Of a stretch of DNA of 39,201 bases, positions 1 through 39,201 are shown piece after piece. The notes beneath the pieces were generated by a model. That model did not search any database. It was not told the origin of the DNA and saw nothing but the letters and a program-made list of their open reading frames with translations. Source of the DNA: Jimgerdemannia flammicorona (Eukaryota). How positions within the stretch are numbered: position 1 is the first letter of the stretch; each line of letters begins with the position of its first letter. The DNA is taken from positions 1 through 39,201 of the forward strand of contig RBNJ01000149.1 of NCBI GenBank assembly GCA_003990765.1, given 5' to 3'. A program made the position numbers and the translations under genes.

Positions 1-564
1 GTGACTGCATTCCGACTCAGCAAGGCACTTAGTGCTACATCCATATCTAGTATAGTCCAGATAGCCCCTCACTAGTATAAATACCCCCTCCCCCAGACCT
101 CAGAATCTCAGACTTGAACAATCCGAACACAACTTCTGAGCACTTCCCCACAATACTCCTTCACACAACTACTCCTAATATAGCAATATCATGAATAGCA
201 AATAAACCTATTCCATAACCCACAAACCACTCTTAAGTAAATCCGCTCTTTGTTAGGTCCTACTCCTAACCCCGTCACAAAATTTCCTAATTGGGTATTG
301 TCTGCAGCGATACGCCAATTCAACTAAGCTGGTCTTAGTTTCTTGAACTTCCTGAAATACGGAAAATCCTGAACATCCAGAACTAGTCCAGAAAAGGACT
401 TTGGTTGAGACGTCAACCCAATCTTGAAATCAATAAGCATAGAGGACGTACTCCATACGAAATTGATTTTGACCATAAGAAAACGGTCTTCCAGAATATC
501 CAGAATATTCAGAAAATCTTTCCAGAACTACGTAATGGTCACCCTAAAAAGTAACCCTCTTACA
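1..564 (+). repeat. Family A LTR, 3' part (copy A0, cut by window start)
   Basis: Homologous to 8364-8822, 16847-17102 and, inverted, to 6633-7126, 17103-17376/26134-26430 and 38629-39190. Ends in CTTACA at 559-564, TATAAATA at 76-83, AATAAA near 201. It abuts RNase H codons of family C rather than a PBS, so it is a 3' or solo LTR. Confidence 0.9.
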
Positions 565-2205
565 TCATCACTGATCATCAATCCCTCAAGTATATCAACA
601 CCCAATCTTCTCTGTCATATCTATAAACCAAATAGAGTCTCAAGCTTGAAACCTTCAATCTGATGATCATCTATAAGCCTGGCAAGACACTTATAGTACC
701 AGATGCCTTATCAAGATATCCAGATCTCACCACAATCATACAAGTCACCTTGGCATTAGAATTCTTAGACCAAATCAGATAAGCTTATAAAGAAGACACA
801 GTTACCACTAGAGTTTTCTCAAACAAGCTCAAGGATACATATACTATCAAGAACAACCTGATCTATCATCAAGATCAAGTCTATCTATCTGAAAACATGA
901 ACCTATACTATAAGGTTTTGCAAGAATATCATGACTTCCCTCTTGCTGATTACCTAGAAATTGAGAAGACTGTCAAGAACATTCAATACCACTACTATTG
1001 GCCAAGCATAGTCAAGGAAATCAAGAACTATGTTGTCAGCTATAATCTATATCAGCACAATAAGTCTACCAACCAAGTACTAGCTGGTTTACTACAACTA
1101 CTGCTAATTCCTACTAAAAGATTTGAGTAAGTTATTATGGACTTTGTAACTCAACTACCATGAACTCAATCTGGTACTGATGCTATCATTATATTCATTG
1201 ACTGCCTGACCAAGACTATAGTTACTGAACTAATCATTACTAATGCTACTGTATCTGAAATTGTAAGAATCTTCTTCAGTCTATCTTCTATCACTATGGT
1301 CTACCATAAGTAATTGTCAGTGATTGTGACCCCAAGTTCACTAGTCACTTCTAGCAAACTCTCTTCAAGACCCTGGGAATGTTATGTCTACTGCCTTTCA
1401 CTTACAAACTGATGGATAAACTGAGCACATAAACAGAACTCTAGAACAAATACTTAGAAACTATGTATCTTATGAGTAAGATAATTGGGACCACTATCTG
1501 ACATATACAGAATTTACATAGAACAATACTATCCAATCATCTACTGGTCTTTTCCCTTTCTGGTTACTCTACAGTCAAGATCCCAAGACCCCTGCAAGTC
1601 TATTCTTTTTCAAGAAAAGTAGTCAAATACAAGTTCTTACTACCAAAAATCTTATAGACAAAATGAATGAACTACTCAAGATTGCCATTATGAATCTTCA
1701 GAAGGCTCAATAGCATCAAGCCAAGTATACTGATAAGAAATACCATAATATCACTTATACTATTGGAGATTAAGTCCTACTGTCTACTGAGAACCTCAAG
1801 ATATAATCTCAAGTTAACTATCCTTTAAATAAGTTCCAACCTAAGTATATTGGACCTTTCAAGATTACTGAACAAGTCTCTGCATCCTCCTACTGCCTTG
1901 AGCTACCTGAAACCATAAGAGTACACTCAGTCTTTCATATATCACACCTCAAGATCTGGAACCAGTCACCACTCTACTCTGGTCAAATTTCTAAGCCTTC
2001 TGCCCCTATAATTATTGAAGACCATATTGAGTATGAAGCTGAGAAAATTCTTGACAAATGAATCTACTACTACCATCCTGAATACCTAGTCAAGTGGATG
2101 GGTTACTCTAAATATGATACTATCTGGGAACCACTGGTCAACCTCAAGAACTCTCAAGATCTAGTTCAAGACTTCAAGGTAAAATACATTGCCCAATCTC
2201 TATAG
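565..2205 (+). pseudogene. pol: Degenerate pol of family C (RNase H C-terminus, integrase, GPF motif, chromodomain)
   Basis: Manual translation: ITDHQSLKY, YKPGKTLIVPDALSR, YYWPSIVKEIKNYV, MDFVTQLP, DCDPKFTSHF, QTDG*TE, KYIGPFKI, EYEAEKILDK...EYLVKWMGY...WEP. Many stops and frameshifts. Confidence 0.9.
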
Positions 2206-2506
2206 TAACTTTCTTGGATTATTGATAATCTATAGCAATGACCAGTGCCTTATATATTGGAAGTTTACTTTGGGATCTCAGAATTAGCAGAATATTTAAT
2301 GAACAAGAAGTCCACTGAAATGAAGCTACTAGTTGGGTTTGAATCCCTCCTAGTTAGTTAGTCTGATAATAGACCCTCTACTCTATATAAAGATGGCCAA
2401 TTTCCACTAATGCACTGATATAAGTTTGAGAAATTTTGATTAAGTATATCTAGTTTTGTGTTACCTAAGAACTCAATAAGAATGTTAGTTCTTAAGAAGG
2501 GAGGGA

Positions 2507-2970
2507 TATAACAATTTCACAGCTATATTTAGTCTTAGTACATTTTCGTATCTTTTAGTTGATCTTTTCTTATTATTTCTTGAACATTCTACTATATTCT
2601 GCCACCTTCTACTTGCTTAGAAACCTTCTCTCAGTGTTTAGACACTATTAGAATATTTTTGTCTTTCCTTAGTACTAAGTATCTTATCTTAGCTAGTTAT
2701 GGAATCTTTTAAAATATTGTAGAATAGTATTAGTCAACTTTGCCAAGAACTCATTTCTTGACATTTCTCTTTCTTTCTAAGATTCTTCTAGATCTTTCTT
2801 TCAGATTATATATAAATATCCTTATTCTCTGCCTGAATAAAGCTTAGAATATTTTTGTCTAGAAATCCTTCAAAAATACTTGAACTTTTAAATATCTCTT
2901 TGAGCTACTTTAGACTAACTAGAACTTTCAGATTTAGCCACTTCCTCTTAAAGAAACTAGAACCATTACA
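2507..2970 (+). repeat. 3' LTR of family C (~464 bp)
   Basis: Starts TATAAC (decayed TGTAAC) right after the purine tract, ends ATTACA where LINE homology begins, and contains TATATAAATA (~2809) and AATAAA (~2836). The partner LTR is outside the window. Confidence 0.7.
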
Positions 2971-5593
2971 CTCTCTACCAATCTATCTCTCAAATCCTCC
3001 CATCAATCCTGATCTTCATTCTCTCTACACACAGTACCCAATCTATTCCTAACTACTAACTAGAAGTCTCTAAGTATCTCACACTCACCCAGCCAATGTT
3101 CTGGCATCTGTATAAACCCCCCTTCCTGTCTTACATTATAGCACTCCTCACAATCAAAGTTCTCTCCCTCTATAAGGTAGTCTGAGCAAAAGTTAAGTAT
3201 AACATTTCTCTACAGCATACACCACCAAACCACCTAGTACTTGGATGACAACTATTGTATTATTATTATACTTCAGGTCCAGATTCCATTCCAGTCCCAC
3301 TCCTCTCCAATTCCAGCTATCTGCCAGCTACTAGCCATATATCCTGGCTCATCTCTCTCTGGCACTCTACTCCATCACTAATATAAAAGTCTATGAGGAG
3401 AGTGCCCCCTAGTAATACTCAATCTCATCTCCATATTGCCAGATCCCAAGGCACCACTCCTTCATCTCTCTGCCAATAAATCTCAATGCAGTGAGCCCCA
3501 TCTACTACTCTCTACCAAAAGTCCTTATATCTCATTTATCTCCTATTAGAAAGCTCAACCAAGGACAGCAAATCTCCAGTCACTCCTCTCAGTAAGCATT
3601 GTATCTCTCAGACCTTCTTCATTAGAGGAATTCAACTACTCCCTCTCAGTTCTACTGCTCTCTTCAGCCACTATACTCATAGACAATATAGTCTCTTCAG
3701 GAAGTCAACCTGCCCAAGAACCCCTCTAGTCACTGGTAATGACAAGATTTCCCAACTAATCTAACTCCTCTGCTCAGCCTAGATCCAATCCTTCACTAGC
3801 TTCAATAGCCTCTTCACTATCCAGGCTAGAAAGTCTAGATAATATACCAAATACCACAACTTTGGTAGCCAGTAAACATTCAAAATTATAATACACCCTG
3901 CCAAAGACATATGGTGGCCTCTCCAACCTCTCAGGATCTCCCCTCAGATGATCACTCATTGCTCTCACCAAGCATATGTCAGAACTGACCCATACATAGA
4001 GAGATAAATGTCCAAGTATCTCACTGTCTCTCTAGTAGGAACAATTATTCCAATGACATCCCCTCTCACCAGACTATTACCTAATACTATCATTTTGCAC
4101 TTGTGTCAGTTAAGTTTAGCCCCAGAGTATATCTCATACTACTCTACTATTTCCTGGAGTTTCTCGACATCAGTAATTAATTCCAGACCAACTACTATAT
4201 CATCTGCAAAGACTCCAACCTTCCAACCAATGCTGAATAAGGAGAGCCCCTCTATCTTCTACCAAATCCTATTCATCAATAGCTCCAAGGATAGAGTATA
4301 CAAAATCAGAGACAGGGAGTCTCTCTGGGGTATACTCTTCTCTAAGAAGAATGCTACTCTCTATGTCTATTGCACATAAGTACTGCTCAACTCCTTTTCA
4401 GTAGGTTGATCATTATTACCTGAAACTGCTGAGAGATACTAATCCTATCCAGAACCTTCACCAGCCAGACTTACTGCACATGATCATAGGTTTTTTCCTA
4501 ATCCAAGAAGACCAGTCTCATCCAGCCCACAGGCTCAAGCCTCTTCAATAATGCTATACACCCAGACCATGTTATCTCTAATAAGTTAGCCTCCTACAAA
4601 CTCTCACTGCTTCTTATCCAAAACTTGCTAGACCACCTTCTACAGCCTCACCACTACCACCTTAGTAACCAACTTCCTATCTATGTTTAGAAGTATGATA
4701 GGCTACCAATTCTTTCAGTTCTCTCTTCTACTCTTATCCTTATAGAGCAGTGCCACCAGTCCCAGATCTTGCTCCCCCACCCACCTCCCTAACTATAGTA
4801 CTAAATTACATATTGCCATCATTCTCTCAGTACCCCAGATACTTTCAGCATCCTCTTCCAAAGTCCCAGGACAGTCCATCCTCACCAGGCACTATGCCCA
4901 GTATAGTCATAGCAAGAATCTGATGAATCTCCTCATCCTGAACTGGTATTACTAAACCATTCAGTCCATCCACTTGTGGCAGGTTCCAATCCCCCAGAGT
5001 ATGTACAATAGTAGCAGTCATTGTTCCATCCTCCTTCTCACTATACAAACCACTCCACCTCTCCTTAAGTGAGCCCAGAATATTCTATATACTATGTATC
5101 AGTAGTTCATTTGAATTCAGAACCCCCTCTCACCTCTGCCTCACCCTCCTTGTCTGCAGGATCCTCAAAAAGTATTTAGATGGCCTCTTTCTCTCCTCAA
5201 ATCTCTGCCAGCATAATTGGGTAGCCAAACTCTATACCCATATCTCCTCCTCTTCCCTCAACACCTGTCATAGCTCATTGACCTCCATCCTAGCCTGGCT
5301 CAACCACCAGTCCTCCACCCCCTCTAGGGCCAAAAGATCAGCCCAATTCTCCAAAAGTTGAGCCAGTCTAGCAGAAGCCTAGTTTATCCTCCTTCTTTTC
5401 TATCTGCCTGCCACCTCTCCTGCCTCCCTCCAATAAACCCTAGCTGCCCCCTTCAACCTTGCCTACTGAATACTAATTGTGACACCCTCTTGTACTCAAC
5501 TCTCTATCCTCCACTGAATGTCCTCTGCTCAATTGTCCTATAATGCCTTCTCAGTCAACAAAGAGAAATTTAGACACTAATGTCCAGGCCCAT
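2971..5593 (-). mobile_element. Truncated, diverged L1/Tx1-like LINE (ORF2 RT to zinc-finger region)
   Basis: Reverse complement aligns with ~35070-37690 of the full-length LINE (VPGEDGLSWDF, FLD*EK, VFADD, FGRVYYNFECLLATK). 5' end joins family A gag sequence, 3' end is interrupted by the family C LTR. Confidence 0.9.
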
Positions 5594-7126
5594 ATCTGTT
5601 TGGCTAAGGCAGTAATGGTTGCTGCCATTATGGCTATCTGTGCTGTGAGGTCTAGATCTGTTGATTTGCCATATTGTTTATTAGAGATAGTTGGACTACT
5701 GGTAATAGTGTTACTAATATAACTTGAGGTACTAGTGCAGAGTGTAATGGTGTTCTTTGAGTCTGTATAAGTTGCTGAAGTAACTATTGTAGATTTAGAG
5801 TAAGAGCTTGATAGATAGCTGTCTGTTGCTATATAGGTATGTTTTGTCCTGATGGAGGTATATCTCCTTTGGTAGTATATCTGAGATTAAATTCACTGAG
5901 ATACTCTAACTTCTCTTAGCTTTGGTCTCTATATAGTTGGGTTTGTTCAGTATCAAAGTAGATAGTATTAGTTATATATTAGATTTCTGATGGGCTTAAA
6001 TCAAGAGTTTAATCTGGTTCAGTATTAGTTTTAGTTTCAGATAGAGCTATAGCTGGGCCTACTTCTGGTTCAGGGTCAGGTTGTTGATGAAGAGTTTCTC
6101 TTACTTCTTTAAGAATATAGTGAGCCTTGTAATCCTGAAAATAGTAGTATAAGGCAGTCTTAGTCCTTATATGGTAAAAGTCAGTAGAGTTGAGCTACTT
6201 GGCTACAGAGACTTAGGCTTCATAAGGAAATGAGGCTAAAAAGATGGCTACTGGTTGTCCTAGATCACTTGGATTTGTAGAGCTAATAAAAACTCTTGTT
6301 GAGAAGAGTAAAGAAGGCTTCTATAAGACCTTCTTCATCTTGACTTGCAGGGTATAGAGCAAGGAGTTTAGTTTATAAGGTTTTGCCTATCTGTTAATTT
6401 AATTAGAGTACTTCTTTTGTAGATAAAGTCTGTCCCACTTGTTGCAGATGTAGAGGTCAAATTGTCCTTATATGTCAGATTAAATTCTCTCTAGATTGTC
6501 AGATAGTTTAGAATAAATTCTAGTTCAGAGGTTGGGCTTTATACCAACTTGTAGGAATTTCTCATAGAGATTTGTAGTAGGGTGAGAAAGCATCTTGAAG
6601 TAGAATTGAATTATAAACTGCTACTACTAAGTTATAAGAGAGTTACTTATAAAAGTACTATTACATAGTTCTGGAAGAGTTTTCTAGAAGTTCTGAATAT
6701 TCTGAAAGACTGTTTTCTATAAGATCAAGATCAATTTCATATAGAGTATATTCTCTATACTTATTGATTTCAAGATTAGATTGACATCTCAACTAAAGTC
6801 CTTTTTTGGACTAGTTCTAGATGTTCAGGATTTTCTGTATTTCAGAAAGTTCAAGAAACTAAGACCAGCTTAGTTGAATTGGCATATTGCTGCAGATAAT
6901 ACCCAATTAGGAAATTTTATAATATGGTTAGGAGTGGGATCTAATAGAGTATAAATTTACTTAAGAGTGGTTTGTAGGTTATTAAATAGATTTATTCACT
7001 ATTTATGATATTACTATACTAGAAGTAGTATATGAAGGGATATTGTGGAGAAGTATTCAGGAGTTCTTGTGTATTCAGATTGTTCAAGTCTGAGATTCTG
7101 AGGTCTGGAGGAGGGGGTATTTATAC
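5594..7126 (-). mobile_element. Family A copy A3: partial 5' LTR (6633-7126), PBS and 5' gag region
   Basis: Reverse complement of ~8364-9866 and 76-564; interrupted by the LINE fragment on the left and by a family B LTR at 7127. Confidence 0.88.
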
Positions 7127-8362
7127 TATTACATAGTGGTTACTAAGTTCTTTAAATATATCAAATTCTCTTCAAAGTGTATCTCTTAGACTAACTCAAG
7201 TTTGTTATAAGCAAGTTCTTATGGAAGTACCTTCCCAAGGTCTTATAGTCCTCAAACTTCTTATCTTTAAACTATCTTATTATCTCTTTAGATTACTTAC
7301 AAGGAATTGTATATATATATTACACTAAGTAGACTGACTTTATTTCAGAGAAAATAAGAGGGGTATTTATACAAAATATAATTCAATAGTTGCTAAGATA
7401 TAAAGCTAAATATAAATTCCAATAACTGAAATAAAATACCAGGATATGGAAAACTACTAAGTTCCAGTATCAGTACTGATGGTTGCACAGATTCAGGATG
7501 TTGGTATAATTTTAGTGATATAGGAAAATGGTATTGGAATAATTCTGAGTCACATCAGAATATCAGTGGAGGAACAGCTGTTACACAGGAAAAGAGTGCT
7601 AGTATAATTCAGTATAACTAAGGAACTTAGAGCAGAATGTTCAAGACTATAGAGGCTTCATCCTCATCAGAGGTCAGGATGTCTTTGAAGGAGATGAGAT
7701 CTATGAATGTCTCATCTATCTCATCATCATATAAGTCATATGTTTTACATATGTTGTGCAGGATGATATCATTGCTGATGATGTCATCATGTTTGGTGGT
7801 GGCAGGAACAAGGAAGTCTGGGGGCTCTCTAGTCTATGAGGTTCTCTTCTATGAAATAGGGGACAAATGTGGGGTTTTGGAGAGGTCTAACCTAGATACT
7901 TGGGCCTTGAAATACTGAGATCAATTCTTACAGGAATTGGTCTGGGTTGTTCTGAAGGATGAGATACCAGAAGTCTTCTACTTCATCACTATTAAGGGTG
8001 ATAGTAGACTGGGCTTCTGTAGCCACCCTGGCTTCTAGTGCATTGATATAGTGGGCTGACAGGTCTCTGAAGTCTGAGACTCTAATATACTCTAAGTTGG
8101 GAATCAACTATAATGTATGTCTGAAGATCTGATGAATCTTCTTAGCTGTTCTTATTTCATATATATTCATAAGAGTGGTATCTTATAACTCTTGAGGGCT
8201 GGCCTGTGGGAACTCCCAGTAGAGAAGGTTTCCTATTTTATACTCTTGCCATATTTAGAGACATTTGGTAGCAATAGTGATTCTTGTTTCTATTTTATAG
8301 TGGTAGAGGATAAAGTGATAAGGATCTGCAGTACCCAGGTTGATACTAGGAGATCTTCTTGT
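7127..8362 (-). repeat. Family B LTR fragment (diverged subfamily) containing the 3' two-thirds of the LTR ORF (7627-8362)
   Basis: Same-orientation homology to 17377-18563 and 24614-25791; begins TATTACATAGTGGT (= TGTCACATAGTGGT); other end missing. Confidence 0.88.
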
Positions 8363-8825
8363 GGACTTAAATAGATCTGAACATATAAGAACTTCTGAAC
8401 ACTTCTCCACAATATCTCTTTATATAACTACTCCTAGTATAGCAATATTATAAATAGCAAATAAATCTATTTAATAACTTACAAACTACTCTTAAGTAAA
8501 TCTGCAATCTGTTAGATCCCACTCCTAACTATATCATGAAATTTCCTAATTAGATATTGTCTGCAACAATACACTAATTTAACTAAGCTGGTCTTAGTTT
8601 CTTGAACTTTCTGAAATACAGAAAATCCTGAATATCCAAAACTAGTCTAAAAAAGAACTTTGATTGAGACATCAATCTAATCTTGAAATCAATAAGTATA
8701 GAGAATATACTCTATATGAAATTGATCTTGACCTTAAGAAAATGGTCTTTCAGAATATCCAGAACTTCCAGAAACCTCTTTCAGAACTATATAATGATAC
8801 TTTTATAAATAACTCTCTTATAACT

Positions 8826-8838
8826 TAATAGCAGTAGT
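8826..8838 (+). promoter_or_regulatory. Primer-binding site of family A, probably tRNA-Leu type
   Basis: Three copies read TAATAGCAGTAGT (8826), TAGTAGTAGCAGT (6629 minus) and TAGTAGTAGTAGT (38625 minus), 3 nt after the LTR end. Reverting transitions gives TGGTGGCAGCGGT, complementary to a common eukaryotic tRNA-Leu 3' end. The reconstruction is inference. Confidence 0.55.
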
Positions 8839-8861
8839 TTACAATCCAATTTTACTTTAAG

Positions 8862-11800
8862 ATGCTTTCTTACTCTACTATAAACCTCTATGAGAAATTT
8901 CTATAAGTTGGTATAAAGCCCAACCTCTGAACTGGAATTTATTCTGAACCATCTGATAATCCAGAAAGAATTGAACCTGATATATAAGGATAATTTGACT
9001 TCCACACTTATAACAAGTGGGATGGACTTCAACTACAAAAAGAAGTACTCTAATTAAATCAGTAAATAGGCAAAACTCTATATACCAAACTTCTTACTCT
9101 ATACCCCACAAGTCAAAATGAAGAAGATCTTATAAAAGTCTTCTTTACTCTTCTCAATAAGAGTTTTGTTAGCTCTATAAACCCAAGTAATCTAGGATAA
9201 CCAGTAGCTATCTTTCTAGCCTTAATTCCCCACAAAGCCTGAGCCTCAGTAGCTAAGTAGCACAACTCTATTAACTATTACTATATCAGAACCAAGACTG
9301 CCTTATTACTACTGTTTCCAGAATTATAAGATCTGCTATATTCTTAAAGAAGAAGTCAGAGAAATTCTTTATCAATAACCTGACTCTGAACCAGAAGTAG
9401 GCTCAGCTACAGCCCTATCTGAAACTGAAATCAATACTGAACCAGAACCAGCTTTTGAATTAAGCTCATCTGAAATCCAATATACAACTAATACTATCTA
9501 CTTCAATACTAAGCAAACTCAATCACATGGAACCAGAGTGAAGAGGAGAAGAAGTATTTTAGTGAATTCAATCTCAGATATACTACTGAAAGAGACATAT
9601 CTCTCTCAGAACAAAATACACCTACAGGATAACAAACAGTTATCTATCAAGCCCTTATACCAGATCTACAACAATTACTCCAGCAACTTATACAGACTCA
9701 AAGAACACCACTATACTCTGTACCAGTATCTCAAGTCATACCAGTAATATCACTATTAGTAGTCTAATCATCTTCAGTAAACAATATGGCAAATTAATAG
9801 ATTCTAGACCTCACAGCTCAGGTAGCCATAATGATAGCAACTATTACTACCTTAGCTTGACAGATCTGACCAATAAAAAGTCTGAGCCTACTTATCTTCA
9901 ATAGTGCTACACAGGAAGTCCAAAGCTTCATTAGTATAGTTGATATCAATTTTAAAGCCAATCAATAGACTAATGAGTAAGTTGCTGACCACCTTCTGAT
10001 AAACAATCAAGACCATACTTTGGAACAACTCTTTACTATCACTATGGCTTATATCTACCAAGTTGTTACATTCTTCTGAGGATCTACTAAAGAATAGTGA
10101 TGAATTCTTTCTGAAAAATCCCTTACATAGGATACCTGACCTACAGTTATTGCCCAAAATGCAACAAATAATACCTCTGGATATAGAGACCATCCTGCAG
10201 CCCCTGGGCTCAAATAGCTCAATATTACAGTAAAACTCTAATTGCTTAATCCTAAGTTAAACTCTATAATCTCAAATTTGATGTATATAGCAAAGAGGAA
10301 TTCAAAACCTTCTATACAAAACTGGAGTCACTCCTGAACACTGTTGGCCTAGGATACATTACCAATGATGAAGCACAAAATGGTACAAGAGCAGACCATT
10401 TATTCAACATACTATCTGAATAGCTTACAAGAAAGATCTAAGAACAAAGATACCCAGTTGATTGTGATTACCAATAATAGTATCTGATAAGAATCAAAAC
10501 TATGGTCAAGTAAATTCTAATAGCTGGACCAATTCTACCTGGAAGATAATTCAACAACAAGAAAAAAACTTGAACCAAGAAAGAAGAACCCAAGCATAAA
10601 GCATTCTGAGCTCTCTCTATATCTATCTTCTGGACATCTCAAAATCCTGAACTCACCTAGCTAAATACCTTCAAGAAACTCACTAAGAAGAAAGAAACAA
10701 ACTTTGAAGCAGAGTATGCTTTTATTGCTAAAAGACAGGACACATGGCCAGTGTCTGTCTCAACCAAAAACCCCAAACAGCAATATGAGCAACTGTTACT
10801 ACTCTGCATTGTCTCAACAATCTGATCACTAAGATATTAGACTTTATCAAGTTAAGACCAACTGCCATAGCCCCAACTAAAGGAAGTCAAAAGGCAGCTA
10901 GATATGATCTATATATAGCTAAAAAAGCTACAGTTTCCAACTAAGTTAAGTAAGTTTATATAGAGATCAGTATTCAAATTCCTGAAGGATATATTGAAAG
11001 AATATACTATTATAGCAGCCTAGTATTAAAAGGACTCTCAGTAAAAGGAGGAGTTATTGATCAAATTATATAGACAAAATAATTATCCTCATTCAAAACT
11101 ATAGCTGGACACTATTTAAGATTCTTATTGGTTTTTGTATTGCTCAGATCTTATTTAAAAAAATTGAGTTGACTCTGACAATCAAGAAAGTTCCTAAACT
11201 ACTGTCTACTATCTGAGGATCCAAAGGATTTGACTCATCAAACAAGACTCTAGCCCAAACTACTATGAATAAGAAAGAATAATTCTACAAGAAAATTAAA
11301 GATAGATTTGTACCTAGTGGTTGATGCCCCTATGTAGTATTGGAATGTACTTTTTCTGAATAATCAATAATTACTTCTCTTATATCAATGAACTGACTCA
11401 AAGGAGAACTAATAGAAGGAAAGTTCTTATAACTGAAATAACTACTATTGGATTAGACAAACTGCTTACACTCCAAGCTTTTGTCAATAGAGCACCTATT
11501 AAGATTAATATATATAGATAGTAGTACCTCAGGTAACTTCATCAATAAAGAAATAGCCAACAGACTCAAGGTCCTGATCTCTCCAGTACAACAGACTCAA
11601 ATAGTTGCTACTCAAACAGTTGCTACAGCTGATAGAACCTCTTATATTATTAGCAAGGAAGTCCACAACCTACTCTTATGAATTGGCAACTACTGAGTAT
11701 ATATTATACTCTAAATTATACTACTTCCTGACAACAAAATTATTCTTGAGACTCTATGGTTAAAACAAGAGAACCTTATGATCAATTAGATAAACTATTC

Positions 11801-14800
11801 TCTGATCATTAATAAAGGATGCCACAATTTCAAACTATAAGACAAAAGGGACCTACTCAATTCTAGTAATATAGGACCAAAGATCATCTACATCAACAAA
11901 CTACAACTCAAGAAATTAGCCAAGAAATGCCCTCTCTTTACTATCTCTATCTGACCATCTAAAGGAGAACTCAAGAATAATGAAGAAGACTTTTCCAAAG
12001 TTAATAGTTGTATTAGACCCCTACTTCAGAAGTTCTAAGATATATTTCCAAAGAAACTTCTAAAAGACCTACCATCTAAATAAGCAGTAGACCATACCAT
12101 CAAAACTATCCCAGATACCAAGTCTGCCTTCAAGTCAATCTACTACATATCTCTGAGAGAAATTAATATACTCAAGAAAGAAATTAATGAACTCCTAGAA
12201 TAAGGATTCATTAGATCTAGTATATTACTATATAGTATATTAGTCCTTATTGTTATCAAGAAAAGAAAAGATCTACAAATATGTATAGACTATTATGACT
12301 TCAATGAGCAAACTATCAAGAACTGCTGCCCACTATTCTGAATTGATGAAATATTCAATAGACTTACCAACCTACAGTTTATGAGCTCTTTTGACCTATA
12401 AAATAACTATTGGCAAATTACTATAAAGGAAGAAGACATCTACAAAACTGCCTTCTGAATCTGCTATAGATATTTTGAGTATCTGGTTATGTCTTTTAGC
12501 TTAACTAATACTTCTAAAATCTTCCAGATACTGATGAATACCATCCTACACCTATATCTAGATAAATTTATTATTGTCTACATTGATAACATTCTAGTCT
12601 TCAGCAAAACTCTAGAGAAATATCTCAAACATCTTAAACTAGTACTACTGAAGCTTTGAAAAAACTGACTCTTTGCAAAACTCAGCAAATGTGAATTCCT
12701 CCTGAAGGAAATTCAATTCCTTAGACACATTATTACTCTTAATGAAATCAAAGTAGACTCTAGCAAAATCTCTGCAATCAAGGATTAGCCTAGATCTAAG
12801 AAGCTAAAAGACCTCTAGTTATTCCTGAGACTAGCAAACTATTATCAGTGATTTGTTGCAAACTTTGCCAAGATTGCTACTACTCTTACTCAAATGACTA
12901 AGTACAGTAAAAAAGAAAAATAGTCCTGGACCACAAAGCAAGAGAAAGACTTTAACAATCTTATAAATTAGGAATCTGAACAAGATACAGCCTTTCAAGC
13001 CCTAAAGGATACCTTGATAATCACTTCAATACTTTAAGCAGCAAACTCTATCCTACTATATAAAGTTACCACTAATATCTCTGATCTAGTTCTTGAAGCA
13101 GTACTTATATAGGAAGGACACCCTGTGATCTATTATTCTCACAAGTTCAATGATGCCAAAATCAACTATACAACTCATGAGAAGGAGATGTTAGCTATCA
13201 TAGATACTCTAATCAAATGGCAACTATATCTTAAAGGAGTACACTTTACTATTTTAACAGACTACAAATCATTAGTTAACATCAAGATCCAGACTACCCT
13301 TTTCTGAAAGCAAGCCAGATGGATGAAAGTTCTCACCAACTTTGACTATGAAATCCAGTATCACCCTAGTAAGAAAAATATTGTTATGATATAATCTCCA
13401 GATCACTAATTGAAAAAGTTATCCAAACCCTCACCTTGGTTATCAACTCCATCATAGAATAAATTATTATAGTATGCACTAATGATAAAAAAGCTCAAGC
13501 ACTCCAAGAAATCCTGAGCAGTGATGATATTGATAAGTATACCTGGTACTATCAATACCAACTAAAGGACAATGCCATCTACTATAAGAACAGATTGTAT
13601 GTTCCTAACAATCAAGATCTCTGAAGGACTATCCTATTTAAATGTTATGATATCTCTACAGCCAGATATTTAGGATTTGACAAATGCTATAAAGTTATTT
13701 CCCAAAACTTCTACTGACCCTATATAGCAGATCAGCTAAAGACCTACATTACCTCCTATGATACCTACCAATACAACAAGTTCTCAACACTAGCAAAACC
13801 TGGCCTACTCTACTCTATTCTAGTACCATCTGCCAATTGGAAACAAATCTCTATAGACTTCATTGTATAACTATCCTGAACCAAGAATAGAAAAGATACA
13901 ATTGTTGTCTTTATAAACTATCTTAGCAAACAAGCATACTTTGTATCTACTGCTATAACTGTAATAACATCTGAAATCACTATACTTTTATTTGACAATA
14001 TCTTCTACTATCATGGTCTTTCTAAGATTATTATTAGTAACCAAAATCCAAAGTTTACCAGCTACTTTTGGAAAGCTCTTCATACATATATATCTTAGAA
14101 TGAAACTTATACTATCTACAACCTTTTACTCTAAAACTAATGGCCAAACTGAAAGAATGAACTAAACTCTAGAATAAATACTAAGGAACTATATTTCTTA
14201 TAGACAAGATAATTAGTATGAATACCTCACTACAGTCAAGTTTGCCTATAATAATAGTAAATAAGTCTCTCTTAAAATGACCCCATTCTTTGCCAATATA
14301 GAATAAAATCCAAACACCCCTCTGATACTAATCAGAACTATTGATGAACTCTCTACTGTCAAAGTTATGAAAGAATTCTTACTCTGAATATATAACTTAA
14401 GCCAGATTGCAATTGAGAATTTATCTTGAGCTTAAGAACAATAGTCATAGTATATCAACCAGCACTATTAAGAAGAAACTTTTAATATTGAAGAAAAAGT
14501 TCTACTAGATATCAGAGGATATTAAGTTGACAACCTCAAGTACAGATTCTCTATAAAGCTGAATAGCAAATTCATTGGACCATTTGAAGTTATTGCATAA
14601 GTTTCTCCAACTTTCTATAAATTGGCACTATTAGATATTATTAAGATTTACCTAGTCTTTAATGTCTAACATCTCAAGTAATATAATAAAAATGATAATA
14701 AGCTATTCTTGAACTAAACTACAAAACCACCTGCACCTATCATTATTAATGACTAATAAGAATATAAAGTTGAACAAATCCTCAATAAATGTAACCACAA

Positions 14801-14924
14801 GAACCACCCAAAATATCTTATCAAATGGAAAAGTTATCTGATCTATAATATAATATGGAAACTCAAAACTAATCTCTAGAATACCACTGACTTAGTTTAA
14901 GAATATGATTCTTTAAATAACTAA
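8862..14924 (+). pseudogene. gag-pol: Degenerate single-frame gag-pol of A1
   Basis: CFYC*KTGHMASVC knuckle (~10717-10758); protease IDSSTSGNFI (~11514); RT motifs ICIDYY*LN, FGLTN-like and VYIDNILVFS (~12576); RNase H YTTHEKEMLAII and FTILTDYKSL; integrase IDFIV*L and KTNGQTERMN; chromodomain EYKVEQILNK...YLIKWKSY (14760-14910). Confidence 0.9.
10835..11240 (+). pseudogene. dut: dUTPase domain of family A, between Gag zinc knuckle and protease
   Basis: FIKLRPTAIAPTKGSQKAARYDLY (motif 1), SSL (motif 2), GGVID (motif 3), IAQI (motif 4), *GSKGFDSS (motif 5, RGxxGFGSS); in frame with the knuckle. Confidence 0.88.
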
Positions 14925-15366
14925 AACTTGAACACTCCAGTATTTATTAATCCATACTATATATTACCTCTCTTGAATATTAAGTACTCTTATAATTATC
15001 ATAAATAAAATCAGAAACTCAGTAAGTTAAGATAAAAGAATACTGATTCTCTAGAAAAATAGCAAAACTGAAAGCCAGCCTATTCTCCCTATACTACTAG
15101 TGGAAAATGAGATATAGATATTCAAGAAGATCCTTTAGAGGAAATTCTCCAGCAGTAAATAATATCAGAATTACTTCTAGCATATAGTATTAAATACATG
15201 ACTCTTTAATATATGAATCTAATATATTAGGCAACTATACTATGAGTATGCTACTTTCTGAGAAAAATGAACATTACCAGACTTTTGACAATTCAAATAA
15301 TATAACAATACTAGACTAAAATTAGAAGACCTCAATGAGAATGTCAAAAGCTAAGAAGAGAAGAGT

Positions 15367-17102
15367 TATAAGTATACAACATCTAAGCCACTGAAATCAC
15401 ATGTCACTCTCAGAACAAATCTAGAAATTATATGTAAGATCATAAAGCTGAGTCAAACCAAAGTTACAGAGTACAAAGTTGAGTCAACTCAAAGTCACAG
15501 AATATAAGAATTATATAAATAGAACTTTATTACTTAGGACTGAATACATATATACCAAGTACTCAAATATATCAAAACAGAGAACTGCAATAAACTAAAC
15601 AAATAACTATAACTCTTGAACATATATACAACTATGACTACCAAGATCTACAACTACATCTATACTGATATTTAGAATGCTATTATCAACTAAGCCATAC
15701 CTCTTCTGCCCCTCATGAATATCCATAGCCTGATATCTTTCTACTTCATGAAAGCCTACTAAAATACTCTGAACATACTCAGCAAAGCCTACTAAATTAG
15801 ACAAATCTCAAGCTACTACTAGATCAACTGCCTTCTAGAAGATATGGTTAAACACTACATGATACAGATATTATCTAGATATCTTAATATCAGAAACTCA
15901 TTATCTATAAATACTAAGAACTTTTTTATAAGTATAGTACCTTTATTCTCTACCTCTAAGTTATTACTACAAAAATAGTTGCCACTCTATCCTATAGCCA
16001 AATTGATGATATGGTACAAGAACTCAACCACAAGTACATTAAGTATATTCAAACTATAGACAGAACCTTCTCACACTCTGATGACTATATTCTGTAAATG
16101 CTCTAAGTAAGATATGCTATAAAGGACATCTATAATATAATTTAGTTTAATAATAATAAAATAGAAGATAATGATCCCTCTGATACCAACATAACCTCTA
16201 GCCAAAGATCCCTGCCAGCTCTGATCACTCTACTAATCTTACTAATGAACTTACAATAGTTCATAACCACTTATAAGACCTATTGGAATAATGACCACTG
16301 GTATAAATATCAACTCACATTTACATCCAACTACTTTAACTATAATGAGGAGACTGGAGAATACAATCTGTACCTCCAGACAATCCTCAAGATCAAATCA
16401 ACAACTCTATCTCCTGAGTATAAATAAAATGAACTACAGCTATCAGCATACTACAACTCTATAACTCATAGTACTATTATCTATAGAAGGTATGCAGATA
16501 GTAAATCTGATGAAAGTGAAGATGATATACTTCTTCTCTATCTACTAATACTTTACCCAGTATATAAGACAGATAATGCCATCTTATGAGATAGTGATAT
16601 AGTTCTAACCTACTACTACATAAATGAATAAGGAGACATAATTCAAGAACTACTCTTCTTAGATAACTACTTTATCAGAGATAATATTATCAATAGTGAT
16701 CTTATTAAAAACTATTTAGATAGCATCTAAATCTATAGATAGCTTAGCAGTTATTAGTATAGTTAGATTAACCTTATATGATATAACTGTATACTGACTC
16801 AGCAGTCAGATGATCTCTTGATATATCAGTTTACACTTATACTATATGACTATATTCTAACTCAATAAAATACTAAGTACTATATCTATAATTAGCATAG
16901 TTCAGATAGTCTTTAATTAGTATAAATACCCTCTCTCCCAGACCTCAGAAACTCAGACTCAAATATATCCAAATATGTAAGAACTTCTGAACACTTCTCT
17001 ACAATATCTCTTCACATAACTACTCCTAGTATAATAATATTATAAATAGTAAATAAATCTATTTAATAACCCACAAACTACTCTTAAGTAAATCTGTATC
17101 CC
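15367..17102 (+). repeat. 3' LTR of A1 (last ~310 bp displaced by A2 insertion)
   Basis: Follows purine tract AAGAAGAGAAGAG (15353-15365); begins TATAAG (TGTAAG in copy A2), the inverted repeat of the CTTACA end; TATA box at 16921. Confidence 0.88.
15634..16730 (+). pseudogene. Unknown ~365-aa ORF inside the family A LTR (U3)
   Basis: ATG 15634 to TAA 16730 with one frameshift near 15855; internal stops are one transition from Q/R/W codons and several are sense codons in the other copy (26541-27639). Confidence 0.75.
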
Positions 17103-17376
17103 TGTAAGAGAGTTATTTATTAAGGTAACTATTACATAATTCTAGAAGAGTTTTCTGGAAGTTCTGGATATTCTGGAAGACTATTTTCTTTAGATCAAGA
17201 TCAATTTTATATAGAGTATATTCTTTATGCTTATTGATTTCAAGATTGGGTTGATGTCTCAATCAAAGTCCTTTTTCAGACTAGTTCTGGATGTTCAGAA
17301 TTTTCTATATTTCAAGAAGTTTAAGAAACTAAGACCAGCTTAGTTGAATTGGTATATCATTGCAGATAATATCTAA

Positions 17377-18905
17377 TGTCACATAGTGGTCGCTGAGTTC
17401 TTCAAATACATCAGATTCTCTTCAAGGTGTATCTCTTAGACTAACTCAAGTTTGTTATAAGCAAGTTCTTATTGGAGTGCCTTCCCAAGATCTTATAGTC
17501 CTCAAACTTCTTATCTTTAAACTGTCTTGTTATCTCTTAGATTGCTTGCAAGGAATTGTGTGTATTGCACTGAGAGGAACTAACTTTATTTCAGAGGAAA
17601 TAAGAGGGGTATTTATACAAAATATAATTCAATGGTTGCTAAGATATAAAGCTAAATATAAATTCCAATAACTAAAACTACTAAGTTCTAGAGTCGGTAC
17701 TGATGGTTGTACAGGTTCAGGATACTGGTATAATTCAGTATCACATCAGAATACCAGAGCTGGAACAATTTCGCATCACCTCAGAATGCCAGTACTGGCA
17801 TTATCCAGTGTTATATGAGAATACCGATACTGGCATTATCTAGTGTAACAAAGAACTTAGAGCAGAAAGTTCAGAATCATAGAGACTTCATCCTTATCAT
17901 TACTGAAGGAGATAAGATCTGCAAACTCATTATATAGGTTACACATTTCACATATGTCACATGGGATGATATCATTGCCAATGACATCATCACATTTGGC
18001 AGGGAAATCGGGAACAAGATCTGGAGCTCTCCAGTCTATGAGGTTCTCTTCCACAAAGTAAGAAACAAATATGGAGTCTTGGGGAGGTCTAACCTGGATG
18101 CTTGGGCCTTAGAATACTGAGATCAATCCTTGCAGGAATTGGTCTGGGTTGTTCTGAAGGATGGGGTGCCAGAAGTCTTCTACTTTATCACTATTGAGAG
18201 TGATAGTGGACTGGGCTTCTGTAGCCACCCTGGCTTCTAGTACATTGATATGGTGGGATAACAGGTCTCTGAAATCTGAGACTCTAATATACTCCAAGTT
18301 GGGAATCAATCATGGTACATACCTGAAGATCTGATGGATCTTCTTAGCTGTCCTCATTTCACATATATCCATGGGAGTAGTATCTTGTAGCTCTTGAGTG
18401 CTGGCCTGTGGGAACTTCCAGCAGAGGAGGTTTCCTATTTCATACTCCTGCTATATTTGGAGGCATTCAGTAGTAATGATGATCCTTGTTTCCATTTCAC
18501 AGTAGTAGAGGATGAAGTGATAGAGGTCTGCAGTACCCAGGTTGACACTAGGAGTCCTTCTTGAGCAGGTCCCCATGGCTCTTCTGATGTCTTGGAATAT
18601 TCTTTCCTCGATTAAGGTGCCTTGGTGGTTCCTTGACCTTGAGGTTTGGTGGGCAGCAGGCATTTCATTTGTGGTAAGTCTTTGAGCTATTTTGGGATTG
18701 GTGGTTCTTGTTGGTTGCTGCTACTGCAGTTCCTCAATCCTTCTTTTATATTCTTCAGGATGCTTATACTATAGTCACAATGACTCACAGTTGGTCATCA
18801 TTGCTCATCTCATATGCCATATGATCTTCTTGTGCTCTGATCTGGTGGCTTGCAAGGAAAGGCTGTCTCCTGTGCTGATGTCATCATTCTGGGGTCACCA
18901 TTACA
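17377..18905 (-). repeat. 3' LTR of element B (1529 bp)
   Basis: Minus strand begins TGTAATGGTGACC after a short purine-rich tract (AGAAGAACGA) and ends ATGTGACA; TATAAATACCCC at ~17607-17618. Confidence 0.93.
17857..18663 (-). pseudogene. Unknown 268-aa ORF wholly inside the family B LTR (ORF4)
   Basis: ORF-track pieces 18451-18663, 18109-18309 and 17857-18054 are all in one frame, separated by three stops; in the other LTR two of these positions are TGG and CAA. Confidence 0.85.
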
Positions 18906-19207
18906 TCGTTCTTCTAAATAAGGATCTTTTTGAGCATCCTTATTCATTGGTCCAGTCCTGAAAAAATTGCTGATCCCATAACCTCTGGCAAGGGGTTGAA
19001 AAGTGGTGTTTATGGACTGGCATCTTCTCTTTGTATTTTGGCATAATGGTGAAGGGTTGCTCCTTTCATATAGAGCAAGGGCCTGATTCTGATCTTGATC
19101 AATCAGTTGACAGTTTGAACTCCTCTGACTTCGAAAGTCTCATGGATGAGTAGTTGCTAGTATCATATCCCTTAGAGAATGGTCTAGACAGATAGCCTGC
19201 TAGTCAT
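18665..19207 (-). pseudogene. Putative unknown 180-aa ORF spanning the PPT/LTR boundary of element B (ORF3)
   Basis: ATG 19207 to TGA 18665 is exactly 181 codons and ends 1 nt before the ORF4 ATG. It has many internal TGA/TAA/TAG (roughly 15), each one transition from R/Q/W codons; at least one TAA is CAA in the 5' LTR. Confidence 0.5.
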
Positions 19208-19260
19208 GAGACATGCTGTTATGATTCATGGACTAGAACCTCGCAGGTGGTCATCATGTT

Positions 19261-20466
19261 TTACTTCTCTTATATAGGTTTGTGGTACTTCTTGAGTCTG
19301 TTCCTATATACTGTAGTAGGCAGTATGGTCCCTGAGATTTTTCTAAGCCAGAAGGTAGTTATCTTGATATCTTGCACATAGAAGAGTCCTTCCCATTTGG
19401 GCTCCAGTTTTCACAACCATGAGGCTTCTATCATATTTTGATATAGTAGAACCTTTTCTCCGATTCAGATGGGTTCTAGGGTCTTGTGATTCTTTTCTGC
19501 ATTCTTCCTTATCAGTACTTGTAACTTGGTGATATAATCTTCAGCCTTCTTCCTAATTTGGTGTAGTCTCCAGATTTCTACATCAATCTGTCTCCAAGTT
19601 AGGTCTAGATTTATAGCTGAGGTTCCATCAGAATCTTCTTCTCTGAAGAGTAGCTCCCTTGGGGTAAAGTGTATACTCTGTGACCATATGTCTTATAGGA
19701 CAGAGAGGGTGGTTGGGAGATAGTTATCCCAATTCTCATATGTCTCTGAGATCTTCACTAGAATGTTCTTAAGAGTCTTATTGGTTCTCTCTATCTGTCC
19801 ATTTTCTTGAGAGTGGTATGCAGTGGTCTTGATGTGCTAGATCTTGTATTTCTGATACATTATCTCATAGAATCCATTGACAAATTCTGTGCTATAGTCT
19901 GTTGTGATTTGCTTTGGTGTCTTGTAGCAGCAGATGATTTCTCAGTACAGGAAGTTGGCTATAGAGAGGGCATTGGCTTCTTGTAATGCTCCTGCCTCTA
20001 TCTATTTAGTAAAGAGGTCTACAATAACTATAATATAGCAGTTTCCTGATAGTGTTACTGGTAGTAGTCCAATGATATCTATTGCGATGTGGTGGAAGGG
20101 GATAGGCTCAATTCTTGATGACCTGGATGCCTAGTCTTGCTAATCTTGTTTCTGTTTTTGGCACTTGTCACACCCTTTGATAAATTGGTGCAGGTCTTCT
20201 TCCATCTTGGGCCACTACATGGTTCTTCTTGCCTTATCATATATATTGATTCCTCCTAGGTGTCCTTACTCATATACTTCCTTCATTACTTGATACTTCT
20301 TGTGTTCAGGTATTACTAGCTTTCCTCCTTTTCTGAGTATAGTGTTGTCTAGTTCAAACTGTTTCCAAGTCCAGTTGATGATGGTGATTATCCAGAGTTC
20401 AAGGTGGTTGGGCATCTTCTGCTGCCCAAGATAGCTGATTAATCCATAGTATAGCTCCTTATTCAT
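19261..20466 (-). pseudogene. int: Integrase of element B (zinc-binding HHCC remnant, DDE core, GPF-like module; no chromodomain)
   Basis: GHLGG...WPKM...CDKCQ, IAIDIIGLLP, IVIVDLFTK, ITTDYSTEF, TTAYHSQENGQIERTNK, KLEPKWEGLF; 402 codons without net frameshift. Confidence 0.9.
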
Positions 20467-23400
20467 GTTGAATAGTCTTGATGGGGGTGTTTCAGGATGT
20501 TATTGAGAGTGCATTGGTATTGGTGTTGGTCTTTCCTGAGTGGTGCTTGATGGTACAGTCATACTATTGTAGCCTGTAGATCTATCTGGCATATATTTCT
20601 TTGGAGTTCAGAGTGTGGAATAGCTAGGCAAGAGTGGAATGGTCTGTTTGAATGGTGAAGTATTTCCCAGCTAGGTAGTAGTGGAACTTGTCTACTGCCC
20701 AAACTACTACTAAGCATTCGAGCTTGCATGACTCGTAGTTCTGTTCTGCTCTGCAGGTACCTCAGCTTGTATAAGAGATGACATATTCATGTCCATCTTT
20801 CTTCTGAGCTAGGACTGCTCCAAGTCCTATAGTACTTGTATCTGTCTGTAGGATAAATTCTAGGTTCCAATCTGGTCTTCTGAGGATAGGTGCTTGGGTC
20901 AACCTGGTCTTGAGTTTATTGAAGATTTCTTGGCGCTCTTTGGTCCATTCAAATTTGGTCTCCTTCTTCAGTAGCTCATAGATAGGTGCTACAATGTTGG
21001 AGTATCTTTTGATAAATCTTCTGTAGTAGCTGGCCAGTCCAAGGAAGGTGTGGACTTCTGTGATTGTTCTGGATCTTGGGTAGGCTACAACAGCCTCGAT
21101 CTTCATAGGGTCTGTGTGGATTCTGGTCTGATTGATGAGGTGTTCTAGATAGGTGATTTCTTGAGCTGCAAACTTACATTTCTTAGGCTTAATGTAGAGG
21201 CCATGTTTCTTGAGCTTCTTGAGGGCTAGCTGTATGTGATTGACATATTCCTGTGCATTGTTGCTGAAGATGATCACATCATTAATATAGACAAAGAGCT
21301 ATTTTCCAATCTCATTGCTGAAGACTCTGTTCATCATTCACTGAAAACTTGCAGGGGCATTGCACATTCCAAATGGCATTTGCAGATAGATATAGGTGGC
21401 ATTAGATATAATGAAGGCTGATTTCTCACTGGTATCTTGAGTGAGACCAATCTGATGGAAGCCTGAGAACAGATCCAAGGTGGTGTAGTATTTGGCTTCG
21501 CTTCCAAAAGTAGTAAGAATTTCTTGAATATTTGGTAAGAGTTGTCTATCCTTCTTGGTGATAGCATTGAGTTTCCTATAGTCAATGCAGAGTCTTGGCA
21601 CAAACTCTCTAGGCTTGCTTCCTTTCTTTAGAGCAAGGATAATGGGTGAGGCCCAGGGGCTGATAGCTTGCTTGATGATTCTGGCTTCTTCCATTTCCTT
21701 GAGTTCTGCTCACAGCCATTCTCTATAGGCAGGTGGTATGGGTCTGGCTTTCTGGTAGATGGGCTTGGTATCACCAGTATCAACTTCATGGTAGTACTTG
21801 AGTTCTTGATTGTAGATATCCCTGAAGTCTGTAGCAAGTACTCCTTCATTCTAATGCAGGATCTTGAGAAGTTGTTCCTCTAGAGGAAAGTTTTTTCCAA
21901 TAGTGTATGTATGCTTGATCTGATCCTTATCTTTCTTATATTCAAGTTTGGTAATCTTGGTAGCAGTATAGACTCCTCTTCCAGTAGATCCAAAGCCTTA
22001 TTCTCCTCTCTTGGTCTTGATGTGTTTGATAGCTTCAATGATCTTGGGTTTCTTGACTTTGTAGATCAGTATCTGGCCAATCCTGTCATACTTCTTGACT
22101 TCGAATGGAGTGGTGGAGTTGTGATTTCTGACTATGAGAAAGATCTCACCAGTGTAATTAGGGTCAATTACTCCTCCTTCAACTGAGATTTTGCTTTTGG
22201 CCAGACTGCTCCTGGTCTTGATAATTCTGGTATGATTTTCTGGTAGCTTGACTCCAATTCCAGTGCCAAGTAGGGTGGTGGTCTGTGGTTCAAGGGTAGT
22301 ATCTTGAATGCTGGCAAGGTCCATTCCTATAGCTCCTTTAGTCTTGTATTCTGGGATCTTGGCTTTGGGGTGAAACTTCTTGACCTTGAGGGTGATGTCT
22401 GATTCTTGTTCCTCCTCATCATCACTGTCAGCTTGGAGCTCTGGGGTTTGGTCATCTTCTTTGGCTTTCCTTTTTGCTTCAGTGGCTTCTTGCTCATATT
22501 TCTATTGGTAGATTTTCCTGACTTCACTGATACAGGACCAGCAGTCATTCAGGTGTTTGGAGCAGTACATCCTAGTACTATGGGGCATCTCTCTTGAGGG
22601 ACATACCCATCAATGATCTTGTTATATGTACCACTGCTCATCTGTGAGCTTGGGTGTCTTGTTCTTGTTCATATTCTTATTTACCGAGTATATGAAGATC
22701 TCTGTGTCTTCTTCATCTCCTTCCTCTATGTCTGGTAGAACTCCTTTGTGAACATTGATAGAGACTCATACCTTTCTTCCTCTATAATTGATCTGCATCT
22801 TCTGGGCATTGAGGTCAATGATGGCCTTGACCTTGTGAAGTCATTGGTTGCTAATGAGGATATCATAGTTAGTGGCACTTGTGACAATCACATCTACTGA
22901 GATAGTAGCTCCTCCTATCTTGATGGAGACTTCTCAGATTTTGCCAAGGGGGGTAGCTCATGTACCATCTGCTATGATATAGACCATCTTTGTGGACTCT
23001 TCAATGTCTCAACCTAGGCAGTCAATTGCCTTCTTACTTATGAGGCATCCTCTAGCACCAGTATCAATGATGGCATCAAAGATACAGTCTTCAATCTAGC
23101 AGAGAGTATAGGCTGATGTCTTGCACTGGTCTTCGAATTCTTCACCTGAGTTCTCAGATTCTTCCTGTGCATTGTAAGCTTCTACAATCTTGTACTCTTG
23201 ATTCTTGGCAGTAGTTGTAAGTCCTACTCTCAACTGCTGTCTGAAGGCAGGGACTTCAGCTAGCTGTCCAAAGGTAGCATTGACCTTCTGTTCCTTGAGA
23301 TCCTTGTAGATATCATACTGGTGGATCTTGGTCTTGTGTAGCTTCTGTTCCTTCTTGCTTGCACTTTTTCCTGAGACTGGAGTAGTGCCTTCAATAATTT

Positions 23401-24487
23401 GGCAGGCAGCTTTATCTAACTCTATATCTTGATCAATCTCCTCAGGTTGGGTCTTGCCTTGAATAGTGACAGCTGGGGTCTTCTTTGGTCTTCCAACTGG
23501 CTTGCTATTGCTCTTCTTGTCATAGGGCTTGGACCAGGTTCTGGTATCTTCAGTAGTAGGGTAGAATTCAAGCTCCTCATAGTATTCTTCATTATCAGTG
23601 TCACCAATCTCCTTGATGACTACTGCATTGGTTTGTTCTCTGGTTCTGCTAGCATTGCTTGGTTGGGCCTTGCATCTTGTTTCAGTCATACAATTCTTTG
23701 CATAGTGGCCTTCTTCTCCACATCTGAAGTATATGATATTGCATTCTTCTATAGCAGCTGCAAATCTCTATACTGGTTTCCTGTTGGTGCTTTGGACTTC
23801 TCTAACAACATCACCAAGGTGTGCAGTCATCTTGGCAAACTGCTTGGCAAGTTCCTCCACTGGGTCAGCTTTGGCTGTCTTAGGGGTAGATGAGATTGGT
23901 TGTCTGTTTACAACTGTAGCAGGTATGATACTAGTTGACTTTGATGGCTCTATCTTGATGCCAGTTATTTTCTCCATTGAGTGTTCAGTAGAGTGTCTGG
24001 CAGTCCAATATCTCTGTACAAAGACCACTTTCTGATCAAGGGTCAGTATAGCTGAGATAGACTGGATTACTAGGGCAATTTCAGAGTGAACTCCTTTGAG
24101 GAAGGTTGAATCTACTATTTGTTCCTTGAGGTGGTCATCATAGCCAGCCAAGACAATCTGATAGCAGATTCAGATATAGAATGAGTTGGGATCTTCACTA
24201 AGTCCCTGGCAGATAGTATTAAGTTGATCCTTGAGAGCTTGCTTGATCTCTTCGGTATAATATGTTGTTCTGAGGAAGACCTTCATGTTAGTAAGTTTGG
24301 CTGCACCAGTATCAGCAATAGTGGCTGCATTGAACTTGTCTCTGGCAGGTTCTCTGAGGCTGACTAGTAGAAGGGCCAATTGAGCATCCACACCAAGAAC
24401 TCATATGGCAGCAAATTGTTCAAAGTCTTCAATGAAGGTCAGGATTGACTCTTCAGTAGTATATTCATAGAATGTGGGGGAGTGCAT
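20459..24487 (-). pseudogene. gag-pol: gag-PR-dUTPase-RT-RNase H of element B in one reading frame
   Basis: All minus-strand ORF-track pieces from 24619 to 21277 share a frame; knuckle (Y/C)FRCGEEGHYAKNC (~23690-23731), protease IIDTGA (~23055-23072), RT SPWASP, RLCIDYRKLN, LDLFSGFHQI, MPFGMCNAPASFQ, VYINDV, RNase H LQTDTSTIGLGAVL. Confidence 0.92.
21979..22390 (-). pseudogene. dut: dUTPase domain of family B, between protease and RT
   Basis: KKFHPKAKIPEYKTKGAIGMDL, TRSSLA, GGVIDPNYTGEI, DRIGQI, RGE*GFGSTG: all five trimeric dUTPase motifs. Confidence 0.95.
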
Positions 24488-24593
24488 TTCTATCTTATCT
24501 TGAATTCTTACAGGAGTGACTCTTGTAGTCAGGGTAGTTGTTGTGAGGGTTGTTTGTTTTTCAGCTTGAAAGTGAGAGATTTGTCTTAAATCA

Positions 24594-24610
24594 CCAGCCA
24601 GTGGGCACCA
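24594..24610 (-). promoter_or_regulatory. Primer-binding site of element B (tRNA identity undetermined)
   Basis: TGGTGCCCACTGGCTGG begins 3 nt (ACT) after the CA end of the 5' LTR. Confidence 0.65.
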
Positions 24611-24613
24611 AGT

Positions 24614-26133
24614 TGTCATATAGTAGTTGCTGAGTCCTTCAAATATGTCAGATTCTCTTCAAGGTATATCTCTTAGACTAACTCAAGTTTGTTATAAGCA
24701 AGTTCTTATTGGAGTGCCTTCTCAAGATCTTATAGTCCTCAAACTTCTTATCTTTAAACTGTCTTATTATCTCTTAGATTGCTTGCAAGGAATTGTGTGT
24801 ATTGCACTGGGAGGAACTGACTTTATTTCAGAGGAAATAAGAGGGGTATTTATACAAAATATAATTCAATAGTTGCTAAGATATAAAGCTAAATATAAAT
24901 TCCAATAACTAAAACTATTAAGTTTCAGGGTTGGTACTGATGGTTGTACAGGTTCAGGATGCTGGTATAATTTAGTATCATATTAGAATACCAGAGCTGG
25001 AACAATTTTGCATCACCTCAGAATGCCAGTACTGGCATTATCCAGTATTACATGAGAATACTGGTGCTGGCATTATCTAGTGTAACAAAGAACTTAGAGC
25101 AGAAAGTTCAGGATCATAGGGGCTTCATCCTCATCATCACTGAAGGAGATAAGATCTGTGAACTCATTGTGTAGGTCATACATTTCACATATGTCATGCA
25201 GGATGATGTCATCACCAATGACATTATCACATTCAGCAGAGAAATCAGGAACAAGATCTGGAGCTCTCCAGTCTATGAGGTTCTCTTCTACAAAGTAAGG
25301 AATATCTTGGGGAGGTTTAATCTGGATGCTTGGGCCTTGGAATACTAAGATCAATCCTTGCAGGAATTAGTCTGGGTTGTTCTGAAGGATGGGGTGTCAG
25401 AAGTCTTCTACTTCATCACTATTGAGAGTGATAGTGGACTGGGCTTCTGTAGCCACCCTGGCTTCTAGTGCATTGATATGGTGAGATGAAAGGTCTCTGA
25501 AATCTGAGACTCTAATATACTCCAAGTTGGGGATCGACTATGGTGCATGCCTGAAGATCTGATAGATCTTCTTAGCTGTCCTCATTTCATGTATATTCAT
25601 GGGAGTGGCATCTTGTAGCTCTTGAGTACTGGTCTGTGGGAACTCCCAGTAGAGGAGGTTTCCTATTTTATACTCCTGCCACATTTGGAGGCATTTGGTA
25701 GCAATGGTGATTCTTGTTTCCATTTTATGGTAGTAGAGAATAAAGTGATAGAGGTCTGCAGTACCCAGGTTGATACTATGAGTCCTTCTTGAGTGGGTCC
25801 CCATGGCTCTTCTGATGTCTTGGAACATTCTTTCCTCAACTAAAGTACTTTGGTGGTTCCTTGACCTTGAGGTTTGGTGGGCAGCAGGTATTTCATTTAT
25901 AGTAAGTCTTTGAGCTATTTTGGGATTGGTAGTTCTTGTTGGTTGCTGCTACTGCAGTTCTTTAATCCTTCTTTTATATTCTTCAGGATGCTTGTACTGT
26001 GGTCACAATGACTCACAGTTGATCATCACTGCTCATCTCGTATGCTGTATGATCTTCTTGTGCTCCAATCTGGTGACTTGCAAGGAAAGGCTGTCTCCTG
26101 TGCTAATGTCATCATTCTGGGGTCACTATTATA
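24614..26133 (-). repeat. 5' LTR of element B (1520 bp), with second copy of ORF4 (25094-25891, start decayed to ATA)
   Basis: Direct repeat of 17377-18905, differing mostly by transitions and one 9-bp in-frame deletion near 25300. Confidence 0.93.
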
Positions 26134-26540
26134 CTAATTAGGAAATTTCATAATGTAGTTAGGAGTGGAATCTAACAGGATACAGATTTACTTAAGAGTA
26201 ATTTGTGGGTTATTAAATAGGTTTATTTGCTATTTATAATATTACTATACTAGAAGTAGTTGTGTAAAGGAATATTATAGAGAAGTGTTCAGGAGTTGTA
26301 TTCAGAAGTCTTATCTCAGATTCTGAGGTCTGGGAGAGAGAGTATTTATACTAATGGGAGACTATCTGAACTATACTAAATATAGATATAGCACTTAGTG
26401 CCTTACTAAGTCAGAATATAGTCACATAGTATAAGTGTAAACTGATATATCAAGAGATCATCTGACTGCTGAGTCAGTATATAGTCATGTCATATAAGGC
26501 TAATCTAACTATACTAATGACTGCTAAGCTATCTATAGAT

Positions 26541-27639
26541 TTAGATGTTATCTGGGTAGTCTTCAATGATATCACTATTAATGATATTATCTTTGATAAA
26601 GTAGTCATCTAAAAAGAGTGGTTCTTGAATTACTTCTCCTTATTTGCTCAGATAATAATATATTAGGACCTTGTTACTATTCCACAAGATAGTATCATCT
26701 GTCTCATATACTGAATATAGAGTTAGTGGGCAAAAGGAGAGGTGTATCATCTTCACTTTTATTAGATTTGCTATCTGTATACCTTCTATAGGTTACAGTA
26801 CTGTATGTTGCTGAGTTGTAGTAAGCTGGCAGCTATACTTTATGTTACTCATACTCAGGTAGTGGAATTGTAGGTTCAATCTCAAGGATTGTCTGGAGGT
26901 ATAGATTGTATTCTCTAGTCTCTTCATTATAGTTGAAGTAATTGGAAGTGAATGTAGATTGATACTTATACTAGTGGTCATTATTTCAATAGGTCTTATA
27001 GGTAGTTATGAACTATTGTAAGTTTATTAATAATATTAGCAGAGTGATCAGGGCTGGCAGAGATCCTTGGCTAAAGATTATATTGGTATCAGAGGGATCA
27101 TTATCTTCTGCTTCATCATTATTGAACTAAATTATATTATAAACATCCTTTATGGTATATCCAACTTGAGGCATCTGCAGAATATAGTTATTGGAGTGTG
27201 GGAAGGTTCTGTCTGTAGTTTTAATATACTTGATATACTTGTGGTTGAGTTCTTATACCATATCATCAATTTGGCCATAGGACAGAGTGGTGACTATTTC
27301 AGTAGTGATAACTTAGAGGCAGGGAATAAAGGTGCTATACTTGTAGAAGAGTTCTTGGTATTTGTGAACAATGAGTTTCTGATGTTAGAACATCTGGATA
27401 ATATTTATATTATGGTGATATTCAATCATATCTTCCAGGAGGTGGCCAATCTAGTAGTAGCTTGAGATTTGTTTAATTTGGTGGGCCTTGCTAAGCATAT
27501 TCAGGGTATTCTATCAGGCTTCTACAAAGTAGAGAGATACTAGGCTATAGATATTTATGAGAGGCAGAGGAAGTGTGGCTTGATTGACAATAGCATTCCA
27601 AATATCAGCACAGATATAATTATAGATCTCAGTAATCAT
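26541..27639 (-). pseudogene. Second copy of the family A LTR ORF
   Basis: MITEIYNYICADIWNAIVNQATLPLP...IIEDYPDNI*; colinear with 15634-16730; one frameshift near 26730. Confidence 0.75.
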
Positions 27640-28347
27640 ACATAGTTGTAGGTATATTCAAGAGTTGTTGTTATTTGTTTTGTTTGTTGTGGTTCTTTGT
27701 TTTGATATATCTGAGTACTTGATATATATATATTCAGTCCTGATTGGTAAGGTTTTGTTTGTATAAATCTTATATTCTGTAACTTTAAGTTGACTCAGCT
27801 TTATGCTCTGTAACTTTAGTTTGACTCAGCTTTGTAATCTTATATATGATTTCTAGATTTAATCTGAGGGTGATATGTAAATTCAATGGCTTGGAGGTTA
27901 TATACTTACAACTCTCTCCTTCTTAGCTTTCAACATTCTCATCAAGCTCTTCTAATTTTAGTCTAGTATTATTATACTATTTGGATAATTAAAAGTCTAG
28001 TAATGTTCATTTTTCTCAGAAAGTAGTATACTTATAGTACAGTTGCCTAATATATTGGATTCATATATTAAAGAGTCATGTATTTGATACTATGTACCAA
28101 AAGTGATTCTGATGTCATTTAAGAATTTCCTCTAAGAAATCTTCTTAAATAACTATACCTTATTTCCTACCAGTGGTATGGGGAGAATAGACTGACTTTC
28201 AGTTTTACTATTTTTCTAAAGAGTTGGTATTCTTTTGTCTTGTCTTGCTGAGTTCTTGATTTTATTCATAATAATTATAAGGGTACTTAATATTTATAAG
28301 AAGTAGTATATAGTATAAGACTGATAGGTGTTGGAATACTTGGGTTT

Positions 28348-31300
28348 CAGTTGTTCAAAGAATCATATTCTTGAACTAAGTCAGTAGTATTCTGGAGGTT
28401 GGTTTTGAGTTCTCATGTCATATCATAAATCAGATAATCTTTTTATTTAACAAGATACTTGGGATGGTTCTTGTGGTCATATTTGTTGAGGATTTGTTCA
28501 ACTTCATATTCTTCTTGGTTATTAATAATGATAGGTGCAGGTGGTTTTGTAGTTTAGTTTGGGAATAGCTTATCATTATTTTCATTATATTACTTAAGAT
28601 GTTGAACATTGAAGACTGGATGAATCTTAATAATATCTGGTAGTACCAATTTGTAGAAAGTTGGAAAGACTTATATGATGACTTCAAATAGTCCAATAAA
28701 TTTGCTATTCAGTTTTGTAGATAGTTTGTGCTTGAGGTTATCAACTTGATATCCTTAGATGTCTAGTAGAATTTTCTTCTCTGATATTAAATGTTTCTTC
28801 TTAGTAATACTGGTTGATATACTATAATTGTTGTTCTTGGGCTCAGGATAAATTCTTGATTGCAATCTGACTCAAATTATATATTTGGAATAGGAATTCT
28901 TCAATAGCTTTGACAGTAGAGAGTTTGTCAGTAGTTCTGATGAGTGTCAGAGGAGTGTTTGGGTTTTATTCTATATTGGTGAAGAACAGAGTCATTCTAA
29001 GAGAGGCTTGCTTGCTGTTGTTGTAGGCAAACTCAACTGTAGTAAGGTGTTCATACCAATCATCTTATCTATAGAAAACATAGTTCCTTAACATTTATTC
29101 CAGAGTTTGGTTCATTCTTTTAGTTTGTCTGTCAGTTTTAGAGTAAAAGGCTGTGGATAGTGCAAGTTTTATTTCAAGGTGTGTATGTAGGGCTTTCCAG
29201 AAGTAGCTAGTGAACTTCAGATCTTAGTTACTAACAATGATCTTGGGAAGACTATGATAGTAGAAAATGTTGTCAAACAAGAGTGTAGTGATTTCAGATA
29301 CTGTTGCAGTTATAATAGTTAGTTCAAAGTAAGCTTGTTTGCTAAGATAGTCCATGAAGACAACAATTGCATCTTTCCCATTCTTGGTTCAGAATAGTTG
29401 TACAACAAAGTTTATAGAGATTTGTTTCCAATTAGCTGATAATACTGGAATAGAGTAGAGTAGGCCAGGTTTTGCTAGTATTGAGAACTTGTTACATTAG
29501 TAGGCATTATAGAAAGTAATATAGGTCTTTAACTGATCTGCCATATAGGGCCAATAGAAGTTTTGGAAAATAACTTCATAGTATTTATCAAATCTTAAAT
29601 ATCTAGCTGTAGAGATATTATGACATTTGAATAGGATAGTCCTTCAGAGATCTCAATTGTTTGAAACATACAATCTGTCCTTATAGTAGATAGCATTGTC
29701 CTTTAGTTAATATTGATAATACTGAGTGTACTTGTTAGTATTATTACTGTCCAGGATTTCTTAAAGTACTTGAGCTTTTTTATTATCAGCACATACTATA
29801 ATAATTTATTTCATAATAGAGTTAGTAACCAAGTTGAAAGTTTGAATAACTTCTTTAATTGGTAGTCTGGAGATTATATCAGTAATAATATTTTCCTTGC
29901 TAGAGCAATATTGGATTTCATAGTCAAAATTGGTGAGGACTTTCATCTATCTGGTTTACTTTTAAGAAAGAGTAGTCTGGGTCTTAATATTGACTAGTGA
30001 TTTGTAGACTATCAATATAGTAAAGTGGGCTTCTTTAAGATAGGATTGCCATTTGATCAGAGTGTCTACAATGGCTAACATTTTCTTCTTATGGATTATA
30101 TAGTTGATTTTGGCATCATTGAATTTGCAAGAATAATAGGCTACAGGGTATCTTTCTTGCATAAGCACTGCCCTAAGAGTTAGGTCAGAGGTATTAGTAG
30201 TGACTTTATATAGGAGGGTAGAGTTTGCTACTTGAAGTACTGGAGTGGTTATCAAGGTATCTTTTAGCTCTTGAAAGGCTATATCTTGTTCAGATCCCCA
30301 ATTTACAAAATTGTTGAAGTCTTTTTCTTATTTTGTGATCCAGAGCTATTCTTCTTTCTTACTATACTTGGTTATTTGGATAAGAGCAGTAGTGATCTTG
30401 GCAAATTTGGTAATAAATCACTAGTAATAGTTTACTAGTTCTAGGAATAACTGGAGGTCTTTCAGCTTCTTGGGTCTGGCCTATTCCTTGATTGCAGAGA
30501 TTTTGCTAGAGTTTACTTTAATTTCATTAGGTATGATAATATATTCAAGAAATTGAATTTCCTTCAGGAGGAATTCACATTTGCTGAGTTTTGCAAAGAG
30601 TTAGTTTTCTTGAAGTTTCAGTAGCACTAGTTCAAGATGTTCAAGATATTCCTCTAGAGTTTTACTGAAGATTAGAATATCATCAATATAGATAATAACA
30701 AATTTGTCTAGATATAGGTATAGGATGATATTCATCAGTATCTGGAAGATTGCAGGAGTATTAGTTAAGCCAAAAGGCATAACTAAGAACTTGAAATATC
30801 CATAGTGAGTTCAGAAGACTATCTTATAGATGTCTTCTTCTTTTATGGCAATTTGCTAGTAACCATTTTACAGGTCAAAAGAGCTTATAAATTGTGGGTT
30901 GGTAAGTCTATTGAATATTTTATCAATTCAGGATAGTATGCAATAGTTCTTAATAGTCTGTTTATTGAGGTCATGGTAATTAATATATATTTGCAGATCT
31001 TTTCTTTTCTTGATAACAAAGAGTACTAGTACTCCATAAGGTGATATACTAGGTCTGATGAATCCTTATTCTAAGAGTTTGTCAATCTTTTTCTTGAGTA
31101 CATCAATTTCTCTTAGAGATATGTGATAGATTAACTTGAAGGCTAACTTGGCATCTGGAATAGTCTTGATGGTATAGTCTACTGCTCATTTAGGTAGTAG
31201 ACCTTTTGAGAGTTTCTTTAGGAATATGTCTTGGAATTTCTAGAGTAATGGTCTGATAGCTGTCAACTTTGGAAAAGTCTTCTTCAAGGTTTTCTGGTTC

Positions 31301-32120
31301 TCCTTTGGATGGGCAGATAGAGATAGCAAAGAGAGAGTATTTTTTGGCCAATTTCTTGAGTTGTAGCTTGTTGATGTAGGTGATCTTTGGGCCAGAATCA
31401 CTAGAACTGAGTAGGTCTTTTTTGTCTTGTAGTTTAAAGTTGTGGCATCCTTTCTTGATAGTCAGAAAATGGTTTACCCAATCAATTATCAGGTTTTCTT
31501 ATTTTAACCATAGGATCTTAAGGATTATTTTATTGTAATAAAGGATTATTTTATTGTCAGAAAGTAGTATGATCTGGAGTGTAATATGTACTTAGTAGTC
31601 ACTAATTTTGAAGGATAGGCTGCAGACTTTCTTGCTAATGATATGGGAGATTTCATCAACTATGGCAACTACTTGAATCTGTTATACCAGAGAGATCAGA
31701 ACCTTAAGTATGTTGGCTGTTTCTTTATTGATAAAGTTATCTGAGACACTGCTGTCTATTATTATCTTGATAGATGCTCTATTGACAAAAGCTCAGAGTG
31801 TAAGCAGTTTGTCTGATCTAATGATAGTGATTTTGGTTATAAGAGCTTTCCTTCTATTAGTTCTTCTTTGGGTCAGTTTATTGATATAAGAGAAGCAATC
31901 ATTGATTATTTAGGAAGAGTACATTCTAATACCATAGAGGTATCAGCCATTTGGTACAAATCCATCTTTAATTTTCTTGTAGAATTGTTCTTCCTTATTT
32001 ATAGCAGATTGAGCTGGGGCCTTATTTGATGAGCCAAATTCTCTGGATTCTTGAATAGTAGGTAGTAGTTCAGAGACTTCCTTGATTATTAGGGTTGACT
32101 CAATTTTCTCAAATAGGATC
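28348..32120 (-). pseudogene. pol: Degenerate pol of A2 (dUTPase C-terminal remnant, PR, RT, RNase H, integrase, chromodomain)
   Basis: Reverse complement of ~11146-14924; [31 protein letters not shown] motifs. Confidence 0.9.
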
Positions 32121-32287
32121 TGGTTCAGTATTGATTTCAGTTTCAGATAGAGCTATAATTGGGCCTACTTCTGGTTTAGAGTCAGATAGTTGATGAAGGA
32201 TTTCTCATCTTTCTCTGGTAATATTCAGGTTACACAATCTTTTGGCAACACTTTCAACACAGTTTCTGGAGAAAAGCTACTAGTATC

Positions 32288-34318
32288 ATGGCGACCAATG
32301 AGCATCCAGAGGTGTGTACTGGGCAGGGTAGCCCTGGAGCATTTGAATGGCAGCAAGTGGGGAGAGGCCCCAGCTTGGGGGGAAGTATGAGGGGTCTGCT
32401 GGCAGGAGGCCACAGTGGAGGAGGGGGTGGAGCTGGAGGTCAAGGGTCTGGCAGGGTGAGCTTTGCAGAGAAGGTAAAGGGGGGTTGATAAGGAGCTGGA
32501 CTGGAGAGCTGGCTGAGAGGGGGGAAGGTATCAGTGAAGGCTACCAGGCAGCAACCTCTTGGGGGTACCTCTCTGGAGGGCCATAGGGGTGGAGCTGGGG
32601 GGGTAGTGGCTGGGGCAGGGACTGCTGATGGGGGTGTGACAGGCGATCTAGAAGAAAATCTAGATGGGACTGCTGATGGTGAGCCAAGCAGTAGGAAGGG
32701 CATGAGGCCCAGGGACCTGGCGGATGGTATAATGGGACTAGTGGTAGCTCTGTTACTCAAGAAGTCAATCTCAGTGTTCGCGGTCACGCTGTGTTTCCAA
32801 GACTTAGCGGTGATGGCAAAAATGGTGTTGGGGCTTATCGCTAAGCAGGTGGCTGGAGCAGCTTCGGTGAAGTTTCTGAAGGGACTGAAGGGGGTGGAGG
32901 TGGGTTTTGAGAAGGTTGAACTGCTGGAGGAGATACTGAAGATTGGGTTAGTGGTTGGGGAGGTGTGTGTTCTGATGGCAAGGTGTTTGAAATGGGATCT
33001 GAGGGTGGTCCAACTGCTGGTGAAAGGAGTACCCACGGTGATGGCAATGGAGATGAGGAAGAGAGTGGAGGATGTCATGGTGGAGTATGGAGAGGTGGTG
33101 GATATCAGATTCAGGGTCTGGGAAGGGACCATGCTCAGGACTAGGGATATAGATGTGAGGATTCAGCTGGCTGGGAAAGAGGTAACTGAGAAGGCGAGGG
33201 ACTGGTCTTCGGTGATGGTTTGGAGAGCATTCCTGTGCAAGGTGATGCAGGTAAAAGAAAGTGAAGAAGAGGAGGAAGATTTATTGAAAGTGCTGGAGGA
33301 GCTGGATGGGGCTGTGGAATGGCGAGCTAAGGCCTGGAAGACTTTTGAGGAGTTGATGCACCTGGAGGTGGTGGATGGAAAGAGGATTCAAGTGGACAAG
33401 GTGCAGTGGGAAAAGGCTCAGGGGTGGAAGAGGCAGAAGGACCTGCTGGCTAAACTGGGGAGTGGACCACAGAAGGATGCAAGCATGAAGATGAGTGCAG
33501 AAGAGGCCGGAGCGAGTGTCTGGGCTGGGGAGAGGAGTGGGAATGATGGGGCAAAGACAGGGAAGGCAAAAGAGGTGAAGATTAGCAACCCATATGCTGA
33601 TGGCACCTTGGAGGTTTGGGATGAAGTCTGGGAGAACTCCCCCACCCCTTCCCCTCTTATTAGGCGGGGCCTGGCTTCCAGGAACAAGTCTGGAGAGAAC
33701 ATGACAATGCTGGGGACCTAGCAGGTGGAATTTAGCATTCCAGAGGTAATGGATGGGGACCAAGTAGTGGTGGCTGGGGATGAGGAGCTAGTGGATGTCC
33801 CGGAGGTGTGGGATGAGAATGTGAGTGCTGGAGCTGATACCACGATGCTGGATGGAGGGAGGCCTGCGACCCCTGGTGGGAAGAAGGTGGGGAACCTACT
33901 TTGGATGTGCCGGATGATGAATAACCTGGTGGCAGAAGAGCTGGGGGAGGTGGACTTGCATGGGATGAGTGACGAGCACTGGGCAAGAATTTTGCAGGGG
34001 GAAGGAGTGGTGATGGTGCTGAAGGCAGAGATTCTCATGGTGTATCTGGAGGAGGAAGAGTATGAGGTGGACAAGGAGAGAGAGGCAGAGTTGGCGGTTG
34101 TCACTGGGGAGAAGGCTGAGTATTGTTGGAACAGACATCATAGATTGCAGCTTTGGCAGGAGGCTTGCATCAAGTATAGAGAGGAGTTTGAGGAGAAGGC
34201 TGATGAGGAGATGAATGAGCTGTTGGCTGGACTGGAGGCTCAGAGGGCTGAAGAGGAGGAGGTGATGGCTGAACATAATCTGGACATGGCACAGGAGGAG
34301 ATGGGCATGGAGCAGTAG
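32288..34318 (+). pseudogene. LINE ORF1 (~676 aa) with premature stops
   Basis: ORF pieces 32288, 32534 and 33725 share one frame; stops TGA TAA at 32486-32491 and TAG at 33719; RRM-like segment LLVKGVP...EYGEVVDIRFRVWEGT; acidic C-terminus. Confidence 0.85.
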
Positions 34319-34348
34319 GGATTGATTGAGAACAAACCATATTTCATT

Positions 34349-37300
34349 ATGAACAGTACAACCAACATTTTTTCTTTGAACGTGAATGGGCTAAGGGGTG
34401 CAGTTAGATGCAGGAACATTTTTATTTGGTTGAAGGAATTGGAGGCTGATCTCTTCCTCTTGCAGGATGTCAGGTGCAAGGATGATTCTGATAGGATGGA
34501 ATAGACTAAGGAATGGGGTGGCATGGCGATTTGGAACAGCAAGGTCGGGATTCTGGTTCGGAAAGGCAGAAGGGAGATATGGGATGTGAGGAGCAGGGGG
34601 GAGAGACTGGTCTGGGGTGAGTGGATTCATGCAGGTTGGAAGCCAGTCACAGTTGGCTCCTGTTACTGCTCTGCTGTGCGGGGGGAGCATGTGGATTAGA
34701 TGAAAGGGCTCCTGGAGAGTGGGATCCTTACTGAAGCTGGGTTGGATATGCTTGGAGGAGATTTCAATATGGTTTGGGATGTACAGCTGGATAGAACTGA
34801 TGGAGGACGAGGTGCTGAGAGCAGGAGTGGGGGGCTGGTGATGTGGGAGGAGGTTGAAAGGCTAGGAGCACTGGTGGATGCTAGTAGGGAGTACTGAGGG
34901 GACAGAAGGGTATATACGCATTGGGCTAGAGGTCTGGGGACAAGGATTGACTGGATTCTGATGGCTGACTGTTGGGGCCGCGATATTTGGAAGGTGCTAG
35001 AGGTAGAATGGTGTCCATGGTCAGATCACTGGGGCCTTTTGAGACAGGGGTGTTTTGGGGGAAGTGGTGATGGGTCTGGACATTAGTGCCTAAATTCCTC
35101 CTTATTAGATGATGAGTCCCGGTGGGAGGAGTGGGCAAAAGACATTCAGCTGAAGGTGGCGAATTGGCGGCAAGAGGGGGCTGCAATTGGGGTTCGGTAG
35201 ATGAGAATAAAAGAGATGGCCAGGATGTATTAGAGCAAGACTAGCAGAGTGGCTGGGAAGTAGTGAAGGCAGAGAGTGCATTGGGCTTCTACTAGATTGG
35301 CTAGGCTCCTGGAGGAGTGGGCGGGACTGGCAGTAGTGGAGGGAGAAGAGAATTGGAGAATAACGAGGGTGAGGATGGAGGTTGGGGAACTACAACAGGT
35401 GCTGCGGGAAGAAGAAGAGTCAAGGGTGCAAGGCCTGGTGGTGTGGCTTCGTTGGCAGGGGCTGGAGGAAGGGGAGAGGCCTTCCAAGTTTCTTATGAGG
35501 ATGCTTCAAGCAAGAAGGGTACAGCAGTGGTGGGAAGGGGTACTTGACTCAGATGGTAGACTAGTGCATGGTGTACAGGATATTCTTGGAACACTGAAGG
35601 TGTGATGGAGTGGATTGTGGAGTGAGGAGGAGGGTGGGGTGGATGCTACAGCCATTGACCAAACATTAGAAGATTGGCACACACCACAAGCTGAGGGATT
35701 AGGTGACCTGGTGATGCCTGTAAAGGAGGATGAGATCCACCAGGTTCTTGCCGTATCAGCCTTGGGTATGGTGCCTGGGGAGGATGGCCTCCCCTGGGAC
35801 TTCTGGAAGCGAATGGTTAGAGTCCCGGATATATTGGGGAAGTTGACAGCACTGTGTGACTCCATATTGCAGTCAGAGAGATGGGTGGGGGAGCAGGATC
35901 TTGGGCTGGTGACACTGCTTTATAAGAACAAGGGAAGGCGAGAGGATTGGAAGAACTGGTGGCTGATAATGTTGCTAGATATGGATAGAAAGTTGGTGAC
36001 TAAGGTGGTGGTCGCAAGGCTACAGAAGGTAGTCCAGCAAATTGTGGGTGTTGAGCAGAGGGGCTTCATAGGGGGTTGGCTTATTAGAGATGGCATGGCC
36101 TGGGTACATGGAGTTATTGAAGGTGCTCGAGCCTGTGGACTGGATGGGCATCTTGTCTTCTTGGACCAGGAGAAGGCTTATGACCAGGTGTGGCGAGTCT
36201 GGCTGGCAAAAGTATTAGATAGATTTGGGGTTCCAGTCCCATTTCGGTCAGTGATGGTCAGCCTACTGGAAAGGAGTAGGGCTGCGCTCGTGTGTAATGG
36301 GCATAGAGGGGTAGCATTCCCTCTGGGTGCCCCAGGGAGACCCACTGTCCCCCATTTTGTATGCTCTTTCCTTGGAACCTCTAATGGACAGAATTCGGTG
36401 GAGGATAGTGGGGCTTTCTATCTATGGAGTTGGCTGGAAAGTTGGAGCCTTTGCAGATGATATGGTGGTTGGTTTGGGAGTGACTGCAGATGTCGAGGAG
36501 CTCAAGAAGACAGTAGAGTGGTATGAGGAGAACTCTGGGGTGAAGCTGAATTGGCACAAGTGCGAAACAATGGTGCTGGGCAATGGCCTGGTGAGTGGAG
36601 AAGTTATTGGAACAATTGTCCCCACCAGAGAGGCAGTGCGGTACTTGGGCATCTATTTGTCAGTCTATGGGTCTGTTCTACCCAGGCTGTGGTGGGAGCA
36701 GAGGATTGGAATTTGGGAGGAGGACCTGTGGAGTTGGGGGGGAAGACACTTCTCTCTGGCAGGAAGGATCTCAATTTTGAATGTATACTGGCTGCCAAAG
36801 CTGTGGTATTTGGCTTATCATCTGGACTTTCCAGCCTGGGTGGTGAAGAGATTGGTGAAGGTGGCCAAGAGATGGATTTGGGCTGGCAGATGGAGTCAGA
36901 TTGATTGGGAGACTCTGTCCCTACCAGTGGCGAGAGGTGGTCTTGGGCTGGTGGACTTCCCCAAAAGACTACACTGCTTGAGGGCATGGTGGCTTAGGAG
37001 GGTGGTGGAGTTGCATGGAGGGGGCTGAGTTCCCCTGCTGCAGAAGGTATGGGAGAGGCAGACATCACCAAGAGGCTTGACTGGTGATCTTCTTTCATTA
37101 GTTGGGCTTCAGAACACTGTGCAACTGAGATATAAAGGCTTCTGGTGGGGGATAGCCAAGGGGGCACATTGCATTGGAATTCGCTGGTGAGGGGATGAGA
37201 GAGAGAGGGCTTGGGGCCCAGCGATGTGGAGATGGGATGGCATTCTTCTGGGAGGCATGCCTTTACTTGAGTTCAACATTGGTGATGGAATCGAATGCCA

Positions 37301-37847
37301 AAGGGGACCAGGCCAGGATCTGTGGCCTAGTGGTTGGCAAGGAGTTGTAATTGGTGAGGAGTGGGACTGGCAGGGAGTTTGGACCTAGAGTGCTGCAGTG
37401 AAAAATTGGATACTGCTGAAGTACTGGGTGGTCTAGTGGCATGTGCTGAGAAGGAATGTGATGCTTAACTTCTGCTCAGGACACCTTGTTGTAGGGGGCT
37501 GCTTTGACTGTGAGGAGTGCCATAATGTAGGGCAGGAAGGGGAATTTGTACAGATGCCAGAACATTGGCTAGGGGAGTGTGAGGTGTTGGGAGACTTTTG
37601 GCAGGCCATTGGGGACTGCTTGGGGGTAAGACATAGGGGGGATGATGTATGGGAGAGGTGGGAGGACCTGAGGGATCGACTGATAGGAGGGGTAGGGGAG
37701 GAGTAGATTACTCTAGGCTGGGCATTGGCTATTTGGGTTGGGCTGGCTGGTTACTGGCTATTTGTATTTGAGGAGGAGAGGCGACAGAGCTTGGGGAGCC
37801 GGTTATCATGGTGGCAGTGCCTTATGGAGGATATCTTGACAGACTAG
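34349..37847 (+). pseudogene. LINE ORF2: APE endonuclease, reverse transcriptase, C-terminal zinc finger (true end uncertain, possibly ~38005)
   Basis: SLNVNGLRG, FLLQD, LGGDFN, RIDWIL, PGEDG, FLDQEKAYD, QGDPLSP, AFADD, RYLGI, CEEC...EHWLGEC; several stops and a frameshift at ~36326. Confidence 0.92.
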
Positions 37848-38628
37848 TGGCTTGGTTGGGGGCTGTAGAGGGGTTAGAGATGCCACTTGGTAGTGAAAAT
37901 CTGTGGTCAGAGTGGTGGGAGAGTTGGAGTTGTTGGTGAGAGAGTGGTCTTTATAAATGAAGAGGTGGGGAGGGTCCCCCGATGGGGATTGGATAGTTGG
38001 TGGTGATATTGTATACTTATTTATAGACTGGTAATAAAGATAGAGTCCAAGGGACTATAAAAAAAAAAAAAAAAAAAAAATGAAGGATTTCTCTTACTTC
38101 TTCCTTAAGAATATAGTGGGTCTTATAATTCTGGAAATGGTAGTATAAGACAGTCTTGGTCCTTATATAGTGAAAGTCAGTAGAGTTGAGCTACATGGCT
38201 ACTGAGGCTTAGGCTTTATGAGGAACTAAGGCTAGAAAGACAACTGCTGATTATCCTAGGTTACTTGGATTTGTGGAGCTGACAAAACTCTTGTTGAGAA
38301 GAGTAAAGAAGGCTTCTATAAGACCTTCTTTATCTTAACTTGCAGAGTATAGAGCAAGGAGTTTGGTGTATAGGGTTTTATCTATCTGCTAATTTAATTA
38401 GAGTACTTCTTTTTATAGATAAAGTTTGTTCTACTTGTTGCAGATATAGAGGTCAAATTATCCTTGTACATTAGGTTTAATTCTCTCTAGATTGTCAGAT
38501 AGTTCAGGATAAATTCCAGTTCAGAGGTTGGGCTTTAATACTAACTTGTAGGAATTCTTATAGAGATTTATAGTGGGGTGAGGAAGCATCTTGAAGTAGA
38601 ATTAGATTATAAACTACTACTACTAAGT

Positions 38629-39201
38629 TGTAAGAGGATTACTTGTTAAGGTAACCATTACATAATTCTGGAAGAGTTTTCTAGAAGTTCTAGATATTCT
38701 GAAAGACTGTTTTCTTTAGGTCAAGATTAATTTTATATAGAGTACATTCTCTATACTTATTAATTTCAAGATCAGATTAATGTCTTAACTAAAGTCCTTT
38801 TCTGGACTAGTTCTAGATGTTCAGGATTTTCCATATTTCAGAAAGTTTAAGAAACTAAGACCAGCTTAGTTGAATTGGTATTTGCTGCAGATAATATCTA
38901 ATTAGAAAATTTCATGATATGGTTAGAAGTGGGATCTAATAGGGTACAGATTTACTTAAGAGTAGTTTGTGAGTTTTTAAATAGGTTTATTTACTATTTA
39001 TGATATTGCTATACTAGGAGTAGTTATATAAAGAGATATTATGAAAAAGTATTCAGAAGTTGTATTTAGAAGTCTTGTCTCAGATTCTGAGGTCTAGGGG
39101 AGAGGGTATTTATACTAATAAGAGGCTATCTAGACTATACTAAATATGGATATAATACTTAATATCTTGCTGAGTCAGAATGCAGTCACATAGTATAAGT
39201 G
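38629..39201 (-). repeat. 5' LTR of A2 (3' part; continues beyond window)
   Basis: Reverse complement of 1-564; ends CTTACA on the minus strand, followed by the decayed PBS and gag 5' region (38081-38625). Confidence 0.92.

Follow-up and report, generated by a model that had tools for sequence, protein, structure and literature searches.

Two nested, decayed Ty3/Gypsy elements with dUTPases, each probably carrying its own orphan gene in the U3 region of the LTR

The DNA analysed here, called the window, is a stretch of 39,201 nucleotides from Jimgerdemannia flammicorona, in which two Ty3/Gypsy elements, A and B, lie nested (Table 1). Element A (8364-~17100, + strand) is a chromovirus whose domains, read from Pfam matches and translations, follow the order gag(NC)-dUTPase-PR-RT-RH-IN-chromodomain. 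In this decayed copy the chromodomain, which follows an SH3_Tf2-1 match, scores just below the Pfam cut-off (Chromo, E 6.6e-5, 23.2 bits; cut-off 25.1). Both LTRs of A are truncated, and the visible parts are the LTR end, a PBS-like site and a polypurine tract (PPT). The upstream part of the 5' LTR has been replaced by a solo LTR of the B family, and the LTR end at 8822 recurs at 564, 6635, 17105 and 38629 (self-BLAST and LTR-copy alignment). The block 8364-9856 was considered as a single LTR and rejected: it comprises the last 459 bp of an LTR, then a PBS-like site and then a leader, which is common to copies at 5603-6634 (- strand) and 38080-38628 (- strand; self-BLAST). The 3' LTR of copy 1 ends abruptly near 17100, abutted by the LTR end of a second copy of A, whose 3' LTR was in turn split by the insertion of B and continues at 26134-26425.

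Element B (17377-26133, - strand), likewise of the Gypsy type, is complete from LTR to LTR, and its domains run gag(NC)-PR-dUTPase-RT-RH-IN. The LTR pair is 91.5% identical by self-BLAST; a PBS-like TGG site lies past the 5' LTR, a short run of purines ahead of the 3' LTR, and the flanks show a target duplication of 4 bp. No Pfam match to a chromodomain was found in any of its three frames, which indicates that B is not a chromovirus. In both elements the Pfam matches follow the Gypsy order PR-RT-RNase H-IN, with the integrase past RT. All copies of A and B in the window are decayed or broken. The sole other Gypsy piece (565-~2200, + strand) is truncated on its 5' side, so that any dUTPase would lie outside the visible part. 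CpA-biased transitions and Atlas neighbours from Basidiomycota (score 0.86) are leads only as regards a fungal host. A GC-rich element at 32207-38079, considered as a further Gypsy element, was rejected, being a LINE.

Table 1. Features of elements A and B in the window (positions of the whole stretch).
Feature	Position	Strand	Basis and remarks
Solo B LTR	7131..8361	-	self-BLAST; ~80% identical to the B LTRs, cut off at U3 start; outside 8364..26133
B U3 ORF in solo LTR, third copy	8362-7630	-	tblastn; more decayed, one frameshift
A copy 1 5' LTR remnant	8364..8822	+	LTR-copy alignment, end motif located; last 459 bp, past the TATA box
A copy 1 PBS-like site (from 8826) and ~1 kb leader before gag start	8826..9785	+	LTR-copy alignment
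A gag	9786..10758	+	translations; CCHC zinc knuckle at its end (10717-10758)
A dUTPase	10837..11246	+	Pfam PF00692, 29.9 bits, cut-off 22; between nucleocapsid and protease; decayed, frameshift ahead of last motif
A pol	11505..14921	+	Pfam; protease motif 11505-11543, RT 12306-12722, RNase H 12975-13343, integrase zinc domain 13610-13780, SH3 14544-14684, chromodomain 14763-14909
A polypurine tract (15353-15365) and putative 3' LTR start	15353..15372	+	shared purine run, inverted repeat; TGTAAG at 15367, read from copy 2
A putative U3 ORF, copy 1	15975..16730	+	251 codons + stop (frame 15975-16727); 7 internal stops, start codon lost
A copy 1 TATA box (16921-16928) and R/U5 start	16918..17100	+	LTR alignment, motif positions
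A copy 2 3' LTR, distal part	17105..17376	-	self-BLAST, flanks of B
B 3' LTR	17377..18905	-	self-BLAST, ends read from sequence; 1529 bp
B main TATA box	17606..17619	-	AATAAA ~20 nt further; also 24843-24856 and 7360-7373
B U3 ORF in 3' LTR	17857..18663	-	tblastn with P0001-P0004, alignments; starts MPAA, ~268 codons + stop; 3 internal stops
TATAAAAG, candidate promoter motif	18743..18750	-	~80 nt upstream of B U3 ORF start; recurs at 25971-25978 and nt 4-11 of L001
B gag-pol	19273..24487	-	Pfam; gag start 24487, CCHC 23728-23687, protease 23110-22790, dUTPase 22366-21980, RT 21628-21146, RNase H 20947-20561, integrase 20313-19813, pol end ~19273
B 5' LTR	24614..26133	-	self-BLAST, ends read; 1520 bp; PBS-like site starts 24610
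B U3 ORF in 5' LTR	25094..25891	-	265 codons + stop; 3 internal stops, start codon lost
A putative U3 ORF, copy 2	26544..27297	-	tblastn with P0007, alignment; 8 stops, one frameshift; past the end of 8364..26133

An earlier note on this DNA had described A as a family with a chromodomain and a dUTPase ahead of the protease, and B as one without a chromodomain and with the dUTPase past the protease. The Pfam order and reading frames of A and the Pfam matches over the whole gag-pol of B agree with both descriptions. That the two represent distinct lineages also holds, as RT-RNase H is only 30% identical over 402 columns and the chromodomain is confined to A; B proteins used as tblastn queries gave no match in A. 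As for the third family of the note, with a plain 464-bp LTR, self-comparison of the window gave no pair of 464-bp direct repeats.

By profile match, the dUTPases of both elements are of the trimeric type (PF00692), each passing the family cut-off. The B enzyme spans profile positions 2-129 of 129 (86.7 bits) and matches 81 PDB dUTPase sequences, down to E 6.1e-22. The decayed A sequence covers positions 3-70, the last motif lying in a shifted frame, and has 23 PDB matches, the best dUTPase at E 6.2e-8. The two are 31% identical over 72 residues and are no nearer to each other than to cellular enzymes.

The U3 region of B contains a long reading frame, found by tblastn in all three B LTR copies of the window; in each of the two full-element copies its only 3 internal stops fall at Trp or Gln of the other copy or of intact relatives. 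A near-length search of public metagenome proteins gave four intact relatives of 174-271 aa, 60-78% identical, and a profile search against 1.84 billion representatives returned seven matches at E <= 0.001, of which six seem genuine; the seventh, an ankyrin-repeat protein, was discounted. The main TATA box lies ~240 bp downstream of the ORF stop, and on an independent metagenome contig, L001, an intact 323-codon ORF is followed by a matching TATA and AATAAA core. The dN/dS values of the frame are 0.22-0.24 against L001 (0.22 for the 5' LTR copy) and 0.28-0.31 against the solo LTR, compared with 0.57 between the two LTRs of one insertion, which reflects post-insertion decay; these NG86 estimates are rough for such transition-biased, partly saturated sequences (pS up to 0.74). 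Indels among family members are of whole codons.

A comparable frame lies upstream of the TATA box of A. The number of stops in it is 7, versus 19-44 in the other five frames, and an intact relative, P0007 (247 aa), matches it at 135/251 identities (54%, E 3e-87) with an identical C-terminus. The comparison of copy 1 with copy 2 gave a dN/dS of ~0.22 (NG86), with 31/13/41 and 14/9/20 differences per codon position. P0007 is the single intact relative in this family, and a second search started from it, with 81 candidates, recovered only P0007 itself.

The earlier note had credited both families with LTRs of 1.5-2 kb bearing a U3 ORF. For B this is directly seen, at 1.52 kb and with the ORF in every LTR copy; for A the frame is real, and the LTR length and the placement of the frame are read indirectly, because every 5' LTR of A is cut by the window end or by the solo B LTR, so that the window holds no complete A LTR. 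We infer that the frame 15975-16727 lies in the U3 of an LTR of ~2.05 kb starting at 15367. From the pol stop to the TATA box the two copies share just one purine run of at least 9, at 15353-15365. It directly precedes TGTAAG at 15367, which is the reverse complement of CTTACA, the motif at the LTR end; one metagenome contig joins positions 11663 and 15369 of A. These three observations argue against another possibility, that A has a short 3' LTR of ~0.6-0.7 kb, with the frame as an ordinary third ORF between this LTR and pol, as does the stretch 16730-16834, in which neither a purine run nor a TG start matched by an inverted repeat occurs. If the frame did lie outside the LTR, a coding LTR would be confined to B and the pairing of the two traits would collapse. 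Such a position is consistent with the reach of the A 5' LTRs in the window, at most ~120 bp upstream of the TATA box, and with the descriptions of extra ORFs 3' of pol, which are well known (PMC6431247, PMC5408684). The summed contig depth over A 15480-16665 is 88-187 (X1), not above the A interior (~90-270); an LTR-like excess appears only in the bin from 16666 on, and the R/U5 part reaches 607-828. However, depth also fails to mark the ORF-bearing part of the B LTR (485-527 vs. 398-589), where there is likewise no excess, and so does not discriminate between the two placements of the A frame. Altogether, we regard a frame outside the LTR as unlikely, though deserving of serious attention, and prefer the placement in U3.

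The LTR proteins of A and B match no Pfam family at E <= 1, Sag included, and no known family, fold or motif hinting at their function was found for either; no hydrophobic segment was seen by eye. The AF2 model of the B protein, built from 12 sequences, has a pLDDT of 66.8 and a pTM of 0.58, with residues 60-160 at 82-96, compared with a pLDDT of 34.5 for a prediction from a shallow alignment; the Atlas model of P0007 stands at 0.39. Our best guess is that the LTR proteins may act as trans-acting regulators or counter-silencing factors, a suggestion drawn solely from the confidently predicted helical core of the B protein and the acidic, disordered tail that follows it.

The distinctness of the two lineages, the differing dUTPase sites, the 31% identity of the dUTPases and the unrelated LTR proteins are compatible with two independent acquisitions. 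A single origin of the LTR genes, and perhaps of the dUTPases, either ancestral or exchanged by recombination and diverged past recognition, would instead make the likeness one of inheritance and not of convergence. Both proteins are ~250-270 aa long with acidic C-terminal parts, the two genes have corresponding places upstream of the TATA box, accessory proteins are quick to diverge, and the best-conserved C-terminal block of both contains the motif P.F[IV]..YF[IV]..[DN][VI]ID, which is also the best BLASTP segment (E 0.15). Nevertheless, hhalign of the two LTR-protein families gave a probability of 0.9% over 12 columns, and no protein of the A type turned up when the B family was used as a search profile. 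Moreover, the dUTPases flank the protease on opposite sides and resemble each other no more than they do cellular enzymes, and the low RT identity also speaks against common descent. We therefore hold a single origin to be rather improbable. The co-occurrence of a dUTPase with an LTR gene is a matter of two families in one window, and convergence under a shared host pressure, as proposed in the earlier note, would be a conjecture at that sample size.

That the LTR frames are role-less passengers, either captured fragments of host genes or chance ORFs called on LTR contigs, would fit their tiny families, the lack of a known domain or fold and the low-confidence predictions (34.5 with the shallow alignment, 0.39 for P0007), but this is quite improbable given a dN/dS of ~0.22 in both families with few second-position changes, open frames of 247-342 codons held in relatives down to 20-45% identity, indels in whole codons, and an independent contig in which the ORF keeps its place with respect to TATA and AATAAA. 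Judged from their sequences, the LTR proteins of A and B are unrelated orphans kept by purifying selection during the activity of the elements. As a whole, the locus probably represents two dead Ty3/Gypsy elements of different lineages, nested and of the dUTPase-bearing kind, each with an unrelated orphan U3 gene of ~250-270 codons that was under purifying selection while its element was active.

MMTV and other betaretroviruses have a dUTPase between nucleocapsid and protease, and their long LTR contains the sag gene within U3, which duplicates this gene at both ends. The likening of the present LTR ORFs to this package stands as regards the NC/PR slot of the dUTPase, shared by A only, the B enzyme lying past PR, and as regards a protein gene in U3, which is directly seen in B (both LTRs and the solo LTR) and indirectly in A; it fails for the proteins themselves, as Pfam gave no likeness to Sag. 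Unlike these viruses, A and B are Metaviridae-type elements, outside the retroviral RT clade and without env (no further long frame or Pfam match was found between pol and LTR), and their U3 proteins show no Sag homology. The integrase of A has a Gypsy-type SH3 followed by a chromodomain. The resemblance to the betaretroviral "complex" package is thus only a functional analogy and not membership. A likeness between the dUTPases of betaretroviruses and of fungal chromoviruses has been pointed out before (Llorens et al. 2009, PMC2774666).

Fungal Gypsy families are known with the dUTPase at the N-terminus or C-terminus of Pol or between PR and RT, and its independent acquisition has been proposed (Novikova et al. 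2010, PMC2864245). The positions ahead of PR (A) and between PR and RT (B) are among those described there. PosPlaTy3-3/-4/-5 of Postia placenta, elements of Phanerochaete chrysosporium and Tmt1 of Tuber have a trimeric-type dUTPase within Pol, either towards the N-terminus, which is the arrangement of A, or between PR and RT, which is that of B, and some have a chromodomain (PMC2864245). A figure legend in that paper lists an "additional ORF of unknown function", and the portion of its text drawn on here mentions no ORF inside an LTR; A and B were compared with these elements by description only. Juno, Vesta and TelKA of bdelloid rotifers (Rodriguez et al. 2017, PMC5408684) resemble B in having a dUTPase between PR and RT, together with lineage-specific extra ORFs. 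However, the ORF3 described there follows pol, ahead of the 3' LTR, and is often of recognisable enzymatic or env-like origin, whereas the ORFs of A and B are orphans placed within the LTR. Plant Tat/Ogre/Retrosat2-type elements share with A and B long LTRs (2-6 kb) and fast-evolving accessory ORFs, but ORF0 of Retrosat2 lies in the internal region upstream of gag-pol and not in the LTR, and no dUTPase is reported in the descriptions drawn on (PMC3485330, PMC6431247).

The earlier note's proposal of an undescribed system must accordingly be divided. Varying dUTPase positions with independent acquisition were published in 2008-2010 (PMC2864245), and the dUTPases of A and B are two further examples of this pattern. 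The part that looks new is the presence of protein genes inside the LTR of Gypsy elements; we found no published description of the LTR-resident genes of A and B.

In both elements the gene is found upstream of the TATA box driving the genomic RNA and, owing to its position in U3, would be carried at the 3' end of that RNA. Reverse transcription would then put it at both ends of each new insertion, and it would persist in solo LTRs. The U3 gene of B probably has its own promoter, for which the conserved TATAAAAG ~80 nt before the ATG is a candidate, and it could end at the LTR's own AATAAA ~270 nt past the stop codon, both proposed from pattern matches. With its own promoter and the LTR AATAAA, each B LTR would be a self-contained gene cassette. 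Alternatively, expression might proceed from a spliced subgenomic RNA, as in retroviruses. Retroviral dUTPases keep uracil out of cDNA, and those of A and B presumably did the same.

It is conceivable, if rather a long shot, that fungal-type Gypsy elements include "complex retrotransposons", in which each LTR would be a gene cassette combining a TATA of its own, the LTR poly(A) signal and an ORF of 250-270 codons. The encoded protein would be a regulator acting in trans or a counter-silencing factor, with an acidic tail and a helical core that might bind DNA. Cassettes of this kind would have originated repeatedly, with a preference for lineages that had also captured a dUTPase, and would be expressible from solo LTRs long after the death of the element. 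Complex and simple retroviruses differ in their accessory genes, and LTR retrotransposons are mostly drawn as gag-pol only. For a gene placed in the LTR, every insertion doubles the copy number, and a solo LTR still retains it. If expressed, the solo LTRs of such genomes would be potential protein-coding genes and not mere promoters, and the LTR proteins would be candidate factors acting on host silencing or on the transcription of the element itself.

The long terminal repeats (LTRs) of two Gypsy elements in the window, the chromovirus-type element A and the chromodomain-less element B, each harbour a protein gene in their U3 part, as seen directly in B and as is probable for A. The genes fall into two orphan families, and both families show signs of purifying selection. 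In B, one frame with few stops is present in all three LTR copies of the window. In the complete B element the frame of each LTR has three internal stops, falling at Trp or Gln positions of the sister copy or of intact relatives. The gene starts with MPAA, like its full-length relatives, 242 bp inside the LTR, and ends around 240 bp upstream of the main TATA box. Among 5.8 billion proteins searched, four intact relatives of the B frame were found (174-271 aa, 60-78% identical), all lacking a Pfam domain and one labelled 'hypothetical protein' by its source. A profile of the family, searched against 1.84 billion representatives, gave seven matches at E <= 0.001, six of which look genuine (138-342 aa), while an ankyrin-repeat protein was discounted; none of the profile matches was fused to another domain. 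A metagenome scan additionally yielded one short contig, L001, with an intact frame of 323 codons, and around 180 bp past this frame it carries the same TGTATAAATACCCCTC...AATAAA core as the B LTR. The TATAAAAG sequence located about 80 nt upstream of the ATG of the B gene is also present in L001. The dN/dS of the B frame was 0.22-0.24 in comparison with L001, 0.28-0.31 in comparison with the solo LTR, and 0.57 when comparing the paired LTRs of a single B insertion, which diverged only after the death of the element.

In the probable A LTR, the frame at 15975-16727 contains seven stops versus 19-44 in the other five frames. Its translation, with X at stops, matched a single one of 991 candidates, the intact 247-aa protein P0007 (135/251 identities, E 3e-87, identical last residues). 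The same frame, with eight stops and one frameshift, is present in A copy 2. Between the two copies dN/dS is about 0.22, and second-position changes are clearly deficient (codon-position counts of 31/13/41 and 14/9/20). The search with P0007 as a query returned only P0007 itself, thus this family is very thinly sampled. No locus of either LTR-protein family was found in genome contigs and viral contigs.

The products of the two genes appear unrelated: tblastn with the B proteins against A gave nothing, and hhalign of the two family alignments gave a probability of 0.9%. The best BLASTP segment between the families has a non-significant E of 0.15. The sole resemblance is P.F[IV]..YF[IV]..[DN][VI]ID in the best-conserved C-terminal blocks (residues ~220-237 of P0007 and ~195-210 of P0002, an intact relative of the B protein), possibly a short motif for binding that the two have in common.

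Self-comparison and alignments demonstrated that the window contains decayed retroelements nested in one another. Element B, flanked by a 4-bp duplication, is inserted within the 3' LTR of A copy 2. The latter has a clean 1.7-kb deletion (at 32116-32122) of the equivalent of 9450-11144 in copy 1, which comprises the end of the leader, most of gag and most of the dUTPase. The 5' LTR of A copy 1 is truncated by a solo B LTR (7131-8361), and its 3' LTR is truncated near 17100, where it is abutted by the end of copy 2. The LINE that interrupts copy 2 has a GC content of ~52%, with G far more frequent than C on the plus strand (GC skew +0.35 to +0.52), and its AT shift is far smaller than in the surrounding Gypsy copies; a second LINE fragment (3078-4939, minus strand) is 72% identical to it and oppositely oriented. 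The third Gypsy piece, a chromovirus cut exactly where an A LTR ends (564), is probably the family described in the earlier note as possessing a plain 464-bp LTR. It is of no use as a contrast family because its 5' half is missing.

Features of the retroelement nest and their positions in the window
Feature	Position	Strand	Evidence or remark
Element B, complete	17377-26133 (8757 bp)	-	self-comparison, alignments
B LTRs	17377-18905, 24614-26133	-	91.5% identical to each other
A copy 2	17105-17376, 26134-32122, 32116-32206, 38080-39201	-	self-comparison, alignments
A copy 1	8364-~17100	+	self-comparison, alignments
LINE, splits A copy 2 in leader	32207-38079	+	APE endonuclease, RT, terminal A-run
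Third Gypsy piece, chromovirus	565-~2200	+	RNase H end, integrase zinc domain, SH3, chromodomain
A CCHC knuckle	10717-10758	+	frame translations
A dUTPase	10837-11246	+	after CCHC knuckle, before protease motif
A protease motif	11505-11543	+	frame translations
A TATA box	16921-16928	+	~30 bp before equivalent of 8364

A head-to-head arrangement was also noticed at 5603-8822, where a minus-strand A LTR and leader (5603-7131) face A copy 1 on the plus strand (8364 onwards). The two pieces break at most ~40 bp from the A TATA box and are separated by the solo B LTR. All B insertions of the window (2/2) are located in A LTRs. These observations hint either at a recombinational inversion or at B preferring certain targets.

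Translations with stops entered as X were searched for Pfam domains. Element A encodes RT, RNase H, an integrase zinc domain, SH3_Tf2-1 and a chromodomain, the last scoring 23.2 bits, slightly below the cut-off; its dUTPase (29.9 bits versus a cut-off of 22) lies in a different frame from the pol domains. In element B, CCHC, protease, a full-length dUTPase (86.7 bits, profile positions 2-129 of 129), RT, RNase H and integrase were detected, and its translations gave no chromodomain match in Pfam. The domains and frames therefore confirm the previous observation that A combines a chromodomain with a dUTPase preceding the protease, and B, free of a chromodomain, has the dUTPase after it. The RT-RNase H regions of A and B share 30% identity over 402 columns and the dUTPases 31% over 72 residues; both dUTPases match cellular trimeric dUTPases in PDB.

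The anatomy that the earlier note gave for both elements is essentially real, but the boundaries of A had to be corrected. The 8364-9856 block, repeated at 5603-7090, is ruled out as a single LTR by the common break at 8822. Five independent A copies break at this same point (564, 6635, 8822, 17105 and 38629), where the A sequence ends with CTTACA, and the three copies running past it continue with a PBS-like site and a leader of ~1 kb up to the gag start at 9786. The LTR end and the TATA position therefore assign 8364-8822 to the R/U5 end of the A LTR. The start of this LTR is not directly visible, since every 5' A LTR present is truncated, either at a window end or where the solo B LTR sits. 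Both A copies have a single purine run of at least nine nucleotides in common (15353-15365) in the interval from the pol stop (~14922) to the TATA box; this run is followed by T and then TGTAAG, the reverse complement of the A LTR end, and one soil-metagenome contig joins 11663 to 15369 in a manner resembling a nested insertion. Accordingly, the start was placed at 15367, and on these sequence features we consider it fairly likely that the A LTR begins there and would be ~2.05 kb long. Contig depth was dropped as a delimiter of the A LTR, since it also misses the LTR of B. In the A leader, an AT-rich stretch of ~115 codons at ~9440-9790 (+) is free of stops in a frame different from that of the gag start at 9786; it may represent either an upstream ORF or an N-terminal gag extension that decay has put out of frame.

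In all copies of the window, decay consists mostly of transitions. Of the 50 polarised C-to-T (or G-to-A) changes that separate the B LTRs, 33 affect CpA, and hardly any CpG is present (seven in one B LTR). Contigs from soil-metagenome and 'organism A' runs cover small shares of the stretch. Relative to related metagenome contigs the window is AT-richer, with A/T for their G/C about twice as frequently as the reverse. Such a pattern would fit a RIP-like process in a fungal host.

Pfam searches at E <= 1 assigned no family to any of the eight LTR proteins (8/8), and the profiles of the two families retrieved nothing from PDB at this same limit. The first AF2 model of the B protein, built from eight sequences, was unusable (pLDDT 34.5). 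The AlphaFold model from 12 sequences (pLDDT 66.8, pTM 0.58) predicts that the core is helical (pLDDT 82-96 for residues 60-160) and that the C-terminal third is acidic and disordered. Searched with Foldseek at E <= 0.001, neither PDB nor BFVD contained a match to this model. VIA-align against 48,161 chains gave a top Z of 4.2, with none reaching 5, and the tool itself rates Z 4.2 as noise level for helical models. Around 27 of the best 50 rows are, judged by their titles, helix-turn-helix-type DNA-binding proteins; as all of them fall under the level that the tool considers meaningful for helical models, the resemblance of the modelled B protein serves as a lead only. In the ESM Atlas, P0001, an intact relative of the B protein, reached a top feature score of 0.86 (bar 0.9) with unnamed Basidiomycota clusters, and P0007 gave no usable feature match, with structural rows all at TM <= 0.30.

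The earlier note regarded the combination of dUTPase and coding LTR as its best candidate for an undescribed system. For the dUTPase half this does not hold: according to sections of Novikova et al. 2010 (PMC2864245), which also cite 2008 papers on Phanerochaete and Tuber, fungal Gypsy dUTPases occur at the N-terminal side of Pol, at its C-terminus, or between PR and RT, and independent capture was proposed. Excerpts on rotifer and planarian elements likewise place a dUTPase between PR and RT (PMC5408684; PMC6431247), and the betaretroviral dUTPase has already been compared with that of fungal chromoviruses in a part of Llorens et al. 2009 (PMC2774666). Extra ORFs are reported in passages on Retrosat2, upstream of gag (PMC3485330), and on elements with ORFs downstream of pol (PMC6431247), whereas for crapaud (PMC10787394) the available portion describes variable U3 halves and no LTR ORF. 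The LTR genes look like the new part: searches of the full-text literature, Repbase/GyDB entries aside, found no report of a fungal Gypsy LTR that contains a conserved protein gene.

A gene located in U3 would travel with the 3' end of the genomic RNA, and reverse transcription would place a copy at both ends of the element. The B gene might be expressed from its own upstream TATA with the use of the LTR poly(A) signal. Our guess is that the LTR proteins act as a regulator or a counter-silencing factor. That A and B converged on this organisation under a shared host pressure, as the earlier note proposed, is a hypothesis with two families behind it (n = 2).

Follow-up and report, generated by a model that had tools for sequence, protein, structure and literature searches.

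A putative accessory gene in the U3 region of a 2-kb chromovirus LTR from Jimgerdemannia flammicorona

The window, i.e. the whole stretch of 39,201 nucleotides that was analysed (Jimgerdemannia flammicorona, assembly GCA_003990765.1, contig RBNJ01000149.1), is eukaryotic repeat DNA. Self-comparison and domain scans revealed a nest of retroelements. Two elements of one Ty3/gypsy family (family A, elements A1 and A2) lie in opposite orientation, a Ty3/gypsy element of a second family (family B) is nested in the LTR of A2, and a LINE sits inside the A2 gag region (Table 1). The family B insertion is bordered by a CTAA target duplication at 17373-17376 and 26134-26137. Family B also carries a dUTPase. 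Searches of the window for tandem repeats and Rfam families returned nothing relevant.

Table 1. Retroelements, LTR signals and copies of the LTR-borne open reading frame (ORF) in the window.
Feature	Position	Strand	Details
Family A LTR, 3' part	1..564	+	CTTACA at 559-564, then unrelated flank
Further family A LTR piece	~6630-7128	-	from self-comparison
Family-B-like LTR fragment	7131-8361		adjoins two LTR pieces truncated near the TATA box
Element A1 (family A)	8364-17102	+	from self-comparison
A1 5' LTR remnant	8364..8821	+	from just past the TATA region to a CTTATA end; PBS-like TAATAGCAG/TAGTAGCAG next
A1 pol region	10864..14910	+	dUTPase 10864-11064, RT, RNase H, integrase zinc domain, SH3_Tf2-1, Chromo (end ~14910)
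A1 polypurine tract (AAGAAGAGAAGAG)	15353..15365	+	followed by T, then TATAAG 15367-15372
A1 3' LTR	15367..17102	+	~320 nt short of the LTR end, where the A2 end adjoins
ORF copy in A1	15634..16730	+	ATG 15634, stop 16728-16730, 16 internal stops, 1-nt deletion near 15857
TATAAATA box (TATA) of the LTR	16921..16928	+	190 nt past the ORF stop; in 5/5 covering LTR copies
AATAAA	17052..17057	+	in 6/6 LTR copies; likely polyadenylation signal ending R
A2 3' LTR, last 273 nt	17104..17376	-	split off by the family B insertion; CTTACA terminus = TGTAAG at 17104-17109 (+)
Family B Ty3/gypsy element	17377..26133	-	nested in A2 LTR; PR, dUTPase, RT, RNase H, integrase
A2 3' LTR, main part	26138..27910	-	U3 with ORF, TATA box, R, part of U5
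ORF copy in A2	26541..27639	-	ATG 27639-27637, stop 26543-26541, 13 internal stops, 1-nt insertion near 26730-26735
A2 polypurine tract (AAGAAGGAGAGAG)	27912..27924	-	followed by T, then TGTAAG 27910-27905 = LTR start
LINE inside A2 gag region	32123-38080		AP endonuclease and RT, poly(A) tail
A2 5' LTR, final ~570 nt only	38629..39201	-	leaves the window ~100 nt before the ORF stop
Element A2 (family A)	5' LTR leaves window at 39201	-	from self-comparison

A reading of the letters made before any database search (below, the sequence-only reading) had assigned family A to the chromoviruses, and domain scans bear this out. A dUTPase, a reverse transcriptase, an RNase H, an integrase zinc domain, a Tf2-type SH3 domain and a chromodomain were found in A1, with E-values of 2.7e-16 for RVT_1, 5e-21 for RT_RNaseH, 1e-5 for Integrase_H2C2 and 5e-10 for SH3_Tf2-1. 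The Chromo domain (E 6.6e-5) scored 23.2 bits, slightly below the cut-off of 25.1. A2 carries the identical domain set. The carrier therefore combines what characterizes chromoviruses, namely reverse transcriptase, RNase H and integrase in Ty3/gypsy order with a C-terminal chromodomain, and LTRs with TG...CA ends together with a polypurine tract (PPT) and a primer binding site (PBS). The PBS-like string TAGTAGCAG is shared by all three 5' LTR copies, and we take it to resemble the initiator tRNA-Met primer site.

The limits of the LTR could be placed at both ends. Four copies share their sequence up to CTTACA; three of them continue into the common PBS-like string and internal sequence, and the copy at 1-564 diverges immediately past CTTACA, which fixes the 3' end. 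At the other end lies a 13-nt purine tract that is kept in A1 and A2 and is the only purine run of at least 10 nt downstream of the chromodomain. In A2 this tract and a single T are followed by TGTAAG, the exact inverse of the CTTACA terminus, and within 5989 nt of A2 this hexamer occurs only there. The corresponding TATAAG of A1 is TGTAAG with a G>A change. The boundaries given in the sequence-only reading, PPT and TGTAAG...CTTACA, were thus recovered, including an LTR start that lies upstream of the ORF. After subtraction of the family B element and one CTAA copy, the A2 LTR measures 2046 bp (273 + 1773).

The ORF starts 267 nt inside the LTR, 269 nt past the last base of the PPT, and AATAAA follows ~320 nt past its end. 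With the PPT-T-TGTAAG junction upstream and the TATA box and AATAAA downstream, we are confident that the ORF lies inside U3, upstream of the TATA box, a placement drawn from structural signals alone.

The hidden frame is ~365 codons long, is present in both window copies that cover the region, and has its ATG and its stop in common between A1 and A2. As the sequence-only reading had described, each copy carries one frameshift at a differing site, and the A1/A2 alignment of the ORF has 1-nt indels at A1 15857 and at A1 16536 (A2 26735). The merged translation offered in that reading is a reconstruction in which the mutations are undone. The same reading had also argued for coding from stops in one copy that correspond to W or Q codons in the other. 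This argument did not hold: each of the stop codons can arise from a Q, R or W codon by a single transition, and copies that differ by transitions will show the pattern in whichever frame is read. Raw stop counts also fail to tell the sense frame apart from the in-phase antisense one. The proposed frame holds 17 (A1) and 14 (A2) stops per ~364 codons and the antisense frame 21 and 14, and the true pol frame is stop-laden as well (16 stops in 458 codons).

Nucleotide usage at the three codon positions was periodic in all three segments of the ORF, with chi-square p of 2e-4, 3e-5 and 6e-4 in the better copy and a span of 3e-5 to 0.02 across the six segment-copy tests. Pol shows the identical pattern, and the LTR stretches flanking the ORF show no codon periodicity (p 0.76-0.96). 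We also scored the frames with a codon model, i.e. a codon table trained on the family A element's own pol. The proposed frame was preferred in five of the six segment-copy tests; segment 1 of A1 gave a tie, with the proposed frame not favoured, and the LTR flanks gave no frame preference. In the main segment of A1 the proposed frame scored -3.775 per codon, against -3.919 for the next sense frame (a margin of 0.14 nats per codon over 226 codons) and -4.074 for the antisense frame in phase with it.

Relatives of the encoded protein were found with HMMER, using the first 301 A2 codons with stops written as X as query and 1,835,955,588 representative proteins as target. The search revealed exactly two matches, both from metagenomes. 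P0002 (128 aa, 70% identity, E 3.4e-50) has the same start Met as the window ORF, and P0001 (247 aa, 58% identity, E 1.4e-57) shares with the window copies the final residues ahead of the stop. Both proteins are free of stops over all of their 247 (P0001) and 128 (P0002) residues. They are fragments from single short contigs (998 and 1180 nt) of two different metagenome sources. Word-based searches for more relatives returned the queries themselves or nothing. Searches of metagenome contigs with P0002 and then with an alignment gave pattern matches and no confirmed relative, and the alignment found no match among viral contigs.

When P0001 and P0002 were compared with the window by tblastn, they matched the two ORF copies only, in sense orientation (E 1e-75 and 1e-57), in five aligned segments with E-values from 1e-75 to 4e-30. 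P0002 aligns to A2 in one frame and to A1 in two, which identifies A1 as the shifted copy at ~15857; conversely, P0001 aligns to A1 in one frame and to A2 in two, so that A2 is the shifted copy at ~26730. Elsewhere in the window, family B included, nothing better than E 0.69 was obtained, in agreement with the earlier statement that the ORF has no likeness to an ORF described in the family B LTR. Counting stops per frame in the family B LTRs revealed no clearly open frame, the longest open run being 136 codons.

The two family A elements are ~82% identical over 6 kb. Transitions make up 916 of their 1015 differences, and CpG is absent from both (observed/expected 0.0). Such a transition excess with CpG loss is what repeat-directed C>T/G>A mutation of both strands leaves behind. 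The internal stops of the ORF copies fit into this picture in that 27 of 29 (16 in A1 and 13 in A2) align to Q, R or W in P0001 or P0002; the other two form one column that is common to A1 and A2 and is aligned to N. Compared with the open relatives, the commonest replacements are P>L (25), D>N (20), E>K (17), T>I (16) and H>Y (14), with P>S and A>T also among them, and these reflect C>T and G>A changes, the two being about equally frequent. Replacements outside these two classes also separate the relatives from the window copies (N>D 11, D>S 6, I>V 5, L>I 5). After normalisation for mutable sites, A1-A2 differences are not biased by codon position, neither in the ORF (p 0.27) nor in pol (p 0.68), and a raw deficit at codon position 2 vanishes with this normalisation. 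Since pol is likewise without bias, the A1-A2 comparison records neutral decay only. Both ORF copies in the window are dead, through transitions and one 1-nt frameshift each.

Periodicity limited to the ORF, the preference of a pol-trained codon model, two stop-free relatives and stops that align to Q, R or W together lead us to conclude, with high confidence, that the hidden frame is a real, formerly coding gene and not a chance opening. In this respect the central claim of the sequence-only reading stands.

The protein itself is an orphan by sequence and belongs to no known family. At E-values up to 10, Pfam returned no family for P0001, P0002 or the window translations. A sequence search of the PDB gave no match for P0001 and three for P0002 at E 1.1-2.2, none of them credible. 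The ESM Atlas gave no usable feature match, its own model having a pLDDT of 0.39 and a best TM of 0.30. AlphaFold2 models built on shallow alignments reached a mean pLDDT of 49.5 for the N-terminal 128 aa, modelled at this low confidence as five or six helices, and of 31.0 for the C-terminal 247 aa. The C-terminal part, known from P0001, is strongly acidic (pI 4.05, 46 D+E versus 10 K+R) and contains 24 P, 23 Y, 20 T, 19 Q and no Cys. Neither P0001 nor P0002 has a membrane segment (top 19-residue hydropathy 0.97, GRAVY -0.36 and -0.81). An env-like protein was considered and rejected, as both relatives lack a hydrophobic segment. The acidic, aromatic-rich tail and the lack of a membrane segment let us guess, from composition, at a soluble regulatory or adaptor protein.

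Other explanations have to be weighed against a gene in U3. One holds that there was no gene at all, only a chance open stretch in non-coding U3 with spurious calls as its database proteins. Gene callers do call any long ORF on short metagenome contigs, and stop counts do not split the sense from the in-phase antisense frame. However, at about three stops per 64 codons the chance of 247 open codons is ~7e-6 (hand arithmetic), the open relatives match strand, phase, start and stop of the frame picked by periodicity and codon model, and the flanks of the same LTR are not periodic. We consider this explanation largely refuted and give it very little credence. Also improbable, though less so, is a real ORF placed internally, with pol on one side of it and a much shorter 3' LTR on the other, the purine tract at 15353 not serving as plus-strand primer. 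This arrangement would suit the usual place of additional ORFs (aORFs), which in the consulted part of a review are commonly found between pol and the 3' LTR (PMC7264820), and the usual size of fungal chromovirus LTRs, a few hundred bp (e.g., crapaud, 339-443 bp; PMC10787394). Moreover, no 5' or solo LTR in the window reaches the ORF: of the four other pieces, the window ends cut off two, and the remaining two stop short near the TATA box. Against it stands the 5' LTR of A2, whose match to the 3' LTR continues to the edge of the window, a point corresponding to A1 16834, so that an LTR start after the ORF would be squeezed into the 104 nt from 16731 to 16834. These contain neither a purine tract nor TGTAAG, whereas the PPT-T-TGTAAG junction upstream of the ORF is conserved between A1 and A2 and is the mirror image of the established CTTACA terminus.

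An alternative that accepts both the gene and its location regards the ORF as a passenger. Part of a host gene or of another mobile element would have been caught in U3 and have spread along with the LTR, playing no role for the element and being open in young copies only on account of their youth. Gene capture by LTR retrotransposons is described in the part of PMC7264820 that was available. A protein without family and with two relatives only, the missing codon-position bias between A1 and A2, and an acidic C-terminal part that looks weakly structured in low-confidence models all agree with a passenger. Yet the full frame with the same Met and stop is kept in two window copies and two relatives, the relatives differ by changes other than C>T and G>A, and no host-like homologue came up among the 1.84 billion representatives searched. 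We regard a passenger as unlikely.

Our preferred reading, held with moderate confidence, is a chromovirus with a ~2046-bp LTR whose U3 holds a putative sense accessory gene of ~365 codons. That this gene was functional for family A is, in our estimate, an even call. Retrotransposition copies U3 to both ends of an element, and each new insertion would then carry the gene twice; the gene would also persist in solo LTRs. Within the 3' LTR, the ORF falls in the final ~1.7 kb of the genomic transcript, ahead of the LTR poly(A) signal. With this position near the transcript 3' end, a spliced or subgenomic RNA would be the simplest route of expression, as for retroviral genes in or overlapping U3. 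A promoter of its own in the first 267 nt of U3 may also be envisaged. A conserved promoter upstream of the ORF was not found, a TATA-like string of A1 at ~15514 being unmatched in A2. Two TGASTCA sites conserved between A1 and A2 lie at 15449 and 15480; across the window the motif shows no enrichment (15 versus 9.4 +/- 3.1 expected; 8 of 100 shuffles reach 15). The product might be, for example, a soluble acidic activator or a binder of host factors, and would not be an envelope protein. A trans-acting acidic activator or adaptor that raises transcription of the element itself or weakens the genome defence of the host is a speculative option that we consider rather doubtful. In the two window copies, heavy C>T and G>A mutation affecting both strands converted Q, R and W codons to stops.

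Retrotransposon LTRs are usually taken as purely regulatory DNA, and annotation pipelines seek no genes there. In mutated copies, any frame within an LTR is hidden as well. To our knowledge, the layout of a gene in U3 is known among retroelements mainly from the superantigen of mouse mammary tumour virus (MMTV). A phrase search of the literature for an ORF inside a retrotransposon LTR returned mainly MMTV sag and unrelated uses, which is not proof of absence in print. If our reading is true, a U3 gene comes in two copies per element, survives in solo LTRs and could be expressed independently of gag-pol. Shown in a chromovirus, it would represent a new route for retrotransposons to gain and spread accessory functions, and an orphan protein family would gain a defined genomic context. 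Under the more doubtful trans-acting option, and together with the unrelated family B LTR ORF proposed in the sequence-only reading, LTR-borne genes would be a recurrent strategy in this genome. If the ORF is a passenger, the finding would be a curiosity of LTR growth.

In layout, the ORF comes nearest to MMTV sag, which encodes the superantigen and lies in U3 of the viral LTR. Like sag, the family A ORF is in sense orientation, a few hundred codons long, situated wholly in U3, predicted to occur in both LTRs, and at the transcript 3' end; its position within U3 is read from the 3' LTR copies (LTR start 15367 and 27910, TATA box 16921). Sag is a membrane glycoprotein. In contrast, the family A product is acidic and without membrane segment, and it shows neither sequence similarity to Sag nor the features of the Sag family or a type II membrane protein (no Pfam family, top hydropathy 0.97). 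The carriers differ too, a retrovirus in the case of sag and an env-less chromovirus retrotransposon here. Consequently, the analogy is one of layout, without sequence or architectural membership.

Foamy virus tas/bel and lentiviral nef are 3'-proximal accessory genes that overlap U3, and foamy virus Tas has an acidic activation domain. They share with the proposed family A gene a position downstream of pol, extending into or lying in U3, and, presumably, a small soluble regulatory product; the acidic C-terminal part described here, known from its composition, might resemble the Tas activation domain. However, tas/bel and nef only overlap U3 and follow env, and they have no homology to the family A ORF. 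Tat, Rev and Nef are named as accessory factors in the part of the aORF review at hand (PMC7264820).

Among retrotransposons, the same part of this review describes aORFs in plant Ty3/gypsy and copia elements and in Boty of Botrytis, located in the internal region and mostly between pol and the 3' LTR; the phrases "within", "in" or "inside the LTR" occur zero times in the review (PMC7264820). Bdelloid ORF3 is a further example of an aORF, according to the consulted section of PMC5408684, and the legend of Figure 3 of PMC2864245, a source likewise seen in part, lists for fungal chromoviruses an "add. ORF" whose function is unknown. The family A ORF resembles these aORFs as an extra sense ORF downstream of pol in a Ty3/gypsy element that is present in both window copies covering the region. 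Unlike the aORFs described in these excerpts, it lies past the PPT, inside the LTR, and not in the internal region upstream of the PPT.

With regard to the carrier, dUTPase domains occur in fungal chromoviruses of basidiomycetes and Tuber, in the portion of PMC2864245 available to us: Postia placenta PosPlaTy3 and elements of Phanerochaete and Tuber. That portion makes no mention of an LTR-borne ORF in dUTPase chromoviruses. Family A resembles the PosPlaTy3 group as described there in having a dUTPase before the reverse transcriptase and a chromodomain, a likeness of the carrier and not of the ORF. For a fungal chromovirus, a 2-kb LTR that holds a gene is unusual.

The reading frame of about 365 codons that very probably lies in the U3 of the LTR of family A, a Ty3/gypsy chromovirus with two copies in the window (A1 and A2), had been described in the sequence-only reading as bearing no visible similarity to another ORF, reported there in the LTR of family B, the second Ty3/gypsy element. 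Neither family B LTR was found to resemble the family A ORF. In a simple stop count of the family B LTRs, each frame held 15-47 stops, and the longest stretch free of stops spanned 136 codons. Common to both families is a dUTPase domain upstream of the RT, matched in family A with E 5e-7 and in family B, where it is located between protease and RT, with E 1.4e-24.

Coordinates of the features in the window
Feature	Position	Strand	A2 equivalent
TGASTCA site, A1 LTR	15449-15455		27822
TGASTCA site, A1 LTR	15480-15486		27791
TGASTCA site, A1 LTR	16795-16801		26470
Family A dUTPase	10864-11064	+	
Family B element, containing dUTPase	17377-26133	-	
Family B LTR (~1.52 kb)	17377-18905	-	
Family B LTR (~1.52 kb)	24614-26133	-	
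Family-B-like LTR fragment	7131-8361		
LINE	32123-38080	+	
LINE relative	3064-5593	inverted	

The family-B-like LTR fragment shares 79% identity with the family B LTR, of which it lacks the last ~340 nt. It is flanked by two family A 5' LTR remnants in head-to-head arrangement, both ending at most ~40 nt from the TATA box and presumed transcription start; their cut points are equivalent to 16918 and 16956 of A1, and the truncation is symmetric.

The gag region of A2 harbors a LINE that ends in poly(A) and has both an AP-endonuclease and an RT domain; ~1.8 kb of family A sequence is absent at this site. The LINE is G-rich (GC ~52%, GC skew ~+0.45). Its relative (69% identity) adjoins another family A fragment.

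Throughout the window, the repeats have next to no CpG (observed/expected 0.0 for both A1 and A2, 0.06 for family B, 0.19 for the LINE). In family A, the sense strand is A-rich and G-poor, with a GC skew of about -0.25. In 59% of the C/T differences between A1 and A2 the 3' neighbor is A, which could reflect CpA-type mutation or, alternatively, the opposite decay of old CpG sites.

TGASTCA showed no enrichment across the whole window. Within the family A LTR, two of the three sites precede the ORF, in a duplicated unit of ~31 nt, and the third lies ~120 nt upstream of the TATA box; these sites, which are of the AP-1/Gcn4 type, are kept in both LTR copies.

Follow-up and report, generated by a model that had tools for sequence, protein, structure and literature searches.

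The LTRs of Ty3/gypsy retrotransposons are normally non-coding promoter/terminator modules, and annotation pipelines mask them. A gene located in an LTR is unusual because such repeats normally do not encode anything, and since the pipelines mask these regions a gene inside one goes unseen. Among retroviruses, the 'LTR ORF' of MMTV is sag, which lies in U3 and whose product, a membrane glycoprotein, targets host immunity, and HIV/SIV nef and foamy-virus bel2 overlap U3. Passages of PMC3798896 describe the foamy-virus Tas protein as 209–300 aa in length, binding DNA through its N-terminal part and carrying an acidic activation domain at the C terminus, expressed from its own TATA-containing internal promoter and engaged in positive feedback. 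In plants, Ty3/gypsy elements carry extra ORFs (aORFs) that are conserved family-wide and whose function is unknown or regulatory (PMC7264820; the relevant portion of PMC11963269). For the dUTPase-bearing Ty3/gypsy elements of the fungi Postia placenta, Phanerochaete chrysosporium and Tuber melanosporum, the excerpted text of PMC2864245 gives one arrangement in which dUTPase is placed between protease and reverse transcriptase (RT), and one of its figure legends names an 'add. ORF' whose function is unknown. A search of the full-text literature, with subscription-only papers and supplements outside its scope, and of the aORF review PMC7264820 found no published ORF inside a Ty3/gypsy LTR; the review makes no mention of the phrases 'in the LTR', 'within the LTR' or 'inside the LTR'.

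The window analyzed here is a 39,201-nt stretch of DNA from Jimgerdemannia flammicorona (contig RBNJ01000149.1). The carrier of the gene under study is a decayed minus-strand Ty3/gypsy-type LTR retrotransposon without env; its features, and a third LTR copy elsewhere in the window, are as follows:

17377..18905, minus strand: 3' LTR, 1529 nt, 91.4% identical to 24614-26131 (blastn self-comparison)
24614..26133, minus strand: 5' LTR, 1520 nt, followed by a primer-binding site, TGGTGCCCACTGGCTGG, at 24610-24594
7131..8361, minus strand: third LTR copy, 5'-truncated, 79% identical (blastn self-comparison)
18906..24613, minus strand: decayed internal region of the element, with the Pfam matches below in order
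23096-23767, minus strand: gag with CCHC knuckle (zf-CCHC, E=1.2e-4)
21998-22501, minus strand: dUTPase (Pfam dUTPase, E=4.9e-23), after gag and before RT
21338-21709, minus strand: RT (RVT_1, E=4.6e-12)
20762-21298, minus strand: RT/RNase H (RT_RNaseH_2, E=5.4e-18)
about 19800-20310, minus strand: integrase H2C2 and core (Integrase_H2C2, E=7.3e-13; rve, E=1.4e-6, sub-threshold at 29 bits vs a cut-off of 32.6)

The Pfam domains on the minus strand (zf-CCHC, RVT_1, RT_RNaseH_2, Integrase_H2C2, rve) follow the Ty3/gypsy order. The 3' LTR starts with TGTAATGG, directly after a purine-rich tract, and ends with GTGACA. A 4-nt target duplication, TTAG, is present at each end of the element, and contigs from two public sequencing runs contain empty-site-like joints that connect flank to flank (17359/17371 to 26136). 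The Pfam search detected neither a protease in the internal region nor a chromodomain in the element. No env-like ORF is present, the distance from the integrase end to the LTR being only ~360 nt, and the integrase frame is interrupted by 21 stops in 520 codons. The RT/RNase H is at most 50% identical to any match, with plants, amphibians, Chara, sponge and others among the named matches. Sequence words of the family occur in 11 public sequencing runs, soil metagenomes included and none of them listed as RNA, each containing at most 0.24 of the words; in four of the runs (X1, X2, X4 and X11) the short DNA contigs belonging to the LTR family number in the thousands.

Each of the three LTR copies contains a copy of one gene:

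17857..18663, minus strand: LTR gene, 3' LTR copy, 268 codons plus terminal stop; internal stops at codons 71, 118 and 185; pseudogene
25094..25891, minus strand: LTR gene, 5' LTR copy, 265 codons, lacking the start codon and interrupted at codons 118, 165 and 175 by stops; pseudogene
7630..8362, minus strand: third, older gene copy, beginning at about codon 34 (~33 first codons missing)

A first-pass annotation of the window, made from the letters alone, had joined several ORF fragments into one sense-strand frame of 268 codons in U3, upstream of the TATA box. The ORF track and the LTR mapping bear this out: the minus-strand pieces 18451-18720, 18310-18450, 18109-18309 and 17857-18108 form a single frame, and the ORF (18663-17857) lies wholly within the U3 of the 3' LTR, 242 nt from the LTR 5' end and with the downstream TATA box (TATA-2, 17619-17604) starting 238 nt beyond it. 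As that annotation also had it, two of the three stops in the 3' LTR are sense codons (TGG/CAA) in the 5' LTR copy, and the in-frame indels were found where it had placed them, namely a 9-nt deletion in the 5' LTR copy at about 25305 and insertions of 15 nt (7723-7709) and 12 nt (7681-7670) in the older copy. Its wording that the protein is kept in frame across the three copies was, however, too strong. The older copy lacks its first ~33 codons and has a +1 frameshift at 7824, where tblastn coverage passes from frame -3 to frame -1, and the 5' LTR copy has lost its start codon and contains the three stops listed above; the stop at codon 118 is common to the three copies. All three copies in the window are pseudogenes. 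The ORF frame contains only three stops, whereas the remaining five frames have 9–25 and base composition predicts 14.5; three or fewer were obtained in only 4 of 10,000 shuffles of the stretch.

C-to-T hypermutation is what inactivated the gene copies of the window. Differences between the 3' and 5' LTRs consist of 120 transitions and 2 transversions, with 81 of the 120 transitions in CpA context, and the CpG observed/expected ratio is 0.06–0.07. Dating the insertion from LTR divergence was rejected because these differences (120:2) reflect hypermutation and are not clock-like. No constraint is seen among the window copies: the 3' and 5' LTR genes differ 33/18/27 times by codon position, and the ORF (9.7% different) is not better conserved than the flanking LTR parts (7.5% and 5.6%). 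The evidence for selection therefore rests on relatives outside the window.

Twelve distinct proteins related to the LTR gene product were found outside the window, all stop-free as stored and including, in public protein sets, intact ORFs of 247–342 aa; by search, five were recovered among 229 candidates and eight among 4500. The frame of the 3' LTR is homologous to the intact proteins P0003 and P0004 and to the product of a metagenome contig, L001, and homology to intact proteins extends down to 20–28% identity. An HMM scan of 1.84 billion representatives returned six proteins, all of 138–342 aa and of the same architecture, and no larger host or transposon protein containing the domain; the first-pass annotation had considered that the protein might be a fragment of an unrelated nested transposon or of a host gene. 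Contig L001 (1345 nt) contains a 343-codon open frame, the other frames being at most 94 aa long, and within it an intact 323-codon homolog that is 54% identical in protein to the window gene. It is the sole relative represented by DNA and spans the region from the upstream TATA box (TATA-1) to 115 nt past TATA-2, with the LTR ends and any gag-pol neighbor lying outside the contig. The other 11 relatives are known as proteins, and the LTR location is that of the window element, whose layout recurs in L001. Searches of viral and genome contigs gave no further DNA relatives, and the metagenome scan gave one locus, L001 itself.

Comparison of the window gene with L001 gave a Nei-Gojobori dN/dS of 0.21 (pN 0.29–0.30, pS 0.68; 261–264 codons), well away from the value near 1 expected of a frame free of constraint; this is one deep comparison in which synonymous sites are saturated (pS 0.68) and the window copies carry post-insertion damage. 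Within the ungapped core, pN/pS was 0.37–0.38 in frame vs 0.98–1.40 in the two shifted frames, and the differences by codon position were 72/47/97. Of the indels among the window copies, three of the four within the ORF (9, 15, 12 and 1 nt) are multiples of three vs none of the eight in the non-coding LTR part downstream (1, 1, 4, 2, 22, 1, 4 and 1 nt). In blastn, only the ORF (68%) and the 16-nt TATA-2 of the window LTR show nucleotide similarity to L001; a motif search and MAFFT added TATA-1 and a TTAGC repeat, and the other flanks could not be aligned. Taken together, the intact relatives, the frame-specific pN/pS and the indel lengths support the earlier proposal of a real accessory gene of an unknown family in U3. 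In place of a reconstructed consensus, natural intact relatives were used, and these are free of stops as stored. The comparative sequence data demonstrate a small protein family without a name, to which the gene belongs and which is under purifying selection with intact members elsewhere, and they make it very probable that the window contains, as dead copies, a real and selected LTR-borne protein gene.

The signals that surround the gene in the 3' LTR are arranged as follows:

18876-18883, minus strand: CRE-like motif, TGACATCA, upstream of TATA-1
18781..18787, minus strand: TGAGTCA motif, upstream of TATA-1
18743..18753, minus strand: TATA-1, GAATATAAAAG, 87 nt before the ATG
17638..17655, minus strand: TTAGC-N8-TTAGC direct repeat, just upstream of TATA-2; candidate response element
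17604..17619, minus strand: TATA-2, TGTATAAATACCCCTC, presumed genomic-RNA promoter
17585..17590, minus strand: AATAAA, the sole one in the 3' LTR, 13 nt past the end of TATA-2

We take TGAGTCA to be an AP-1/Gcn4-type site and TGACATCA to be CRE-like. The 11-mer of TATA-1 recurs in the 5' LTR (25971-25981) and at positions 1-11 of L001, 65 nt before the ATG of the latter; its two matches in the window compare with 0.10 expected, in DNA that is AT-rich, and two were reached in 1 of 100 shuffles. TATA-2 recurs at 24841-24856, 7358-7373 and L001 1216-1231, the three matches in the window comparing with 0 expected. AATAAA is also present in the 5' LTR (24822-24827) and once in L001, at 1244 with a spacing of 12 nt, and the TTAGC direct repeat is conserved in L001 despite the unalignable DNA next to it. 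The layout common to the window and L001 thus consists of TATA-1, a leader of 65–87 nt, a Met-Pro-Ala start, the ORF, a spacer of 176–238 nt, TATA-2 and a single AATAAA. The spacer that separates the ORF from TATA-2 contains no tandem array according to TRF. Contig joints suggest that this spacer has length variants of 36 and 79 nt.

Since TATA-1, TATA-2 and one AATAAA are common to both lineages, each LTR resembles a transcription unit complete in itself, placed before the genomic promoter. TATA-1 would give rise to an mRNA of roughly 1.1 kb terminated by the poly(A) site of the same LTR, and TATA-2 would direct the genomic RNA. Because the AATAAA follows TATA-2 so closely, it is probably located at or before the TATA-2 start site, and its activity would be limited to the 3' LTR and to the TATA-1 transcript. 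Owing to its location in U3, the gene is duplicated by reverse transcription and is present in two copies per element and in one per solo LTR.

AlphaFold models of two members that are 41% identical to each other display an identical order of helices. The helical core (about residues 45–215) reaches pLDDT values of 82–91 in the first model; the acidic tail, roughly the last 55 residues, has values of 26–36. The tail, with a net charge of -8 to -25, is predicted to be disordered and possesses two conserved hydrophobic motifs, F-x-D/N-L-I/L and L-N-F/I-x-L/I, the latter in seven of the eight tails among those listed. Acidic tails with hydrophobic motifs are also found in proteins that are not activators. 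With either window copy as query, Pfam returned no family at E up to 10, and ten family members searched at E up to 1 gave nothing beyond a chance-level ATG5_HBR match, which was set aside as it concerned two of the ten members at E=0.088. A profile search of PDB sequences gave no match at E up to 10, and Foldseek gave none against PDB and BFVD (best E-values 0.37 and 0.067). VIA-align wide, run with the two models, recognized no known fold (best Z scores 3.8 and 4.2); helix-turn-helix rows of ParB/SopB/VirB (Z 3.0–3.4, first model) were rejected, being below noise level and absent with the second model. The ESM Atlas model of the protein had a pLDDT of 0.35, and the best feature score there, 0.83, is at chance level. 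No DNA-binding fold was recognized in these comparisons, a negative that is compatible with the presence of one. The protein hence has no counterpart in Pfam or among solved and viral folds and constitutes a new family; the first-pass annotation had likewise recognized no domain in it.

With regard to function, we lean towards a transactivator, a reading favored by the acidic tail and by the gene's apparent own TATA box. By analogy with foamy-virus Tas, the protein may be an acidic-type activator that works in the nucleus and regulates the LTR of its own element, a tentative proposal to which we give somewhat less than an even chance. The helical core of ~170 residues would target the protein, the disordered acidic tail would recruit the transcription machinery, and the outcome would be a positive-feedback switch such as that operated by Tas from its internal promoter. 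The more elaborate version, a two-promoter LTR in which the upstream TATA box with its stress-type sites drives a Tas-like activator that switches on all genomic promoters of the family in trans, we regard as doubtful. If it were true, solo LTRs and dead elements could keep supplying activator to a family-wide positive-feedback switch, and no Ty3/gypsy retrotransposon before it would have had a regulatory accessory gene of the 'complex retrovirus' type.

A different role would be that of an anti-silencing or counter-defence factor, directed against host cytosine methylation, RIP-like mutation or RNA silencing, for which the VANC protein of the plant VANDAL21 transposons offers a comparison. 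A countermeasure would pay in a host where so strong a C-to-T process acts on repeats, as evidenced by the transition excess, its CpA context and the CpG depletion given above, and the gene is under selection; in addition, the Ile/Val pairs flanked by Asp/Ser/Thr in the acidic tail resemble what we take to be SUMO-interaction motifs. However, Pfam and fold searches revealed no similarity to silencing suppressors or methylation domains, and all three window copies were hypermutated nonetheless. We consider this role unlikely, and the sequence contains nothing that tells it apart from an activator. The Arg-rich N-terminus points to yet another function, an RNA-handling adaptor resembling Rev/Rem or CERV (of C. 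elegans Cer1), in which this region would bind the element RNA and the Leu-rich motif at the C terminus would serve as a signal for export or assembly. Close members carry R-R-A-M-R-T-R-T-R-R, with a net charge of +4 to +7 over the first 50 residues, and the conserved C-terminal I/V-L-N-F-L-L is presumably comparable to a leucine-rich export signal. The distant members P0013 and P0015, in contrast, lack the basic patch (net charge 0 and -3 over the same residues), the best-conserved part is the acidic/hydrophobic middle at residues 140–215 rather than the N-terminus, and no RNA-binding fold was found. An LTR-retrotransposon protein required for genomic RNA export does exist, according to a section of PMC10309623. 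We judge an adaptor function in the present case to be quite improbable.

Two further explanations would deprive the gene of any use to the element. Transduction of host sequence by LTR retrotransposons is one origin of extra ORFs (as stated in part of PMC11963269), and the rarity of the family in protein databases would suit a host gene fragment captured in the LTR as a mere passenger. Against this, all six matches among the 1.84 billion representatives are of the modest length given above and no longer or cellular homolog was found, the ORF is open and constrained over a divergence at which the remaining LTR is mostly unalignable, and the positions of the start, of the two TATA boxes and of the poly(A) signal are preserved; a passenger is thus very improbable. 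That the frame is open by chance in non-coding LTR DNA is hardly conceivable: the stops in every window copy and the lack of constraint among these copies agree with it, but the shuffles seldom produced so open a frame, and neither the intact homologs down to 20–28% identity nor the frame-specific pN/pS contrast is compatible with it.

A selected gene of a new family wholly in U3, apparently with its own promoter, would bring a feature typical of complex retroviruses (sag, nef, tas/bel) to a simple, env-less Ty3/gypsy-type element. Solo LTRs, in general regarded as inert scars, could still be a source of a protein that acts in trans for the family. With an ORF of ~270 codons in an LTR of ~1.5 kb, the system would offer a compact test case for self-regulation or silencing resistance in a host that heavily mutates repeats.

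With respect to the known systems, the likeness to MMTV sag consists in a sense accessory ORF that is located in U3 and hence duplicated with the LTR. The LTR protein differs from Sag in that none of ten members contains a long apolar run and no Pfam match was obtained, and Pfam and PDB sequence profile searches gave no homology to Sag, Nef or Bel2/Bet; furthermore, the retroviral U3 accessory genes reside in env-bearing retroviruses, whereas the carrier here has no env. The plant aORFs, such as the antisense TRP28 ORFs of Retand and the env-like ORFs, share with the LTR gene the property of being an extra ORF common to diverged copies. They are, however, internal, located either upstream of gag or in the stretch from pol to the 3' LTR, and in many cases antisense, whereas the LTR gene is in sense orientation and inside both LTRs; TRP28 or any other Pfam domain is absent from its product. 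The carrier resembles the fungal dUTPase-bearing elements in having a dUTPase before RT, the placing between protease and RT being by position only as the protease was not detected, and it differs from them in that its RT is at most 50% identical to any match, with plants, animals and Chara as the named matches. Foamy-virus tas (bel1) and the LTR gene both encode a small protein (209–300 aa vs 247–342 aa here) with an acidic C-terminal part. The tas gene, near the 3' end, has its own TATA-containing promoter apart from the genomic promoter in the LTR, and the LTR gene has a TATA box of its own as a putative promoter. The two proteins have no sequence or fold similarity, and the carrier here is of the env-less Ty3/gypsy type. 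In foamy viruses the promoter lies in env and tas is located upstream of the LTR, whereas in the present element both the putative promoter and the gene are contained in U3.

The four ORF-track pieces that the first-pass annotation had joined form one frame. In the 3' LTR (17377–18905, minus strand) it comprises 268 codons, from the ATG at 18663 to a stop at 17857–17859, with internal stops at codons 71, 118 and 185; the 5' LTR copy (25891–25097) comprises 265 codons, lacks a start codon and is interrupted by stops at codons 118, 165 and 175. The stop at codon 118 is shared by the three window copies, and the TGG and CAA sense codons claimed for two of the three stops are present in the 5' LTR copy as named. 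Since the frame starts 242 nt into the LTR and ends 238 nt short of a TATA box at 17619–17604, it lies wholly in U3, in sense and upstream of that box as had been described. The indel lengths were likewise given correctly (a 9-nt deletion at ~25305 and insertions of +15 nt at 7723–7709 and +12 nt at 7681–7670); however, a +1 insertion at 7824 had been overlooked, as a result of which tblastn needs two frames to cover the third copy, and so had the loss from this copy of approximately the first 33 codons. The observation of a frame kept across three LTR copies is largely right, the exceptions being the third copy, which is out of frame, and the 5' LTR copy, whose missing ATG had also been overlooked.

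The frame sits in a cluster of degenerate retroelements nested in one another. Comparison of the window with itself by blastn revealed a direct repeat, 17377–18903 versus 24614–26131 (91.4% identity, 1527 nt), which in minus-strand reading behaves as the LTR pair of one element, together with an older, 5'-truncated third LTR copy at 7131–8361 (79% identical). The latter is embedded in pieces (6635–7128 and 8364–8820, in both orientations) of the repeat family that flanks the full element. The landmarks of the element are as follows:

18905, minus: start of the 3' LTR, which begins TGTAATGG, with a purine-rich tract immediately before it
17377 and 24614, minus: LTR ends, terminal GTGACA
3 nt past the 5' LTR, minus: primer-binding site, TGGTGCCCACTGGCTGG
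Internal region, minus: CCHC knuckle, dUTPase, RVT_1, RT_RNaseH_2, integrase zinc and integrase core, in this order (Pfam)

The target duplication TTAG is present at both outer ends, and the left and right flanks are joined directly in contigs from two public runs (joints 17359/17371 to 26136), a configuration expected if other copies of the surrounding repeat lack the insertion. The predicted domain order, in which the integrase core match (rve) is below the curated cut-off, is that of Ty3/gypsy. Stops occur throughout the internal region, e.g., 21 within a 520-codon reading across the integrase, and the carrier element is dead. The dUTPase domain (PF00692, E=4.9e-23, 21998–22501, minus) lies between gag and RT, and no protease was detected by the Pfam search of the internal region; some fungal Ty3/gypsy elements are reported to have a dUTPase between protease and RT (PMC2864245).

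Several neighboring features were recorded. The element occupies the center of a ~6-kb inverted repeat of another family (arms 11145–17109 and 26171–32122, 80–85% complementary), other copies of which have the two flanks joined directly; this repeat may represent either a foldback-like element or a head-to-head pair of copies. The region 32000–38000 (plus) has a GC content of 51–54% versus 30–42% elsewhere, a GC skew of +0.35 to +0.52 and long open frames including two RVT_1 pieces, and is a younger or less mutated retroelement of a different family; the 409-aa and 198-aa ORFs at 32492–34318 matched no Pfam family. A 109-codon open frame at 18810–19139 (minus), which runs from the end of the internal region, crosses the purine tract and extends 95 nt into the LTR, had no Pfam match and probably arose by chance.

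The 3' and 5' LTRs differ by 120 transitions and two transversions. A C followed by A is the site of 81 of these transitions, and 12 adjacent TG/CA pairs between the LTRs indicate former CpG sites that were mutated separately in each LTR. CpG observed/expected is 0.06–0.07 in the element and the whole window, and 0.0 at 9000–17000. At positions that are A or T in the window, public-run contigs of the family mostly show G or C (from window to contigs, ~260–280 A>G and 170–200 T>C versus 105–205 G>A and 78–150 C>T places), and every stop in the two LTR copies is one transition from a sense codon of the sister LTR or relatives. The window copies were killed by repeat-targeted cytosine deamination, either RIP-like or methylation-driven, and LTR divergence is therefore no clock here.

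Differences between the LTRs fall on codon positions 1/2/3 as 33/18/27, and divergence is 9.7% in the ORF part versus 7.5 and 5.6% in the flanking LTR parts. Such lack of constraint is expected of a dead copy; gene status cannot be told from the window copies alone, and the evidence for a gene therefore comes from relatives elsewhere. Searching 5.8 billion proteins with word seeds gave five relatives among 229 candidates, the public proteins P0003 and P0004 included, and a profile-seeded repeat gave eight among 4500. A full HMM scan of 1.84 billion cluster representatives gave only six proteins (138–342 aa), with identity to P0004 down to 20–28%. P0004 is full-length and intact (271 aa, 68% identical); P0003 has 247 aa and is 76% identical. 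With L001, a metagenome contig that carries an intact homolog, the distinct relatives number 12; each derives from a short metagenome-type contig, and none bears a name beyond "hypothetical protein". None of the 12 forms part of a longer protein; the frame is therefore not a fragment of a host gene or of the protein of an unrelated nested transposon, an origin considered at the outset.

The DNA-level comparison outside the window rests on one relative, L001 (1345 nt), which has a 343-codon open frame, its other frames reaching at most 94 aa; the product from the conserved Met-Pro-Ala start has 323 aa and is 54% identical to the window copies. Window versus L001 gave a pN of 0.29–0.30, a pS of 0.68 and a dN/dS of 0.21 (Nei-Gojobori, 261–264 codons). 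In the ungapped core, differences fall on codon positions 1/2/3 as 72/47/97, and pN/pS is 0.37–0.38 in the proposed frame versus 0.98–1.40 in the two shifted frames obtained by sliding the codon grid as a control. By blastn, the likeness of L001 to the window LTR is restricted to the ORF (68%) and the 16-nt TATA box; alignment beyond blastn added two further short promoter-region motifs. Indels inside the ORF measure 9, 15, 12, and 1 nt, and those in the downstream non-coding LTR part 1, 1, 4, 2, 22, 1, 4, and 1 nt. By our own arithmetic, if the three lengths divisible by three were placed at random among these 12 indels, all of them would land within the ORF, which has four of the indels, with a probability of 4/220; the indel pattern points the same way as pN/pS. 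The proposal of a real U3-borne accessory gene is thus supported by intact relatives, frame-specific pN/pS and the indel pattern. Judged by these comparisons, the frame represents a genuine gene that purifying selection maintains in live family members, and it establishes a new, small protein family. Intact elsewhere, the gene is present in the window as three pseudogenes.

Besides the ORF, the window LTRs and L001 have in common an upstream 11-mer and the region after the stop, the surrounding DNA being unalignable. The LTR features are as follows:

18753–18743 and 25981–25971, minus: TATA-1, the 11-mer GAATATAAAAG, 87 nt before the ATG in both window LTRs
3' of the stop, minus: consecutively, a TTAGC direct repeat, the 16-nt TATA box TGTATAAATACCCCTC (TATA-2, 17619–17604) and AATAAA
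18781–18787, minus: TGAGTCA, upstream of TATA-1 in the window LTRs
18876–18883, minus: TGACATCA, upstream of TATA-1 in the window LTRs

The 11-mer GAATATAAAAG has only two matches in the window versus 0.10 expected, a number reached by 1 of 100 shuffles; in L001 it stands 65 nt before the ATG, followed by a similar leader and ATG context. The spacing of the TTAGC repeat, TGTATAAATACCCCTC and AATAAA is nearly equal in the window LTRs and L001, and this AATAAA is the sole one per 1.5-kb LTR. In the spacer between the ORF stop and TATA-2 (17688–17768, minus), runs X4 and X11 yielded contigs that jump 36 or 79 nt (from 17688 to 17725 and to 17768), so that the number of CCAG..GG.ATTCTGA-like units seems variable among copies; TRF called no tandem array in this spacer. 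The ORF seems to have its own promoter. TGAGTCA and TGACATCA lie beyond the reach of L001; we take them to be an AP-1/Gcn4-type and a CRE-like site, TGACATCA perhaps having decayed from TGACGTCA, and they give a hint that the upstream promoter may respond to stress. TATA-1 would drive a ~1.1-kb ORF mRNA ending at the LTR's own poly(A) site, and TATA-2 the genomic RNA. Because AATAAA follows so near behind TATA-2, it is probably at or before that start site and would be passed over in the 5' LTR. Every LTR, solo LTRs included, would then be a self-contained gene.

Pfam returned no family for the window copies at E up to 10 and, for 10 family members, nothing but a chance-level hit, and no PDB sequence matched the family profile at E up to 10. 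AlphaFold modeling on a 10-sequence alignment gave a mean pLDDT of 62.9. The first model displayed a helical core at residues ~50–160 (pLDDT 82–91), a helix-and-strand part of lower certainty extending to ~215 and a tail with a pLDDT of 31–36; the second, of P0013 (41% identical), showed the same helix/strand succession, the tail again being disordered. The ESM Atlas entry for P0004 is a poor model with no meaningful neighbors, no Foldseek hit in PDB or BFVD had an E below 0.067, and wide VIA-align searches gave best Z values of 3.8 and 4.2, far under the tool's noise guide for helical proteins. A few ParB/SopB-type DNA-binding matches at Z 3.0–3.4 were not repeated with the second model and were dropped. 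None of 10 family members has a long apolar run, and the protein is therefore neither env-like nor membrane-bound. In close members, but not in distant ones, the first 50 residues carry a basic net charge (+4 to +7). The tail has a strongly acidic net charge (−8 to −25) and is rich in Ile, Leu, Val, and Phe; an F-x-D/N-L-I/L motif occurs in P0003, P0004, P0006, P0010, P0012 and both window copies, and L-N-F/I-x-L/I near the C-terminus in seven of the eight tails listed and both window copies. Hydrophobic-x-x-hydrophobic-hydrophobic motifs in an acidic disordered stretch are the signature of an acidic activation domain.

Any function is one that we infer, and the best-supported reading, still a tentative one, is that the protein may act in the nucleus to regulate the LTR of the element that encodes it, and may be expressed from a promoter of its own. 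We liken such a regulator to foamy-virus Tas, which is a protein of 209–300 aa with a TATA-containing internal promoter, a DNA-binding part and a C-terminal acidic activation domain, and activates its own promoter first and the LTR next (PMC3798896). A counter-silencing factor is attractive given the host's heavy attack on repeats, and we consider it unlikely, though less so than a Rev- or CERV-like RNA adaptor, which is doubtful. A captured passenger without function is very improbable, and a chance frame is scarcely credible; the proposed frame has three stops versus 9–25 in the five other frames of the stretch and 14.5 predicted from base composition, and three or fewer were reached in only 4 of 10,000 shuffles. 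The remaining probability belongs to something else.

Complex retroviruses are known to carry accessory ORFs that lie in U3 or overlap it (MMTV sag, nef, and bel2). A search of the full-text literature, limited to the main text of journals outside subscription, found no Ty3/gypsy-type retrotransposon reported to carry a gene within its LTR, and the aORF review (PMC7264820) makes no use of "in/within/inside the LTR". An earlier description may exist, a candidate being the "add. ORF" drawn in Figure 3 of PMC2864245. Fungal Ty3/gypsy elements are known to have dUTPase domains (PMC2864245), and the extra ORFs of plant Ty3/gypsy elements lie in the internal region, often antisense (PMC11963269; PMC7264820). 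The Pfam, PDB and BFVD searches gave no homology to Sag, Nef, Bel, or Tas, and the protein is at most a functional analogue of these retroviral proteins.
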